From contig JAWPOF010000007.1 in NCBI GenBank assembly GCA_033345275.1, forward strand, positions 100,636 through 164,635: DNA of 64,000 nucleotides, written 5' to 3'. A program made the position numbers and the translations under genes. The notes beneath the pieces were generated by a model. It did not search any database. It saw nothing but the letters and a program-made list of their open reading frames with translations, and had not been told where the DNA came from. This document shows, piece by piece, positions 1 to 64,000 of the stretch (position 1 is the stretch's first letter; each line of letters opens with the position of its first letter). This DNA is from Alphaproteobacteria bacterium (GTDB lineage: Bacteria > Pseudomonadota > Alphaproteobacteria > Rs-D84).

Positions 1-656
1 ACCCTAAAATCATCTTCCAAAGAAATATTTTTAGGGGCTAATAATTGATTCACTGACGAAATGTTTTTGTGTCTAGTGCTACCTGCAACTTCAACGCTTT
101 TGCTTTTCAGCATTTTGTCTATCATTTCACCTATTGTAATTTTCTCAAATCGTTGTGCGCGTTGGCAAGGCAAATAAATTGCACCATTCGCGCCAGGTAA
201 CATATTGGAAATTACGAAAGAATCGCGCCCTAAAGCATCTGTAACAGACAAACCATTTTTGCTAAGTTCTAACTTTTTATTGAACATGAAGTCTTCTTCT
301 ACTGCACCCAAAAGTTTATCGCCACCTTCACGGTCTAACAATGCTATCTTATTGCCTATATGCTGCGCAACAGAAGCTTGAGATTGTTTTAGCCGCATTG
401 CCAATGTTTCAGGTGTTCCGCTCTTGCTTTTATATAGCTTATCTAAATTGGTTGCTGCTTGTGTAATCAGTTCTGCGTCAGATAATTTGTTCATTTCCTG
501 GTTTTGCAACCAATAATCTGCCTTCAATTGAATTTCTGTTATTTTAGTTTCGTCCGACAGGTCTTCAATTTGCTTTTTAGTCAATGTGGCCTTTCCGTTA
601 TTGTACCACCTAGCAAATGCGGCCAATTCTTCTGGTGTCATATCTTTGTAAGTCAT
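1..656 (-). CDS. hypothetical protein, N-terminal part only (continues beyond window start)
   Basis: Hand translation of minus strand from ATG at 656-654 (MTYKDMTPEELAAFARWYNNGKATLTKKQIEDLSDE...) reads open to position 1 with no stop; not in ORF table because it is truncated by the window edge. No family recognised. Confidence 0.4.
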   Translation of the reverse strand, partial: MTYKDMTPEELAAFARWYNNGKATLTKKQIEDLSDETKITEIQLKADYWLQNQEMNKLSDAELITQAATNLDKLYKSKSGTPETLAMRLKQSQASVAQHIGNKIALLDREGGDKLLGAVEEDFMFNKKLELSKNGLSVTDALGRDSFVISNMLPGANGAIYLPCQRAQRFEKITIGEMIDKMLKSKSVEVAGSTRHKNISSVNQLLAPKNISLEDDFR

Positions 657-979
657 CACAGGCCTTTTTATTCTTCTTGCCCTAGCTAAGGCAACACGCA
701 AATCAGTAGTCCCTAGAGACCGCCGAATTGATTTATATTTACCGTTACTTTGTTTTACATCTAATCTAAAATAAAATATGCCGTTGCGCAACACTAGATT
801 TTTTGTTTCACGTCCCAAATTCCGTCTCAACAGTTTTGCCCCATTTTACTAAATGTTGTTCAATGAGACACAAAAGTGGTATAATGTGCTGATTTTACAA
901 GAAAAACATTTGACTTTTGCCTATAAATAAGAAATACTGTTTCTATCTAAAGAAACAGCATTCCCTATTAGTATAAATC

Positions 980-1070
980 TGGCGGAGACGAAGGGATTTG
1001 AACCCTTGATACGGGGTTGCCGTATACACGATTTCGAGTCGCGCGCATTCAACCGCTCTGCCACGTCTCC
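980..1070 (-). tRNA. tRNA-Ser (anticodon CGA), class II with long variable arm
   Basis: Reverse complement folds as GGAGACG acceptor, 3-bp D-stem, anticodon stem CGCGA/TCGTG with loop CTCGAAA, long variable arm, T-arm GGGTTCAAATCCC, 3' GCCA. Confidence 0.8.
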
Positions 1071-1119
1071 AGCACGGCGCATTATACATGTCAAAAAATC
1101 TTTTTGCAAGGTGAAATAA

Positions 1120-1482
1120 TTGCGTTATACTGACTGTATGGAAAAAACATTTAATGCAAAGGTTTACGAGACTGTTTCGCGCATACCATATGGGCGTGTT
1201 GCAACATTTGGTCAAATCGCAGCAATGATTGGCCGTCCGCGTATGGCGCGTTTTGTTGGTTATGCTTCTAATAATAAAAACAGTTGGCATTTACCGTGGC
1301 ACCGCGTTGTGTTCAAGGATGGTTCACTGTGCTGTGGTATGGCAACTGAACAATACCGCGCACTAAAATCCGAAGGTGTAAAATTCACCCCAGAAAAGAC
1401 GGTCATTATGTCTGAATATCAGTGGGACCCTGAACGCGACGGCGTGCCCATGGATATACGTGATTTTCCGCTGGTATTTTAA
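1120..1482 (+). CDS. alkyltransferase-like (ATL) / MGMT-family DNA-binding protein; active-site Cys replaced by Trp (PWHRV). Alternative start at 1138 (MEKTF...)
   Basis: Motifs RIPYGRVATFGQIA and LPWHRVV match the O6-alkylguanine-DNA alkyltransferase C-terminal domain, with Trp in place of the acceptor Cys as in Atl/YbaZ-type proteins. Confidence 0.6.
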   Translation: MRYTDCMEKTFNAKVYETVSRIPYGRVATFGQIAAMIGRPRMARFVGYASNNKNSWHLPWHRVVFKDGSLCCGMATEQYRALKSEGVKFTPEKTVIMSEYQWDPERDGVPMDIRDFPLVF

Positions 1483-1514
1483 ACCAGAAACATACTGGAC
1501 GGTCTGCGCCCGGA

Positions 1515-2243
1515 TTATTTTTTTTCAGATTTTTGTTTTCTGATTTTGCTAAAAATAACATCTTTATTCAGCTTTTTGTATGTCATGAACCAAGGGGTTT
1601 GTTTGTGGGCGCGCATTTGTTTTACGGTTGTTGGGGCAGGTTGTAAAACATCGTTGCCTGGCATCCAGTTCGCGCCTGTGGCAACCCCAAAGGTGTCGCC
1701 GGTCTGTAATCCAACAATCATTCGTTTGATTTCATCTATGTTACGCCCCAGAACTGCCGGATAGTACAATATGGCACGTATGGTCTCTTGCGGGTCAATA
1801 ATAAACACGGCGCGCACAGCATGCGTACTTGACATGTCGGGATGAATCATTCCGTATATTTGAGCAATTTTTCCGCTTAAATCATCAATCAAAGGAAATG
1901 TTATTGCTACGCCATTTTTCATTGTTGCAATCGCTTCAATCCATGCCAGGTGCGAAGACAATGCGCCAACAGACAGTCCGATTAATTGCACGTTTAGTTT
2001 TTCGAATTCATCCAATTCGCGCTGAAAAGCAATAAATTCGGACGTGCAAACTGGTGTAAAATCTGATGGGTGTGAAAAGAAAACAATCCATTTGCCCTGA
2101 AAATCCCCAGGAAAGTCAATTGGGCCATTGGTTGTGCTGGCGCTAAATTTGGGTGCTTTGGCACCGATAAGGGGTATTGTTGGATTATTTGTACGATTTT
2201 CCGCACATTCGCCACATTCGTATAAATCGAATAAATCATCCAT
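1515..2243 (-). CDS. peroxiredoxin (1-Cys Prx6-like, AhpC/TSA family)
   Basis: Peroxidatic motif FTPVCTSEF in the ORF translation; start trimmed to the internal Met (MDDLF...). Confidence 0.7.
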   Translation of the reverse strand: MDDLFDLYECGECAENRTNNPTIPLIGAKAPKFSASTTNGPIDFPGDFQGKWIVFFSHPSDFTPVCTSEFIAFQRELDEFEKLNVQLIGLSVGALSSHLAWIEAIATMKNGVAITFPLIDDLSGKIAQIYGMIHPDMSSTHAVRAVFIIDPQETIRAILYYPAVLGRNIDEIKRMIVGLQTGDTFGVATGANWMPGNDVLQPAPTTVKQMRAHKQTPWFMTYKKLNKDVIFSKIRKQKSEKK

Positions 2244-2398
2244 GCTTTTTCTCCTTTGGCATATAGAAAACAATATCATTTTTGGCTAATTTTGGTCACA
2301 GGAACGTATTCCGAACAAATAAAAAACTTTATTCTTGATAAAATATGCTAAGATATTAAGATGTAAACAATAAAGGGCAACAACAAAGGATATAAAAT

Positions 2399-2680
2399 AT
2401 GAAAAGGTCAGACATTGTACGTTCTATTCAGGTTCGGTTCAAACACATGCGCGCGAATGATGCTGCAGCTATTTTGGATACGGTATCGGACCATATGATT
2501 GAATCTGTTGCTAACGGCGATCGTATTGAAATTCGTGGTTTTGGCACGTTTCAGCCACGCGCCCGCGCAACAAAAATTGGTTATAACCCCTGTACGGGTC
2601 AACCTATGCCGTTGCCGGCCAGTACGACAATTTTGTTTAAGCCCAGTCGCGAATTAACCAAAAAAATGAATGGACAGTAA
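2399..2680 (+). CDS. ihfB: integration host factor beta-like / HU-family DNA-binding protein
   Basis: 93 aa with GDRIEIRGFGTFQPRARATKIGYNPCTGQ and a C-terminal FKPSRELTK, resembling IHF-beta (GERIEIRGFGSF...FKPGKELR). Confidence 0.65.
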   Translation: MKRSDIVRSIQVRFKHMRANDAAAILDTVSDHMIESVANGDRIEIRGFGTFQPRARATKIGYNPCTGQPMPLPASTTILFKPSRELTKKMNGQ

Positions 2681-2682
2681 TT

Positions 2683-4419
2683 ATGTTGTTTGGTAAAAAA
2701 TCGGGCATAAAAAATCGAAATCGCGAACGATACGAGCGCGTCCGTCGCCTGATGTGGATAAAATGCGAATCGTGCGGTAAATTGGTTTATTATAAAGACT
2801 ACAAAGATAACAAATACATTTGCCCCAGTTGTGGTCGTGCATTTATCATGACCCCGAAACAACGGTTTGATTTATTGTTTGACGACAATACATGGGAAAA
2901 ATTAACACCGCCGACAGTATCTGATGATCCGTTGTGTTTTGTTGATCGTGTTGCATATACCCAGCGTCTGAACGAAGCGCGCGATGAAACAGGTTGTTAC
3001 GACGCTGTGTCAACGGCCGATGGTATGATAGGTGGTGTCCCTTCAACGATATGCGTGCTGAATGGTCTTTTTATGATGGGGTCTATGGGGCGCGCTGCGG
3101 GTGATGCAATTGTTGCTGCTATCGAGCATGCGATTTCAGAACATCGTCCATTTATTATGGTTACATCCAGTGGCGGTGCACGCATGCAGGAAAATATACT
3201 GTCATTAATGCAAATGGCGCGCACAGTGGCGGCGGTTAACAAACTGCACGCAAACGGCGTTCCGTACATTGTTTTATTAACAGACCCGACATTTGGCGGA
3301 GTAACGGCGTCTTTCGCGATGTTGGGCGATATTCATATTGCGGAAAAGGGTGCGCGTATTGGTTTTGCGGGGCGCCGTGTTATCGAGCAGAATATACGTG
3401 AAAAACTGCCGTCTAATTTCCAGACAGCGGAATATTTGTATGAGCATGGTATGGTTGATATGGTTGTCGCGCGCAGCGATTTGCATGACACAATTGCCAA
3501 GATTTTAGCGGTATTAACCAAGCAGGAACGCACCCCAAAACAAATCGTTGCCACAACACCTGCACACGATGCATCAAAGAAGATACGTGGCATGGGCGAG
3601 AATGAGGCCTATGACAAAGTGTTATTGGCGCGTCATGAAAATCGTCCACATTTCTTGGATTATATTAACAGTATTGTTGACGACTGGACATACTTGGCGG
3701 GCGACAGGTTATATTCCGAGGATGCGGCAATGGGTTCCGGTATTGGATTTTGGCGTGGTTTTCCTGCGGTAATTATTGGTCAAGAACAGGGGCGTACAAT
3801 CGAAACCCGTCAAAAACATCGTTTTGGCATGGCGAATCCTGACGGCTATCGCAAGGCGATTCGTATGATGAAGCTGGCTGAAAAATTCCAGTTGCCTTTG
3901 ATTTCATTGTTTGATACGGCGGGCGCATTTGCCGGTCGCGAGGGCGAGGAACGCGGTCAGTCCCAGGCGGTCGCATCGTCAATTGCTGCGGGGTTGTCTA
4001 TGCGCGCGCCATATATCGCTGTGAACACAGGTCAGGGCGGTTCCGGGGGCGCAATAGCAATTGGTACTGGCGACCGTATTTTGATGATGGAAAACGCTAT
4101 TTATTCAGTTATTGCGCCAGAATCTTGTGCCAGCATTTTGTGGCGCGACAATAAATATCGCGCAACCGCATCTGCTGCCATGAAATTGACCGCGCGCGAC
4201 ATGGCGGACATGAACGTTATTGACGAGATTATTCATGAGCCTGCGGGTGGCGCACACACAGATTGGCAAACAACGATGGAATTACTAGCGACCGCCGTGG
4301 CCGAGCATATTGCTCAATTGCAAAAAATTCCAATCGAAGAATTGCCGGCACGTCGCGGGGACAAGTTTCTGGCAATGACTCGTGATGTCGAGATTTATCA
4401 ACCCGAACACATAGGGTAA
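2683..4419 (+). CDS. accD: acetyl-CoA carboxylase carboxyltransferase, fused beta (AccD, Zn-ribbon CxxC..CxxC) and alpha (AccA) subunits in one 578-aa polypeptide
   Basis: N-terminal half has CESCGK...CPSCG zinc finger and an AccD-like crotonase fold (GSMGRAAGDAI...SSGGARMQE). C-terminal half is AccA-like (RPHFLDYI..., ANPDGYRKA, TAGAFAGREGEERGQ, SGGAIAIG). Confidence 0.8.
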   Translation: MLFGKKSGIKNRNRERYERVRRLMWIKCESCGKLVYYKDYKDNKYICPSCGRAFIMTPKQRFDLLFDDNTWEKLTPPTVSDDPLCFVDRVAYTQRLNEARDETGCYDAVSTADGMIGGVPSTICVLNGLFMMGSMGRAAGDAIVAAIEHAISEHRPFIMVTSSGGARMQENILSLMQMARTVAAVNKLHANGVPYIVLLTDPTFGGVTASFAMLGDIHIAEKGARIGFAGRRVIEQNIREKLPSNFQTAEYLYEHGMVDMVVARSDLHDTIAKILAVLTKQERTPKQIVATTPAHDASKKIRGMGENEAYDKVLLARHENRPHFLDYINSIVDDWTYLAGDRLYSEDAAMGSGIGFWRGFPAVIIGQEQGRTIETRQKHRFGMANPDGYRKAIRMMKLAEKFQLPLISLFDTAGAFAGREGEERGQSQAVASSIAAGLSMRAPYIAVNTGQGGSGGAIAIGTGDRILMMENAIYSVIAPESCASILWRDNKYRATASAAMKLTARDMADMNVIDEIIHEPAGGAHTDWQTTMELLATAVAEHIAQLQKIPIEELPARRGDKFLAMTRDVEIYQPEHIG

Positions 4420-4425
4420 GAACAA

Positions 4426-4452
4426 TAAAAAAACGCCGTTTGGCGTTTTTTT
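4426..4452. terminator. bidirectional rho-independent terminator between convergent accDA and sodB
   Basis: aaaaaaacgccgtttggcgttttttt: GC hairpin flanked by A-run and T-run. Confidence 0.6.
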
Positions 4453-5041
4453 ATTGTTGCAAATTTTTCGCAACAAAATCCCAGTTAACCAGGTTGTCCA
4501 AAAAGGCGTCAATAAAATCTGCGCGTTTGTTTTTATAGTCTAAATAATATGCATGCTCCCACACGTCCAGATTTAATACAGGTTTCATATCATGCGCGAT
4601 TGGCGAGTCTGCATTGGCGGTATTCACAATTTTAAGTTTATTATCGGCATCGCGCACTAACCACGTGTATCCACTGCCAAAAATCGATAAAGCAGCGGCT
4701 TTGAATTGCTTGTTAAAGTTTTCTTTGCTGCCAAATTGCGCTATGATTTCATCTGGAATTTGCGCAGAGCATTTTTTGCACATTCCATGAAAGAAAAAAT
4801 CATGATTATAAACCTGTGCAGCATTATTGAATATTTTTTGTTCTTCCGGCTTGCCTGCGGATTGTTGAATAATTTCTTCCAAAGAAACTTTTTGATACGG
4901 GGTATTTTCGATTAGATTATTCAGGTTGTCAATATACCCCGCCACATGTTTTCCATAATGGGTTTCAATTGTCTCTTGGGAAATATACGGAGCCAAAGCA
5001 TCCATAGTATACGGCAGTGGAAATTGCGCTAATGCGAACAT
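4451..5041 (-). CDS. sodB: Fe/Mn superoxide dismutase
   Basis: 196 aa; HHxKHH-like N-terminus (THYGKHVAGY), DVWEHAYY metal-binding motif. Confidence 0.8.
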   Translation of the reverse strand: MFALAQFPLPYTMDALAPYISQETIETHYGKHVAGYIDNLNNLIENTPYQKVSLEEIIQQSAGKPEEQKIFNNAAQVYNHDFFFHGMCKKCSAQIPDEIIAQFGSKENFNKQFKAAALSIFGSGYTWLVRDADNKLKIVNTANADSPIAHDMKPVLNLDVWEHAYYLDYKNKRADFIDAFLDNLVNWDFVAKNLQQ

Positions 5042-5172
5042 GTTTTTCTCCTTAATTTTTTGCTAAGATAATGGCACTTTGTCTGCCTAATAGCAACAGG
5101 AAATATTTATTAAAAATTGCTTGCGCGCACATAAAAATATTTTCTATAATTAACTATCGAAAGGAGTTAATT

Positions 5173-5760
5173 ATGGCAAAAACATCATTTTTATCTGCAT
5201 TTTTAGTTTTAAGTTTTATTAACGCGGTATCTGCGGCTGATGTCACAATTTATTATTCACCATCATGCCCACATTGTCATCATGCGCGCGACTTCATATC
5301 CAATACATTGGTTTACGAATACCCAGAAATCAAAGTCACAGCAGTCAATGTTATGGAACAAGAAAATCTGCCAATGTTCCAAGAAGCGTTGCAAAAGTGC
5401 AAATTTGAATCCGGTGGTGTACCTGTGATTATTATTGGTGACAAATGTGAACAGGGGTATGCGGATGCTATGCAGGACACATTGCGGGGGCATGTCGAAT
5501 CGGATATGACTGACGAACAAAAGGCTTCAGCAGCAGAAAATAAAGCTGCAATGGCAACAGATGCAGAAAAGTTCAAATTTGAACATTCTGATCGCGCAAA
5601 CGCAATTGTTGAATACAGCGCAACCGCGGCTCAGGAATCAGAATCAGCGCAGTCCGTAAAAAAAAATGAAGATGGCAGCACTATTTGGTTCTGGGTGTTG
5701 TTGATTGTCTTGGTCGCTGGACTGGGATACGTTTTAGTTCGCAAAGACAACAAAAAATAA
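5173..5760 (+). CDS. secreted thioredoxin-fold protein (CPHC active site) with C-terminal membrane anchor
   Basis: Signal-like N-terminus MAKTSFLSAFLVLSFINAVSA, YYSPSCPHCH redox motif, C-terminal hydrophobic IWFWVLLIVLVAGLGYVLV. Start chosen at the internal Met preceded by aaggag. Confidence 0.5.
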   Translation: MAKTSFLSAFLVLSFINAVSAADVTIYYSPSCPHCHHARDFISNTLVYEYPEIKVTAVNVMEQENLPMFQEALQKCKFESGGVPVIIIGDKCEQGYADAMQDTLRGHVESDMTDEQKASAAENKAAMATDAEKFKFEHSDRANAIVEYSATAAQESESAQSVKKNEDGSTIWFWVLLIVLVAGLGYVLVRKDNKK

Positions 5761-5781
5761 TATCTGAATCGGAACAGGCAT

Positions 5782-6564
5782 ATGTTTGATTTAACGACTC
5801 TTGATTATGTTTATGTAGGTGTCATATTAGTGTCCACGATTTGGGCAACTGTTCGTGGTGGCGTTTATGAAACGATTGCGACGCTGTCATGGGTTGTTGC
5901 TGCGATTTCAGCGCGTTTTGCATCCCCTTGGTTGGACAAAGTATTGCAGTCGTGGTTTGATTTGTCGGATTCGACTGTTGGCACGCTGGTTGCATCATAC
6001 TTTATAATATTTTTTGCGATATTAATGTTGGCGGTTTTTTTGAATCAAAAATTGCGCGACAGAATCCAAGACAGTATTATGAATGTGACCGACAAAACAT
6101 TAGGGGTAATTTTCGGCATAATTCGTGGCGTAGTTGCGATGGGGATATTTTATTGGGGGGCGTTATGGTATTATTCAGATGTACCATTTTTGCCGGACTG
6201 GCTGTCCCAGGCGCGGACACGTCCAATAATGCAAATTGCAGCGGTAAAACTGGACGATTGGTTTATCCCTGGGCCAGAAAATAAATTGTTGGCGCGTGAT
6301 GTGGCGGGCACGCACGAAGCCCTAGAAATTTATAACAATCTTATAAATCCGGCCATTTCTGGTGCGTCTGAACCCGCCGAACCAATCCAACCCGCACAAT
6401 CAGATACGCTTGTTCCTGTCGAGGAACCGGAACCCGAAACCGGCTATAAATCATCAGAACGTGCAGCGTTGGAAAATCAGTTGTTACAGATTGAAACTGT
6501 TGCCCAGGCCGTCGAAGAACGTATCGATTCAGAAGCCGCGGCGACCGATTTAGTCACAGAATAA
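5782..6564 (+). CDS. cvpA: CvpA-family membrane protein (colicin V production protein-like)
   Basis: Four predicted TM helices in the N-terminal 160 aa, acidic/Pro-rich tail; typical CvpA architecture. Confidence 0.5.
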   Translation: MFDLTTLDYVYVGVILVSTIWATVRGGVYETIATLSWVVAAISARFASPWLDKVLQSWFDLSDSTVGTLVASYFIIFFAILMLAVFLNQKLRDRIQDSIMNVTDKTLGVIFGIIRGVVAMGIFYWGALWYYSDVPFLPDWLSQARTRPIMQIAAVKLDDWFIPGPENKLLARDVAGTHEALEIYNNLINPAISGASEPAEPIQPAQSDTLVPVEEPEPETGYKSSERAALENQLLQIETVAQAVEERIDSEAAATDLVTE

Positions 6565-6821
6565 TAAAATTCCCCAATTATTTGGGGGGATTATTATCTT
6601 GATTTTATTCACAAAAGCGCTAATATGCGAAAGGAACAGACAGAATAATGGTCAAGATGTCTGAATTTGAATTTATCCCTGTGTCATTATGATTGAAAAT
6701 AAAATATCATGGGGGCAAACCAAGCCTCGCGACCACAGATTCACTGCAAATAAAGAAACTTTCTTTATTAGTAATGAATTTAGTGGTCGTGAAAACGATA
6801 AACACAAAAAAAGGATTATAA

Positions 6822-8618
6822 ATGGTAAAAGTAAAAGAAAAAAAGACCGCGCCATCCAAAGCGGACGCGCCCATAACACCCAAAGCGATTAAGGGTATGA
6901 ACAAACATGAAACAGATGCCAACGATGATAAAGTTTATTTTATGGCGTTGGGCGGCCTGGAACATATCGGCCAGAATATGTATTTATATAAATATCGCGG
7001 CAAATTTTTGGTCGTAGATTGTGGTATGGGATTTTTAGACGAAGAAATTGGGGCAGGGGATGTTCAATACTGTGACACAACCTGGCTAGAAAAACGCAAG
7101 AAAGACGTTATCGGCTTTGTAATCACGCACGGGCACGAAGACCACATCGGTGCATTAAAATATATCTGGCCAAAAATCAGAAAGCCTATTTATTGTACCC
7201 GTTTTCCGGCGGAAATTTTGCGTCGCACATTTGCGGGCATAGAAATGGATTTTGACCCACAGCACGATATAATAGAGTTCGACCATAACGGTGCGACATT
7301 GGATTTGGCGCCATTTACGGTCGAAACATTTCATGTCACTCACAGTGTGCCCGAGGCTCAGATGCTGATTATCAACACAGGTGCGGGCAAGATTTTGCAT
7401 ACAGGTGACTGGACATTTAACGATGATATTCCAATCGAAGCTCCAACAGATTTCGCGCGTTTAATGGAAATAGGTTCTGATCCAAAATTATTGGCATGTA
7501 TGTGTGATTCTACAAATTCATCGCGACAGACCAAACAGACTACCGAGACCCAGGTTCGCGAAACTTTGACTGAAATTATGAAGAATGCACCAGGTCGTGT
7601 ATTGGTGACGGGTTATTCTCGCAGTATTGCGCGCATTAAAATGTTCTCGCAAGCTGCGCGTGCCGCGGGACGAGTTGCCGCAATAAAAGAGCGCAGCAAT
7701 CCAAACCCTGTACCGTATGTTGGGTTGCCGGAATTTCGTGAAATGGGGATTAAGTTCGGTTATTTGGACAAAGACGATGTTTATCTGCATAATGAAATCA
7801 AAGATTTGCCTGCAGAAAAACAGGCTATATTCCTGACTGGTTCCCAGGGCGAAAAATTTGCGATGTTGACACGCTTGTGTCATGGCCAGGTCAAGGAATT
7901 AAAGTTAATGCCAACTGACACAGTTGTTTTCAGCGCAATTATTATCCCAGGGCGTGAACAGGATGTGTCGTATTTGTATAACAAATTGGCGCGTATGGGT
8001 GTCAAAACTCACACAATCTTTGATACGGACAATCTGCACGCCAGTGGCCACGCTGGACGTCCAGAATTGGAAAAGTTTTATGATATGGTTCATCCCCAGG
8101 TGTCTGTTCCAATGCATGGTGATTACATCAATGAAATGTTGAACGGCAAAATGGCGATGGAGCGCGGTGGCGCAAAGCATATGATGGTATTACATAATGG
8201 TGAAATGTTGGCGCTGGCTGATGGTGCAGAACCATATGTCGCAGAAACAATCGAAACCAGTTACGTTGTTATGGAAGGGGAAACAGAACGCAACGCCAAT
8301 GACCAGGTGTACAAGAATCGCAAGAAAATCGCTTCAAATGGCGCGGTGTTCGTGACATTACCTGTGGACAAACGTGGCTTTTTAAAAGGCTCGCCCGAGG
8401 TTTCCAGTGCAGGAATTTTTGAAACTGACGAAACAGGATTTATGAAGCGACAGATTCAAATTGAAATCGCGCGTGCAATTGATGGCCTGACCAAGGCCGA
8501 GCGCAAAGACAGGGACAATCTGGTTCGTGCGGTACAGATTGCCTCAAATAAAGTTGTGCGTGCAGCTTTGGGGTCAGATAAAAAACCACAATACAGCGTT
8601 CACTTTATCCAAAAATAA
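6822..8618 (+). CDS. rnj: ribonuclease J (metallo-beta-lactamase / beta-CASP RNase)
   Basis: VITHGHEDHIGAL metallo-beta-lactamase motif, beta-CASP region (HASGHA), about 560-aa core. Confidence 0.8.
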   Translation: MVKVKEKKTAPSKADAPITPKAIKGMNKHETDANDDKVYFMALGGLEHIGQNMYLYKYRGKFLVVDCGMGFLDEEIGAGDVQYCDTTWLEKRKKDVIGFVITHGHEDHIGALKYIWPKIRKPIYCTRFPAEILRRTFAGIEMDFDPQHDIIEFDHNGATLDLAPFTVETFHVTHSVPEAQMLIINTGAGKILHTGDWTFNDDIPIEAPTDFARLMEIGSDPKLLACMCDSTNSSRQTKQTTETQVRETLTEIMKNAPGRVLVTGYSRSIARIKMFSQAARAAGRVAAIKERSNPNPVPYVGLPEFREMGIKFGYLDKDDVYLHNEIKDLPAEKQAIFLTGSQGEKFAMLTRLCHGQVKELKLMPTDTVVFSAIIIPGREQDVSYLYNKLARMGVKTHTIFDTDNLHASGHAGRPELEKFYDMVHPQVSVPMHGDYINEMLNGKMAMERGGAKHMMVLHNGEMLALADGAEPYVAETIETSYVVMEGETERNANDQVYKNRKKIASNGAVFVTLPVDKRGFLKGSPEVSSAGIFETDETGFMKRQIQIEIARAIDGLTKAERKDRDNLVRAVQIASNKVVRAALGSDKKPQYSVHFIQK

Positions 8619-8620
8619 AA

Positions 8621-8650
8621 AATCCCCCCATTTTGGGGGATTTTTTTAAT
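8621..8650 (+). terminator. rho-independent terminator after rnj
   Basis: aaaaaatccccccattttgggggattttttt. Confidence 0.6.
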
Positions 8651-8774
8651 AAACTGGATAGTTGCGTGGAAACGATGGGTCAGGGCGCGCCAAATCAGAT
8701 TTTACCCCACAACCGGCCACAGTCAATATACTTATAAAAATAAAGCCAATAAATACCTTTTTCATATTGCAGAT

Positions 8775-8965
8775 TATACACCCAGTGCCACCAGCTGTCA
8801 ATTTGTTTAAAACTGGTTGTGGGGGGATAAGTTAGTTTTATTTCTAACACCATCTGATTTCTTATAAAAATCTTGCAGAAAACATAAAACAGTGGCGTTT
8901 TTTCTTGAAATTATGAATGGTGTATAATACAATACTGGTGTATAATATAAATAAAGGCTAAAACC
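8775..8965. repeat. about 190-bp direct repeat, copy 1 (partner at 9830-10020)
   Basis: cacccagtgccaccagctgtcaatttgtttaaaactggttgtg...cttataaaaatcttgcagaaaacataaaacagtggcgtttttt...gaaattatgaatggt.ataatacaatactggtgt.taatat.taaaggctaaaacccaatgcata is shared by both copies. Confidence 0.7.
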
Positions 8966-8967
8966 CA

Positions 8968-9168
8968 ATGCATAAACACACAGAAATTATCAGAGTTGGT
9001 TATAAAATATATATAATAACCAAAGCGACAGATAAAACATTTGTTGCAACAATGGGCTTGGGCACCAAAATAGAAACAAGAGTGTACAAATCAGAATTAG
9101 ATATGCCCTCTAAAGAACGGCTTAAAATAAGGATAGCAAGAATTTTTCAAAGAAAACATTTTAAATAA
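8968..9168 (+). CDS. hypothetical small protein (66 aa)
   Basis: ORF only; lies between the direct repeats; no recognisable family. Confidence 0.2.
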   Translation: MHKHTEIIRVGYKIYIITKATDKTFVATMGLGTKIETRVYKSELDMPSKERLKIRIARIFQRKHFK

Positions 9169-9408
9169 GGTAACAGATAATTAAAAACCACCTGTTTTTG
9201 GTGGTGTTTTTATGTTATTCATTTTTTCAATTTTTCAAAGGGGTGCACTCTTTATACTTAATCCTAAAACAATATTTTCAATCAAGATTTTTCTTTTTTT
9301 TTGCTACAATATTTATCATGCTTTTGATACCAATTTTCGCTTTATTTTTTTAATTTATTCCTTGCCAGAACCATAACCAATCTCTTGTTATATATATGAA
9401 GAATATCA

Positions 9409-9855
9409 TTATTTGCCACAACAAAATCTGTCAATTCTGTATTTTTTTTCAAGGAGTTGCCCTTTTGTTATGCTTAATTTCGGTGCATAAAAGATTTTTA
9501 ATTTTTTATTTTTACGTAAAAAATTATCCCCAACTTCCTGCAAAGCCGGCAGATTTAATTCAGTTAAACCCAGATTTTCAGGCATAACAAGGTCGCCAAT
9601 CTTTTTTAACTTTGGTGCATTAAAATACGCCAAGTTTATATTTTCTCTTAAAACGCCATTTCCAATTTTGTGTACATTAGGCAAATCCAATTCAGTTAAC
9701 ATCATATTTTCTTTCAAAAAAATAGCCCCTATGATTTCCACTTTTGGCGCATACAGTTTTGATAATGCAAGATTGTCTTTCAGGCAATAATCTGCAATTT
9801 TTTTCAATGATGGCAATTCCAATGCAGTTAAACACCCAGTGCCACCAGCTGTCAA
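9409..9855 (-). CDS. leucine-rich-repeat protein
   Basis: Tandem about 22-aa units (LxxLxLPxLxxIGxxxLxxNxxL...); its N-terminus is encoded inside repeat copy 2. Confidence 0.5.
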   Translation of the reverse strand: MTAGGTGCLTALELPSLKKIADYCLKDNLALSKLYAPKVEIIGAIFLKENMMLTELDLPNVHKIGNGVLRENINLAYFNAPKLKKIGDLVMPENLGLTELNLPALQEVGDNFLRKNKKLKIFYAPKLSITKGQLLEKKYRIDRFCCGK

Positions 9856-10020
9856 TTTGTTTAAAACTGGTTGTGTGTGGGGGGGATCGGATTTCTTATA
9901 AAAATCTTGCAGAAAACATAAAACAGTGGCGTTTTTTGGATATTTTTCTTGAAATTATGAATGGTTATAATACAATACTGGTGTGTAATATATATAAAGG
10001 CTAAAACCCAATGCATATGT
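9830..10020. repeat. about 190-bp direct repeat, copy 2
   Basis: See copy 1. Confidence 0.7.
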
Positions 10021-10091
10021 AATATTGTAATTTTTTTTCAAATCACACACAGAAATATGTGCTTGTTTAATTACAATACAAGGGTTTTATT

Positions 10092-11474
10092 ATGGCTTTA
10101 ATTTCTTTGTCAAAGTGTATCTTTGGATATAACGATAATAATTTATTGGATGCCGTTTCAATTGTTTTTAGTGACAATGAACACGTGGCAATTATTGGTG
10201 ATAACGGGTGTGGAAAGACAACGCTTTTGCGGTTGTTAACCGGGGAATTATTGCCCGATTCCGGCACCATTAACAAAGATGCCAGTATTTATATACTAAA
10301 TCAAATAAATGTATCGGATTCTAAAAGCGGCGGTGAACAACAAATGTTTGCATTAATGCGTGCTTTTGAATCAAATGCAGATATTTTATTATTGGACGAA
10401 CCGACTAATAATCTAGATGCGGATGCAAAACAAATATTCTTTAATCGTCTGAACGCATATCCAAATGGTGTTGTGATTGTTTCGCACGACCGGGAATTGT
10501 TGCAGAGTGTGGATAAAATAATTGAATTACATAATGGACAGTTGACGGTTTATGGGGGTAATTATGATTTTTATTTGGCGCAAAAGCAAATTGAAACCGA
10601 CAGCATTCATTCAAAATACAACAATGCACAGAAAACGATTGCGCGATTAAATAATACACTGAATATCGCCCAAAATACACGGCAGCATCATGAATTCAAA
10701 CAACAAAAAGAAATCAATAATTCGCGTCGCAGCAGATTGGCAGCAAATGCACTGCGTGGCAAAAGCCAAGAAACCGAGGCTAAAAAGCGTGCAATCATTC
10801 AAAAGAAATTAGACGAACAAATGGCGTTGCGCCAATCGCTGTCTGAACAAATGCGAAATGAAACGATTAAAATACCGGTACCAAATAAACCATTTTATGG
10901 CAAAGAACAGATAAATATATCTGGCTTGTGTTATTCGTATGGTGATAAAATTATATTCCAAGATTTTGATTTCGCAATGTATGGAAAATCAAGGATAAGA
11001 TTGGTTGGTAAAAATGGTTCTGGAAAATCTACATTGTTAAAAATTATTTGTGGCGAACTAAAACCAAATTTGGGAACAGTTAAAACTTATGGTAAGATAT
11101 CATATGTAAATCAAGATTTGTCCATTTTAGACCAAGACAAAACCATAGTTGAAAATATTATGGATATATCTGGATGCTTGAAACACGATGCGCATGCGAT
11201 TGCGGCGAACTTTGGATTTCGTGGGAATGCCGCGCAACAACTGGTCGGAACATTATCAGGCGGTGAACTTTTAAAGGCAACCTTGGCAGCAATTTTGGGT
11301 GGTGACAATCAACCAGATTTATTGATTCTGGACGAACCAACAAACAACCTGGAAATCAAAAGCATCGGCATATTGGAAGACGCCTTGAATCAATATACTG
11401 GCGCGATATTGCTTGTTTCTCATGATGAAATGTTTGTGAAAAATGTAAATATAGATACAGAGTTATATATTTAA
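10092..11474 (+). CDS. ABC-F-type ATPase (two nucleotide-binding domains, no TM domain); first NBD compressed/degenerate
   Basis: Two Walker A motifs (GDNGCGKTT, GKNGSGKST), two signature motifs (SGGEQQ, LSGGELL), two Walker B motifs (LLLDEP, LILDEP), coiled linker between. Confidence 0.6.
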   Translation: MALISLSKCIFGYNDNNLLDAVSIVFSDNEHVAIIGDNGCGKTTLLRLLTGELLPDSGTINKDASIYILNQINVSDSKSGGEQQMFALMRAFESNADILLLDEPTNNLDADAKQIFFNRLNAYPNGVVIVSHDRELLQSVDKIIELHNGQLTVYGGNYDFYLAQKQIETDSIHSKYNNAQKTIARLNNTLNIAQNTRQHHEFKQQKEINNSRRSRLAANALRGKSQETEAKKRAIIQKKLDEQMALRQSLSEQMRNETIKIPVPNKPFYGKEQINISGLCYSYGDKIIFQDFDFAMYGKSRIRLVGKNGSGKSTLLKIICGELKPNLGTVKTYGKISYVNQDLSILDQDKTIVENIMDISGCLKHDAHAIAANFGFRGNAAQQLVGTLSGGELLKATLAAILGGDNQPDLLILDEPTNNLEIKSIGILEDALNQYTGAILLVSHDEMFVKNVNIDTELYI

Positions 11475-11477
11475 TTT

Positions 11478-11570
11478 CGAAAAAGTTTGTAAATGTTCAA
11501 TTCACGAACTGATTTTATTCGTGATTTGTTGCGGTTCGGGAAAGATATAAAAACATTTTTGCAAATTTTG
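11478..11570 (+). repeat. intergenic repeat family, copy a (partial: IR-like element + conserved 'gatttgttgcggttcgggaaaga' block)
   Basis: Shares ttcacgaactgattttattcgtgatttgttgcggttcgggaaagatataaaaacatttttg with the copies at 12.3, 13.1, 14.3, 15.7 and 16.45 kb. Confidence 0.6.
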
Positions 11571-11606
11571 TGATATAATTATTTTTGAACGATAAAAAGG
11601 TAAAAA

Positions 11607-12302
11607 ATGAAAAAAGTTATTATAATCGCAATCGTTGCAATTTTTGGAACAATTGGATATTTTCTTATATCTTCAAACAGACATCACCAAAACTTAACCG
11701 ACCAACAAATTATTGAACGATTAGACACGGTTTTAAAACGAGTAGATGATTTCTTTGTTTCTGCTGATATTGTTCCAGAAAATTACAAACAAATGAAAAT
11801 ACAAGAAAATAGTAATGATGAATTTTTCTATCGCAACTTATGGTTGCGAGATGCAGCACATCAAATAAAGCCAAATCAAAATATGTTTTCTTTTTCTGCT
11901 GACGAAATAGATAAATATAAAATTCCGTCATATGTGGTCGGTTGTTCCGGTCGTGCTAATTTGTTTGCCAAATATGCAAAAGAAGCAGGTATAAAAGATC
12001 TTTATATTGTCGTCAGTGTCTATACACCCGATATTGGCAAACAACATATGAACGGACATCAGATTGTAGCAGTAAAAATGTCTAATGGTTTGCAATTGTT
12101 GGACCCTGCAAATGGTGCATATAATTTTAATCGTGCCAAAATAAATGGAAAATGTGAATTAAACGAAATGATTGATGCAACACACCAAGGCACAAAAGAA
12201 TACCAAATTGCCGCCATTATGACACAGGAAGAACATGAAAAATTAACTTCTGTTGAAAAACTTATGGAAGTTTATAACCGTGTTTCAAAAACATCAAAAT
12301 AA
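11607..12302 (+). CDS. membrane-anchored transglutaminase-like cysteine protease-like protein
   Basis: N-terminal TM; putative Cys-His-Asp triad (GCSGRANLFA...NGHQIV...LLDPANG). Confidence 0.4.
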   Translation: MKKVIIIAIVAIFGTIGYFLISSNRHHQNLTDQQIIERLDTVLKRVDDFFVSADIVPENYKQMKIQENSNDEFFYRNLWLRDAAHQIKPNQNMFSFSADEIDKYKIPSYVVGCSGRANLFAKYAKEAGIKDLYIVVSVYTPDIGKQHMNGHQIVAVKMSNGLQLLDPANGAYNFNRAKINGKCELNEMIDATHQGTKEYQIAAIMTQEEHEKLTSVEKLMEVYNRVSKTSK

Positions 12303-12417
12303 ACACCCAAACGGGTGTTTTTGATTTTTGGCAGGGCAACTCGCGCAATTCACGAGTTGATACTATGCGCGATTTGTGCGGCTCGGGAAAGAAGTTAAAG
12401 AATTTTTTGGATGTCCA
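12303..12417 (+). repeat. intergenic repeat family, copy b (terminator hairpin + 'ttggcagggcaactcgcgcaattcacgag' + conserved block)
   Basis: acacccaaacgggtgtttttgatttttggcagggcaactcgcgcaattcacgagttg...gatttgtgcggctcgggaaagaagttaaag. Confidence 0.65.
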
Positions 12418-12942
12418 TTATAACTTCTTTGACATATAGATTGCGGCTTCATCGTCGTTTTTCAAGTCGGCATACGGGTCAAGGTTTTTTCCATTCCACC
12501 ATAAACCTGTTCCGTCTGGAATAAAACCTCGCTTGATGTACAATCTTTGTGCAGAACCATAATTACGATTTATGCCAACCCCCAAATAAACCGTATCTGA
12601 ATATCTATGTGCTATATCTTCTGCCACTTGCATTAAAGCATTACCAATACCGCGTCTTCTGTATTTTGCAAGCACCCCAAAATCAACCAATTCAGGTAAT
12701 CCTTTACCGCCAAAAGAGCCGCCCATTGAATTTGGATACACATTGAAATACCCAGCGACATTACCCTTGTATTCCGCAACCAATGATACGCATTTTCCGT
12801 CGGCAACATCTTTTAATCGGCGTGTATATTTTTCAACTTTTTGGTCTGTCCAGCCTTGCAAATGTTCTTCATGGGTAATTATCTCCGGGTCTGTTTCAAC
12901 CATATCCCTTATAACTATATCGTTCACATTATAATAAATCAT
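12418..12942 (-). CDS. GNAT-family N-acetyltransferase
   Basis: RRRGIGNALM acetyl-CoA-binding motif. The listed 268-aa ORF is trimmed to the internal Met (MIYYNV...) because its upstream 94 codons are read-through of repeat copy c. Confidence 0.6.
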   Translation of the reverse strand: MIYYNVNDIVIRDMVETDPEIITHEEHLQGWTDQKVEKYTRRLKDVADGKCVSLVAEYKGNVAGYFNVYPNSMGGSFGGKGLPELVDFGVLAKYRRRGIGNALMQVAEDIAHRYSDTVYLGVGINRNYGSAQRLYIKRGFIPDGTGLWWNGKNLDPYADLKNDDEAAIYMSKKL

Positions 12943-13039
12943 TTTTGTGCCTCTATTATAGAATCTGTGCAAATTATATATCAATATACAAAAATTATCA
13001 ATAAGAACACCCGAAAAAGTTCGTAAATTGGCGAAACAT

Positions 13040-13215
13040 GCTGTATTTTCATCGCTCAACTTACGAACTCGCAAAACGATTGAAAATCTAATAAAAAAAC
13101 ACCCAAAGGTGGTTTTGATTTTTTGGCAGGGCAACTCGCGCAATTCACGAGCTGATTTTATGCGCGATTTGTTGCAGTTTGGGAAAGAAATTAAGGTGTT
13201 TTTGAATACATGTGT
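13040..13215 (+). repeat. intergenic repeat family, copy c (IR element gttcgtaaat..cttacgaac + terminator + ttggcagggcaactcgcgcaattcacgag + conserved block)
   Basis: Near-identical to copy b over the ttggcagggcaactcgcgcaattcacgag..gatttgttgcagtttgggaaagaaattaaggtgttttt portion. Confidence 0.65.
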
Positions 13216-13330
13216 GGATATCAAAGTGACTTAAAATACATTGACTTTAGGTATTATTATGATAGCATATTTTGTGTAAAAAAACATTTTTTAGTGAGCA
13301 GAGAGTGTAAAAAACAAAAAGGCAAAAACA

Positions 13331-13945
13331 ATGCAATTACAATCATCTGTTCATTTTGAGATTTTTTCCGAGCTGTTTTATTTAAAAAATATATCCGACC
13401 AGACTGGATACAAGCAGCTGTTGACATCATCGTCACGCAGAGATTCGATAGCTGCACAATCAAGGGACGGTACAATAAAACAAACTCAGGAACTAGCAGA
13501 ATCTGTCCGCGATTTCTGTTCGTGTATTGCGACAAGTGCCAAAAATCCCTTTTACCTGGACAAACTGACATACTTAGTTCAATTGTATCGCAAGGTTAGA
13601 ATTGCCGATACTGATGACAAAGAGTATTTTCAATATCATGATTTTAATGGTGACAAATTTGAATTTATACTGGCCACAAATGATAAATTGATATACCCAC
13701 GCGATATTAAAAGTGCTTTGCGTGTCCCATTTTATTTTAGCAGCATTATAAGCGATAAAGAATTAAAGTCGGATACCCCAGTATATATAGAAAAATATGA
13801 CACACATAATGCCGTTGTGCGACCATTGACAATGCAAGATAGGGTCGTTGATAAAAATTTGAACCAAATTTGGCCACTGGACACAAGAGAAACTCTAGCG
13901 GGGTTAAAGAAATTGCTAGAACAAACAACCGAAAATGTCCGGTAA
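13331..13945 (+). CDS. hypothetical protein (204 aa)
   Basis: ORF in repeat-delimited module; no family recognised. Confidence 0.4.
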   Translation: MQLQSSVHFEIFSELFYLKNISDQTGYKQLLTSSSRRDSIAAQSRDGTIKQTQELAESVRDFCSCIATSAKNPFYLDKLTYLVQLYRKVRIADTDDKEYFQYHDFNGDKFEFILATNDKLIYPRDIKSALRVPFYFSSIISDKELKSDTPVYIEKYDTHNAVVRPLTMQDRVVDKNLNQIWPLDTRETLAGLKKLLEQTTENVR

Positions 13946-13954
13946 ATTTTGACA

Positions 13955-14110
13955 TTTTTGTTCTAAAAAGTTCGAGAATTTATAAAATGGGTACAGTTTT
14001 GCGCGTCATATTTTCGAACTTGCACAAGTATTGGAAATCCAACAAAAAACCGCAAAAATGCGGTTTTATCAATCTTGGCAGCCCCAACATCGCTCCTCGA
14101 TACGCAATAA
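13955..14110 (+). repeat. module boundary: IR element + terminator + tRNA-Glu 3'-end pseudo-copy (ttggcagccccaac at 14075-14088)
   Basis: aaaaccgcaaaaatgcggtttt hairpin followed by the 13-14 nt that match the 3' end of tRNA-Glu at 17095. Confidence 0.65.
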
Positions 14111-14149
14111 ACAAAATCAAAAAATCTCCCTTGGTCGATTTTTTAAGAT

Positions 14150-14405
14150 TTTTCTAATTGTATATTCTCGTATTCGCCATGCGTGCCTGTGGGCGTTGCC
14201 CACGAAAACTGCGTTTTCATATGGTGCGTACGCACCAATATCGGCACTCTGACCGATCCGGTTGGGACTGCTTTTACAAAAATAAAAACCACCCAAAGGT
14301 GGATTTGATTTTTGGCAGGGCCATCTGTGCAATTCACGAGTTGATTTTATTTACGATTTATTACAGTTCGGGAAAGAAATTAAGATTTTTTTGAATAAAT
14401 ACTAT
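14150..14405 (+). repeat. intergenic repeat family, copy d (structured element + terminator + ttggcagggccatctgtgcaattcacgag + conserved block)
   Basis: Paralogous to 15510-15770; shares ctctgaccgatccggtYgggactgc and ttggcagggccatctgtgcaattcacga. Confidence 0.6.
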
Positions 14406-14448
14406 CATATCTGAACTATGTTATGCAAATTATTGACGTTTATATATT

Positions 14449-15324
14449 TTGTATTATATTATAAACGACAATAAGAGAAAAAACAAATTGGCAATTCAAA
14501 TAGATTTTGACCGAGCCTTGCATGATATGGAATGTCATGATTCAACAACACGGGTAACCTTTGGGCCGTATTCGCCGACATATCTTATCGCAACAGATGA
14601 AGATGCAAACCAAGATATCAACCGTTATATGTATAACGGAAAAGATAAAAAATACTGCGAAAAAGTTCTGACCGTATCGGCATCTGGCGACCATCCATTA
14701 TTTTGTAAAATGTATGGTGCTAAACAAATTACTACTTTTGATATAACATATGCCTCCAAAATAATTATGGATATTAAAACACTGGCTATAAAAACGCTTA
14801 CTTTTGACAGCTATTGGCAATTATTAAAAGATTTATGGAACAATCCGAACATTACATCTGTGTCAAATTTTGAGAGTATTATGCAAAACTTAGGTTCAAA
14901 CGAACAAAAATATATTCATACAATGGATAGAAAATTCGCATTATTTAACTTTGGAACACCGCCAGGTTATTATCATGTTTCGGATACAAATAACCAAAAA
15001 TCACTTTACGAAGGATTACATCTGGTTGATTTGCCAACATTTCCTTTTATTTGGACTGATATTGAACACCTGAACGCAAAATTGGGTGATAATACATATG
15101 ATTTTATACATTTATCCAATATCTTAGATTTTGTAAATGATGACATCAAAGTATCTGTTTTAAAACAATTGACGCAAAGATTGAATTATGGTGGTCGTAT
15201 ATTAATGCGCAGAATAAATGGCAATTATCAATTGGTCGACATATGTCAAAACATAGAAAAACAATCAGATGATTTAGCTTTTATCAATCGTTGGGAACAA
15301 ATGATTTTATTAAAATGCAGATAA
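14449..15324 (+). CDS. hypothetical protein, possible class I SAM-dependent methyltransferase fold
   Basis: VLTVSASGD (motif I-like), acidic residue after the next beta strand (TFDITYA), YDFIHLSNIL, YGGRILM. Confidence 0.4.
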   Translation: MYYIINDNKRKNKLAIQIDFDRALHDMECHDSTTRVTFGPYSPTYLIATDEDANQDINRYMYNGKDKKYCEKVLTVSASGDHPLFCKMYGAKQITTFDITYASKIIMDIKTLAIKTLTFDSYWQLLKDLWNNPNITSVSNFESIMQNLGSNEQKYIHTMDRKFALFNFGTPPGYYHVSDTNNQKSLYEGLHLVDLPTFPFIWTDIEHLNAKLGDNTYDFIHLSNILDFVNDDIKVSVLKQLTQRLNYGGRILMRRINGNYQLVDICQNIEKQSDDLAFINRWEQMILLKCR

Positions 15325-15334
15325 TCAAAACAAT

Positions 15335-15480
15335 TTAATAGTTCGTAAATGTGCAAAACGGGGCATGTTTTTACTACCTAATTTACGAACTTGTGAAAGT
15401 ATTAGAAAACAAAGAAAAAACCGACCGTTGCGGTCGGTTTGAATTTTTGGCAGCCCCAACTTCGCGCCTTGACAACCAAT
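15335..15480 (+). repeat. module boundary: IR element + terminator + tRNA-Glu 3'-end pseudo-copy (tggcagccccaac at 15448-15460)
   Basis: gttcgtaaatgtgcaaaacggggcatgtttttactacctaatttacgaac IR, ccgaccgttgcggtcgg hairpin, then tttggcagccccaac. Confidence 0.65.
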
Positions 15481-15509
15481 AATCAAACCCAGACACAAAA
15501 ACTCTATTG

Positions 15510-15770
15510 AGCATATCCGTTTTTGCAGGTTTGCTAATTGTTTGTCTGCGTATTGGTCATGCGCGCCATCTGTCACGTACACTTCGTTTACGTGTGGCAC
15601 ATAAATGTGCCTGGGCGCTCTGACCGATCCGGTCGGGACTGCTGATTCAAAATAAAAAGACCACCGAAATGGTGGTCGTTTTATTTTGGCAGGGCCATCT
15701 GTGCAATTCACGAACAAGGTTTATTCATGATTTGTTGATGTTTGGGAAAGATATTAAGGTGTTTTTGATG
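15510..15770 (+). repeat. intergenic repeat family, copy e
   Basis: See copy d. Confidence 0.6.
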
Positions 15771-15828
15771 TACTTATTGAAATAATCATGGTATATTGCG
15801 GTATAATGAATAACAAAAAGAGCACGCT

Positions 15829-16431
15829 ATGCATTATTTAATAGATTTGGATAATACTTTATTAACAACTTTCTTTTTTGATAAAGATAACAACGTAAAC
15901 TTCTATTGGTCACAGAATTTTAAAAACGATTTTGGACAATCCCCAAGAATTTTAAAAGATTTATTTTGTGAACCATTTTTTACTATGTTGTCAACCAATG
16001 ATGATTTACGGTCATACGTTAATACTTTCTTGCAAAAACATAATTTAAAAATAACAGCGGAAGAATTTTTGGAATATTGGTTGTCCCGAGATTCGCGAAT
16101 CAATCCAGATGTTTTAGATTGGATCCGCAAACATCATAATCCAGAAAACCATTTTCATATTGCTTCTAACCAAACAAATGTTCGTATGAACTACATTTGG
16201 GAACACAGACCTGAATTACACGAGTTTTTTGAAAATATTTTTATATCTGCCAACATCGGAACATCAAAACCAGACCCTGTGTTTTTTATAAAAATACAAC
16301 AAAAACTGAAAGTCCCCTTTTCTGAAATTTGTTTGATAGATGATGACCCTAAAAACACACAATCTGCGAAAACTTTAGGCATGCAAACCGTATTGTTTAA
16401 TTCAACGAACGACTTGCCTGAGTGTTTATAA
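15829..16431 (+). CDS. HAD-superfamily hydrolase
   Basis: N-terminal DLDNTLL (DxDxT) motif, C-terminal DDDPKN. Confidence 0.6.
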   Translation: MHYLIDLDNTLLTTFFFDKDNNVNFYWSQNFKNDFGQSPRILKDLFCEPFFTMLSTNDDLRSYVNTFLQKHNLKITAEEFLEYWLSRDSRINPDVLDWIRKHHNPENHFHIASNQTNVRMNYIWEHRPELHEFFENIFISANIGTSKPDPVFFIKIQQKLKVPFSEICLIDDDPKNTQSAKTLGMQTVLFNSTNDLPECL

Positions 16432-16439
16432 ATATTGCA

Positions 16440-16495
16440 ACAAATAGATTTTATTGTTGTTCGGGAAAGATGTTAAAGTGTTTTTGAAAAATTTA
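16440..16495 (+). repeat. intergenic repeat family, copy f (short: gttgttcgggaaagatgttaaagtgtttttga) followed by extended -10 tgatataat
   Basis: Conserved block directly upstream of the 16529 gene; tgatataat lies 30 nt upstream of a good RBS. Confidence 0.5.
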
Positions 16496-16528
16496 TGATA
16501 TAATGATACTATAACCAAGGAGTAAAAA

Positions 16529-16921
16529 ATGAAAAAATTATCTTTGTTAATTTTGCCAATAGCAGCCATGTTACTTACAGCATGTGAAAAAAAAGAAGAT
16601 ACAAAAAAGATAGAACGTTGTATCGACCAAATTGGTGAAAAGGTCGAATATGATGGTGAAAAACTATACGTATTCAGCACTTTAAATGTACATTCGAAAG
16701 ATGGTCAATCCGTCAAAATGTATTCAAATCATCGTGTAGAAATTCCCGCAGAAGAAGCCATTAAAATTTCAAAGAATTGGGATTTGAATAACATAAAGTT
16801 ATATACAAATACCGATAAAAAATTGCAAGAACACGAAAAAGATGCCTGTGAAACTTTATATAACTTGAATCTGTATATATCTTCGCATGATTTAGACATT
16901 GTTCATGAATATGAAAAATAA
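16529..16921 (+). CDS. lipoprotein (130 aa)
   Basis: Signal peptide with lipobox LLTAC. Confidence 0.5.
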   Translation: MKKLSLLILPIAAMLLTACEKKEDTKKIERCIDQIGEKVEYDGEKLYVFSTLNVHSKDGQSVKMYSNHRVEIPAEEAIKISKNWDLNNIKLYTNTDKKLQEHEKDACETLYNLNLYISSHDLDIVHEYEK

Positions 16922-16974
16922 TAAAAACATACACTATGAATATGGACAAAGAAAAAGGTTAGATTTCTAACCTT

Positions 16975-17094
16975 TTCTTTTCTAAAAGTTCGTAAATTGT
17001 CAAAACGGTGGGCGTTTTTGCCACCCGACTTACGAACCACAGAAAAGCAAAGAAAATAAATAAAAAAACCGCAAAAATGCGGTTTTATCTATTT
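16975..17094 (+). repeat. IR element + terminator immediately downstream of tRNA-Glu 3' end
   Basis: gttcgtaaattgtcaaaacggtgggcgtttttgccacccgacttacgaac nested hairpin, then aaaccgcaaaaatgcggtttt. Confidence 0.6.
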
Positions 17095-17170
17095 TGGCAG
17101 CCCCAACCGGATTCGAACCGGTGTTCTCGCCTTGAAAGGGCGGTGTCCTAGGCCTCTAGACGATGGGGCC
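17095..17170 (-). tRNA. tRNA-Glu (anticodon TTC)
   Basis: Reverse complement GGCCCCATCGTCTAGAGGCCTAGGACACCGCCCTTTCAAGGCGAGAACACCGGTTCGAATCCGGTTGGGGCTGCCA; anticodon loop CTTTCAA. Confidence 0.8.
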
Positions 17171-17247
17171 AAAACTGCCGTGTTCATATCGAACGCCGAC
17201 GAATTATACATTTTGTTTCGGCCCTTGTCAAGTGAATATGAACGAAT

Positions 17248-17688
17248 TTATTCAGCTGCTTCTTCGGTTGTTTCAGTCGTGGCTGTGTCGCCTGGCAGTT
17301 CTTCAACCTGAACAAAAACGATTTCTTTGCCATCTGTTGCGGTCAGTGTCAGTTTGCCATCTGCCAGTTCATATGTTTCGACCGTTGGCATAAACTCAAA
17401 ATATTCACGTTCTGTTTCCATAGCCTCGGCATCACCCATCATCATAGTGGACGCAAAGCCTTCGAATTTGATGTTGTCGCCGTCCGCGCTATAGCCACCA
17501 TTATAGCGATTTACAACCCCGCCATACACACGCATTTCAACCGGGTCAAAAGATAATGTGATATCAACCCCAGGCTGGGCCGATATAAAGTTTGCGCCTT
17601 TTAACATTTCTGGATTTTGGGTTGTGTTATCCCCACATGCCGTCAATGCCAATGCACATGCGCCAATTGCTAATAATTTGAATTTCAT
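17248..17688 (-). CDS. lipoprotein, HslJ-like (META domain)
   Basis: Lipobox LTACG; two repeats of a ~60-aa unit consistent with a META domain. Confidence 0.45.
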   Translation of the reverse strand: MKFKLLAIGACALALTACGDNTTQNPEMLKGANFISAQPGVDITLSFDPVEMRVYGGVVNRYNGGYSADGDNIKFEGFASTMMMGDAEAMETEREYFEFMPTVETYELADGKLTLTATDGKEIVFVQVEELPGDTATTETTEEAAE

Positions 17689-17775
17689 GTAAGTTTCTCC
17701 TTTTTTTGATATGTACTATATAAGTATAACAATCGTTACGTATTTGTAAATATTATTTTATTCATCTGGTTCAGA

Positions 17776-18534
17776 TTAAAAATTTATCTTTGGATACAGG
17801 CTTTTTACATTTGTTTCTAAAATTCTTTCCAGTTCATCCAACGATACGCCCTTGACCTGGGCCAGGACACGCGCCGTTTCAATAACCATCGCTGGTTCAC
17901 AGACTTTGCCACGATATGGCACAGGCGCACAGTATGGTGCATCTGTTTCGATAACAATTCTGTCCAATGGAATCTTGGTAAAAGTTTCACGAATTTCGCC
18001 CGCATTTTTGAATGTTAAAATACCGCTTGCAGAAAACATAAACCCCCGGTCCAGCATTTTTTTTGCCAAATCCCATGAGCTTGTGAAACAATGTATAACG
18101 CCGCCCACATCTCCTGTCAGTATGGCGGTGGTGTCGTCCTCGGCTTCGCGCGTGTGAATTGCCACGGGCAGGGCATATTTTTTTGCAATATCTAACTGCT
18201 GTTCAAACAATTTAATTTGTTGCGCGCGCGTGTCAGCCCCATAATGATAATCCAAGCCAATTTCGCCAATTCCAACAACCCGTGAATTTGTTAACACGGA
18301 TTCTGTCAAAAGCTGTTTTGCGTCCACAGGCGCACATTCTGGATGGATTCCAATTGTGCAGAATATATTTTTATGCGCATCTGCCAACTTTAACGCTGCG
18401 GGAATATCGGCTGGGTCTGCGGTTGGGCAAATCATGACACCGACGCCGGCATCCACAGCGCGATTAATTATTTCATTATTATCAACGCCATCACAGTATC
18501 CATCAGTCAGGTGGCAATGTGTGTCTATAAACAT
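17776..18534 (-). CDS. tatD: TatD-family metal-dependent DNase/hydrolase
   Basis: MFIDTHCHL N-terminus, HxH and Asp metal ligands spaced as in TatD. Confidence 0.8.
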   Translation of the reverse strand: MFIDTHCHLTDGYCDGVDNNEIINRAVDAGVGVMICPTADPADIPAALKLADAHKNIFCTIGIHPECAPVDAKQLLTESVLTNSRVVGIGEIGLDYHYGADTRAQQIKLFEQQLDIAKKYALPVAIHTREAEDDTTAILTGDVGGVIHCFTSSWDLAKKMLDRGFMFSASGILTFKNAGEIRETFTKIPLDRIVIETDAPYCAPVPYRGKVCEPAMVIETARVLAQVKGVSLDELERILETNVKSLYPKINF

Positions 18535-19430
18535 TTTTTTATTTCCATTATAATTTTAAATATAGCTGTCTCTGGTTCCAGATACACATTCTTTATATCC
18601 GCAATCGCGCGTGTTGCATTTGGATACAAATCCGCCAGCCCAAAATACGCAATCGAATCCAATAAAATTCCGTACAGTTCAGGGTGTGGCGCGATTTTGC
18701 GCGCTAATGCCATAATATCCGAACTGCTGCTGTGTTTGTTTCCAAGCTTTTCGATAAGTTCTGCATAAATAACATCCCCACCAGACTTTTTCAAATTTGC
18801 GATTTTTCCAAAACTGCCGTTTGCTAATCGCAATGTCTCGGTGTTAATTTCGTCTTCGGGCATAAACTTTACGCACAGTTCCCGCAACTGAGCAATCGTC
18901 AACGGTCGCATTTTTTCCACACGTGCGCGTGAACGCACCGTTGGCAATACATTAGACAATTGATGAACGACTAATAAAAATAATGTTTTTGCAGGCGGTT
19001 CTTCCAGTAATTTCAGGATAGCATTTGATGCAAATGTATTCAATTGATCGACCGAGTCAATCAGAATCACCCTCCAATCCCCAGACATAGACGACATCTG
19101 CATTTTATCAATCATCGCGCGCACGGTGTACACAGAAATCACTTTGCCATCTGTTTTAAGATTGCCTTGCTTGTCAATGTTTCTGTCTATATCCACAATA
19201 AAGAAATCACCGACATTCCCATATACCATTTTGGCGATTTTATAAGCCAAAGTTGCCTTACCAATTCCCATCGGCCCAGTCAATATCCACACGGGATGCA
19301 CTGGATGCAAGTCTCGCTGATTCCAAGCATTCATAAAATTACGCCATGTATCAGCATGACCAACTAAATGTTCGTTATCCATCGGGTGTGGAAAATTATA
19401 TTCGTTCAAAGCCTTTTTACGCGGTGCCAT
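18525..19430 (-). CDS. holB: DNA polymerase III delta-prime subunit
   Basis: Degenerate AAA+ P-loop GPMGIGKATLAYKIA, SRC-like motif; overlaps tatD by 10 nt (operon). Confidence 0.7.
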   Translation of the reverse strand: MAPRKKALNEYNFPHPMDNEHLVGHADTWRNFMNAWNQRDLHPVHPVWILTGPMGIGKATLAYKIAKMVYGNVGDFFIVDIDRNIDKQGNLKTDGKVISVYTVRAMIDKMQMSSMSGDWRVILIDSVDQLNTFASNAILKLLEEPPAKTLFLLVVHQLSNVLPTVRSRARVEKMRPLTIAQLRELCVKFMPEDEINTETLRLANGSFGKIANLKKSGGDVIYAELIEKLGNKHSSSSDIMALARKIAPHPELYGILLDSIAYFGLADLYPNATRAIADIKNVYLEPETAIFKIIMEIKKCL

Positions 19431-19433
19431 ACT

Positions 19434-20612
19434 TTATTCCCATCCAAACATTACCTTGATATTTTTAATTACGCGTCCCAGGAATTGGGTTTTGCTGACT
19501 TTGTCTTTGGCAACCAGTGGGGCTGTCGCGATGACACGTCCATTTTGTTCTGCGATTAGTTGCCCAATCTCGTCCCCTGCGTGAACTGGCGCCGCCAGGG
19601 GCTCGTTAAAGCGGGCCAACACACGAACGTTTTTCATATCTGTGTCTTTGTCCAGTGTCACAGCGAACGGTTTCTTCACAGTTGCAATCACAGTTGCGCG
19701 TCTGCCGTACCAAACTGGGATTTCTGTGACCGTATCGCCCGGCTGAAAGAAAACCTTGCTGATGGTATTCGCAAAACCGAACTCCAGCAATTTTTTTGCT
19801 TCGCTTGCCAAGGCCTCGTGTCCTTTGCCATGAAAGCCATTGATGACAGCAATTAATCGTCTTCCGCCGATTTTGGCGCTGGCGACCATGCCATAGCCAC
19901 CTTCGTTTGTGTGTCCTGTTTTCAAACCGTCTGCGCCACGCATGTTGAACAACAGTTTATTATAGTTCATAGTATGCGTGCGTCCCCATTCACGACACCA
20001 ATCTGTTTTATGGTCTTGAAATTCAAAACGTTTTGTTGCAAACATCGGATAAATATCTGGATAGTCTGTTATCAAATGTTCGGCCAGTATCGCCAATTCT
20101 CGACTGGTCATTAAATTGTTTGGGTTGGGCAGGCCACTGGCATTTCCAAATGTTGACTTTTCCATCCCAATGCTGCGCGCCTTTTTTTCCATCATTAATG
20201 TAAACGCTGTCTCGGACCCCGCCAGTTGTTCGGCCACAACAACGGATGCGTCGCCACCCGACAACACAATCAGTCCCAAAATCAAATCTTGCACAGAAAT
20301 ATCCTGGCCTGCTACCAGACATATTTTGCTGGCAGGGTACCATTCGGGGCGGTTATAGTCTGCATTTTCCCCCACAGGGAACCGTGTGTTCATTGTGATA
20401 TTGCCCGCCTTTAATTCATCAAACAGCACCGCCAAAGTCATCAACTTAATCATTGATGATGGCGGCATCAATGTATCTGCATTTTTTGCAACAATTTCCA
20501 CCCCCGAATCATAGTCAATCAGAAACGCGGATTTTGCCTTGGTGTTAAATTCGGCCGCCCCGGCCATCCCAGACAATAAAGTAAAAAATAAAGCGATAAT
20601 TTTCTTTTTCAT
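19434..20612 (-). CDS. D-alanyl-D-alanine carboxypeptidase (PBP5/6 family, S11)
   Basis: Signal peptide, SMIKLMT (SxxK), SGN and KTG motifs. Confidence 0.75.
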   Translation of the reverse strand: MKKKIIALFFTLLSGMAGAAEFNTKAKSAFLIDYDSGVEIVAKNADTLMPPSSMIKLMTLAVLFDELKAGNITMNTRFPVGENADYNRPEWYPASKICLVAGQDISVQDLILGLIVLSGGDASVVVAEQLAGSETAFTLMMEKKARSIGMEKSTFGNASGLPNPNNLMTSRELAILAEHLITDYPDIYPMFATKRFEFQDHKTDWCREWGRTHTMNYNKLLFNMRGADGLKTGHTNEGGYGMVASAKIGGRRLIAVINGFHGKGHEALASEAKKLLEFGFANTISKVFFQPGDTVTEIPVWYGRRATVIATVKKPFAVTLDKDTDMKNVRVLARFNEPLAAPVHAGDEIGQLIAEQNGRVIATAPLVAKDKVSKTQFLGRVIKNIKVMFGWE

Positions 20613-20631
20613 GATTTAGATGTTATCAGTT

Positions 20632-21876
20632 CTAAATTAGATTGCCAACAAAATAATCGCCATCAATGCCATTCAATACAACATTGCAGATTGTTCGGGC
20701 AGGAATGTTTTGTCCCTGAATCCGCACTGCGATATCATGTGGGCACCGTGCGACATTGTTTTCTTCGGCCAGAACTTGAACAACTGTTCCCGTCCGGGTA
20801 CGCATAAACTCGGCACGATTTTTATTGGCCAAATCGGTTAAAATCTTAACCCGTTTTTTTGATACAGACCGGTCAACTTGTTCCGGCATATTGGCGGCCA
20901 AGGTGTGGGGGCGGGGCGAAAAAGGAAAGGCGTGAATTTTAATTGGCTTTACTTCGTTCGCCAATGCCATTGTTTCATAAAACAAATTATCAGTTTCACC
21001 CGGGAAACCACAAATAATATCCCAACTGAAGGTAATCTTGCCAGCGCCCCGTGCGACTAAATCTCTAACGCGTTGCGCAGTATGTCGCCGTCCCATGGCG
21101 CGTAAAATTGTATCGGATCCCGACTGCATTGAAAAGTGCAGGTGTGGCATCATGCGCGGTTCACTTAAAATTAAATCTATAACATTATCAATGTCAGGCA
21201 CTGCCGGATCAACCGATGACAGGCGCAACCGTTCAATTCCAGATACATCTGCCAACAAGCGCCGACATAAATCAGAAATTAAATAAATCTTGTCGCCTTC
21301 TTTCTGGACGTATGATGCCAAATCCACCCCCGTCAGCACAATTTCGCCGAACCCATCACAGACCGCTTGCTGAACATCTCTCAAGATATTCTCGTATTCA
21401 AACGAAACAGCAACGCCACGCAGTTGTCGTGTGATACAGTACGCACAATTATGGTTGCAACCATTTTGAATCTGTACAAACTGTTTAGACAGTTTTGTGT
21501 CCTTGTGATTAAATTTCAAGATTTCCGGCTTTTCTATATTTGTTTGTTGCCCCAGGTATGCATTTAACTTCATCTTGTCGTGGTTTGAAATAACGATTGC
21601 ATTTGATACGTTCAAAAACAGTTTCGGGTTACGTGTCGCAGCACACCCAGTGACAAACAGCGCGACATTTGGGTTCTCGCGCGCTATACGCCGCACCGCC
21701 TGACCCGATTGACGTTCTGCCTCGGCTGTGACCGCGCAAGTGTTGACTACAATTGCCACATCCATATGCTGATCCAGCATATTTTTAATCTTTTCAGACT
21801 CCAAAGCATTCAACCGACAGCCGAAAGATAATGTTTTAATATTACTTTTTTTATTTTCTGCTTGCATTTTAATCAT
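20632..21876 (-). CDS. MiaB-family radical SAM methylthiotransferase (MtaB/RimO-like)
   Basis: N-terminal MTTase Cys triad, CNHNCAYC radical SAM motif, TRAM-like C-terminus; 414 aa. Confidence 0.7.
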   Translation of the reverse strand: MIKMQAENKKSNIKTLSFGCRLNALESEKIKNMLDQHMDVAIVVNTCAVTAEAERQSGQAVRRIARENPNVALFVTGCAATRNPKLFLNVSNAIVISNHDKMKLNAYLGQQTNIEKPEILKFNHKDTKLSKQFVQIQNGCNHNCAYCITRQLRGVAVSFEYENILRDVQQAVCDGFGEIVLTGVDLASYVQKEGDKIYLISDLCRRLLADVSGIERLRLSSVDPAVPDIDNVIDLILSEPRMMPHLHFSMQSGSDTILRAMGRRHTAQRVRDLVARGAGKITFSWDIICGFPGETDNLFYETMALANEVKPIKIHAFPFSPRPHTLAANMPEQVDRSVSKKRVKILTDLANKNRAEFMRTRTGTVVQVLAEENNVARCPHDIAVRIQGQNIPARTICNVVLNGIDGDYFVGNLI

Positions 21877-21926
21877 CCGAATGGCATTATAACCTGACTA
21901 AAAATGATTTCAACAAAGGAATTAAA

Positions 21927-22304
21927 ATGGCGCGTACAACAAATTCTGATACATTACCATATGTGGAAAGTCGTTATGAACTGGGGATGTTGGCATCTCA
22001 GCGTGTTCGTGATTTGAATGGTGGTGCGGAACCCGTGGTTGAACGTGGCAACGACAAATTGACGGTTGTTGCATTGCGTGAAATTGCAAGTGGTAAATTG
22101 GATGTCAATGCAGTTCGGCATGAATTTATACAGTCTTACAAGGAAGTTCCAAGTGTGTCGGATGCTGAAACTAATCTCGAGGTTGGAAGCGAAGATCCGT
22201 TGTTGCGAGAAATAGATGCAGAGTTAGAAGCCAGTTTGACAGATGACGAACTTGGCGCAATCAGCGTCGAAGAAGCGGTTGATGTTGCCGCGGACGCAGA
22301 ATAG
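21927..22304 (+). CDS. rpoZ: RNA polymerase omega subunit
   Basis: MARTT..SRYELGMLASQRVRDLNGG and LTVVALREIASGKL match the RpoZ consensus; acidic C-terminal tail. Confidence 0.7.
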   Translation: MARTTNSDTLPYVESRYELGMLASQRVRDLNGGAEPVVERGNDKLTVVALREIASGKLDVNAVRHEFIQSYKEVPSVSDAETNLEVGSEDPLLREIDAELEASLTDDELGAISVEEAVDVAADAE

Positions 22305-22313
22305 TTTAGATTC

Positions 22314-22404
22314 GGAGATGTCGCATAGTTGGTCTAGTGCGCTACATTGGAAATGTAGTATACCCGCAAGGGTATCAAGGGTTCGAATCCCTTCATCTCC
22401 GCCA
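22314..22404 (+). tRNA. tRNA-Ser (anticodon GGA), class II
   Basis: GGAGATG acceptor, anticodon stem CTACA/TGTAG with loop TTGGAAA, long variable arm, T-arm GGGTTCGAATCCC, CTCCGCCA 3' end. Confidence 0.85.
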
Positions 22405-22846
22405 CTAATAAGGTACTGAAAGTACTTAATTTTTTAACAAAACATCGCCGTAAAAAAGCGATGTTTTATTTTTGTAAAAATGGGTAAAAAATATCGCTTT
22501 GTTTGGGGTAAAAATGGGTTTTGTGGGGCTAAAAAAATAATGGCGATAGATGATGTAAAAAAGGTAAAAACGCATGACGAGCCAAAGGTATCGAATTTTC
22601 GAGTATATTATGAACCGCCAGAAATAATCAAAACCCCGACAAAATCTGTCGGGGCTTTGTTTTTAGGCGGATTTCAGCCACTTTTTCGCCACGAAGTTAC
22701 CAGTATGTACAACGAAGTTATCAAATAATCGAATAATCCCACCACTTACATACAAGCCTCAAAATCCCGATGCCAGTTTCGCACGTTTTTCCCTTGAAAA
22801 ACGTCAAAAAAATCCTACATGTAGAGTAATAAACAAAGGATTAAAA

Positions 22847-23917
22847 ATGGCTCCAGTACCGAATTCTAAATTAGCATTAAAAAGACAACAGCTTATTGCG
22901 GATAACCAAAAGTTAGAATTGCAAAGTGAAACGCTACAAAACGATATATCACAAGCACAGGAAACGTTGGCTTCATTGCAATCAAATATTGATGTGATCA
23001 GACAGGAGTTATCAGATTCCAGGTTGGAAAAAGAAGGGCTGATTAGTGATGTCAGTCAATTAAAAACAGAAAAAGAAGAACTAAAAAATGAAATTGGAGT
23101 CTCTGATGATGCTGATGTATATCCAGAAGGATCGCTAAATTATGAAAAACAAAAGTTGAAAAATGCGATTAAAAAGTTGGAGACTGATGGACAAAAGCGT
23201 GAAGAAGAAATCGATGCGAAAACAAAAGAATTAGATGTTGCATACCAAAAACATAAAGCAAAAATAGAAAAAAATATAACAATTATAGATAATGTAAAAA
23301 AATTTAAAGAAGAATCCGTTCGAAATATGCGCTTCTACGGTCGATGCATGGTGTTAGCGATTTTTTTAGTATTGGTGGTTGGTTGGTTTTCTCTGCATAA
23401 CATTTCTGAGACTTTGCAACTTTTTTCAGAACAGCTGAAAGTTATTAATGTCGGTCTTGTTCCGAATGGGTGGAACTGGGTGTATGCCGCACTTTCAATT
23501 GTCATCGTTAAGATTCCCAATGCTTTATTGTTTGCGGGTTTGTTGTTTGTGTTATACAAAATATTTGGGGTGTTGTTTGGTGTGTACGAAAAAATTAATA
23601 CCGAAAAAAGAAAAATATCAACAATAGAAGCATTAGTGCATCATATGAACGAACAGAGTGTCGGAATTGTACTTGGACGAGAAATAGATTATGAAAACAA
23701 AGATGAGATTGAAAACGCCAAAGACGATTTGAAATGGAACATATTATCAGAATATTTTTCACAGACCGCAGAAGATTCTGCTGACTCAGATAATGTATTA
23801 CGCCGCGAAAATAAAGTTCTAAGGGAAATATTTTTGGATAAACACAAGAAGTATAGTTTTAATGGCCATATGGTCGGTGCGGAGATGGAAACAGGAAACC
23901 CTACAAAATCATTATAA
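22847..23917 (+). CDS. hypothetical coiled-coil protein with two TM helices
   Basis: N-terminal heptad-rich region, central hydrophobic segments; present only in the left copy of the duplicated recombinase module. Confidence 0.4.
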   Translation: MAPVPNSKLALKRQQLIADNQKLELQSETLQNDISQAQETLASLQSNIDVIRQELSDSRLEKEGLISDVSQLKTEKEELKNEIGVSDDADVYPEGSLNYEKQKLKNAIKKLETDGQKREEEIDAKTKELDVAYQKHKAKIEKNITIIDNVKKFKEESVRNMRFYGRCMVLAIFLVLVVGWFSLHNISETLQLFSEQLKVINVGLVPNGWNWVYAALSIVIVKIPNALLFAGLLFVLYKIFGVLFGVYEKINTEKRKISTIEALVHHMNEQSVGIVLGREIDYENKDEIENAKDDLKWNILSEYFSQTAEDSADSDNVLRRENKVLREIFLDKHKKYSFNGHMVGAEMETGNPTKSL

Positions 23918-25501
23918 CTGATTACCTTTTGCAATTTGAAATAAATCATTAACATTGATATGTATTTTTCCGGACAGGATTTCATTAACCTTGTCCGGAT
24001 TCATATACGCGATATCTAGGTGTCGGTAAAACTGGCGTGGTGAAGTGTGCTCTTCTTGGAATATTCTGTGGATATCCCCATCCCTTTCATATAATTCTCT
24101 AAATTTCCATGCGGTGGCAAAGGCCTTTAATATCAGGTGGTTGTTTTCTGTAATGCTCAGCGTGCCATTACGCCCTCCGCTAAATCTGGTATTAGCATAT
24201 CGACGCAGTACAACCGGTCGCACAATCGTCACATTATCGCCATTTACCGTGTATTCCATTGGGTTTGCATTTTGATTAATGTGATATTCAGATAAAAATG
24301 CATTGAATAACTGAGGATTGGTATTGATATGAAATATCAGTTTTTCTTGTGAATAAATAGCTCGGTCAATCATAACGCGAACCAATTCTCGTCTTTGCAG
24401 GTATGACAAGTCATCCCACACAATCCGTTTTAAAGCCACGACTCCATTCTGAGACAGGGCACTCATATCACTGTCCAGAAACTCGGCTACAACAGACATG
24501 GCTATTTCATCCACCTGTGCCGCCGGCAGATAGAATCCCCGTGTCCCATAGTAATATGGCCCCATCTTGTCCTTGGGGCATGCGTGCTGATTGGCAAAAC
24601 GTACACCTTTGTCGTTATACAGCTTTCGTGACAGCAGGTTTGGCGACCGCCTGCGATGACTGGTATTGTTAGAATTCGCCCTCAATGCATCCTGTACCTG
24701 TTCAAATACATCTGGCGACAAGATCGCCTGATGTTCGCCACGGGCAACATTATTGCTGACTTTATTTTCAATCATTCCGATATAGATTTTATCTCGCAGA
24801 ATCTTATGCATGCTATGCGGGGCAATCGGTTTCCCTCCGCGTTGCACCCCCTTGGCGGTTGTCCATGCCTTGGCGCGAATACCGTTGCTTTCGGCCCACA
24901 GGGTCAAGTCGTTCACAGATTGCAGCTCCAAGTATTTACCAAACAGTTGTCTAACTTGCTCGGCTTCGGCTGGATTTACAATCAGCTTCTTGTCCACGAC
25001 ATCATACCCCAACCGTGGCATGCCACCCATCCATATGCCTTTTGCTTTACTTGCGCGTATTTTATCCCGTACTCGTTCGGATGAAACCTCTCGTTCAAAT
25101 TGGGCGAACGACAGCAACATATTCAGCGTCAATTTACCCATAGATGTACTGGTGTCAAACGATTGGGTTATGGACACAAAGTTCGCGTTATACTTGTTGA
25201 AATACTGCATCATCTTATGAAAATCTAATATGGAACGTGATAACCGATCAACCTTATAAACCACCACGGTATTAACCAAGCCACGTGCCATATCGTCCAA
25301 CATTTGTTTCAGGGCAGGCCGTTCCATAGTCCCACCAGAAATCGCCGCATCACTGTATGTTTTACAATATTGCCAACCGTTGAACGATTGGGACGCAATA
25401 TATGCCTTGCATGATTCTTCCTGATTTTGTAATGAGTTAAACTCCATATCCAACCCATGCTCGGTTGATTTTCGTGTATAAATCGCACATCTAACTGTCA
25501 T
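23912..25501 (-). CDS. large serine recombinase (resolvase/invertase N-terminal domain + recombinase + zinc-ribbon/coiled-coil C-terminus)
   Basis: AIYTRKST...VVYKVDRLSRS resolvase catalytic domain, 529 aa. Confidence 0.8.
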   Translation of the reverse strand: MTVRCAIYTRKSTEHGLDMEFNSLQNQEESCKAYIASQSFNGWQYCKTYSDAAISGGTMERPALKQMLDDMARGLVNTVVVYKVDRLSRSILDFHKMMQYFNKYNANFVSITQSFDTSTSMGKLTLNMLLSFAQFEREVSSERVRDKIRASKAKGIWMGGMPRLGYDVVDKKLIVNPAEAEQVRQLFGKYLELQSVNDLTLWAESNGIRAKAWTTAKGVQRGGKPIAPHSMHKILRDKIYIGMIENKVSNNVARGEHQAILSPDVFEQVQDALRANSNNTSHRRRSPNLLSRKLYNDKGVRFANQHACPKDKMGPYYYGTRGFYLPAAQVDEIAMSVVAEFLDSDMSALSQNGVVALKRIVWDDLSYLQRRELVRVMIDRAIYSQEKLIFHINTNPQLFNAFLSEYHINQNANPMEYTVNGDNVTIVRPVVLRRYANTRFSGGRNGTLSITENNHLILKAFATAWKFRELYERDGDIHRIFQEEHTSPRQFYRHLDIAYMNPDKVNEILSGKIHINVNDLFQIAKGNQL

Positions 25502-25928
25502 TGCTTTTCCTTTGGCTCAGCCCAAAGAAATCCGGCCCCGAAATCTTGATGCCTGATATATCTTTGGCTATTGCGGACAGAGTGCGATATTTTTCGCCAT
25601 TATACGTGAACGTATTGTCGTCATTGACGATGATTTCATGCATGATTCCGCGGAACTCTTTGCGTATAATCGCCCCCGGTGTCAGGTTGTATTTGGTCCG
25701 TGCTGCACGTGTCACGCACTCTGATGGATTATCTTTATACCGCTTGATTTTGACCAGATACTTTTTCTCTATTCGTAGGCCCAACCGGTCGAATTGAATA
25801 TAGTACCATAACGAACGGTTCTGGCGTTTGAACGGGTAGGGCGAATATTTTGCCCATAACTTTGCCCGTTCTGAATACGGCAATGCCTTTAATACGTCCA
25901 TGGTTTTGGGCAACTCTCTTTTTCTCAT
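25491..25928 (-). CDS. DUF2924-like protein (conserved partner of large serine recombinases)
   Basis: 145 aa, overlaps the recombinase start; family assignment from memory of gene neighbourhoods, not searched. Confidence 0.5.
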   Translation of the reverse strand: MRKRELPKTMDVLKALPYSERAKLWAKYSPYPFKRQNRSLWYYIQFDRLGLRIEKKYLVKIKRYKDNPSECVTRAARTKYNLTPGAIIRKEFRGIMHEIIVNDDNTFTYNGEKYRTLSAIAKDISGIKISGPDFFGLSQRKSNDS

Positions 25929-26128
25929 TTTTGCGCCTCTATTTCAACATTAAACCAAGCCTGCACAGCCGGCACTAAGCCCATCTGTGCGATGTCGTTT
26001 ATAAACACTTCGGCCTCGTTTTGAATCCCATGTTTCCAGAACACATCAAGACATTGCAAAACCAAACGGGTATTATCAATTGGTTGTGTGATTTTAATAG
26101 TAATTTCCGGATGTTTTGGCATATTCAA
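25925..26128 (-). CDS. small conserved protein (67 aa) in the recombinase module
   Basis: Translationally coupled upstream of DUF2924; a second copy at 50114-50311 is 85% identical. Confidence 0.35.
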   Translation of the reverse strand: MNMPKHPEITIKITQPIDNTRLVLQCLDVFWKHGIQNEAEVFINDIAQMGLVPAVQAWFNVEIEAQK

Positions 26129-26245
26129 CTCCTTTGCTTAACATCACGCAATTACTGCTTACAAAGTGGCATAAGTCAAGTTATTTAATTGAAATGTATG
26201 TGAATTTTGTTTAGCCTGGTTTTAAGATGAAAATGGATTAAAAAA

Positions 26246-26632
26246 ATGAAAGTAACTGCTGCGATTTTTAGAGATGGTGATAAAGTTCTGCTGATGCGAC
26301 GTGGGGCAGACCAACCGTTGGCGGGCGAATGGGAATACCCCGGCGGCAAGTTTGAAGATGGCGAAGACGGCCCAACATGCCTGCACAGAGAATTGTTTGA
26401 AGAATTGGGGATAGATGCGCAAATTGGCGACTTGATTACAATCGCAAAACACACAACGGATTCCGGCAAGGTTATAGAACTGCACACATACGAGATTTTG
26501 GACTATACCGGCGAAATTCAATTGCGCGTCCACGATGATATGCGCTGGGTGCCGGTCGCAGACCTGCCATCCTACCCACAACTCCCAGCAGATTTACTTG
26601 TGTCACAAATCTTATCCCAAAAACCATATTGA
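26246..26632 (+). CDS. NUDIX hydrolase, MutT-like
   Basis: Nudix box GGKFEDGEDGPTCLHRELFEELGI. Confidence 0.7.
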   Translation: MKVTAAIFRDGDKVLLMRRGADQPLAGEWEYPGGKFEDGEDGPTCLHRELFEELGIDAQIGDLITIAKHTTDSGKVIELHTYEILDYTGEIQLRVHDDMRWVPVADLPSYPQLPADLLVSQILSQKPY

Positions 26633-26684
26633 TTTATGGGGATTTATTCATTAGACTTTACAGTAGTATAACAAGAGGATTGTA

Positions 26685-27056
26685 ATGAAAAAGTTTGGCA
26701 TTTTACCAATTTTGTTTGCTTTGTCGGCATGTGGTACATTGGGTATCGGCAGCAATCATGAAACCCGTCTGTATAACAATTCCAAAGATACGATAACCGT
26801 ATCTGCCGATAGCGGTGTGTACAAGATAAAGCCAGACCAAGATATGGTTATATTTTCAAATAATGATTTGACCATCAAGTCATCTAATTCGGCATGTTCC
26901 GAAAAGACAGTTATGCGCCAGTTAAATACACCTGCGGTTATTTTGGACGTATTTCCAATTGGATGGATGGTTGGTATTTTGCCCGTATTCATAGATGCGA
27001 TATCTAATAATATGTACAGAATGCCAGAAGCGTATTCGTATTCATGTGTAGAATAA
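26685..27056 (+). CDS. lipoprotein (123 aa)
   Basis: Signal + lipobox LSACG. Confidence 0.4.
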   Translation: MKKFGILPILFALSACGTLGIGSNHETRLYNNSKDTITVSADSGVYKIKPDQDMVIFSNNDLTIKSSNSACSEKTVMRQLNTPAVILDVFPIGWMVGILPVFIDAISNNMYRMPEAYSYSCVE

Positions 27057-27072
27057 AACAAAGGAGAAAAAA

Positions 27073-27435
27073 ATGAGCAAAACTTGGACTTTTGTTTTAG
27101 GGATGGTAACAGGTATTGTATTGTCGTGCTTGTTTATTGCAGGTACTGCTCCTACAGATTCTTCAGTTGTTACTATGCTAGATGAGCCGGGCGATTGCTT
27201 AACAACTTCAAACCTTACTGTTTTTCAGGTGTTGGCACCAAACATGGCACTGGCGGCAATAGATTCTTCTTTTGATTCGTTGCTTTTTTTGGTAACAAAT
27301 GATGACGGGCAAATCTATTACGATGCGCAAGTGATTAAAGTGCCAAACAAAAAATGTTTTAGACAAATGGGGACTTATAAATACAAAACAAAATCTCAAA
27401 ACATCAGAACTGTACCGATTGTGAAAATAAACTAA
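27073..27435 (+). CDS. hypothetical membrane-anchored protein (120 aa)
   Basis: N-terminal TM; ORF only. Confidence 0.3.
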   Translation: MSKTWTFVLGMVTGIVLSCLFIAGTAPTDSSVVTMLDEPGDCLTTSNLTVFQVLAPNMALAAIDSSFDSLLFLVTNDDGQIYYDAQVIKVPNKKCFRQMGTYKYKTKSQNIRTVPIVKIN

Positions 27436-27477
27436 ACGATTCCAGCCCCAACTGGGCGGGTTTCTTTATCCATACAA

Positions 27478-27512
27478 TCCTTTTTGACATCCTGTGAATT
27501 CGGTTTATACTG
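27478..27512 (+). promoter_or_regulatory. sigma70-like promoter (TTGACA-16-TATACT) overlapping an imperfect inverted repeat (gtgaatt..N..aattcac), candidate damage-inducible operator
   Basis: tttttgacatcctgtgaattcggtttatactgattcacgg; the whole ~85 bp is duplicated at 56405-56490 upstream of the degraded polymerase copy. Confidence 0.45.
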
Positions 27513-27521
27513 ATTCACGGA

Positions 27522-28784
27522 ATGGCGGAAAGGTTTTATCTTTGCATTGATTTAAAGAGTTTTTTTGCCTCGGTCGAAGCGGTTGACCGTGGGCTGGACC
27601 CATTTACAACAAACCTGGTGGTGGCGGACCCGTCACGGGGGCGGGGGTCGGTCTGTTTGGCGATAACGCCGGCGATGAAGGCGCTGGGGATTCGCAATCG
27701 TTGCCGGATCTTTGAAATCCCGCGTGGGGTCGAATACATCACCGCCATGCCCCGCATGAAAAAGTATATGGAGGTATCTGCCCAGATTTACGGTATTTAT
27801 CTGCGCTATATCTCGCCCGAAGACATCCATGTCTATTCCATTGACGAATGCTTTATCGATATCACGCCTTACTTGAAAATGTATAAACGGTCGCCCAAAG
27901 AAATGGCGATAATGCTGATGGATGCGGTGCGGGCCGAGACGGGAATATGCGCCACCGCCGGCATTGGTACGAACCTGTTCCTGGCCAAGGTTGCGCTGGA
28001 TATCACGGCCAAGAAAGTCCCCGACCATATCGGATACTTGGATGCGGAATCGTTCCGCCAGCACCTGTGGCATCATCGGCCAATAACGGACATCTGGAAC
28101 ATCGGTGCGGGAATTGCAAGGCGATTGGAAAAGTACGGTGTGTATGACCTGTATGGGGTGACGCAGATGCCACCCGAAACCCTGTACAAAGAATTCGGCA
28201 CAAATGCGGAATACCTGATTGATCATGCGAACGGCATCGAGCCGTGCACGATTGCCGACATTCACAATTATCAGGCGAAATCCCATTCCCTGTCCAACGG
28301 CCAGATTCTGTTTGAGGACTATAACTTTGATGATGCGATGATTGTGATGCAGGAAATGGTGGATAACCTGGTCTTGGAATTGGTGGAAAAGAACCTGGTG
28401 GCGGATGAAATATCACTGTCGGTGGGGTATTCACGTGATGTGCGACGCCCAACCGGGGGCAGTCGTAAATTGCCAGCGCACACATCGTCCTATAAATCAT
28501 TGGTGGCGGAGTTTATGCGATTGTATCGGGAAACAACGGACCGGCGCACGCCGATACATAAATTGACGGTGGGGCTGGGGAACCTGGTTGATGCGGATAC
28601 TGTGCATTTGCAACTGGATTTATTTGCAGACACAAGGGCGGATGAACGCGAAAGTAAACTGCAACATGCGCTGTTGGATATCAAGGGCAAGTTTGGCAAG
28701 AATGCCGTCCTGCGTGGCATAAATTATCACGAGAAATCCACAGGCCGCAAACGTAATACTTTGGTTGGGGGACATAATGGCTGA
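27522..28784 (+). CDS. Y-family DNA polymerase (UmuC/UvrX-like translesion polymerase)
   Basis: FYLCIDLKSFFASVE start, SIDECFID catalytic motif, little-finger domain; 420 aa. Confidence 0.8.
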   Translation: MAERFYLCIDLKSFFASVEAVDRGLDPFTTNLVVADPSRGRGSVCLAITPAMKALGIRNRCRIFEIPRGVEYITAMPRMKKYMEVSAQIYGIYLRYISPEDIHVYSIDECFIDITPYLKMYKRSPKEMAIMLMDAVRAETGICATAGIGTNLFLAKVALDITAKKVPDHIGYLDAESFRQHLWHHRPITDIWNIGAGIARRLEKYGVYDLYGVTQMPPETLYKEFGTNAEYLIDHANGIEPCTIADIHNYQAKSHSLSNGQILFEDYNFDDAMIVMQEMVDNLVLELVEKNLVADEISLSVGYSRDVRRPTGGSRKLPAHTSSYKSLVAEFMRLYRETTDRRTPIHKLTVGLGNLVDADTVHLQLDLFADTRADERESKLQHALLDIKGKFGKNAVLRGINYHEKSTGRKRNTLVGGHNG

Positions 28785-29106
28785 TAATACTGCACGTGCA
28801 AAACAGTTTATGCCATTCGCGGCCCTGCGTGGGTATTATGCGATGGTGCTGGCTAAAAATCGGGTGGTTGAGCCCAGGCGGGAGTTGATTGGCGATGCCG
28901 CCGAACGGTTATCTAAAAAGCTCGGGCTGGTTAAAAAAGGTATGATGATAACAGTGCGATTTTACCGGACCGATGCCTATGACACCATAACGGGCATGGT
29001 CACCCGTATAGACCCCGAATACCGATACATTACCATAGTCAAAACCAAAATCCCATTTGATGACATCGCCGACATATATGGCGCCGATATTGTAGATGTA
29101 GAGTAG
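28765..29106 (+). CDS. YolD-like accessory protein of UvrX-type polymerases
   Basis: 113 aa, overlaps the polymerase stop; FMPFAAL motif typical of the YolD family. Confidence 0.5.
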   Translation: MGDIMADNTARAKQFMPFAALRGYYAMVLAKNRVVEPRRELIGDAAERLSKKLGLVKKGMMITVRFYRTDAYDTITGMVTRIDPEYRYITIVKTKIPFDDIADIYGADIVDVE

Positions 29107-29122
29107 AGAGTGTGGTATTGGG

Positions 29123-29509
29123 CTAGGGAATTGGATCAAAGGAACCGATAATATCTCTCATGGGTAAAAAGACTCTTATGTTAAACCGTTTTTTGTAGCC
29201 AAAATTTTTCTCAAGTACCAACATAAGAGAACCACTATCTTCTACATTCGCTAGATGCAAAAGCTGCACTATATCTAGGAATTCTCCAACGGTTTTAATA
29301 TAGATGGTGGTGTCTTCTCTGACCCGGACTGGAATTTTTACCGCAGTCTCTAGTCCTGTAGATTTATTGATAGAATAGAATTCCGCAGTTTGCGTATCCT
29401 TATGGGCTTCAATGCGTAGTCTATTATATTTCGGGTGTAACCAAAACTTTTTAATTTTCTCAACCTCAAGAAGAAAATGCTTTGCATCAAATATGATTCT
29501 GTCATACAT
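29123..29509 (-). CDS. hypothetical protein (128 aa), last gene of the WYL-ARH operon
   Basis: ORF 11 nt downstream of the ARH gene on the same strand. Confidence 0.35.
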   Translation of the reverse strand: MYDRIIFDAKHFLLEVEKIKKFWLHPKYNRLRIEAHKDTQTAEFYSINKSTGLETAVKIPVRVREDTTIYIKTVGEFLDIVQLLHLANVEDSGSLMLVLEKNFGYKKRFNIRVFLPMRDIIGSFDPIP

Positions 29510-29519
29510 AGCCTACACC

Positions 29520-30302
29520 TTATTTGTTTTCAAATTCTTCTACAATCTCCAGCAAATCAGCAGGAATGTATTTTTTTGCCTGTTCTTTCAGCTCAGCAGG
29601 CACGCCATAATAAGCACCAGCAACTGCACCGGTTATGGCTGCGATGGTGTCCGAATCCCCACCGATGGAAATAGCGTTCCGGATTGCATCTTCATAGTCA
29701 GTGGATTCAAAGAAACACTGCAATGCCGGTGGAACAGTTCCCTGGCACGAAGAATCCCAATCATAGTCTGCTTGTAAATCTTCCAAACAATCGCACATGT
29801 CATAGTAGTTTTTTTCTATATACTCGGCTATCTCTTCCTTAGAGCAGCCATTGCGAGCCAAGAATATTGCAATAGCAACGGCTTCAGCACCCTTGATACC
29901 TTCAATATGGTCATGCGTTGGGGATGTAATCATATAGGACAGGCGTTTAACCTCTGCTACAGATGTGCCAAGCCAACCAGCAGCCGATACACGCATAGCG
30001 GCACCATTGCCCCAGCTATTGTATGGCCCCATGTCTGGATCACGCAACCACTGCCAGAACATTCCACCATACCCTTTGTCGGGGTAGCGATTGCCAACTA
30101 AACGCATGGATTCAGCAGCGATTTGCGACAAGTCGCCGCCTTTTTCTTTCCATTCTTTGATTGCGCTGGCCAAGGCTATGGTCATGCACGAGTCATCAGT
30201 GATGAACCCATTTTTCGCAAAGAAAGGGAATTTTTTGGAACGCAGGTTCCGGAATTCATAGATAGAACCAACAATATCACCAATAATCGCACCGTAAAGC
30301 AT
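29520..30302 (-). CDS. ADP-ribosylglycohydrolase family (ARH/DraG-like)
   Basis: MLYGAIIGDIVGS...DDS N-terminus and GGDSDTIAAITGA C-terminal metal-binding motif. Confidence 0.75.
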   Translation of the reverse strand: MLYGAIIGDIVGSIYEFRNLRSKKFPFFAKNGFITDDSCMTIALASAIKEWKEKGGDLSQIAAESMRLVGNRYPDKGYGGMFWQWLRDPDMGPYNSWGNGAAMRVSAAGWLGTSVAEVKRLSYMITSPTHDHIEGIKGAEAVAIAIFLARNGCSKEEIAEYIEKNYYDMCDCLEDLQADYDWDSSCQGTVPPALQCFFESTDYEDAIRNAISIGGDSDTIAAITGAVAGAYYGVPAELKEQAKKYIPADLLEIVEEFENK

Positions 30303-30380
30303 AACAGACTCCTTTTTGGGTAGTCTAGAACATCATGTCAGAATGTCAATTTGGAATAAGATGTTGCGACCAAAAATGAC

Positions 30381-31391
30381 TTATTTGCCGGATTGGCTGT
30401 TCAGAATAATGTCTTTCAGGATACCGTTATAGGTGGAAACCAGTTCCGCAGGGGCGATGGGCTTGATTTTACCACTCCACTGGAACAGATACCAAGACAT
30501 TTCCTTAAACCCATCCGCACGCATTTTGATTGTGACTGTACCATCAGAATTCTTGATAAATTGTTGGGTTGGGTGGAAAGTATAGCGCAAAACAGCATCT
30601 GCCACATCGGCATCCGCCAACCACTCAACATCATAAGGGCCGTTTTCAGAATGATACATGCCAAAAGATTCCATAGCATACTTTTTGATATCAAACTTGC
30701 CAGGGTTGAACCGTTTGTCGGTATTTTCAATATCAGACAATTGGCTAATGATATAGGTGCGAATATTCTTTTTATCGCTATTTTTATAGGCAACCAGGTA
30801 ATTATTGCTGTGACCATATAGGAACCCCAGTGGACAAACGGTATGACGTTCATTGCGACCATCACGATAATGGTAAGTCATATTTACCTTGGTAGAAGAC
30901 ATGACCGCATATTGCAGCATACCGACAACTTTATCATCGGTCTTGATATGTGGAAACGGCGCAGCGGTATTGGTGCGTGATAAAATCATACCTTCCAGAT
31001 CATTAAGTTCACGAATGGACTTTTTCATCTGCAAGATACGGTTCAATTTGTATTCCAGTGATTCCAGGTTGCGATGGATTTCTTCATTTTTAATGCGATT
31101 AACCGCAGCATTCAAGGCCAGCATATCACCACTGGAAATGTATTCTGGTGGCAGATCGTCTGGCATTTCAAGACGGAACCGGTGCTGTTTCGGATTGGCT
31201 GCATCGGGACTAACAACCAAGGCATCACCAAAACGTTCGGTTAGAAACTTGACAGTACGTTCGGCGGTTTTGCGACTGCACCCCATTGATTCCATGATTT
31301 CCTCATAGGTCATGCCAGCCATAGGCTTGCAAAACTGCTGAATCAAATCCAGCAACTCATTAAACTTACGATAGTCATCACGTACGGCCAT
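30381..31391 (-). CDS. WYL-domain transcriptional regulator (HTH-WYL-WCX; BrxR/CapW-like)
   Basis: N-terminal wHTH (YEEIMESMGCSRKTAERTVKFL), central WYL-like region (MTYHYRDGRNERHTVCPLGFLY...NYLVAYK), C-terminal extension. Start trimmed to the internal Met. Confidence 0.65.
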   Translation of the reverse strand: MAVRDDYRKFNELLDLIQQFCKPMAGMTYEEIMESMGCSRKTAERTVKFLTERFGDALVVSPDAANPKQHRFRLEMPDDLPPEYISSGDMLALNAAVNRIKNEEIHRNLESLEYKLNRILQMKKSIRELNDLEGMILSRTNTAAPFPHIKTDDKVVGMLQYAVMSSTKVNMTYHYRDGRNERHTVCPLGFLYGHSNNYLVAYKNSDKKNIRTYIISQLSDIENTDKRFNPGKFDIKKYAMESFGMYHSENGPYDVEWLADADVADAVLRYTFHPTQQFIKNSDGTVTIKMRADGFKEMSWYLFQWSGKIKPIAPAELVSTYNGILKDIILNSQSGK

Positions 31392-31534
31392 AATCAACCT
31401 CTTTGTTAAGAATAATTGTATCAGAAAAAACAATATAAAACAACCTAACTACGACACATTTGGTCGTATAATCTAGTTGTTGAATTGAACTTTGTTGTAG
31501 ATGTAATAAGATAAATGTAATCCAGGAGGCAAGT

Positions 31535-32548
31535 ATGATGAAACCAGAGTTCTTGAGATTTTTCAGCAAAAAGGTAAAAAGTGATCAGGCAAGATTAAAA
31601 GACAGAGCGGATTTGCTAGATTATGTGCTTCGTGACCAAAAGGTTCCTGGGCGCATCACGAATATAGAATCAGGTCCCTTGCTCGATTTATTCAATTTTG
31701 TTCCCGATGCAGGAGTAACCCCAAAAAAGATTTTTGATATTGTCATTGCGAACGATGGCAGTGCAAGGATTTTACCGCAAACAGGTGATGTACAAATATA
31801 TCTGCCCAAACAAGAACGCAAAACGCTCCTACTTGAAGATTTGTTAAAATCCAGTATTTTTAAGAAATGTCTTGCATTGCTACCAGTAGCTGTAGGAGTG
31901 GATGTTTCGGGTAAAACTTGTGTGTTGGATTTATCAGAAACTCGAAATATCTTGATAGATGGCAGATTAGGAACAGGTAAAACAAACTTGATCATTTCCA
32001 TGCTGATGTCTTTAGCAACCTGTAAAGATTCAACAGAAGTCACTTTCGTTGTTGTTGATACGATGAATGAATATAGTGTAATAGATGGATTGCCGCATTT
32101 ATCAAAACGAATAACAGATGATAATCATGTGGAAGAATTACAGAAAATCTTGGACCTTGTGAACGCCAGAACGTTGAATAGCGATATTTTGCACACCCCA
32201 ATGATACTGGTTATAGACAAGATTACGGATTTAACACCAGAATCACAGCAAGTGGTGCACCGCATATTGCAACAAGGACTATCTGTCGGTATTTACTGTA
32301 TCGCAACTGGAAACAAAACAGTTGAGTTGTCAGAAAACTTGCAGGCATGGTTTGACACCAGGGTTGTATTTAATCTGCCGGAATCCGAACTGCAACATAT
32401 TCTTGGTGCAGATGCAAATGCCTTGACATTGTTATCACATGGTGATGCAGTTTACAGTATAAGATCACAACAGCCAGAGCGTATACATACTCCTTATATA
32501 GCAGAATATATATTGGTCAGTATTGTGAACATGCTTGCAAAGAATTAG
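31535..32548 (+). CDS. FtsK/SpoIIIE-family P-loop ATPase (motor domain only; Walker B DE replaced by DK)
   Basis: ILIDGRLGTGKTNLIISMLMSL (Walker A), VTFVVVDTMNEYSVIDGLPHL (cf. FtsK [22 protein letters not shown]), PMILVIDKITDL, GIYCIATGNKT. Confidence 0.7.
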   Translation: MMKPEFLRFFSKKVKSDQARLKDRADLLDYVLRDQKVPGRITNIESGPLLDLFNFVPDAGVTPKKIFDIVIANDGSARILPQTGDVQIYLPKQERKTLLLEDLLKSSIFKKCLALLPVAVGVDVSGKTCVLDLSETRNILIDGRLGTGKTNLIISMLMSLATCKDSTEVTFVVVDTMNEYSVIDGLPHLSKRITDDNHVEELQKILDLVNARTLNSDILHTPMILVIDKITDLTPESQQVVHRILQQGLSVGIYCIATGNKTVELSENLQAWFDTRVVFNLPESELQHILGADANALTLLSHGDAVYSIRSQQPERIHTPYIAEYILVSIVNMLAKN

Positions 32549-32567
32549 ATTTATTTGTACAATTTAG

Positions 32568-33275
32568 ATGTGTGAGGTAGACATGTGTAATGTATTAAAA
32601 AAAATCCAGAAAGCTTTTAATAAATTGGAAAAAAGAGTTTTCGTATCCGAGGCGGATTTTCAGCACGCTTTTGCTATGAAATTGGAAAAACAATTCCCTA
32701 GCAAAGTACGATTGGAATATCCGATTAAAAAGCCAGAATATATCATGACAACCAAAGGGGAATATGTTTATGCCGATATTGTAATTAAAGATGGCGAAAA
32801 AAAATATGTAATCGAATTAAAATACAAGACACAAGCGATAAAAGATGTGCCTGATACGAAAGATGACGGTGGACTTGCCTGTAAACTATTAAAAAATCAG
32901 AGTGCTTATGATTTCGGGGCGTATGACTTTTGGGCAGACATCAACAGAACCGAACAGTTGGTTGCACAAAATGAGTATGATGGAGGCGTTTGTATATTTT
33001 TAACAAATGATTCAAATTATACAAGGTCGCATACAGGTACCATTTACTCAAATTTTTCTATGGAGGGTGGCAAGCATGATAAAGGCGAGAAACAATGGAT
33101 GGTAACGGATCGTTGTCCCGAACAAAGAATAGCAGAGATACAAAAAACTCGTCCCAATTTAAATATACAAAATGTATATAACTTTGAATGGCAAGACTTC
33201 CTGTCCGTTTCTGATGTGTCGGGTGGAAAATTTCAATATTTGTATATTGAAATTCAGCCTAAAGACAAGGCTTAA
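32568..33275 (+). CDS. hypothetical protein with PD-(D/E)xK nuclease-like motifs
   Basis: EADF...YADIVIKDGEKKYVIELKYK (D...ExK spacing). Confidence 0.4.
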   Translation: MCEVDMCNVLKKIQKAFNKLEKRVFVSEADFQHAFAMKLEKQFPSKVRLEYPIKKPEYIMTTKGEYVYADIVIKDGEKKYVIELKYKTQAIKDVPDTKDDGGLACKLLKNQSAYDFGAYDFWADINRTEQLVAQNEYDGGVCIFLTNDSNYTRSHTGTIYSNFSMEGGKHDKGEKQWMVTDRCPEQRIAEIQKTRPNLNIQNVYNFEWQDFLSVSDVSGGKFQYLYIEIQPKDKA

Positions 33276-33277
33276 AT

Positions 33278-33817
33278 TTATTTCGCCGCCCGTCTGATTT
33301 TGGATAATGTATCCATAATGGCTATATCTTTATGAGTGGCGTATACACGGTTAAATTCAGTACTTGTAATAACAGACAGGTTATAGTTTGTGTCATCTGT
33401 TTTTGGGGGTATAATATCAACCAGATTGGACAAGATAACTTTCATATTCTTTTTATTGGCAGCAATAAGCATAATCTGTGGAAAATGTTTTTCGTCAAGA
33501 ATCAATTCAATGTGCTTTTTTAAGTTTTCTTTATCCAGCAATATATTCTGATCGCTTAGTATAAAGATCTCATAATAGGGGTGAAAGATAGTTGCAGGAT
33601 ATATTTTTTCTCTTTCTGGCAATTTAACGCATTCTGTAACAGCAGAAAATTTCAAACCGCCAACATAGCAATCAGAACCAATAAGTGCATTCACTGTGTC
33701 GTAGAAAGCAATGGGGCTTATTGCATAAATTTTTTCAAGTTTAGACACATAGGTATTTTTTGACTCATCAAAATTTAAGGTCTTGCGCATACTATCCCTC
33801 TTTTTTGATGTAATCAT
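33278..33817 (-). CDS. hypothetical protein (179 aa), antisense-oriented inside the cluster
   Basis: ORF convergent with 32568-33275; no family recognised. Confidence 0.35.
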   Translation of the reverse strand: MITSKKRDSMRKTLNFDESKNTYVSKLEKIYAISPIAFYDTVNALIGSDCYVGGLKFSAVTECVKLPEREKIYPATIFHPYYEIFILSDQNILLDKENLKKHIELILDEKHFPQIMLIAANKKNMKVILSNLVDIIPPKTDDTNYNLSVITSTEFNRVYATHKDIAIMDTLSKIRRAAK

Positions 33818-33983
33818 ATAAAAAGCGTAAAAAATAGCAATTAAAAATAATCATATGCGACAGATTTGGACTTAGATAAATATACCGACTGGAAAGCCGA
33901 AAAATTATTGCTACGATAAAATCAAACAATAGGATTGCAAGCCCAAAATATAGTGGTAAGATTCCTAAAAAAGGAAAGAGAAG

Positions 33984-35447
33984 ATGTTCAAAATATCAAA
34001 ATCAGATTATGTATTAGGGGTAAAATGTCCAAACGCAATATGGTTCAAGAAATTGCGCAAGGATATCCAGACTGAAATGAACATGGCAATCCTGGAACGA
34101 GGAACTGCGATTGGTGAACTGGCACAGAAGAAATTCCCAGGTGGCACGATTATAACAGCCAAACCATGGGAATATGAGGCAGCATGGCGTACACAAGATG
34201 CCATTAAAGCCGATGATCCATATATCTACGAGGCAACATTATCCACCAAGACAGGCGAATACTGTGCGGTGGACATTCTTCGTAATAACAATGACGGCAC
34301 ATGGGATATCATAGAGGTAAAATCAACTTCCCACCCACACGAATATCACTACCTTGATGCTTCGTTCCAGAAATACGTATTCACACAATGTGGGGTCAAA
34401 ATACGTGATTGCTTTATCATGACCCTGAACCCAGAATACGTCAGACATGGTGCGCTGGATATTCAAGAACTATTTATGCTGCATAATGCAAATGAAGAAC
34501 TGCAGCCAATGGAACAAGTCGCAGCAGATGTGAAACGCATTCGTGCGGTGTTAGACGGCCCAGAATTGGGGATTGCAATATCTAAGGGCAAGTGCAACAA
34601 GTTCTATGACTGTCCATATCAGCATCATTGCTGGAAAGATGTACCAGCATTTTCAGTGTTTAATGTATTCCGTGGTGCGCTGGCAGATGAAATGTACGCA
34701 GCCTATGGGGCAGACCTAAAGAATGTGCCAGCAGAAGAACATTGCAGACAGATGAACAAGGGCGATATTGAGGCATATCTGAGCGGTAATGAGAATATAA
34801 ATAAAGATGTCTTACAGGAATTTACAGACCAACTGCAATGGCCACTGTATTTCTTAGACTATGAATCCATTCAGTCGGCTGTGCCAATATTTGATAATTC
34901 AAGGCCATATCAGCAGATTTGTTTCCAGTTTTCATTGCATGTGCAGCAGACCTCTGGGGGCGAACTGGAACACTACGAATACCTGCACAATGAATCCGGC
35001 ACAGATCCAAGACCAGGTTTGATAAAGAAACTGATAGAAACCATCGGGACCACTGGATCCGTTATCGTCTATAACCAGGGATTTGAACAAGGTCGCAATA
35101 CAGAAATGGCACGTGACTTTCCAGAATATGCAGACCAACTGTTGGCAATAAATGAAAGAATGATAGATCTGTTAAAGCCATTCAAGGAACGTGGCCTGTA
35201 TCGCCCATGCCAGAACGGCAGCGCATCAATCAAGCAGACACTACCAGCTTTTGTGCCGGAAATGTCGTACGAGAACCTGGGGATCCACAACGGAACCGAG
35301 GCCAGCGACCAGTTCATGAACTTTATGATTGGCAAACAAACACCGGCACAAACCGAAGAGATGATGCAGAACCTGCATGAATACTGCGGCCAAGACACCA
35401 TCGCAATGATAAAACTATTAGATGTGATACTAACCTATTGTAACTAA
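33984..35447 (+). CDS. DUF2779-type protein: N-terminal Cas4/RecB-like PD-(D/E)xK nuclease motif + C-terminal DnaQ-like 3'-5' exonuclease-like motifs
   Basis: DIIEVKS (ExK) in the N-terminal half; YFLDYES, HYEYLH and CGQDTIAM acidic motifs in the C-terminal half; 487 aa. Family name from memory. Confidence 0.55.
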   Translation: MFKISKSDYVLGVKCPNAIWFKKLRKDIQTEMNMAILERGTAIGELAQKKFPGGTIITAKPWEYEAAWRTQDAIKADDPYIYEATLSTKTGEYCAVDILRNNNDGTWDIIEVKSTSHPHEYHYLDASFQKYVFTQCGVKIRDCFIMTLNPEYVRHGALDIQELFMLHNANEELQPMEQVAADVKRIRAVLDGPELGIAISKGKCNKFYDCPYQHHCWKDVPAFSVFNVFRGALADEMYAAYGADLKNVPAEEHCRQMNKGDIEAYLSGNENINKDVLQEFTDQLQWPLYFLDYESIQSAVPIFDNSRPYQQICFQFSLHVQQTSGGELEHYEYLHNESGTDPRPGLIKKLIETIGTTGSVIVYNQGFEQGRNTEMARDFPEYADQLLAINERMIDLLKPFKERGLYRPCQNGSASIKQTLPAFVPEMSYENLGIHNGTEASDQFMNFMIGKQTPAQTEEMMQNLHEYCGQDTIAMIKLLDVILTYCN

Positions 35448-35458
35448 GAGATAACAAC

Positions 35459-37894
35459 ATGAGCATTAAACACTTCTCTGTAAATTTGGGAAATGCGGAA
35501 AACGGAACTCCAGTTATTAAGAACCTAAATGACTTGCGTTCAATTTATGTTGCAGGGGGTGGCGGCAAAAGCCGATTTTTAACAAGTTTTATCATCTCAT
35601 TGGTAGAAAATACACCAGCAGAAGAGATAAGTGTTGTAATGTGCAATCCTCGAAGAGCTGATTGGGACCTGTGTTGGGGCGATCTGCCACATGTGTCAAT
35701 TGCAGACAAAGAGCAAACATTAGATTGCCTCCAAAACATTGTCGCTGAAATTGAAAAAAGAAAGACTATGGGCGAGGATTTATTATACCTGCCAAAACGT
35801 TTTGTATTTATTGGTGATACCTATGATTTAATGAATAATGAAAAGAAACGCATTGTTGATTATATAAAGACAATAGCTACACAGGGACCAGACGTTGGGA
35901 TTTATTCATTGGTCACAGGATATCCCTGGATGATAGATAGTAACTATATAACACAGGATATTATAGACTGCTTCGATACTAAAATCCTATTCCAGGCCGA
36001 TGCCGGCAAGAATGATTATAAGATGTTGTTTGGTGACGAAGAATTTTCCAAAACACCCATTCCGACTGACGAAAAGAGAGGCGGTGATCTGCACGGAAAT
36101 GCAGCAATGATGGAAAAAAATGGCGATAAGACAAGGTTCATTATTAACTATGAAGATAAGAGAGATAATGCGAGGACGATATTTAAACTGTTTGGGGATT
36201 ATCATAAAAGCTATCAGTATGACCGGTTTGTAATGCAAAAAGCCGGATACCATATTCAAAGTATGGCCAGGAAACATAATCTGGAAACACCGAAAGATTT
36301 CACATTTATAAAGACAGAAAGATTGTATCCTGCATTTGACGATATGAATTTCAGATATAAAAACAAGATGTTCTCGATATTGTTTGATGTTATTCTGAAT
36401 GGCAAATCAAAACTGGAGGAATACAGAAAATATAAGCACATTCATATGGCGAAGAATAATAATATGATTCCCGTTGTATTCCCCATATTGGTAGATTTTC
36501 CTATGGAACATGGACCACATGGATATGGAATTTATGTTGGCCCAGACAGAAGAGTCAAAACAACATATAATGTGAAAGACAAGGATAGTTGGAATCTGTT
36601 TGATGCAGAAACAGGCGAACCTATTGACCCATTGGCGATAGCTGATGATGCGGCAGTAAAAATGTCCAGATATGAACAGGAAAACTTTGCCGTTCAAATA
36701 GCGTGCAACCTTATAAAGGAAAAAGGCGGCGGTCTGATACAGGTATCAGACAATGCAAGTCATATACCACAAATTGTATTTAGGACCAATACAGGACAGC
36801 TTCAATGGTGTGCGGTTTCTGTAACAGATGAAGACTGGGATGAAACCAAAGGTTCATGGTTAGGGGACAGTCAATCAATAATAGATGGTAATCGTTACAT
36901 AAGTAAGGTCATGACAGAAGAAAACGGTATGTTTCTTCATGTTTACATAGAGAATTCAGAAAGGGGCGGAAAGATTCATTACAAGTACAAATCAATCGAT
37001 GTACCCAGAGGAGTAAAGTGGAATAATCTACTCAGAAATGAATATACAAAGTGGCAAAATTTGGTGACTGGTGCGGATGAATCAGAAATGGGCTACACAT
37101 ACGTGGATGTAATTACAGCAAAAGAAACTGTAACATTCAAAATGCTGGAACCTCAAACAGACGAACAATCTGCAAGAGGGTTATCCCAGTTCAATCAAAT
37201 ACTCGAAAAAACTGGAATGATATATTTTTCCACCAATCCTAGGGAACCAGGACATCCGTGTTTTCAAGCAAATATGAACACGGCAAACACAAAGTTCCCA
37301 GTTGACTTCCTGTTTATAGATTGGTGTGGCAACATAATTCAGATAGATAAGAATGTTCCAGCTCTGTCATCAGAAATACACACCGCATCTAATGTAGTGG
37401 CAGTGATGGAAATCAATGCTGGCGAATGTGACAAGTATGGCATAGAGGTTGGCGATAGCGTAATACATGAAAAACTGCGCATACGACCTGGGAATAAAGT
37501 CCTCTATAAAGAGATGATGTTTGATAAGCTCACAGAGAGAACCCTGGACAGGATTAACCCAGAAGACATCATGTTCTTTGCGATTGCCGAGGGCGGCGCA
37601 ATGGGCTGGGCTGGTGCTATCCAGATTATAACCAAGAACAAGGACGGTATAGGTCTGTATTTTATCGACTACACAACATTCAAGGATTTAACAAGTATAG
37701 AGAAATTATTCCCACCGGTTAAATGGGTTGAAACCAACACAGTTGGCAACAAAGACTGGTTTATGAAGCCGATGGGTTTTGGGAATCATCTCATACTGAG
37801 AACAGAGTATTATGAAGAATTCAATGATTTGATTAAGGGGAAACATGTCTATAAGGAATGGCTAAATGTAGCAATAGAAATACTTTCAGAATAA
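35459..37894 (+). CDS. large FtsK/SpoIIIE-like protein: degenerate motor domain (aa 30-230) + about 570-aa extension of unknown function
   Basis: YVAGGGGKSRFL (Walker A), ISVVMCNPRRADWDL..LPHV, RFVFIGDTYDLM (Walker B with DT instead of DE), GIYSLVTGYP. Confidence 0.55.
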   Translation: MSIKHFSVNLGNAENGTPVIKNLNDLRSIYVAGGGGKSRFLTSFIISLVENTPAEEISVVMCNPRRADWDLCWGDLPHVSIADKEQTLDCLQNIVAEIEKRKTMGEDLLYLPKRFVFIGDTYDLMNNEKKRIVDYIKTIATQGPDVGIYSLVTGYPWMIDSNYITQDIIDCFDTKILFQADAGKNDYKMLFGDEEFSKTPIPTDEKRGGDLHGNAAMMEKNGDKTRFIINYEDKRDNARTIFKLFGDYHKSYQYDRFVMQKAGYHIQSMARKHNLETPKDFTFIKTERLYPAFDDMNFRYKNKMFSILFDVILNGKSKLEEYRKYKHIHMAKNNNMIPVVFPILVDFPMEHGPHGYGIYVGPDRRVKTTYNVKDKDSWNLFDAETGEPIDPLAIADDAAVKMSRYEQENFAVQIACNLIKEKGGGLIQVSDNASHIPQIVFRTNTGQLQWCAVSVTDEDWDETKGSWLGDSQSIIDGNRYISKVMTEENGMFLHVYIENSERGGKIHYKYKSIDVPRGVKWNNLLRNEYTKWQNLVTGADESEMGYTYVDVITAKETVTFKMLEPQTDEQSARGLSQFNQILEKTGMIYFSTNPREPGHPCFQANMNTANTKFPVDFLFIDWCGNIIQIDKNVPALSSEIHTASNVVAVMEINAGECDKYGIEVGDSVIHEKLRIRPGNKVLYKEMMFDKLTERTLDRINPEDIMFFAIAEGGAMGWAGAIQIITKNKDGIGLYFIDYTTFKDLTSIEKLFPPVKWVETNTVGNKDWFMKPMGFGNHLILRTEYYEEFNDLIKGKHVYKEWLNVAIEILSE

Positions 37895-37917
37895 AACGCA
37901 GAACAAAGGAGGTAGCA

Positions 37918-39018
37918 ATGAATGTGATAATGAAAGGCAAAGAATGGCTAAAAACAGGAAATAACTCGCTATGGGTTGCTACGGCAGTAATGATAGCAAT
38001 TGGGACGATTGCGATTTATCTGCTGGCTCCATTTCAGGATGTGCGCATAGGATTACCACAGGGCTTTTTGTTCGGACGATATCTGCCATATCTGATATTT
38101 GGAATCATAATGATGGTTGGATGCAGCAAGATGTCCAAGAAATTCATGATCAAGTTCAGCTACATACTGGGGGCGTTTGGATGTTTCTTAATGCTGATTA
38201 CCATGGTTGAACCACACATAATTCGTGGTGCAGCTCGATACGTTCCTCTGTTTGGTGTTGTGAACATTGATCCTTTTATGATGACTTTGCCAGCATACAT
38301 TGTACTGATGTCCAACTGGCTGAGCAAAGAAACAACCAAGGAGAAGAAATTCAGGATATGGTTAGGATGCTCTGCAATAACAGTTTTTATCATGTTTACT
38401 GCGATCATGGCCCCATATATGATAATTGCAGCAGCCTATGCCTTGGTATTCCTTGTAATGTCGATACAAACGCGCAAGAATATGCCTATGGCATTCTACA
38501 CATCAATTGCGCTGGGGTTGGGATTGGTAGCAGCTTTTTCATATAGTGTACTAACAAATAGCTATATGCATGCCAGATTGGAACACATTATGTATGGCAC
38601 CAGCTACACAGTTCAGGCAGCAAAGGCAGTTATACATTCCAGCAGTTTGATAGGTTCAAACCCAGAATCAATCCAGGCCCTGACAAACCTGCCAGATGTC
38701 CCAACTGACTTTATGTTTGCCGGTATCGTGGGTAAGATGGGGTATTTGATGGGGGCTTTGGTCCTTATGCTGTACATATGGGCATCGACATCAATATACA
38801 GAACCACACAAAACGCAAGCCAGTTTAGAAAGCTGTTGGGTGCTGGTGTCCTTACCGTGTTTATTTTCGGATTCTTCGGGAACATGGACACATCGATTGG
38901 GGGATTACAACACGCAAGCTACCTGCCATTTATGTCATGCAGCTGGAATGCGCTGCTGTCATTTTGCATCATGTTTGGCTTCCTGTTGGGTCAGAAGGTA
39001 GATGGTTCAAAAGTATAG
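37918..39018 (+). CDS. divergent SEDS-family (FtsW/RodA/SpoVE)-like polytopic membrane protein
   Basis: About 10 TM segments; C-terminal block LPDVPTDFMFAGIVGKMGYLMG...ASQFRKLLGAGVL...NMDTSIGGLQHASYLPFMSCSW aligns to the FtsW block [21 protein letters not shown]...LPTKGLTLPLISYGGSS. RGAARYVPLFGV..IDPFMM aligns to the GAKRWI..G..IQPSEF block. Confidence 0.5.
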   Translation: MNVIMKGKEWLKTGNNSLWVATAVMIAIGTIAIYLLAPFQDVRIGLPQGFLFGRYLPYLIFGIIMMVGCSKMSKKFMIKFSYILGAFGCFLMLITMVEPHIIRGAARYVPLFGVVNIDPFMMTLPAYIVLMSNWLSKETTKEKKFRIWLGCSAITVFIMFTAIMAPYMIIAAAYALVFLVMSIQTRKNMPMAFYTSIALGLGLVAAFSYSVLTNSYMHARLEHIMYGTSYTVQAAKAVIHSSSLIGSNPESIQALTNLPDVPTDFMFAGIVGKMGYLMGALVLMLYIWASTSIYRTTQNASQFRKLLGAGVLTVFIFGFFGNMDTSIGGLQHASYLPFMSCSWNALLSFCIMFGFLLGQKVDGSKV

Positions 39019-39183
39019 GTGCGCTTTTGTTACGCTATTGAAAAAAGAGGATTAAATTACTATAATAATCTAAAGTGAGGATATAAAATGGTGCAATCTA
39101 TTGAAATTAATCCGAATTTATCTGGTTTTTTGTCATCGTTTAGAGAAAAAAGTTGGAATTAGTATGTGATAAATCGTACTATG

Positions 39184-39197
39184 TTCATACTCCGCCA
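39184..39197 (+). repeat. att-core-like copy of the tRNA-Ser 3' end (ttcatactccgcca)
   Basis: 13 of 14 nt match cttcatctccgcca at 22391-22404; embedded in a ~100-bp element also present at 49255-49400. Confidence 0.5.
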
Positions 39198-39295
39198 CAA
39201 AAATCAAACGCCCGATATGGGCGTTTTATTTTTGTGCCGAAATAAGGGGCTCCCCCAACAAGCCACGATAGTGGTGGGGGGCAAAGAGTAGGTCT

Positions 39296-41929
39296 TTACT
39301 GAGTTGATTCCAGCTGTCCCAGGATTATATCACTCACAGACAGTTCGTCTGCAATTACATATGATATTGCATCTTTTGCTACTGTGCCAACGTTATACAG
39401 ATCCGTTTGAGCCTGTTTTATTATATTTATAACCTTGGCAGGTGCACTAATTTTGATGTTTGTTACCGGGGTTTTTAGGCTAACATTAGCATTTGTTTTT
39501 TCTTTCCTAATTTCGCTACTTATTACACTCAGCGCATCATACAATTCAGTGCTTTCTGCTATTTTGTTATCAAAATCTTCCATTTTTGGCCATGGCTCTA
39601 AATGGATTGTTTTTCCTTTGGCCCAACTGCACGCCTGATAGATTTCTTCTGTTACAAACGGACAGAATGGTGCAAATAGCTTAACGAAAGTATCAAGCGA
39701 GAACATCAATGCATTAATAGCAGATTTATTGTCAGAGTTGTATGCTCGTCCTTTTACAATTTCAAGATAGTTATTGCAGAAATCCCAGAAGGCTTTTTCA
39801 ATAATATCCAAGGCCTGTGCGTAATCATTTTGTGCAAAACTTTTACTAGCTCCTTTTACTGCATCAGACAATTTTTTTAACCAAGATTTATCTGTTGGCT
39901 CTATAATATTCGACTTGTAGTCATCTTTGATATTGATGTGTGCGTTTTCGACAATGTTCAGAACGAATTTACTGGCGTTAAAGATTTTTGTAACCAGTTT
40001 CTTGCCTTGTTCCATTATTTGTTCTTCAAAAACTGCATCAGCTCCCAATTTTGCCCTAGAAGCCCAATAACGTACCGCATCAGACGAGTATTTAACTATT
40101 AAATTCATCGGGGTAATTACATTGCCTTTAGATTTACTCATTTTCTTGCGGTCTGGATCCATGATAAATCCGCTGATAAAGCAACGTTTCCACGGAATTG
40201 TGTTTTCGTGCAACAATGCCTTGGCAATGGTATAAAACGCCCAGGTTCTGATTATGTCGTGTGATTGTGGTCTGACATCAAACGGCAAAGACAGATTTGT
40301 TTTGTCGGATGCACAATTTATCGCAATTTGTGGTGTCAACGAAGAAGTTGCCCATGTGTCCATAACGTCTTTGTCACCAACAAAACCATTTGGTTGTCCA
40401 CGTTGTTCTTCGGTATATCCTGTTGGAACATCAGACATCGGATCGACCGGCAGGTCTTCTTTACGTGCAAAAATAGGATTGTTATAGTCAACATTGCCAT
40501 TTTCATTAATTGGATACCACACCGGGAACGGTACGCCAAAGAAACGCTGGCGACTGATGCACCAGTCTTGGTTCAATCCTTTGGTCCAGTTTTCATATCT
40601 GCTGTGCATGTGTGCAGGGAACCAATCAATCTTATTTCCAGCGTCAATCATACGTTCTTTTTCTTGCATCAAACTGATGAACCATTGTCTGGACGACACA
40701 AATTCCAGGGGTAATGCACCTTTTTCATAAAATTTAACAGGGTGCACAATTTCCTTTAAGTCGCCTTTCAAGGTGCCGTCCTCTTTTAGCATTTCAACAA
40801 TTTTGTCTTGTGCTTCTTTGATTGTTAATCCTGCGATTTTATTAAAGTTTCGTTGTGCTTTTTCTTTGTTTAGTGTGACAAATGCACCTTCACCATATAC
40901 AATGTTCGCGATTTTACCATCTTTGCCAATAATCTGTTTAATTGGCAAACCGGATTGCTTCCACCATTGCACATCGGTAATATCGCCAAATGTACAAACC
41001 ATCATTATGCCAGTGCCTTTGTCCATTTCTGCGTTTTCAGACGGTACGATTGGCACAGGGATGTCAAACAACGGAGTGATAGCATTTTTACCAAAGAACT
41101 TTTTATATCTTTCGTCTGCCGGGTTTGCAACAATTGCTATACAAGCTGGTAATAACACAGGGCGTGTTGTTGCGATAATAAAAGTATCTTCTTCGCCTTC
41201 GACCTTGAACTCAATATCGTGAAAATAACCTTTTACTTCGCGATCTTCTATTTCTGCCTGGGCGATTGCAGATTGGAAAGTGATATCCCACATTGTTGGA
41301 GCTTCAACAGATTGTGCCATGCCTGCAGCAACCAAATCCAAGAAAGAAGCTTGGGATATTGCGATTGAATCTTTGCCAATGGTCGAATATTGTAAATCCC
41401 AATCATAAGAATTGCCAATCTTTTTAAAAATTTCTTCAAAAATCTTTTCATCTTCTTTGGTCAGAATTTCACAAGCTTCTATAAAATTCTTTCTAGAAAC
41501 TTCAATACGATCTGACATGTCACCTGGATTATGAACAGGTTTGAAATTTGGGTTGTATGGAACGGATGGATTGCATGCGATGTTATAATAATTTTGTACA
41601 CGTCTTTCCGTCGGCAATCCATTGTCGTCCCAACCAATTGGAAAGAAAATGTTTTTGCCAGACATTCTTTGGAATCTTGCTACTACGTCTGTTTGAACAT
41701 AACTGAATATGTGGCCAATATGCAAAGACCCCGACACTGTTGGGGGCGGTGTATCAATCATATAAGTATCCCCCCTGGGGGTGTTTGGATTGTATTTATA
41801 AACCTCATTGTCTGCCCAAAATTTTATACATCTTTGTTCAATCTCTTCAAAATTAATTTTTTTGTCCAAAGATTTTTGTTCTTTATATGTCATAGTAAGA
41901 TCCATTCTAAATTCTATTGTTTGTCTCAA
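39296..41929 (-). CDS. valS: valyl-tRNA synthetase, short archaeal/rickettsial-type (877 aa, no bacterial C-terminal coiled-coil)
   Basis: PPPTVSGSLHIGH (HIGH) and KMSKSKGN motifs; editing-domain insertion; ValRS-like N-terminus. Confidence 0.8.
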   Translation of the reverse strand: MRQTIEFRMDLTMTYKEQKSLDKKINFEEIEQRCIKFWADNEVYKYNPNTPRGDTYMIDTPPPTVSGSLHIGHIFSYVQTDVVARFQRMSGKNIFFPIGWDDNGLPTERRVQNYYNIACNPSVPYNPNFKPVHNPGDMSDRIEVSRKNFIEACEILTKEDEKIFEEIFKKIGNSYDWDLQYSTIGKDSIAISQASFLDLVAAGMAQSVEAPTMWDITFQSAIAQAEIEDREVKGYFHDIEFKVEGEEDTFIIATTRPVLLPACIAIVANPADERYKKFFGKNAITPLFDIPVPIVPSENAEMDKGTGIMMVCTFGDITDVQWWKQSGLPIKQIIGKDGKIANIVYGEGAFVTLNKEKAQRNFNKIAGLTIKEAQDKIVEMLKEDGTLKGDLKEIVHPVKFYEKGALPLEFVSSRQWFISLMQEKERMIDAGNKIDWFPAHMHSRYENWTKGLNQDWCISRQRFFGVPFPVWYPINENGNVDYNNPIFARKEDLPVDPMSDVPTGYTEEQRGQPNGFVGDKDVMDTWATSSLTPQIAINCASDKTNLSLPFDVRPQSHDIIRTWAFYTIAKALLHENTIPWKRCFISGFIMDPDRKKMSKSKGNVITPMNLIVKYSSDAVRYWASRAKLGADAVFEEQIMEQGKKLVTKIFNASKFVLNIVENAHINIKDDYKSNIIEPTDKSWLKKLSDAVKGASKSFAQNDYAQALDIIEKAFWDFCNNYLEIVKGRAYNSDNKSAINALMFSLDTFVKLFAPFCPFVTEEIYQACSWAKGKTIHLEPWPKMEDFDNKIAESTELYDALSVISSEIRKEKTNANVSLKTPVTNIKISAPAKVINIIKQAQTDLYNVGTVAKDAISYVIADELSVSDIILGQLESTQ

Positions 41930-42021
41930 AGTTTCCGTTAATTCTACAAAAAAAAAGCCCTAACGCAAGCAATAAATTGTCTGCAACGTCTTGACAAACA
42001 ATAATTTTAAGGAGACGATTT

Positions 42022-43233
42022 ATGGGTTCTAGCGTACGTTTTATAAATCGTATAACAAACGACTTTCCTATGTTATCAAGGAATGTCAATGGAACAAGAC
42101 TTGTTTATCTAGATAGTGCAGCGACCTCATTAAAACCGAATAAAGTCATATCCAAAATCAATAATTTTTATAATTCCAGTACATCAAATGTGTATCGTGG
42201 GACCTCTGTTTTATCAGAAGAAACAACATTGGAGTTTAACGAAGTTAGATGCAAAGTAGCAGATTTTATTGGTGCAAATCATCAAGAAGTAATATTTACA
42301 TCTGGTGCCACAGATTCTATAAATAAATTAAGTTTGATGCTTGGTTTGAAAGAAAATGATGTTGTTTTGACTACGTTGTTGGAACATCATTCCAATTTTT
42401 TACCGTGGCAATGTCGGGCAAAAACGAAAATAATCAAGCTTGATATAAATGGAAATATTGATATCGATAATCTGGAACGGGCGATAGATGCGAATACAAA
42501 ATTGGTTGCTTTCAGTTTTGCTTCTAATGTAACAGGGAATATACAGGATGTTCGTAAAATTGTAGAAGTGTGTAAAAAACATTCCGTTTTATCATTGGTG
42601 GACGCAACTCAGGTCGCAGGACACATAAGTTTTAATGTCAAAGACATCGATTGTGATTTTCTTGTTTTTTCGGCTCATAAAATGTTAGGACCCTCAGGTG
42701 TTGGGGTTTTATATGTTCACAACAGAAATTTTCCCAACTTATTGCCGGCCTTCTATGGGGGTGGTATGGTGGATAAAATAACTGGTTCCGAAGTTAAATA
42801 CAAAGTTCCGCCATTTTGTTTTGAGTCAGGAACCCCAAACATAGAAGGGGTCTTGGGTTTTGGGGGGGCAATAGATTATATCAATGAAATAGGTTTACAC
42901 AATGTACATAAATATCTGGAAGAAATTGATAGTTATCTAATTTCTCAAATTCAAACATTGCCCAAAATTATTCTGCCGTTTAAGATATCAAAAACGCATC
43001 TGCCGAATTTAACGTTTTGTTTGAAAAACACTGGTGTTGACATTGGGTATTTAGCTAGGGTACTGTCGGATACTTATGGTATAGTGTTAAATACGGGCTA
43101 TCAGTGTTGTCAACCATTATATAACAATTACGGCATAAATGGAGGAATACGGGTTTCCTGTTATTTGTATAATACAAAGCAAGACATAGACTGTTTAATA
43201 AATGCGTTAAAAGATTTGGAGTTTATGCTATGA
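42022..43233 (+). CDS. cysteine desulfurase-like PLP enzyme (aminotransferase class V, SufS/CsdA-like)
   Basis: SAHKMLGPSGVGVLYV PLP-lysine motif and GYQCCQPL catalytic-cysteine loop (cf. SufS GHHCAQPL). Confidence 0.7.
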   Translation: MGSSVRFINRITNDFPMLSRNVNGTRLVYLDSAATSLKPNKVISKINNFYNSSTSNVYRGTSVLSEETTLEFNEVRCKVADFIGANHQEVIFTSGATDSINKLSLMLGLKENDVVLTTLLEHHSNFLPWQCRAKTKIIKLDINGNIDIDNLERAIDANTKLVAFSFASNVTGNIQDVRKIVEVCKKHSVLSLVDATQVAGHISFNVKDIDCDFLVFSAHKMLGPSGVGVLYVHNRNFPNLLPAFYGGGMVDKITGSEVKYKVPPFCFESGTPNIEGVLGFGGAIDYINEIGLHNVHKYLEEIDSYLISQIQTLPKIILPFKISKTHLPNLTFCLKNTGVDIGYLARVLSDTYGIVLNTGYQCCQPLYNNYGINGGIRVSCYLYNTKQDIDCLINALKDLEFML

Positions 43234-44126
43234 TAAAAAATAGGCTAATTAATATAGAGTCTTCTTCTTTTTGTAATGCGAATTGCGCCATGTGTCCGCG
43301 TGATGTGATAAAAGAAAAAGGACATATGAGTCCTGCTATGGCTAGCATTATTGCACAAAAAATAAAAGATGTTCCCAACATATACGAAGTTTCTATTTCA
43401 GGCAGGGGAGAACCGAGTCTGAACCCAAATATTGAAAAGCTGCTAGAAATTTTCTCTTCCCTGCCTAACTTGGCATTGGTTACAACAGGGACTCGTGTTA
43501 ATGATAGTATATTAGAAGCTTTAAATAAATACGTATCTAAATTGCGACTGTCCATCAGTTCCCTGGCCCCAGACATTTTTCAAAAAGTGCACACAACGTT
43601 GGATTATAACAAAGTGTGGGGCAATATTGAAAATATTATTCAAACTTATGACAAGAATAAGATAGTTATTCATCTTGTTGGTGGGCCGGTGATTTATCCG
43701 GGGTTGGAACAGACGATAGCGTTCTTCAAAGAACGTGGTGTTGATAATATTAAACTGTTCCCGTTATGGAACAGGGGGGGCAGCAAATCCCAGAACTCTG
43801 AACAGCTTCTGCGTTATAGTTTAATAGATAAGTATGGATTAATTGCGCCAGAAAGCGACTATTTGTCAAAAAGCGAACTAGAAAGCATTCAAAACAAGCC
43901 TGATTTTTGTCCCGTTGGTGATTCCAGTTTGTGCATAAATTTCAAAGGGGAAATAGTTGGCTGCTTCCAAGATTTTGCCTATGATAATATTGTTGGAAAA
44001 ATTACTGATGATACACTGGATATAAACAATCTGTTATTAACCAGAAGGGCTATTTTAGGCAAAATGAATGTTTGCAAAAAATGTAATTCATTTCGTGAAT
44101 TGGTAGGTAAAAATGCTCAGCGATAA
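43230..44126 (+). CDS. radical SAM enzyme with C-terminal SPASM/twitch-like Cys cluster
   Basis: CNANCAMC (Cx3Cx2C), GRGEPSL, and C-terminal CPVGDSSLC...GC...CKKC. Confidence 0.7.
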   Translation: MIKNRLINIESSSFCNANCAMCPRDVIKEKGHMSPAMASIIAQKIKDVPNIYEVSISGRGEPSLNPNIEKLLEIFSSLPNLALVTTGTRVNDSILEALNKYVSKLRLSISSLAPDIFQKVHTTLDYNKVWGNIENIIQTYDKNKIVIHLVGGPVIYPGLEQTIAFFKERGVDNIKLFPLWNRGGSKSQNSEQLLRYSLIDKYGLIAPESDYLSKSELESIQNKPDFCPVGDSSLCINFKGEIVGCFQDFAYDNIVGKITDDTLDINNLLLTRRAILGKMNVCKKCNSFRELVGKNAQR

Positions 44127-45456
44127 TGATGTAAAGCAAGAATTACATAGGCTGTTTTTGTCCGTCCCTGCTACGAACCTACATAATGTCGGAATAGAAA
44201 TAGAGCTATCCATTGTAAGCAAAGAAGAAGACTATTCCGGCGATCATAGTCATGACCTGCAAAATTTTATAATAAATCATCTAAACTTTATACAGCTCTT
44301 TCCTGATAAACTAATATTTAGACACAAGACAGAAAAAGATATTATTTCCTTTGAATACAGTATCAATACCCTAGAGTTTTCAATGGAAAAATCCGATAGT
44401 TTAATGAAGATCAAAAAACGTTTTTTGGGTTATTATGATGCACTGCAAAATTTCATGAAAACTAAAAATCTTATGTTGTGCGGTTGTGGTTTGCATCCGC
44501 ATTGGCAAAAAATAAATACGCGAGCATTGGAATTGCCACATTATCAATTGACAGAGTATTATTTAGCACAGGGGGCTAAGGAATCGTATTTGCATAATCA
44601 TGATGATTTTTGTGCGTATTCATGTGCAGTACAAACACACATTGATATAAATCATAGTATTCCAGAACTTTTAAACATATATTCATTTTTAGGTTGTATC
44701 AAAGGATTCCTGTTTTCAAATTCTGTTGACCTGACCCAAACATGTGACTTCCAAGGAATGGCATGCGTCAGGGACTATTTATGGTGGCACAGCATGTTTG
44801 CGTTTTGTTCAGAGAATGTTGGCTATTATCACGATATAAAAACAAATGATGATATTATCGACAATATGTTGCAACGCAGTATGTATTATGTTTGTCGCGA
44901 TAATGAATACCTATATATTGGACCGTACAAACTTGCTGAATACTTTTCTAAAGACAGCGTGCTTGCATATAATATATTTACAGGCAATAAAACAACATTG
45001 TCGCCACAGATTACAGATTTACAGTATTTTCGTTCATACAAGGCAATAGAACTAACAAAGCGTCATACCATAGAAATCCGTGATGATTGTCAACAGCCTG
45101 TTTATGATACCTTTGGTCCATGTGCATTTAATCTTGGTATATCAGAGGCTCTGCCCGAAGCATACTCTTTGATAGACAAACTTTGTAAAGATATGAGAAT
45201 AGATTTCTATAATTTTATAAACAATCGTAGGTTGTCAACGTCTCTTAACCCAATGCTAAGTGAGTTTGTCCTAGATAAGTGGCGTATTTATTGCAGAGAA
45301 TTTGTCTTGATTGCACGTAAGGGGTTGCAGAAAAGAAATCTGGGTGAAGAAGAATTATTAGATAGTGTTTTGAAACGACACGACATCTTAGAAAACCCTG
45401 CAAAAGTCGCGTACAAAAAATGGCACTGTGATAATGTGTTACTTGGTATAGATTAA
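44113..45456 (+). CDS. carboxylate-amine ligase, glutamate-cysteine ligase family 2 (GCS2/YbdK-like)
   Basis: VGIEIELSIV N-terminal motif; about 450 aa; overlaps the rSAM stop. Confidence 0.5.
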   Translation: MLSDNDVKQELHRLFLSVPATNLHNVGIEIELSIVSKEEDYSGDHSHDLQNFIINHLNFIQLFPDKLIFRHKTEKDIISFEYSINTLEFSMEKSDSLMKIKKRFLGYYDALQNFMKTKNLMLCGCGLHPHWQKINTRALELPHYQLTEYYLAQGAKESYLHNHDDFCAYSCAVQTHIDINHSIPELLNIYSFLGCIKGFLFSNSVDLTQTCDFQGMACVRDYLWWHSMFAFCSENVGYYHDIKTNDDIIDNMLQRSMYYVCRDNEYLYIGPYKLAEYFSKDSVLAYNIFTGNKTTLSPQITDLQYFRSYKAIELTKRHTIEIRDDCQQPVYDTFGPCAFNLGISEALPEAYSLIDKLCKDMRIDFYNFINNRRLSTSLNPMLSEFVLDKWRIYCREFVLIARKGLQKRNLGEEELLDSVLKRHDILENPAKVAYKKWHCDNVLLGID

Positions 45457-45475
45457 CAGAAAAAAGGAAAATCTT

Positions 45476-46411
45476 ATGAAAAAAGTTGGTTTATGGTTTT
45501 ATCGTAATGATGGCGGCCAAAAGGTGTTAACAAAACTGATCGCAGAATTACAAAACAGGGGTTATGAGGTAATTTCTGATTTTGATATGAGAAAATGCTA
45601 TATTCTTAATGGTAAAGTGTATACTGCAGATGGGTATAATCTTTCTGCGTTAGATGCTTTTTATCACATGAATGCCGATGAACAAAACCAATTTCAAAAT
45701 GATATTTTAAATGTTTTAAGCAAATCAAACGTAAAGGTATTTAATCATTATGATGCTTTTAGTGTTGCCAAAGACAAAATGCTTGCAAATAGCCTTTTGC
45801 GTGATTCTGGTCTATCTGTTCCACCATCATTATTTATTGGGGCTGAGTTCGATAAAAATATAATAAAGCAAGTATTTAGCGACTGGAAAAAGGTTGTTTT
45901 GAAACCACGCCGAAATCATGGAGGAAAGGGTATATTAATGTTTGATGATTATGAAAAATTTGACGACTTTTGTCAGGCGACTAAGGGATTCTATAATGAT
46001 TATTATTTAGAAAAGTTCATAGAATTTGGAACTCATGATTATCGTATAGAGGTATTTGATGGCAAGGTCATAGGTGGGTATAGCCGTCAAAGAACCCATG
46101 CCTTTAAAACAAATATTAGTTCTGGTGGGCAGCATATTTATATTCCTGTGAACAAAGAGTGCGAAGATATTGCATTAAAAGCTGCCGCCTCTATTGGTAT
46201 AACTACGACTATTGTAGATATGATAAAATCTGTTGAAGATAACCAATATTATATTCTAGAAGTCAATCCGATTATGGGGATTTTTTTAGAGTCTGCAATT
46301 TCTTCGGGGGAAAGGTTCCCAGCACCAGACATCATAGAACAACAACTTTGCTCGGATGGAACCAAAATAAAGTGTATTGCAGATTATTTTGATAAAATTT
46401 TGTTTAATTAA
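45476..46411 (+). CDS. ATP-grasp ligase, RimK/glutathione-synthetase-like
   Basis: KPRRNHGGKGI, HDYRIEVFDGKVIGGYSRQ, ILEVNP ATP-grasp motifs. Confidence 0.65.
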   Translation: MKKVGLWFYRNDGGQKVLTKLIAELQNRGYEVISDFDMRKCYILNGKVYTADGYNLSALDAFYHMNADEQNQFQNDILNVLSKSNVKVFNHYDAFSVAKDKMLANSLLRDSGLSVPPSLFIGAEFDKNIIKQVFSDWKKVVLKPRRNHGGKGILMFDDYEKFDDFCQATKGFYNDYYLEKFIEFGTHDYRIEVFDGKVIGGYSRQRTHAFKTNISSGGQHIYIPVNKECEDIALKAAASIGITTTIVDMIKSVEDNQYYILEVNPIMGIFLESAISSGERFPAPDIIEQQLCSDGTKIKCIADYFDKILFN

Positions 46412-46427
46412 AACAAGGAGGGAACAT

Positions 46428-47177
46428 ATGTCATTAGATAGCCCGATATTTATCGCAGTGTCATCTTGTAATGCTAATGTGGACATAAATTTTTCAAGGT
46501 CGCAGCGTCTTTCTTATGTGTCCGATGCTTATGTTAGATTAATTTCGGATTATGGGGCAGTACCATTGATTATTCCATCCAACATTGGGATTGAACACAT
46601 TGATGGGGTTGCTTCTATTTGTCATGGATTGCTGTTGTTGGGCGGTCCTGATATTTCTTCAGATTTATCATGTGCCGTTCCTGGGGGTGCAATAGATGCC
46701 ATTAATAAATCAGATAGCAAGCGAGATGATTTTGAGCTGGCGTTGTATAAATCGTTTGTTTCTTACAATAAGCCTGTTTTAGGAATTTGTCGTGGTATGC
46801 AAATCATAAATGTCGCCCATGGCGGAACGTTGGTTCAAAATCTTGACACGTCGCTAAATCATTATATAGAAAGCGATGGTTGGATAAACTACCACGAAAT
46901 AAAAATAGTTACAAAGACAAAGGTATATGAACTAATGAATTGTGATAAGTATGTGACCTCATCCATTCATCATCAAGGCATAGATAAGTTAGGTGATAAA
47001 TTGAAGGTGGCTGCATATTCTGAAGATGGGGTGATCGAAATGATAGAATCAGAAGATAAAAACCGCTTTGTCATCGGAATACAGGGACACCCAGAAAAAA
47101 CAAGAACAAATTTGCCAAAATACGAAACCATATTTAGTGAATTTATTAAAACCGCAGGAAAACATAATGAACAATAG
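46428..47177 (+). CDS. class I glutamine-amidotransferase-like gamma-glutamyl hydrolase (peptidase C26, PuuD-like)
   Basis: GICRGMQ nucleophile elbow, HHQ and QGHPE; start at the internal Met with aaggaggg RBS. Confidence 0.65.
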   Translation: MSLDSPIFIAVSSCNANVDINFSRSQRLSYVSDAYVRLISDYGAVPLIIPSNIGIEHIDGVASICHGLLLLGGPDISSDLSCAVPGGAIDAINKSDSKRDDFELALYKSFVSYNKPVLGICRGMQIINVAHGGTLVQNLDTSLNHYIESDGWINYHEIKIVTKTKVYELMNCDKYVTSSIHHQGIDKLGDKLKVAAYSEDGVIEMIESEDKNRFVIGIQGHPEKTRTNLPKYETIFSEFIKTAGKHNEQ

Positions 47178-48351
47178 TTATCTCGATCTAAAATTATATA
47201 AAGATTTATATTCAAATACGGTGGCACAAAAAAATCAAATGGGTATACCTTATTTGTTTAAGCAAGATATCGTACGCGGCTTTCCGCTTAATTTTATGAC
47301 CCAACGCCTTAAACAGTTAATAGCCGAAGATAAAATAGAATATACAACAACATCTGGTACGACATCGGATAGAATGCAAATCATGCGAAACAAGGGCTGG
47401 TGGCAAAATGAATATATCAGAACTTATAAAAACCATCCGCTTTTGCATAAAGTTATACAAGACAAATTGCCAAAGGCAATTTTGACGACAGCCATTTGTT
47501 CAAATACAGTGTGTTATTTAAATACGCCGTCTTATGAAGAACGCATAATAAATGGTACTTTATATCTTAATTACCAACATAATCCATGGGATTGGACCAA
47601 AGAAGATATTTTACAGATTATAGACGAAATGAAACGTTTTAATGTCTATTATTTAGATGTTGATCCTATTTATTTTTATATATTCTTGTATAAAATGAAA
47701 CAATACAATATTACTAAACCATTGCCACAACCCAAAGTGATGACACTTAGTTATGAATATTCTCCAATCAGTATAACATCATACATAAAGCAGACCATGT
47801 CTTGTCCGGTACTTGATTTATACGGCACAACAGAGTTTGGCTATGTTTTTTTGACAAACCAAGATGGCGAGTTGGCGTTATGCCCTGAATTGTTGGATGT
47901 GGATTTTATCCAAATTGAAAACGCAGATAATCTTTACGAATTGGTAATTTCGTCATTTAAGAACGAGCATATGCCACTTATAAATTATCGTATGGGCGAC
48001 ATAGTTGAAATGACTAAAAATCAATATGATAAATTCAAAGAACATGGGATTATCACTAGAATAGCAGGAAGAACAAAAAATCTTATAAAAAACAATGGTA
48101 AAACTATTGTAGTATCAACAATAGATGACATTATTAGCAAATATAAAACAATTGCTTTTTATCAACTGTCTATAATTAGCAATAAGCGTTACAATATAAA
48201 ATTGTTGTTACATCCGGACGCTTATTTATCTGTTGTTGAACTAAATAGTTTGAATCAAGAATTACAGGATTTATTGTGTGGAGATGTTGATTGCTCTATA
48301 GGTGAAACGATAGCTCCAGAAATGTCAGGGAAATTTGCTCTTATAAAATAA
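47167..48351 (+). CDS. adenylate-forming enzyme, PaaK/CapK/F390-synthetase-like
   Basis: TSGTTSDR adenylation core motif; overlaps the upstream stop by 11 nt. Confidence 0.55.
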   Translation: MNNSYLDLKLYKDLYSNTVAQKNQMGIPYLFKQDIVRGFPLNFMTQRLKQLIAEDKIEYTTTSGTTSDRMQIMRNKGWWQNEYIRTYKNHPLLHKVIQDKLPKAILTTAICSNTVCYLNTPSYEERIINGTLYLNYQHNPWDWTKEDILQIIDEMKRFNVYYLDVDPIYFYIFLYKMKQYNITKPLPQPKVMTLSYEYSPISITSYIKQTMSCPVLDLYGTTEFGYVFLTNQDGELALCPELLDVDFIQIENADNLYELVISSFKNEHMPLINYRMGDIVEMTKNQYDKFKEHGIITRIAGRTKNLIKNNGKTIVVSTIDDIISKYKTIAFYQLSIISNKRYNIKLLLHPDAYLSVVELNSLNQELQDLLCGDVDCSIGETIAPEMSGKFALIK

Positions 48352-48413
48352 ATGCAAAAATCCCTGTAAATTCCCTGTAAAAGCGGAATTTGTATGTGGT
48401 TCTTCGTATTGTA

Positions 48414-48427
48414 TTCATACTCCGCCA
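48414..48427 (+). repeat. att-core-like copy of the tRNA-Ser 3' end (ttcatactccgcca)
   Basis: Identical to the 39184 copy. Confidence 0.45.
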
Positions 48428-48575
48428 GTAATATTGAACATCCCGTGGTAATCCCACGGGTTGTTCTTTTTCGCCCCGTTTCCGGCAGTTTTTATGGGTG
48501 ACATTACCTGCGTATATCACCGTCCGCGCCAAATCCGCCCAACACCACTGCAACTATATAACTTGCCCAAAAATG

Positions 48576-49172
48576 TTATGCCCGTTTTGGGTAGTTTTTG
48601 TGTTCTTTCAAATAATCTGAATATAGTTTTGACCATGTCATTAAATCATAAAATTTTTTGTTCATATAAACTGCCTGTCTAGAAACGCCATCTAAAATAA
48701 AACCAGTTTGTTCAGCTAGCTTTGCAGAATCTTTATTTTCTACAATATTTACACGCATGATTTTATTAACCTTTAGTTTATTAAATGCGATTTCTTCTAT
48801 AGCGCGGTATGATTCTGCGGCAAAACCATGACCACGAGCATTTGATAGCAACCATACGGTGTTTAATTTTAATGATAGGTTCTCTTTATAAAAAGATATT
48901 TTTCGGACGCCGATGAACTGACTATTATGAAATATATAAAATATACATGCATCGTTTTTTTCGCTTTCTGCATGATATTGCATCATTTTCAAGGTATCAG
49001 AGACAGATGTTGGCAGTATTTTTGGGGTTTTCATCAAAGGTTCATATTTATAATCTTGTGGATTTTCATTTTTTAACGCAGCAAATATGATTTTTGCATT
49101 TTGTATATTAGGTTCTAAATGTTTTAACACTAATCTTGCAGAGCGTAAATCTTTTGAAAAATATTTTATCAT
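48576..49172 (-). CDS. GNAT N-acetyltransferase, RimJ/RimL-like
   Basis: 198 aa; NARGHGFAAE acetyl-CoA motif. Confidence 0.65.
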   Translation of the reverse strand: MIKYFSKDLRSARLVLKHLEPNIQNAKIIFAALKNENPQDYKYEPLMKTPKILPTSVSDTLKMMQYHAESEKNDACIFYIFHNSQFIGVRKISFYKENLSLKLNTVWLLSNARGHGFAAESYRAIEEIAFNKLKVNKIMRVNIVENKDSAKLAEQTGFILDGVSRQAVYMNKKFYDLMTWSKLYSDYLKEHKNYPKRA

Positions 49173-49460
49173 GAAAGCACCTTTAGTTCATTTGATTATT
49201 ATAAAAAAACTTTATTTGGGCAATATATTTGTATACAATCCATACACAACAGATATCTAATACCGTCATTTATTACGATTCCGCCACAAAAATAAAACGC
49301 CCCATTGTTGGGCGTTTTATTTTTGTGCCGAAATCGGGGTTTGAACCCGGTAAAGCCACGATAGTGGCGTGGGTTCGACAATGAGTAGGTTTTGCAAACA
49401 TAGTGTAGCAAAACCGTCATGAATGCCCCACAGCCCCGCCATCCGCGGGGCGAGGGAATA

Positions 49461-49474
49461 CTTCATCTCCGCCA
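49461..49474 (+). repeat. exact direct repeat of the tRNA-Ser 3' end (cttcatctccgcca), candidate attR, followed by ~150 bp homologous to 22615-22760
   Basis: 14/14 match to 22391-22404; the downstream block gaaataat.aaaccc..acaa.atctgtcg...ccactttttc.ccgcgaagttacc.gtatgtacaa.gaagttatcaaataatcgaata.ccccaccacttacatacaa is shared. Confidence 0.7.
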
Positions 49475-49671
49475 GAAATAATTAAACCCTCGACAATATC
49501 TGTCGATGGTTTATTTTTAGCCGGAAATCCGCCACTTTTTCACCGCGAAGTTACCGGTATGTACAATGAAGTTATCAAATAATCGAATATCCCCACCACT
49601 TACATACAATGGTTAAAATAGAGATGTCAAAAAAAGAAAAAGCCGCATATAATCCGGCATTAGATTCTAGG

Positions 49672-50046
49672 TTATAACTGATTTTCTTTTGCAAGTTTAT
49701 ATATATCGTTTATATTAATCTGTTGTTTGCCCGACAGGATCTTATTTACAATTTCTGGGTTCATGTACGCCACCTCTAAACATCGGTACACATGGCGCAG
49801 GGCGACATGTTCGGCGCGGCCAATTGAATCTACATCACCACCCTGTTCATACATCTCGCGATACCGCCACGCGGCGACGAACGCCTTCAATATCAGGTGG
49901 TTGTTTTCTGTAATGCTAAGCGTGCCGTTACGTCCACCACCAAATCTGGTGTTGGCATATCGGCGCAGCACAACTGGTCGCATTGAATATAGTACCACAA
50001 CGAACGGTTTTGTCGTTTGAACGGGTGGGGCGAATATTTTGCCCAT
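49672..50046 (-). pseudogene. serine recombinase remnant (C-terminal ~100 aa only)
   Basis: Homologous to the C-terminus of 23912-25501 (VVLRRYANTRF.GGRNGTLSITENNHLILKAF...). The catalytic N-terminus is removed by a deletion joined at the aaccggtcg microhomology. Confidence 0.7.
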
Positions 50047-50117
50047 AACTTTGCCCGTTCTGAATACTGCAATGTCTTTAATACGTCCATGGTTTTGGGT
50101 AATTCCCTTTTTCTCAT
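49893..50117 (-). pseudogene. DUF2924-like remnant (first ~50 aa homologous, then the deletion junction)
   Basis: MRKRELPKTMDVLK.L.YSERAKLWAKYSP.PFKRQNRSLWYYIQ shared with 25491-25928, then divergent. Confidence 0.55.
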
Positions 50118-50311
50118 TTTTGTGCCTCTATTTCAACGTTAAACCAGGTCTGCACAGCCGGCACTAAGCCCATCTGTGCGATGTCGTTTATAAACTCTTC
50201 GGCCTCGGCCTGAATTTCGTATTTCCGGAACGCATCAAGACACTGTAAAACCAAGCGTGTGTTGTCAGTCGGTTGAGTGATTTTAATAGTAATTTCAGGA
50301 TGTTTTGGCAT
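50114..50311 (-). CDS. small conserved protein, second copy
   Basis: Paralogue of 25925-26128. Confidence 0.35.
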   Translation of the reverse strand: MPKHPEITIKITQPTDNTRLVLQCLDAFRKYEIQAEAEEFINDIAQMGLVPAVQTWFNVEIEAQK

Positions 50312-50409
50312 GTTTAACTCCTTTGCTTAACATCACGCAATTACTGCTTACAAAGTGGTATAAATCAAGTTATTTCATTGAAATATTTGTTGTTTAATTT
50401 TATGTTGTT

Positions 50410-50799
50410 ATGAAAGTAACTGCTGCGATTTTTAAGCGTGGCGACAAAGTCTTGTTGATGCGACGGGCGGCCGACCAGCCGTTGGCGGGCGAATGGGAAT
50501 ATCCCGGTGGTAAGTTTGAAGACGGCGAGGACGGCCCAACATGCCTGCATCGGGAACTGTTTGAAGAACTTGGTATTGATGCGCAAATTGGCAACCTGAT
50601 TACAATTGCAAAACACACAACGGATTCAGGCAAGGTTATCGAACTGCACGCATATGAAATCGCATCCTATACCGGCGAAATTCAACTGCGCGTCCATGAT
50701 GATATGCACTGGGTGCTAGTCCCAGACCTGTCAGCACACCCTCAATTACCAGCAGACCTAATTGTGTCACAGACATTATATTCCGTTGGAACATATTGA
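50410..50799 (+). CDS. NUDIX hydrolase, MutT-like (second copy)
   Basis: About 85% identical to 26246-26632; Nudix box present. Confidence 0.7.
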   Translation: MKVTAAIFKRGDKVLLMRRAADQPLAGEWEYPGGKFEDGEDGPTCLHRELFEELGIDAQIGNLITIAKHTTDSGKVIELHAYEIASYTGEIQLRVHDDMHWVLVPDLSAHPQLPADLIVSQTLYSVGTY

Positions 50800-50843
50800 T
50801 ATTTCTGAAAAAGCGGTTTAAAATATCGCAAAGGGGGCATCTT

Positions 50844-51404
50844 ATGAAAGAGATTGAAATCTTGGTTCAGGTTTTCGCGGACGAAGCGGACGTTCTGCGT
50901 AAGTTGTCTAAATTTGAATTCCTGGGCAATAAACGAACGGTTGATACATACTATTATGACCCGTTGCGTCCCGAATTACAGCTGGACAGCAACGGTCGCC
51001 TGTATGCATGCTGTCGCACACGTCAAAAAGACGGGGTGAATTATATCACATATAAGAATGATCATTTTGATGGTGATACATGGCTTTATTCTGACGAAGC
51101 GGAAACAACCGTAGCAGACATGTCCACAATGTGCGAAATTATGCATGCGCTGGGACTGCGTGAATTGATAAAAATTGATAATCTGAAACGAACATATCGT
51201 GCCGGCGATTACACAATTGAATTTGAAACTGTGGCAGATCTGGGGCTGTTTTTAGAAGTGGAATATTGCACCCCTGATGACATAGATGTGACACGCATAA
51301 AATCACAGATTCAATCCTTTATTGATAATTTGGGATTTGCTGTGTCGCCTGAATTGAATGCCGGTAAACCAGAACTGATGTTGCGCAAGAAACAACAGGG
51401 GTGA
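50844..51404 (+). CDS. CYTH-domain protein (class IV adenylyl cyclase / triphosphate tunnel metalloenzyme)
   Basis: N-terminal EIEIL, C-terminal LFLEVEY acidic beta-strands. Confidence 0.5.
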   Translation: MKEIEILVQVFADEADVLRKLSKFEFLGNKRTVDTYYYDPLRPELQLDSNGRLYACCRTRQKDGVNYITYKNDHFDGDTWLYSDEAETTVADMSTMCEIMHALGLRELIKIDNLKRTYRAGDYTIEFETVADLGLFLEVEYCTPDDIDVTRIKSQIQSFIDNLGFAVSPELNAGKPELMLRKKQQG

Positions 51405-51407
51405 ACA

Positions 51408-51917
51408 ATGCTGATTCTTAATATCAATGGACCGATAAATTCTGGCAAATCAACAGTATCTAAACTGTTGGTGCAAATGTTGCCGCGCGCAGTTTTTATA
51501 GAAGTTGATGACCTGTTATCAGATGATGAAGAGAAAAAATTAGGTTTGACCATGCAGGCCGGCTGGGGCGAACGCCTGAACCGATTGGATAGAATTATCG
51601 TCGACCAAAAAAATCAACGCCAATACGAAACAATTATTTTTGCGTATCCAATGACAGAAAATTTGTATCGGCGCTGGTCGGCACATATTGATAAGAACAC
51701 AGGTTTTATTGCAATTACACTGGCGCCCAGTTTGGAAAAGTGTTTGACCAATCGTGGAACACGTACATTGACCAACTGGGAAATTGGGCGCATACGTGAA
51801 ATGTATAATGAAAATTATCACAGGCCGATAAATTCAGATTTGATAATAAACAATGACGGACAGACACCGCACCAGACTGCCCAACAAATTGCAGATTATA
51901 TTACAAAACAAAGATAG
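51408..51917 (+). CDS. P-loop kinase-like protein (AAA_33 / nucleotide kinase fold)
   Basis: NGPINSGKST Walker A, 169 aa. Confidence 0.5.
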   Translation: MLILNINGPINSGKSTVSKLLVQMLPRAVFIEVDDLLSDDEEKKLGLTMQAGWGERLNRLDRIIVDQKNQRQYETIIFAYPMTENLYRRWSAHIDKNTGFIAITLAPSLEKCLTNRGTRTLTNWEIGRIREMYNENYHRPINSDLIINNDGQTPHQTAQQIADYITKQR

Positions 51918-51929
51918 GAGGAAACCAAA

Positions 51930-52403
51930 ATGTCAGAACGTGCAATGTTTAAGGGTGTAATAAACCTGATTATAAAAAAAGACGACAAAGTCTTGTTATT
52001 CTTTCGCAATGATGGATTTTTTAACTATGATGGTGGTTGGTGGGTTCTGCCGGCAGGACACATAGAGCATGGAGAAACCGCACGTGCCGCCGCCATACGA
52101 GAGGCCAAAGAAGAACTGGATATCGACATTGCGCCCGACGACATCAAATGCGTACACGTCACCAGCAATCTGGCCAGTCGCACAGAATCTTTTGATTTCT
52201 TTTTCGAGGTGTCAAAATACACCGGCACAATTCGCAACTGCGAAGGGGACAAGTGTGCCGATATGCAATATTTCACATTGGACGAAGTCACCAAATTGAA
52301 GAACGTTGTTTCAACAACCCGTATTTCATTGGCGGGATTGGCGCGTGGCGAAATATATTCCGAATGTAAATCGTATCGCAGTGAATCAAAGGATACAAAA
52401 TGA
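51930..52403 (+). CDS. NUDIX hydrolase
   Basis: GHIEHGETARAAAIREAKEELDI Nudix box. Confidence 0.65.
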   Translation: MSERAMFKGVINLIIKKDDKVLLFFRNDGFFNYDGGWWVLPAGHIEHGETARAAAIREAKEELDIDIAPDDIKCVHVTSNLASRTESFDFFFEVSKYTGTIRNCEGDKCADMQYFTLDEVTKLKNVVSTTRISLAGLARGEIYSECKSYRSESKDTK

Positions 52404-53170
52404 ATAAAATAATCAAATCATTTCAAGAAAATACACATTGTTCTGATTTGTTGCATGAAATATACGGTATTTCATCTGCCGAACATTTTGATTGCGTATT
52501 TATTGCACCATCTTGGCCAATTGATAAAGTCTTTGATAGTGCCACAACAGATATTACTGAAATATATTCAGACAGATTCTCAAAATCGCATCGTATAAAG
52601 CATAATGGCAAATCATACTTATATATTCAATTACGGGTTGGTGCGCCAAATATAGTTGACTTTTGTTTGTCCTGTCATTCGGCCAACTGTGCAAAATTTG
52701 TATTTGTCGGCTCGGTGGGTTCACTGGTTCCGGAACTAGAAATCGGGGATGTTATTATTCCGACATGTTCTATATCTGGCAATGGCGCAACATTGTACCT
52801 GGATGATAAATTAAGCCCAGAAAAGATGTTTGAACGCACATATTCATCACCAGAATTAAATTCAGAATTATTGAAAGTTTGCACAGGTGTTGCACTGACG
52901 ACCAAAAACGCAATGCCGATATCGGTTGATAGTGTAGCATGCGAATATGCACACTTGGACGAGTTTCGACAAATGGGCGCAACCCTGATAGAAATGGAAA
53001 CGGCAACCTTTTTCAAGGCCATGCAGACTATAGGCAAACCTGCATCGGCACTGTTGGTCGTGGCTGATAATTCAGCCGTTGGCCAACATCTGGTCGGCCA
53101 AGGCGCAGACTTGCGTGCAAAATACCATGCGGTTCGTTCACGAATAAAGGATGTTTTATTAAATCTGTAA
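52400..53170 (+). CDS. nucleoside phosphorylase-family protein (PNP_UDP_1; MTA/AMP-nucleosidase-like)
   Basis: FVGSVGSL...GDVIIP and ATLIEMETATF motifs. Confidence 0.5.
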   Translation: MNKIIKSFQENTHCSDLLHEIYGISSAEHFDCVFIAPSWPIDKVFDSATTDITEIYSDRFSKSHRIKHNGKSYLYIQLRVGAPNIVDFCLSCHSANCAKFVFVGSVGSLVPELEIGDVIIPTCSISGNGATLYLDDKLSPEKMFERTYSSPELNSELLKVCTGVALTTKNAMPISVDSVACEYAHLDEFRQMGATLIEMETATFFKAMQTIGKPASALLVVADNSAVGQHLVGQGADLRAKYHAVRSRIKDVLLNL

Positions 53171-53179
53171 GGAACAGTC

Positions 53180-53680
53180 ATGAAAATTTTTGTAACAAAA
53201 GAATACTTTGATAAGTCCCAACGGAAAGTTCGAGAGTTGCAAGAACGACTGGCCCAGATACGCAGCGACAAAACAGCCGCATACACAGAAGACACAAACA
53301 CATGGCACGATAATTTTGCATATGAACATTTGACACGGGAAGAAAAGCAGACAGAAAAATTGGTCGCTGATTTATTGGCAGACCTGGACAATATGCTTGT
53401 CGTACCAAGGAATAAGCCGGCAACCTCAGAAACAGTCGGTTTGTATTGCTGGGTATGCGTGACCCAAGAAAACGAAACCACTGGCGCAGAAACAGAATGC
53501 AGGCTGGGGATTGTGCCATTGGGGGCAGAAGAGATACCACAACAAAAGTACGCATATAATATGCCATTGGTTCAACCCTTGGTCGGATTATCTGTTGGGG
53601 ACGAAATAACGGTGCGTGTTCCATCAGGCGAAATACATATGACAATTCAAACAATTGAACCCCTACAACCCCAGGAATAA
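53180..53680 (+). CDS. GreA/GreB-like protein (N-terminal coiled coil + C-terminal FKBP-like domain)
   Basis: Architecture plus LVGLSVGDEITVRVPSGE resembling the GreA C-terminal domain. Confidence 0.35.
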   Translation: MKIFVTKEYFDKSQRKVRELQERLAQIRSDKTAAYTEDTNTWHDNFAYEHLTREEKQTEKLVADLLADLDNMLVVPRNKPATSETVGLYCWVCVTQENETTGAETECRLGIVPLGAEEIPQQKYAYNMPLVQPLVGLSVGDEITVRVPSGEIHMTIQTIEPLQPQE

Positions 53681-53682
53681 AG

Positions 53683-54465
53683 ATGATAAAAGATATCAGT
53701 TATTCAGCATATATTTTGCCGGTGCGTGATGGACAGGTTGCGCTATTAAAATACGGCGAAAATGGATACGGACCAATTGGCGGGCGACTGGATGATGGCG
53801 AAGATTTTTTGACTGCGCTGCGGCGTGAACTGACCGAAGAACTGGGCGAATCTACATCTGCGCTGGCAGATAGTGCAATTGAAATTCCGGTGCCATATGC
53901 GTTTCGTCACCCAACCCCCGAACGGGCTCAAAAACGTGGCGCATTGGGCGAAGAACATCACTTTTTTATCGTTCACGTCCTAGATGATATGGAATTGAAT
54001 TTTTGTGAAAATCGCCCCGAGGAAATATCGGTTGCATGGGTTGCCCCCGACGACTTATTAAACCCAAAAATCACACCATTTGATGATATGCGTGAATTTT
54101 ATGCAACGCATCTCTTGCCAAACTTGGACTGTAAATTTTCAATGAGTTTGCGCCCTGGATATTATGAAATGGTGCGTTCTGGTGAAAAGGATATCGAACT
54201 GCGTCTGTATGATGAAAAACGTCGCAGAATGCACAACGGTGACACTATTCTGATATATGATGCGCAAAACCACAATGATTATATTCGTGCAAAGATCGTT
54301 CGCCTGCATATTGCGCACAGTTTTGCAGACCTGGCGACAAAAATCAGCATGCCCCGAACCGGTTTCGCATCGCTAAATGCACTAATGTCCGCAATATCAA
54401 AATTCTATGATGCCGAAATGGAATCCAAATACGGCATTGTGGGGATAGAGTTAGAGGTTATATAA
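53683..54465 (+). CDS. NUDIX hydrolase fused to a C-terminal ASCH/PUA-like domain
   Basis: GGRLDDGEDFLTALRRELTEELG Nudix box; C-terminal ~110 aa beta-barrel-like region. Confidence 0.5.
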   Translation: MIKDISYSAYILPVRDGQVALLKYGENGYGPIGGRLDDGEDFLTALRRELTEELGESTSALADSAIEIPVPYAFRHPTPERAQKRGALGEEHHFFIVHVLDDMELNFCENRPEEISVAWVAPDDLLNPKITPFDDMREFYATHLLPNLDCKFSMSLRPGYYEMVRSGEKDIELRLYDEKRRRMHNGDTILIYDAQNHNDYIRAKIVRLHIAHSFADLATKISMPRTGFASLNALMSAISKFYDAEMESKYGIVGIELEVI

Positions 54466-54796
54466 CCACAAACTCGTTTAATTCCAGCAGATCTGTTTCC
54501 TGAAAATCGGGAAAGTATTTGTTAAAAAAATCAATGTGGACCGTACGCCAGTATGCCAGGGACAGGTCGCCTTCGCCCTCTATTTTTGCCCATGCGTCAT
54601 CAATGTCACAAAACCGACACTTTCGAACGGCTGTAATTTGAATTCGTATTGTTTCGCCACGACTGTTATAGATTTCCTGAACGTCACCAATTTTTGCCAT
54701 TGGTTCTTCGTCAGAATTCCGGCCACAGGTTCCACGTTTTCGACCTATGCGCACTAGTTCAAACAATTCATCATTATCAAAAGTCCAACGGTTCAT
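54458..54796 (-). CDS. ASCH-domain protein
   Basis: 112 aa; ASCH-like fold assignment from memory. Confidence 0.4.
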   Translation of the reverse strand: MNRWTFDNDELFELVRIGRKRGTCGRNSDEEPMAKIGDVQEIYNSRGETIRIQITAVRKCRFCDIDDAWAKIEGEGDLSLAYWRTVHIDFFNKYFPDFQETDLLELNEFVVI

Positions 54797-55526
54797 TATT
54801 TTTACTCAGCGTTATATCCTTGTCAACCAACCAAATCTTGCCATCGTTTTCGATACAAAATTCAACATTATCATTAGAACATCTGATAAAGCTGACATCT
54901 GTTAGGCCATCTTCTCTTAAATTATCCTGTAATAGATAGAATTTACCGTAATCTTTGGCAACCTGTAGCAAATCTGATTTTTTATACACTTCATCACCAG
55001 AAACAAGTTCTTCCGGATAATTCTTGTCTGATGTGTTATTATGTGGATAAATTGAAATGCCATCCAGATTTAGACCTGGCTCAATATGAAAATTTGGAAA
55101 CTCATCACTACAAGGCGTGATAATGATATATTTAGACATCAGCATAGCGCCCGCACTAAAACCCAACATTACCCCATTGAACTTTTTCAATTCGTCCATA
55201 ATCCCAAGCCCATCACAAAGCTCTCTTTGCTTAAAGGGATCGCCCCCCATCAGCATGACAAAGCTCGCACTTTTTATCATATCCTTTGCTTCTGCGGGGG
55301 ACAGTTCGGGCGTGATGATATTTACAGATTCAAATTCTATTCCCACGTTTTTGAAATGCTTTGTGAAATTAGGAATATGTTTTGCACGTGCTTTTTCTAT
55401 TTTTTCCGCACCAGCAGGAATATAGACTATGCTCTTTGTGTCTTCTAGTTCGGCTTTGAACATCTTGCCAAGTCTGTGTCCAAAAATATTATCAAGGTCG
55501 AAACCGCTGCAATAATATCTTGTCAT
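54777..55526 (-). CDS. peptidase S51 family (dipeptidase E / cyanophycinase-like)
   Basis: MLMGGDP...GFSAGAM nucleophile-serine motif. Confidence 0.5.
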   Translation of the reverse strand: MTRYYCSGFDLDNIFGHRLGKMFKAELEDTKSIVYIPAGAEKIEKARAKHIPNFTKHFKNVGIEFESVNIITPELSPAEAKDMIKSASFVMLMGGDPFKQRELCDGLGIMDELKKFNGVMLGFSAGAMLMSKYIIITPCSDEFPNFHIEPGLNLDGISIYPHNNTSDKNYPEELVSGDEVYKKSDLLQVAKDYGKFYLLQDNLREDGLTDVSFIRCSNDNVEFCIENDGKIWLVDKDITLSKNNEPLDF

Positions 55527-55541
55527 TTTTAAGTGTTCCTT

Positions 55542-55994
55542 CTATTTGAATCTTTCTATTATCCAATTTTTAATAACAACGGGATATAATTTTGTGCCTG
55601 GCAAATCAGAAATTTTCACTTTTTCAAAGCCAATCAAATCCTCTTTGCTGCTTATGTCATCTGCATTGATGTCCACACGTTTAACAACTTCAATCCCGTA
55701 CAGGAAATTTCCATTGGAATCATAGCCCTGATTTTCAATAGCCAATAAGATGCCATCATGAATAGTGATGTCAGATTCTGCAACGCCCATTTCTTCATTC
55801 AGTTCACGTGTAATGCACTGATTCAATGTTTCGCCAATTTCCAATCCGCCACCAGGCAAGAAATAATAACCGCCAGCCAAGTGCTTGCATAAAACGATGC
55901 TGTCGCCTTGCACAATTAAACATCTGCTTGTTGTTTGTGTTCTCATGACTACATTCCCCCTTGATTTTATCTTATAATCGTGTGCTTGAACCAC
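55542..55994 (-). CDS. NUDIX hydrolase
   Basis: PGGGLEIGETLNQCITRELNEEMGV Nudix box. Confidence 0.65.
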   Translation of the reverse strand: MVQAHDYKIKSRGNVVMRTQTTSRCLIVQGDSIVLCKHLAGGYYFLPGGGLEIGETLNQCITRELNEEMGVAESDITIHDGILLAIENQGYDSNGNFLYGIEVVKRVDINADDISSKEDLIGFEKVKISDLPGTKLYPVVIKNWIIERFK

Positions 55995-56323
55995 TGTTCT
56001 TGGAAAGCGGTTTTTTGTTCAATATATTCGTTTGTTGGATTTTGTCCGTCTGGCACAACAATCAGTTTGTCATCGTTGTCATTTGTACGATGGATAATCG
56101 CAATGCATTTGCCGGTAAAGGTTGCCAACGGCGTATCGATACCCAATACGTATGCGTCTAATTCTTCGCCATCACCCGATATGGTGTTTGGTATAAATCC
56201 ATAATTCACTTCGTATGTAAAACCGTGTTTTGGATGTTTGCTGCCCAGCGGTCTGTCCATTTGTACATTGACGATTTTACCCAGAAAATCACGTGTATTT
56301 ACGATGTTGGAATTTGTGGACAT
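55967..56323 (-). CDS. small inorganic-pyrophosphatase-like protein
   Basis: GDGEELDAYVLG resembles the PPase DGDPLDVLVL motif; 118 aa. Confidence 0.45.
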   Translation of the reverse strand: MSTNSNIVNTRDFLGKIVNVQMDRPLGSKHPKHGFTYEVNYGFIPNTISGDGEELDAYVLGIDTPLATFTGKCIAIIHRTNDNDDKLIVVPDGQNPTNEYIEQKTAFQEQWFKHTIIR

Positions 56324-56446
56324 TTTATATCCTTATGGCTGGTATTATAGAATCAGTATATATTACAATATTTATGTTGTCAAAGTTTATGTATGCTGAT
56401 TTTTTCACAGCATACAATCCTTTTTGACATCTGGTGAATTCGGTTT

Positions 56447-56640
56447 ATGCTGATTCCTGAAATGGCGGAAAGGTTTTATCTTTGCATTGATTTAAAGAGT
56501 TTCTTTGCCTCGGTCGAAGCGGTTGAGCGTGGGCTGGACCCGTTTACAACAAACCTGGTCGTGGCGGACTCTTCACGGGGGCGGGCATTGCACGACGACT
56601 GGAAAAATACGGTGTCTATGCCCTGTATGGTCTGACTGGT
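56447..56640 (+). pseudogene. Y-family polymerase remnant (N-terminal 40 aa + internal deletion)
   Basis: MAERFYLCIDLKSFFASVEAVERGLDPFTTNLVVAD identical in register to 27522; then jumps to sequence matching 28108-28170 and diverges. Confidence 0.6.
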
Positions 56641-56783
56641 CCGTCCGCCAGAATGCCAGATGGAACATATATCTACAACTATTTTACAACTGGTTCTGGT
56701 TATTATCCAACGTCTAAGATGTATTATAACTGTACGGGGTTATCGGATTATAACAGTATACCATCAAGTGCCAAGTAAATATT

Positions 56784-58787
56784 TTAATTTATGTTAGTAC
56801 TACAAATTGTGGGTGAATTTGGATTCACTTTAGCAGTGTCTGATGTGTAATAGGTTTGTCCGTTATAGTTGACGTGTATTGCGTTTGTGAATTCACAAGA
56901 TTCTTGTTGATGTGTTAGGCTTGCGTAACATGTCATGTTGTTTACTTTGACCACTATGGCGGGGGTGGTTTGTTTGTCGTTGTATAAAGGTATGGACAGA
57001 CCGCTGTTGGTTTTTATATATCGTACACCTGCCAAACAGAATTGACCGCATCGGTTATCGTGTGTTTGATTGAACCCGTCGTTGCATGTCCATGGACAGT
57101 TGTCTGGGGCGGTGCCATTGCCAGTATATGTAGCGTTATTTGGTTTTGTGCAGGCGTTGCATTGATTTGTGCCACCTGGACTGTATGTGCCACTGGCGCA
57201 TTTGGTACATGCGGGGGAGGCTGTATTATTGCCAGATGCCCCATATTTTGGGTCGCAGTTCACAGTGTACTGGCATGATGGATATGATGTGCCGTTGTAA
57301 TATTGTTTTGTTTCGTTTGGTGTGGCGGTACCGTTATCAATGGTTAGGCGACATTCTGTATAGCAATCTGTGCTTTGGGCGCGTGTGTTGTCGGAACCAC
57401 TATAGCCCGCTGGGCATTCGTTGACTGTTTGTGCGGTTCCATATGTTAATACGCCGCCTTCGAAGTAATAACCGTTTTCAACAGGTTTACATACACCTAT
57501 CCATACCGCGTCCATCGAATTTGTTGTTTCTAGTCCGTCATAATAATAACCAGGATTACAAGAAGACCCAGAAAATCCGCCGCAATATCGAGTGTAGATA
57601 CCATCGCTGTTTGCGTAACACCCAAAATCAATTAAACCCTCGGGGCGTTGTTCGCGAAAACGCGCCATACACCCTTCGATTGAAATGCGACCTTCAAATG
57701 AACCGACTGACATTGTTGCGGCAGCGTGGGTGTTTTTTGGGTTGGGGCATTGTTTACAGGATGTTTGGCCTGATTGCCCCTGGTAATAACCTTGGTAGCA
57801 TTGTGTTTGTTTTGTGGCGCCAGAGGTGCTTACAAAATATCCAGGCTGGGCCGTGGTGCATGTTGTTTTAACATGGGCGCTGCTGGACATATAGGTGCCT
57901 GGGGAACATGCTGTACAAGAGCCGGCAGTGTTGGCGTATGTGTTCCCGGATGAATACGCGGCCCCCTGTTTACAATTTTTTACCATACACAGGTTTGAGA
58001 CTGTATTTGCAGTCCATTTTGGGGTTTGCCATGCATTGATGTATTTGTTGCTGTTGGCGCACGCAGAGCAAGTGGCAGAAGAATGACCTGGTTTTGTCGT
58101 CGTTGTGCCGGCAGCACATGCTGTGCATGTGGTATTGCCCGTGCCTGTTGCGTATGATCCGATAGCGCATGCGACACAACTTGTGCTGGATACAGAACCA
58201 GGGTCGGGGTTGTATGTACCAGCTGCGCATGGTGTACATGTGGCGTTTGCTTTGGTGCCTTTGCCTGATTTATATGTGCCCGCAGCGCACGCTTGCCAAA
58301 TCGCATAAACGGTTGTTGCTTGTGTTACTGTAATTGTTTCTGTGCCAGTTTGGGCGTTTGGATCTGTGTTCCACCCCATAAATATGTGACCTGCGCGGTA
58401 AAAGTTTGTTGTGTTACCAGATTGTAATGTACACGTGATCCCTGGGGTGCATTGTGTGCTGGTCGGTGCGGTATCCTCTTGGGTTGCGCCATTAGTTGAA
58501 TAATTATATGTGACTGTGAATGTATTTATCTTGGGGCAGGTTGTGCTGCCTGGGCATGAATAGCCAGCAGGACACGATTTGCACGAATTGTTAATTGAAG
58601 GCGATGTTATTGTCTGGCCCTCGTATTGTGTTCCGTCACAGTCAGATAAATAGAAATCTTTATTGCATGATGTGTATTTAATGTATGCGCTACAACTATA
58701 TCCTGCTGAATATGCAGGATAAGTGAATAGGGTTAAAAATAATATCCCCCCAACAAGAAGGAACGAACGTTTTGTTTGTTTGCGCAA
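56784..58787 (-). CDS. secreted cysteine-rich repeat protein (CxxCxAGTY ephrin-receptor/GCC2_GCC3-like repeats + Listeria-Bacteroides-type repeat)
   Basis: Signal peptide; >15 copies of C..C.AG(T/S)Y; FMGWNTDPNAQTG...YAIW motif. Confidence 0.55.
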   Translation of the reverse strand: MRKQTKRSFLLVGGILFLTLFTYPAYSAGYSCSAYIKYTSCNKDFYLSDCDGTQYEGQTITSPSINNSCKSCPAGYSCPGSTTCPKINTFTVTYNYSTNGATQEDTAPTSTQCTPGITCTLQSGNTTNFYRAGHIFMGWNTDPNAQTGTETITVTQATTVYAIWQACAAGTYKSGKGTKANATCTPCAAGTYNPDPGSVSSTSCVACAIGSYATGTGNTTCTACAAGTTTTKPGHSSATCSACANSNKYINAWQTPKWTANTVSNLCMVKNCKQGAAYSSGNTYANTAGSCTACSPGTYMSSSAHVKTTCTTAQPGYFVSTSGATKQTQCYQGYYQGQSGQTSCKQCPNPKNTHAAATMSVGSFEGRISIEGCMARFREQRPEGLIDFGCYANSDGIYTRYCGGFSGSSCNPGYYYDGLETTNSMDAVWIGVCKPVENGYYFEGGVLTYGTAQTVNECPAGYSGSDNTRAQSTDCYTECRLTIDNGTATPNETKQYYNGTSYPSCQYTVNCDPKYGASGNNTASPACTKCASGTYSPGGTNQCNACTKPNNATYTGNGTAPDNCPWTCNDGFNQTHDNRCGQFCLAGVRYIKTNSGLSIPLYNDKQTTPAIVVKVNNMTCYASLTHQQESCEFTNAIHVNYNGQTYYTSDTAKVNPNSPTICSTNIN

Positions 58788-58984
58788 AAAACAGGCCCAT
58801 AATAATGAGATATTATTTTTGATAACAGAAAAATTTTCTTTGATATTTTTAATGTATGAACCCTCCTGGGTGGGAGGTTATCATATAACAGGTGGATGGA
58901 CAATAAAAATTTTATGAAAAAATAGAAGAATGCGATGGGGTTAACTGGTTTAAAGTATTTGATTTTTAGCACATTTGATTCACT

Positions 58985-59369
58985 TAACCTTTATCCTGGC
59001 AATTAGTTCGCGTTGGCGGGATGGGGTGATGTTGCCGTAATTGCATCGGGTGGTGCCGATACTGCTGTGGCCAAAGTCTTGTTGCAAGGTGACTATGCGG
59101 TCGTCGTGTGTTATGTTTTCAATGTGCCTGGCACGGGTGCAGCGGGCTGTGAGTTATTTGTGCAAAGTGTAAAACACGCCACGGGTTGTGCCTTGTTTTG
59201 ATATGTGCCCGCGTTTAACCAATGCTTGTGCCGCCTTGCGAATGGTTTCTGGATTTTTATCCATTGCGGGTATCTTATTGGTAAAACTTTGTCTGTAGTT
59301 TTGGATGGTTAATATGAGTTTTAATATTGAGGGAGTTGAGTGCTTTATATTTTTTTTGAAAGTGTCCAT
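58985..59369 (-). pseudogene. tyrosine recombinase (integrase) remnant, frameshifted
   Basis: Minus-strand frames give ...LTARCTRARHIENITHDDRIVTLQQDFGHSSIGTTRCNYGNI (box II/LGHSS..TT..Y catalytic region) in a different frame from the 59154-59369 ORF. Confidence 0.5.
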
Positions 59370-59439
59370 TTTTTATTGTAAACTGAGAATGTTGATAAAG
59401 ATGTCTAATCAAGTTTAAAGCCTATATTAAGGAGTGTCT

Positions 59440-59565
59440 AATGTTGTTGTCAGATCTAATTAAACCTACAAAATTAAAACCTGGAGATACTGTTGCTGTA
59501 ATCTCTCCTTCATGGGCGGGGGCTTCTGTATATCCAGAACGTTATTTGGCAGGCAAGAAACAGTA
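59440..59565 (+). pseudogene. LD-carboxypeptidase (LdcA/MccF, S66) N-terminal fragment
   Basis: MLLSDLIKPTKLKPGDTVAVISPSWAGAS then stop; matches the S66 N-terminal PGD.I..IAPS motif. Confidence 0.4.
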
Positions 59566-59862
59566 AGTAGGTTGAACGACATCATTGCTATAAAATGCCC
59601 CGGCTTAAAATGTCGGGTCAAGACGTTATCAAGTAGAAAATCAGACGAAAAATTTGAACGTATAGGCCTAAAAAATCTTGTTCAAAAGGACAGAAAATGA
59701 CGAAAATATGTTGTGACATCAAACGTTCGGCCTGTCAGTATTGTCTGTGTGCGTCAGATAAAAAATCCGTAAATGCCAGACAAAATTAAGGCTTGAAAAT
59801 TTGCTGTTTGGGGGGTAATATAAGCTGAATTAGTTCCATTAATACGGCATATAGGGCAAAAA

Positions 59863-61602
59863 ATGAATATTTACAAATTGATATCAAACAAAATTAAAAC
59901 AAAATTACAGGAATTACCAGAATTGCGACCGATTGTTGGCACTTCGGTGTGGGACAACGTTGTTGTCGAGGTTCCAAAAATACGTGATTTCGGGGATTTT
60001 GCTACAAATGTAGCGATGGTTCTGGCGCGCGAATTAAAGAAGAATCCGCGTGAAATAGCAAACATCTTGTTGCCTCACATAGAGCAAATAGACGGCATAA
60101 ACAATGCCACTATTGCTGGGCCTGGTTTTATAAACATTAATATAGACAACGCCTTGTGGGAAGAGTTAATAGATTCTATTTTGCTTCAGCCCGATAAATA
60201 TGGTGACTCGGATATTGGGGCTGGCGAGAAGGTCAACATAGAATTTTTATCTGCAAATCCGACGGGACCGGTACATATTGGCCATGCGCGTGGTGCAATT
60301 CTAGGCGATGTCTTGGCCAGATTGCTTACAAAGAATGGCTATGATGTCACCAAAGAATATTATATCAACGACTATGGTCACCAGGTCGAGGTTTTGGCGC
60401 GGTCTGTATATTGGCGCTATCAGGAATTGTTTGGCTTGCACGATGGTGAAAAACTGCCCGAGGGTTCGTATCCAGGCGACTATCTTATTCCTGTGGCGAC
60501 CGACATTAAAAATCAAGATGGCGACAAATGGCTGTCCGCGTCTGAATCTGAATATATCCCATATTTCAAGGCATTTGCTGCAAATGCGATGATGGAGTTA
60601 ATCAAGGCAAGTTTACGCAAAATGGGGATTGAATTTGATGTCTTTACATCTGAACGTCGCTTAATTGAATCTAAACTGGTTGAAAAAACAATCGAGTTTA
60701 TGAAGGGGCAGGGCTTGTTGTACATTGGTTCATTGCCAAAACCATTGGGCGAAACGGACGAAGATTGGACGCCTACAGAACAGTTGCTGTTCAGGGCCAG
60801 CCAGTTTGGCGATGATTCCGACCGTGTTATTGCGCGCGAAAATGGCGAGCTAACATATTTCGCATCTGATATTGCATACCACTTGAACAAATACGAGCGT
60901 GGCTTTGCGAAGCAAATTGATGTTTGGGGCGCCGATCATGGCGGTTATGTAAAGCGTATTAAATCTGCTGTGGGCGCTGTGACAAACAGTCAGGCGGAAT
61001 TGGATGTTGTTTTGTGTCAAATTGTGAATCTTGAAAAAGACGGCAAGCCATTCAGGATGTCCAAACGCGCAGGTAACTTTGTAATGATAGAAGACGTTCT
61101 AGAAGAAATTGATGCAGATGTGCTAAGATTGTTCATGGTTATCAAAAGTGCAGATACCCAAATGACATTTGATTTGCAAAAGGCCAAAGAGCAATCCAAA
61201 GACAATCCTGTATATTACATTCAATACGCATATGCGCGCGCCAATTCTGTGTTAAAAAAGTACGACACATTATTCCCGGGCGAATTGCATTCAGTATTGC
61301 AGGGACACTATAATTTTGCCAACGCAACAGACGCAGAAAGCAGATTAGTTAAAATGCTTAGTGATTATCCAAAAATCATAGAAAGTGCCGGCAAGAACAA
61401 GGCGCCAAATCTGCTGACCAAATATCTAGAGGAATTGGCATCCGCGTTTCACTCTTTGTGGGCGCCGCACAGTGGTGTTAAATTAATAGACGAAAAAGAT
61501 ATGGACACAACAAACAATCATATGCTGTTGGTTATGGCATTAAAGAATGTTGTGGCCAATGGCTTACGAACACTTGGTTGTGAATTAAAAGAAGTAATGT
61601 AA
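59863..61602 (+). CDS. argS: arginyl-tRNA synthetase
   Basis: 579 aa; PTGPVHIGHARGA (HIGH-class motif), C-terminal DALR anticodon-binding domain, MSKRAGN in place of KMSKS. Confidence 0.85.
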   Translation: MNIYKLISNKIKTKLQELPELRPIVGTSVWDNVVVEVPKIRDFGDFATNVAMVLARELKKNPREIANILLPHIEQIDGINNATIAGPGFININIDNALWEELIDSILLQPDKYGDSDIGAGEKVNIEFLSANPTGPVHIGHARGAILGDVLARLLTKNGYDVTKEYYINDYGHQVEVLARSVYWRYQELFGLHDGEKLPEGSYPGDYLIPVATDIKNQDGDKWLSASESEYIPYFKAFAANAMMELIKASLRKMGIEFDVFTSERRLIESKLVEKTIEFMKGQGLLYIGSLPKPLGETDEDWTPTEQLLFRASQFGDDSDRVIARENGELTYFASDIAYHLNKYERGFAKQIDVWGADHGGYVKRIKSAVGAVTNSQAELDVVLCQIVNLEKDGKPFRMSKRAGNFVMIEDVLEEIDADVLRLFMVIKSADTQMTFDLQKAKEQSKDNPVYYIQYAYARANSVLKKYDTLFPGELHSVLQGHYNFANATDAESRLVKMLSDYPKIIESAGKNKAPNLLTKYLEELASAFHSLWAPHSGVKLIDEKDMDTTNNHMLLVMALKNVVANGLRTLGCELKEVM

Positions 61603-61632
61603 AATAAATCCCGCCTTGTGCGGGTTTTTTAT
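61603..61632 (+). terminator. rho-independent terminator after argS
   Basis: aaataaatcccgccttgtgcgggttttttatc. Confidence 0.6.
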
Positions 61633-61688
61633 CAAATGTTTGCAGATTTGTTGGGGGTGGGGCACCAACCAAACAAACACGCAAAACA

Positions 61689-61765
61689 TGGCGCACCCGG
61701 CGCGATTCGAACGCGCAATCCCCGCCTTCGGAGGGCGATGCTTTATCCAATTAAGCCACGGGTGC
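61689..61765 (-). tRNA. tRNA-Arg (anticodon CCG)
   Basis: Reverse complement GCACCCGTGGCTTAATTGGATAAAGCATCGCCCTCCGAAGGCGGGGATTGCGCGTTCGAATCGCGCCGGGTGCGCCA; loop CTCCGAA. Confidence 0.8.
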
Positions 61766-61930
61766 AATGAAATCTATTATAATTAATTTATTATTAAATG
61801 CAAGGCGTCTTTCACAATCTGTTGGGCATTTATGCTTTGGCGACAACCATGCTTCGGCAAAAAATAAAATCTATAAATTGATTAAAAAATGCCTTGCATA
61901 TTATTCGAATTTATATATAATATCCCCCGT

Positions 61931-62006
61931 GGGTTAGTAGCTCAGTGGTTAGAGCGGAGCGCTCATAACGCTTTGGTCGTGGGTTCAAGTCCTACCTAAC
62001 CCACCA
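61931..62006 (+). tRNA. tRNA-Met (anticodon CAT; elongator-type or tRNA-Ile2/lysidine)
   Basis: GGGTTAG acceptor, D-arm GCTCAGTGGTTAGAGC, anticodon loop CTCATAA, T-arm GTGGGTTCAAGTCCTAC, ACCA end; no initiator signatures. Confidence 0.75.
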
Positions 62007-62013
62007 GAATAAA

Positions 62014-62042
62014 AAAATCCCCATTTTCTTGGGGATTTTTTT
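62014..62042. terminator. bidirectional rho-independent terminator
   Basis: aaaaaaatccccattttcttggggatttttttt. Confidence 0.55.
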
Positions 62043-62046
62043 TACT

Positions 62047-62355
62047 TTATTCTTCTACCAACACCATCGCCTGCCCATCTGCTACAATCAGGTCGGGGTC
62101 ATCTGATGTATCCTTGCCCCCAGTCCAAACATAATAAGAATACGGCACGTCCTGCTGTCCCTGAATTTCAATCACATGCTTGGCGGTTTCCAGAACCAAA
62201 TCGTTCCCGTCTGGCGAAGTATAACTTACAACCGAACACTTGTCGCCGACACAAGATGTTATGACATTAGAATCTGCTTCAAACTTGCTTGACGATGACT
62301 GACAGCCCGCCAGTACAATCATCACACCCGCCAAGGGCAAAATAATCTTTTTCAT
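62047..62355 (-). CDS. lipoprotein (102 aa)
   Basis: Lipobox LAGCQ. Confidence 0.45.
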   Translation of the reverse strand: MKKIILPLAGVMIVLAGCQSSSSKFEADSNVITSCVGDKCSVVSYTSPDGNDLVLETAKHVIEIQGQQDVPYSYYVWTGGKDTSDDPDLIVADGQAMVLVEE

Positions 62356-62590
62356 ACTGTTTATTATATCATACCCGCTCCAGACAAAAAAGCAGAAAAT
62401 ATACGATTGAACAAATTACGTTTATTTATGCAAAATTTTTAATTTTTTCGCACGAATAAAACGACAGAGAATTTTATTCTGCACGGCCGTCAAATCGCAT
62501 TTGTCCCCAATAAAAAACGGTTGCTTTAGTGTACTCAAATGTTGTACTAATACAGCATAAGAATACAATGTAAACAATATGGGGGGATTC

Positions 62591-64000
62591 ATGAACCTTA
62601 AGAAAACCAGCTTTATAGCGCTGATTGCGTTGTTGTCATACGATTCGTTTGGGGCCAGTTCTATTGTGCGTGCGGGGGTGACACCGCTGGCCCAGGGCAG
62701 TGTCAAGGCAACATCATCAACCGGCAACAAAAGTCGTGCATCCCTTGGTATTGGTGGTTATTCAGATATTGGCAAACTGCGTCCAAACCGCACCCAGACC
62801 GGAACGGGCAGCACAACGGGCGGTTCAACGGGCGGCACAACCGATAAAAACACATGTGGTGACCATGACAAGATTCAGGAAGAATTAACCAAGCTTAAAG
62901 AAACCCAGGCAGAACTCGAAGACCTTATAAAAGATTTAACACAAGTGGTTGCGGACAAAGACCAAGAAATCAAGGATTTGCGGAAAGATTTGGCATCTGC
63001 AACCAATGAAATCAAAGATTTTACAGGGTCAAGTTATGTCACAAAAACCGACCTTGCCACGCGTGCCGACGAAATCGCAGAATATGCCGTGGCACATGCG
63101 CTTGATGCTATTGACACTAAATTGTCCGGCTATACTACGCTAAAAGATGTCACAACCGAGATTGCCAAGGCCAGGTCATCAATCGCCAGCGACCGCGTCG
63201 AGGCTCTAAAAAACTACGCCACCATCGAAGACTTGGAACAGACAGCGGATAACGTGGTCAAAGATATAGAGGGACGTAATTTTGTACAACAGGGCGGACT
63301 GGACAACGCCATCTTATTGGCCAACCAAACTGCCATCGAAGCCGCGTTCCAGCAGACTTTGGCAAGTGTGGAACAAAAGTATGCCACCAAAGAGGCTTTA
63401 ACAACAGCGATAACTGGCGCGGTAAAGACGGTTAATGCCGCCCGTGCCGAAGACTTAAAATCATACACCAACACCAGCCAGATGGTAAAATTCGTGGACG
63501 AAGTAGCAAGCCAGGCAGTCCGCACAGCTGTCAACGATGTGGCAAGACAGGGCTATGTCCTTCCCGACAAGCTGCAAGAGACCTTTGACAAAGCTGTTAC
63601 AGATGCCACCCTCAGCGCAGTACAACAAGTAAAAGGGTTGGGGTATGTGACTGCTGATGTAATGAATGCGGCCGACAACGTTGTTCTGGGCAAAATCGAG
63701 AAAGATTATGCCACAAACCAACGGGTTAATCAGATTACTCAAACAACCTTGACCAGCATAGGTGACCTTAAGACCCAGATTTCCGGCGTAAGAACTTCTG
63801 TCGACAACCTTGATGTTACTGTTCAAAACGGCATTGATACGGCTGCGGTCCAAGAAATTGTCACCAAAACACTAACCGATGGCGATTATGCTTCCAAGAC
63901 AGATGTTAACAAATGGGGCGCGCTGTTCGTCGAACAATTTAATACATATGCCAAGAAAGAAACGGTTAACAACTTAACGAATGATTTACAAGGCCTTACC
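62591..64000 (+). CDS. large secreted alpha-helical/coiled-coil surface protein, N-terminal 470 aa (continues beyond window)
   Basis: ATG with ggggggatt RBS; signal peptide MNLKKTSFIALIALLSYDSFGA; Gly/Thr-rich linker then long heptad-rich region. Open to the window end; not in the ORF table because it has no stop. Confidence 0.45.
   Translation, partial: MNLKKTSFIALIALLSYDSFGASSIVRAGVTPLAQGSVKATSSTGNKSRASLGIGGYSDIGKLRPNRTQTGTGSTTGGSTGGTTDKNTCGDHDKIQEELTKLKETQAELEDLIKDLTQVVADKDQEIKDLRKDLASATNEIKDFTGSSYVTKTDLATRADEIAEYAVAHALDAIDTKLSGYTTLKDVTTEIAKARSSIASDRVEALKNYATIEDLEQTADNVVKDIEGRNFVQQGGLDNAILLANQTAIEAAFQQTLASVEQKYATKEALTTAITGAVKTVNAARAEDLKSYTNTSQMVKFVDEVASQAVRTAVNDVARQGYVLPDKLQETFDKAVTDATLSAVQQVKGLGYVTADVMNAADNVVLGKIEKDYATNQRVNQITQTTLTSIGDLKTQISGVRTSVDNLDVTVQNGIDTAAVQEIVTKTLTDGDYASKTDVNKWGALFVEQFNTYAKKETVNNLTNDLQGLT

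Follow-up and report, generated by a model that had tools for sequence, protein, structure and literature searches.

Remains of an integrative element flank a NUDIX-rich gene cluster of Candidatus Enterousia that may serve the salvage of nucleotides

What is the role of a set of eleven genes, four of which encode NUDIX hydrolases, crowded at 50410–56323 of a 64,000-nucleotide stretch (the window) from the genome of a Candidatus Enterousia, an Rs-D84-type gut alphaproteobacterium? Candidatus Enterousia has a genome of less than 1 Mb, and nucleotide and amino acid biosynthesis have been reported absent from it (PMC12306168). The original prediction regarded the set as cargo of a degraded integrative element, linked to ADP-ribose/NAD metabolism or to the conflict with phages. 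The gene set itself was recovered as described: all eleven genes are open reading frames, the profile matches of which contain the expected domains, and the Nudix box (GX5EX7REUXEEXGU) is intact in all four NUDIX proteins, NUDIX2 having an aspartate at the last glycine of the motif. Its NUDIX richness is indeed unusual. The grouping of the genes exceeds chance, as judged from the domain fusions in which several of them are found elsewhere and from their co-recurrence, in variable order, at 13 or more related loci; a placement simulation confined to the window was only mildly significant (p about 0.05).

That an integrative element has decayed at this locus was confirmed by three remnants, all collinear with the intact copy that the window carries at 23912–28784. 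To the left of the cluster, a large serine recombinase remnant (49672–50046, minus strand), of which only the part matching residues 427–529 is kept, shares 67% amino acid identity with the C-terminus of the intact recombinase (23912–25501) and also matches that of a 541-aa recombinase in L002. The first ∼50 codons of a DUF2924 gene (49893–50117, minus strand) are 88% identical on the amino acid level to residues 1–50 encoded by the intact copy (25491–25928). The stretches collinear with the intact copy are 49672–49982 for the recombinase and 49968–50117 for DUF2924. To the right, the promoter and first 42 codons of a Y-family polymerase gene, followed by an internal fragment of it, are found at 56411–56636 (plus strand): 56411–56585 is 93% identical to 27471–27645, and 56578–56636 is 83% identical to 28104–28162; tblastn with the polymerase as the query matched residues 1–42 at 93%. 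Further out on the left, 49469–49609 is a copy (87% identity over 141 nt, blastn) of 22615–22755, the sequence that adjoins the intact element on the outer side of its recombinase end, downstream of tRNA-Ser(gga) (22314–22404). The cluster is flanked by the decayed remains of a serine-recombinase element. In the intact copy, the slot matching the cluster holds two hypothetical genes (26685–27435), whereas the ADP-ribosylglycohydrolase gene (29520–30302), which had been thought to occupy the equivalent position, is found beyond the polymerase. Because of this misplacement, the argument built on that gene fails.

The left-hand remains also include NUDIX1 (50410–50799, plus strand; PF00293, 62.7 bits), which is 88% identical to the NUDIX protein of the intact copy (26246–26632) and resembles element genes in its GC content (0.49); in other genomes, its partner is either a recombinase or a Y-family polymerase. 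NUDIX1 is part of the element backbone, outside the conserved cluster, and the only gene of the set that belongs to the element. Its best matches are NudG among the NCBIfam profiles (97.9 bits, under the cutoff of 156) and a CTP pyrophosphohydrolase in the PDB (2rrk). It is annotated here as a putative NudG/MutT-like NTP pyrophosphohydrolase, which would act as the NTP-sanitizing partner of the Y-family polymerase on the element, separately from the cluster. NUDIX2, NUDIX4, and the NUDIX half of the NUDIX-ASCH protein matched nothing beyond generic models, no NUDIX protein of the set reached an NCBIfam profile for ADPR-pyrophosphatase or NAD-diphosphatase, and no NudC signature or model match was found among them.

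The remaining genes likely form two convergent operons, one on the plus strand (50844–54465) and one on the minus strand (56323–54458), as suggested by overlaps or 2-nt gaps between genes. The first gene on the plus strand encodes a CYTH triphosphate-tunnel enzyme (50844–51404; PF01928, 54.4 bits), the reading frame of which reaches an upstream TTG at 50796. It exceeds the cutoff of TIGR00318 (71.5 versus 57.95 bits) and best matches Saci_0718 TTM (7ns8) in the PDB, but its N-terminal motif is EIEIL, so that the lysine of ExExK is missing; in L057 and L007, the gene is preceded by a 3′ remnant of NUDIX1. A predicted small-molecule P-loop kinase (51408–51917) matches AAA_18, AAA_33, and SKI weakly; its AlphaFold2 model (pLDDT 96.8) was placed by Foldseek near shikimate kinase, APS kinase, chloramphenicol phosphotransferase, and TmrD-like kinases (TM 0.6–0.7), and members of its family are fused to NUDIX, ASCH, GNAT, or a second kinase. 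NUDIX2 (51930–52403; PF00293, 64.2 bits), with generic MutT-like PDB matches only, is encoded immediately upstream of the PNP-like protein or NUDIX-ASCH in relatives. The PNP/UDP-family protein (52400–53170; PF01048, PNP_UDP_1, 69.5 bits) was modeled by AlphaFold2 as a generic hexameric NP-I fold (pLDDT 89.8). It retains the EME motif and the catalytic aspartate, but the phosphate-binding arginine (R87 in E. coli) is replaced by an invariant Phe102; its activity is probably that of an N-glycosidase on nucleosides or nucleotides, not that of a phosphorylase. A coiled coil and a GreA/GreB C-terminal domain (PF01272, 39.8 bits) make up the GreA-like protein (53180–53680), which scores 37.6 against full-length GreA models (cutoff 139), varies in presence among close relatives, and is an accessory paralogue. 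The last gene of this strand, at 53683–54465, encodes a NUDIX-ASCH fusion (PF00293, 46.1 bits; PF04266, 39.3 bits), the ASCH half of which matches PH0355 (2z0t) and contains the octapeptide GEKDIELR, of the GKER type.

On the minus strand, a promoter-like site (56383–56355) precedes the gene for a 118-aa mini family-I pyrophosphatase-like protein (55967–56323; PF00719, 41.6 bits), which aligns to the core of solved pyrophosphatases and corresponds to the pyrophosphatase half of a 281-aa NUDIX-pyrophosphatase fusion in L007, L009, and L067; the 507 nt coding for the NUDIX half are missing from the window. It is followed by NUDIX4 (55542–55994; PF00293, 39.5 bits, box intact), for which gene callers choose a start at 55946, yielding 134 aa, the length also found in L001 and L057. 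An S51-family peptidase (dipeptidase E/cyanophycinase-like; 54777–55526; PF03575, 45.4 bits) occupies a slot taken by S66 or S33 peptidases in relatives. The last gene encodes a stand-alone ASCH protein (54458–54796; PF04266, 59.5 bits; best PDB match 3s9x, labeled “ASCH domain”) and adjoins the PNP gene in the distant relatives L005 and L022–24.

Is this cluster mobile? The genes for NUDIX2, the PNP-like protein, NUDIX-ASCH, ASCH, S51, NUDIX4, and mini-pyrophosphatase are chromosomal in many Enterousia-type genomes, usually next to those for TyrRS, ArgRS, or AsxRS. PNP orthologues were found in about 36 alphaproteobacterial species representatives and NUDIX-ASCH homologues in more than 167 protein clusters (52–93% identity) of Rs-D84-type MAGs; both are lineage-wide, at chromosomal sites in dozens of Enterousia/Rs-D84 genomes. 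The PNP-like protein diverges like housekeeping proteins (65 and 63% identity in L013 and L049, versus 60–77% for TatD, holB, PBP5, MiaB, and rpoZ). In L057, from the same species, the DNA of the block is 96.1% identical and that of the ArgRS flank 96.0%. GC and GC3 of the block are near those of core genes, with higher values for NUDIX1 and the Y-family polymerase. Lineage-wide orthologues, housekeeping-like divergence, and host-like GC do not agree with the notion that the cluster is portable cargo of the element. The original prediction was to be contradicted if the loci proved to be part of the chromosomal core and carried a defined metabolic annotation. The first half of this holds, as the genes are found on the chromosome throughout the lineage; a defined annotation they do not have.

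The best explanation, which we nevertheless hold only tentatively, is that 50844–56323 is a chromosomal, lineage-specific cluster for cleaning and recycling scavenged, partly modified nucleotides, with peptidases for small peptides alongside. Nucleosides and nucleotides taken up, including modified ones from foreign RNA, would be phosphorylated by the small P-loop kinase. NUDIX2, NUDIX4, and the NUDIX domain of the ASCH fusion would convert unwanted or noncanonical (d)NTPs or NDP-X to monophosphates and pyrophosphate; the latter would be cleared by the mini-pyrophosphatase, and tri- or polyphosphate by the CYTH enzyme. The ASCH domains may deacylate, or at least recognize, N4-acylated cytidine. 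The PNP-like protein, having lost its phosphate-binding arginine, could split the base from ribose or ribose phosphate, feeding base salvage and the pentose-phosphate route, and the adjacent peptidase (S51, or S66/S33 in relatives) may meet a parallel need for scavenging small peptides. In favor of this scheme are the reported lack of nucleotide and amino acid biosynthesis in the host, the lineage-wide and housekeeping-like pattern of the genes, the fusions that connect their families, the sequence features of the PNP-like protein, and the adjacency of NUDIX and PNP genes also in Faecousia, inside GNAT/APH/nitroreductase/MFS arrays. Counting against it are the exclusively generic model matches of three NUDIX domains, the CYTH enzyme without the ExExK lysine, the GreA-like protein, which finds no place in it, and the location of cluster genes amid restriction-modification, GmrSD, DpnI, or Abi genes in some genomes. 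The variable content among close relatives, in which GreA, kinase, and CYTH are gained or lost and the peptidase is exchanged, is also compatible with an accessory or conflict role.

Unlikely, but deserving consideration, is a chemical-defense island, the enzymes of which would disarm antimetabolites and antibiotics of the nucleoside, nucleotide, or peptidyl-nucleotide type, for example aminoacyl-adenylate mimics directed at the neighboring aminoacyl-tRNA synthetases, by phosphorylation, pyrophosphate cleavage, deacylation, glycosidic cleavage, or peptide-bond cleavage. The fold of the kinase, nearest to shikimate/APS kinases, chloramphenicol phosphotransferase, and tunicamycin-resistance kinases, would suit this role, and kinase-GNAT fusions resemble bifunctional resistance enzymes; however, no curated resistance model was reached at its cutoff. 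MccF belongs to peptidase family S66, and RimL-like GNATs are found nearby, but the S66 protein matches LdcA weakly, and its likeness to MccF is only putative. The recurrent aminoacyl-tRNA synthetase neighbors may simply mirror how densely genes are packed in a genome of 0.9 Mb. Clostridial PNP homologues occur in arrays with several GNATs, APH, AlkZ, a nitroreductase, and an MFS transporter. An exporter and a regulator are absent from the Enterousia block.

Rather improbable is the absence of any shared pathway, that is, a recombination-prone plasticity zone by an integration hotspot that gathers unrelated small accessory hydrolase genes. Among close relatives, order and content vary: CYTH changes its place, the peptidase slot holds different families, and a gene for a surface protein has been inserted. 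Several genomes have element remnants, serine recombinases, and restriction-modification, DpnI, GmrSD, and prophage genes in the vicinity. In distant relatives (e.g., L036, L065, and L019–L021), the cluster genes are scattered, and a single pathway is, therefore, not demanded by the data. Mere accumulation is, however, hard to reconcile with independent fusions of the same families (NUDIX-ASCH; NUDIX-pyrophosphatase in Enterousia and the reverse order in Oscillospiraceae; kinase with NUDIX or ASCH), with NUDIX-PNP and PNP-ASCH adjacency in two phyla, and with the operon-like spacing.

Still less probable is an RNA-directed module in which the GreA-like and NUDIX-ASCH proteins, together with the CYTH enzyme and the kinase, would target tRNA or the 5′ ends of RNA, removing noncanonical caps or triphosphates and erasing ac4C, perhaps at RNA polymerase. 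The two genes are 2 nt apart and also paired in L007, L008, L011, L030, L034, L057, and L066, but NUDIX-ASCH is kept without the GreA-like protein in L009, L016, L061, L065, L067, and L068. RppH is the best NCBIfam match of the NUDIX half, albeit at 28 bits, far under the cutoff of 118, and the NudC search was negative. CYTH enzymes include RNA triphosphatases, ASCH proteins deacetylate tRNA ac4C, and RNase activity was reported for ZmASCH. Both the pyrophosphatase and the PNP-like enzyme point, instead, towards free nucleotides.

The evidence for a conflict with phages is the match of NUDIX1 to PDC-S07 in PADLOC (111.9 bits), the element remnants on both sides, the position of NUDIX-ASCH in L065, between type I restriction-modification, GmrSD, and methyltransferase genes, and in L066, close to DpnI, and the precedent of PNP-domain ATP nucleosidases, which are known immune effectors (bioRxiv 10.1101/2023.01.24.525353). 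PDC-S07 is, however, only a candidate family, the sole match to known defense or anti-defense families, and confined to the polymerase partner of the element; in PADLOC, neither the PNP-like protein (13.6 bits) nor any of the other genes had a significant match, PHROGs matches were generic, and no relatives were found in IMG/VR, INPHARED phages, and PLSDB plasmids. NAMPT, NMNAT, a PRPP-synthetase-like gene, and a sensor domain are all absent, which, together with the unreached ADPR/NAD models and the misplaced ADP-ribosylglycohydrolase, speaks against an ADP-ribose/NAD role. Given also its vertical inheritance and host-like composition, a mobile cargo that degrades signal nucleotides, rebuilds NAD+, or defends by nucleotide depletion or sanitation is very improbable, and the anti-phage cargo of a dead element was set aside in favor of a lineage-wide chromosomal cluster lying between element remains. 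For such a cluster, engaged in recycling scavenged nucleotides, a comparison is offered by the ASCH proteins that were characterized experimentally as N4-acetylcytidine amidohydrolases in nucleoside salvage (PMC6972931; bioRxiv 10.64898/2026.02.27.708502; 10.64898/2026.08.01.741249).

The NUDIX-rich gene set of the original prediction, at 50410-56323, is real: every gene named there was seen in the ORF listing, in translation and in the Pfam and NCBIfam scans. It opens with NUDIX1 (50410-50799), the first of four NUDIX proteins, and continues with the genes referred to here as the block, which encode a CYTH protein (50796/50844-51404; TIGR00318, 71.5 bits, cutoff 57.95), a P-loop kinase-like protein (51408-51917; weak AAA_18/AAA_33 matches), NUDIX2 (51930-52403), a PNP-like protein (52400-53170; PNP_UDP_1), a GreA-like protein (53180-53680; GreA_GreB C-terminal domain) and a NUDIX-ASCH fusion (53683-54465), followed on the minus strand by a stand-alone ASCH protein (54458-54796), an S51 peptidase (54777-55526; Peptidase_S51), NUDIX4 (55542-55994) and a small pyrophosphatase-like protein, mini-PPase (55967-56323; PF00719, 41.6 bits, above cutoff). 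The arrangement is that of two convergent, tightly packed gene sets whose neighbors overlap or lie 2-16 nt apart, with promoter-like sites 5′ of the CYTH gene (50796-50824) and 5′ of the pyrophosphatase gene (56383-56355). An antisense ORF of 268 aa opposite the PNP-like and GreA-like genes (52675-53481, minus strand) was rejected as an artefact, its apparent conservation following from that of the genes on the sense strand; it exceeds either real gene in length and misleads simple longest-ORF gene calling (a greedy picker chose it). No riboswitch that could serve as a ligand clue was found with Rfam in 48-60 kb. As a statistic within the window alone, the clustering of the genes is weak (p about 0.05); a stronger case comes from conservation and gene fusions.

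Searching species-representative genomes with a profile of the PNP-like protein gave 50 loci, of which the close ones lie in gut MAGs, of animal and human origin, that bear the names Candidatus Enterousia or Alphaproteobacteria bacterium. Enterousia, of the order Rs-D84, has genomes mostly below 1 Mb that lack nucleotide, amino-acid and lipid pathways (PMC12306168). We tentatively favor, at a little under an even chance, the reading that the block is chromosomal and serves the salvage and house-cleaning of scavenged nucleotides, its peptidases dealing with scavenged peptides, in a host that synthesizes neither. The kinase would act first, followed by the NUDIX enzymes together with the pyrophosphatase and the CYTH protein, then by deacylation through the ASCH proteins and finally by glycosidic cleavage through the PNP-like protein, an order of reactions that we infer.

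Several independent observations indicate that at least most of the block genes are functionally linked. Multi-gene versions of the block occur at 13 or more loci of relatives (L007-L011, L016, L030, L034, L057, L058, L061, L066 and L067), with recurring pairs (NUDIX2 before PNP or NUDIX-ASCH, GreA before NUDIX-ASCH, and PNP before ASCH) and a recurring run, ASCH-peptidase-NUDIX-PPase. Between ASCH and NUDIX4 there is a slot that is always occupied by a peptidase, drawn from non-homologous families (S51, S66, or S33 prolyl-aminopeptidase-like together with a HAD phosphatase). Variants of this slot lie at L058 2814-4461, L066 10792-11817 and L011 12405-14157; an assignment of the S66 peptidase of relatives as MccF-like was dropped, NCBIfam giving a weak LdcA match only. 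At L007, L009 and L067, a 281-aa NUDIX-PPase fusion has mini-PPase as its C-terminal half, and the gene in the window matches the L007 fusion gene minus the 507 nt encoding the NUDIX half; the reverse fusion, PPase-NUDIX, is present in an Oscillospiraceae genome. Both orders of this fusion can be seen at L007 13570-14412 and L042 14813-15550. The kinase family, which is small (197 representatives, E-values up to 0.001), includes kinase-ASCH, kinase-GNAT, NUDIX-kinase, NUDIX-kinase-GNAT and double-kinase proteins.

In clostridia, more distant homologues (∼34% identity) of the PNP-like protein belong to arrays of small enzymes encoded in a single direction, one consisting of an aaRS, a NUDIX, the PNP, four GNATs, a nitroreductase and an MFS protein (L041), another of GNAT, PNP, GNAT, Metallophos, AlkZ, PPase-NUDIX, APH and GNAT (L042). 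These arrays, the kinase-GNAT fusions and the aaRS neighbors would suit a detoxification of nucleoside or peptidyl-nucleotide antimetabolites, which we regard as unlikely. A link to queuosine, for which a single case would speak (one clostridial PNP homologue beside TGT and QueA), was set aside. In many genomes, the PNP-like gene stands without any other block gene within 10 kb. Set against the recurring pairs and fusions, a plasticity zone whose genes share no common pathway is quite unlikely.

All four NUDIX proteins belong to the NUDIX hydrolase superfamily (PF00293 above cutoff) and carry the Nudix box GX5EX7REUXEEXGU by regular expression, with the last G replaced by D in NUDIX2. The original prediction had connected them with ADP-ribose and NAD and proposed their classification by HMM; in that classification, no ADPRase or NudC model was reached by any of them. 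NF001299 (NAD+ diphosphatase) scored 23-31 bits against a cutoff of 158 and NudE 16-18 against 169 across the four, and a PDB match to an ADPRase amounted to 21.6 bits only. Over its whole length, NUDIX1 can be aligned with NudG (2rrk, 77 bits), and it resembles the NudG/MutT family without qualifying as an equivalog (NF007834, 97.9 vs a cutoff of 156; TIGR00586, 66.3 vs 97.9). NUDIX2, NUDIX4 and the NUDIX domain of NUDIX-ASCH gave generic matches and no specific subfamily in NCBIfam and PDB sequence searches, and none of them comes near an ADPR-pyrophosphatase, NudC or CoA-pyrophosphatase model.

The PNP-like protein (PF01048, 69.5 bits) is modeled with a hexameric-type NP-I fold (pLDDT 89.8), for which Foldseek against the PDB returned metabolic PNP, UP, MTAP and MTAN only, at a TM of about 0.75. 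The EME motif and the catalytic Asp are kept. In place of the phosphate-binding arginine (R87 position of E. coli PNP) there is an invariant Phe102, and no alignment is obtained for the R24 region; the protein has the fold of a nucleoside phosphorylase without its full phosphate-binding site (R24, R87 and S90 in E. coli numbering). The exchange of Arg for Phe suggests either hydrolysis or a substrate with a phosphate of its own, as AMP is for AMP nucleosidase. The best NCBIfam names were AMP nucleosidase and MTA/SAH nucleosidase (27-37 bits vs cutoffs of 169-307), and the nearest solved relative by profile was Sulfolobus MTA phosphorylase. An identity as ATP nucleosidase effector was rejected: the PADLOC score of 13.6 bits is not significant and Foldseek finds metabolic NP-I enzymes only.

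The CYTH protein (PF01928, 54.4 bits), whose TIGR00318 score exceeds the cutoff of this model for class IV adenylate cyclase (CyaB), has an N-terminal EIEIL, conserved in L057 and L007, without the Lys of ExExK; its closest solved structure is the triphosphate tunnel metalloenzyme Saci_0718 (7ns8, as labelled), and solved class IV cyclases score ∼22 bits. The kinase model is excellent (pLDDT 96.8), but no specificity follows from the fold, which resembles a mixture of small-molecule kinases (shikimate kinase, APS kinase, chloramphenicol phosphotransferase and TmrD-like kinases) with no clear nearest relative. The S51 peptidase (PF03575, 45.4 bits, above cutoff) contains GFSAG, a nucleophile-elbow-like motif; neither it nor the kinase had a PDB sequence match. 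Mini-PPase, at 118 residues compared with ∼170 for the full-length enzyme, aligns to the PPase core (NYGFIP..DG-E-LD, DDK) and scores 31 against an NCBIfam cutoff of 200. Mini family-I pyrophosphatases of ∼115 aa, for which the sources use the name inorganic diphosphatase, make up at least 8000 protein clusters, and we know of no characterized member.

In the GreA-like protein, the C-terminal domain passes (39.8 bits), whereas full-length GreA/GreB models score 28-38 against 139-171, placing it outside that family. Both ASCH proteins have the ASCH fold and its octapeptide and exceed the Pfam cutoff for PF04266 (39.3 bits in the fusion, 59.5 in the stand-alone protein). The octapeptide of NUDIX-ASCH, GEKDIELR, is of the GKER type; that of the stand-alone protein, GRKRGTCG, has the Lys-x-x-Thr spacing of YqfB without the terminal Arg. 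The best PDB match of the latter is 3s9x, presumably Z. mobilis ZmASCH. To our knowledge, no NUDIX-ASCH fusion has been characterized so far. The motif classes (GxKxx[E/T]xR) follow a recent study (bioRxiv 10.64898/2026.02.27.708502). For the classes found here, N4-acetylcytidine deacetylation has been shown, on the free nucleoside and on tRNA. A module directed at RNA ends or tRNA, built around the GreA-like protein and NUDIX-ASCH, is very unlikely.

An apparently intact serine-recombinase element of ∼15 kb lies within 22314-39296, adjoined by tRNA-Ser(gga) (22314-22404). It contains, in order, the serine recombinase (23912-25501), DUF2924, a NUDIX gene (26246-26632), two hypothetical genes, a Y-family polymerase (27522-28784) and a YolD-like gene, after which come ARH (ADP-ribosylglycohydrolase), a WYL regulator and two FtsK-like ATPases. 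This element also encodes a DUF2779/Cas4-like nuclease and an FtsW-like protein, and a repeat at 39191-39296, found again at 49280-49393, may mark its far end. Comparing the window with itself revealed a second, decayed copy, collinear with the intact one: sequence outside the recombinase end (49469-49609 vs 22615-22755; 87%), the recombinase C-terminus (49672-49982 vs residues 427-529; 67% aa), the DUF2924 start and NUDIX (49968-50779 vs 25779-26615; 84%), the polymerase promoter with the first 42 codons (56411-56585 vs 27471-27645; 93%) and an internal polymerase fragment (56578-56636 vs 28104-28162; 83%). With the recombinase cut down to residues 427-529, DUF2924 to 50 codons and the polymerase to stubs, the local copy is a dead remnant. 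Its collinearity implies that the 5.6-kb block from CYTH to PPase fills what in the intact copy is a 0.86-kb interval with two hypothetical genes. It had been argued that ARH occupies the equivalent position of the sister element; it lies beyond the polymerase instead, and the ADP-ribose argument built on it fails. NUDIX1 is element backbone: its protein is 88% identical to the NUDIX of the intact copy, its GC of 0.49 is like that of element genes and unlike that of the block, and NUDIX1-type genes adjoin a Y-family polymerase or serine recombinase at L066 and L068. Elsewhere in the window, a low-GC island (42022-49172; GC 0.30-0.37 vs 0.42-0.46 for core genes) encodes a NifS-like enzyme, a radical SAM/SPASM protein, two large hypothetical proteins, a RimK-type ATP-grasp ligase, a C26 gamma-glutamyl peptidase and a RimL-like GNAT; it is probably foreign and may be a peptide-modification cluster. 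A second low-GC stretch (8000-17000; 0.32-0.36) holds an ABC-F ATPase, a GNAT, a DUF3419/methyltransferase protein and a HAD hydrolase.

The block, in contrast to what was originally proposed, is not cargo of this element, as argued by the same anchor and divergence in L057, a PNP that behaves like a housekeeping gene, and host-like GC. L057 comes from the same species (ArgRS 99% identical in protein) and has the order TyrRS, NUDIX2, PNP, GreA, NUDIX-ASCH, ASCH, S51, NUDIX4, PPase, a 3′ remnant of NUDIX1 with CYTH, polymerase stub, ArgRS. DNA identity between the window and L057 is 96.1% in the block and 96.0% in the ArgRS flank. The NUDIX1-CYTH segment and the main block stand in different relative order in the two, and in L057 a 33-nt repeat, equal to the polymerase promoter (56411-56443 in the window), lies on both sides of the CYTH segment; the difference is one of rearrangement, without transfer. 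In the window, a gene for a 667-aa cysteine-rich secreted or surface protein with Ephrin-receptor-like repeats is inserted (56784-58787, minus strand); it is missing from L057, in which the polymerase stub directly borders the region upstream of ArgRS, and is therefore a strain-variable insertion. The N-terminus of an S66 peptidase persists upstream of ArgRS (59459-59563; 35 codons, 57% identity), a further sign of past rearrangement here. In more distant genomes, the PNP site is conserved: TatD, holB, PBP5, MiaB, rpoZ, tRNA-Ser, (S66), PNP, TyrRS. Between tRNA-Ser and PNP, L013 and L002 have a serine-recombinase element, L012 a remnant only and L049 nothing, which explains the presence of recombinase debris next to the PNP gene. 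PNP identity to L013 and L049 is 65 and 63%, and adjacent housekeeping genes show 60-77%. NUDIX-ASCH has more than 167 homologous clusters in Rs-D84-type MAGs (52-93% identity), and its anchor is fixed in L065 and L067 (SDR, LigA, OMP, PBP).

An origin from phages or plasmids was discarded: there were no relatives of the PNP-like protein in IMG/VR or PLSDB and none of NUDIX-ASCH in INPHARED phages, and PHROGs gave generic NUDIX, ASCH or kinase families only. PADLOC-DB v2 gave one strong match, of NUDIX1 to the candidate system PDC-S07 (111.9 bits), which is listed in PMC11514479; the other genes had no match or less than 20 bits, save generic NUDIX similarity to the PDC-S07 model. Since PDC-S07 for NUDIX1 is all that PADLOC yields, a defense annotation was rejected, no component of a validated system being matched. 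Pfam and NCBIfam scans of the eleven genes found no NAMPT, nicotinamide ADPR-transferase, NMNAT or ADPR-PP synthetase, and the suggested parallel with phage NAD+ reconstitution, also without phage homologues, is not borne out. In two other Enterousia loci (L065 1-14302 and L061 1-7302), block genes lie near type I restriction-modification, GmrSD, two N6/N4 methyltransferases, YjiT/YjiV-like proteins and a terminase/DUF5681/ParB-methyltransferase trio; the genomic zone of the block genes also gathers defense and prophage genes there. The PDC-S07 match of NUDIX1, together with restriction-modification, GmrSD and DpnI neighbors in two genomes, gives the exciting interpretation of the block as phage-conflict cargo circumstantial support alone, and its chance is slim.

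Equally slim is the chance that NUDIX-ASCH, perhaps with the PNP-like protein and other NUDIX enzymes, acts in host immunity in a novel way, whereby the PUA-like ASCH domain would recognize modified cytosine or another phage-type modified base and the NUDIX domain would destroy the matching modified (d)NTP, depriving phages with hypermodified DNA of a building block. Such a role would agree with a locus of variable content and with the neighbors of NUDIX-ASCH: in L065 it is surrounded by a type I restriction-modification system, methyltransferases and GmrSD, a modification-dependent nuclease, and in L066 DpnI is close by.

All families of the block are known, and NUDIX house-cleaning is an old idea. 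We know of no earlier description of the conserved Enterousia cluster, of fusions of the NUDIX-ASCH and NUDIX-PPase types that form one linked set, or of a PNP-fold protein without the phosphate-binding arginine. If the salvage reading is true, the block shows what a nucleotide-auxotrophic gut symbiont of less than 1 Mb keeps to use the nucleotides of others, with NUDIX, ASCH, nucleosidase and pyrophosphatase functions taking up more than 1% of its genes. It would also offer candidate enzymes for modified nucleotides such as N4-acetylcytidine, whose handling by ASCH proteins is just beginning to be understood: the NUDIX-ASCH and NUDIX-PPase fusions, the 115-aa mini-pyrophosphatase family with its thousands of members, and the PNP-fold protein itself. 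For genome scans, the locus is a caution that mobile-element debris nearby does not make genes cargo or a conflict system.

Among known systems, phage NAD+ reconstitution and the anti-CBASS/anti-Thoeris proteins share with the block NUDIX domains and nothing else; one phage NAD+ reconstitution pathway uses an NMNAT-Nudix protein. The ATP nucleosidase effectors Cap17 of CBASS and DtcC of Detocs share the broad fold family of the PNP-like protein, which, unlike them, has no fused or adjacent sensor or signaling partner and is lineage-wide. The Y-family polymerase (UvrX/YolD-like) cassettes correspond to the intact element, with its recombinase, DUF2924, NUDIX, polymerase and YolD-like genes, and in decayed form to NUDIX1 and the polymerase stubs at 56411-56636, where, unlike in the intact cassette, the recombinase has been destroyed and a 5.6-kb host block separates NUDIX from polymerase. 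With the YqfB/EOLA1-type N4-acetylcytidine amidohydrolases of nucleoside salvage, the ASCH proteins of the window share motif classes; ZmASCH, presumably represented by the closest match of the stand-alone protein, is reported to be inactive on ac4C and active as an RNase. Hydrolytic NP-I enzymes, the AMP and MTA nucleosidases, have in common with the PNP-like protein the PF01048 fold, EME, the catalytic Asp and the absence of the phosphorylase Arg, whereas a conserved N-terminal extension of 50 residues is its own. House-cleaning NUDIX enzymes of the E. coli NudG/MutT type, finally, share the Nudix box with all four NUDIX proteins and would supply the proposed chemistry, NTP to NMP and PPi; unlike them, several are clustered here and partly fused to ASCH or PPase domains.
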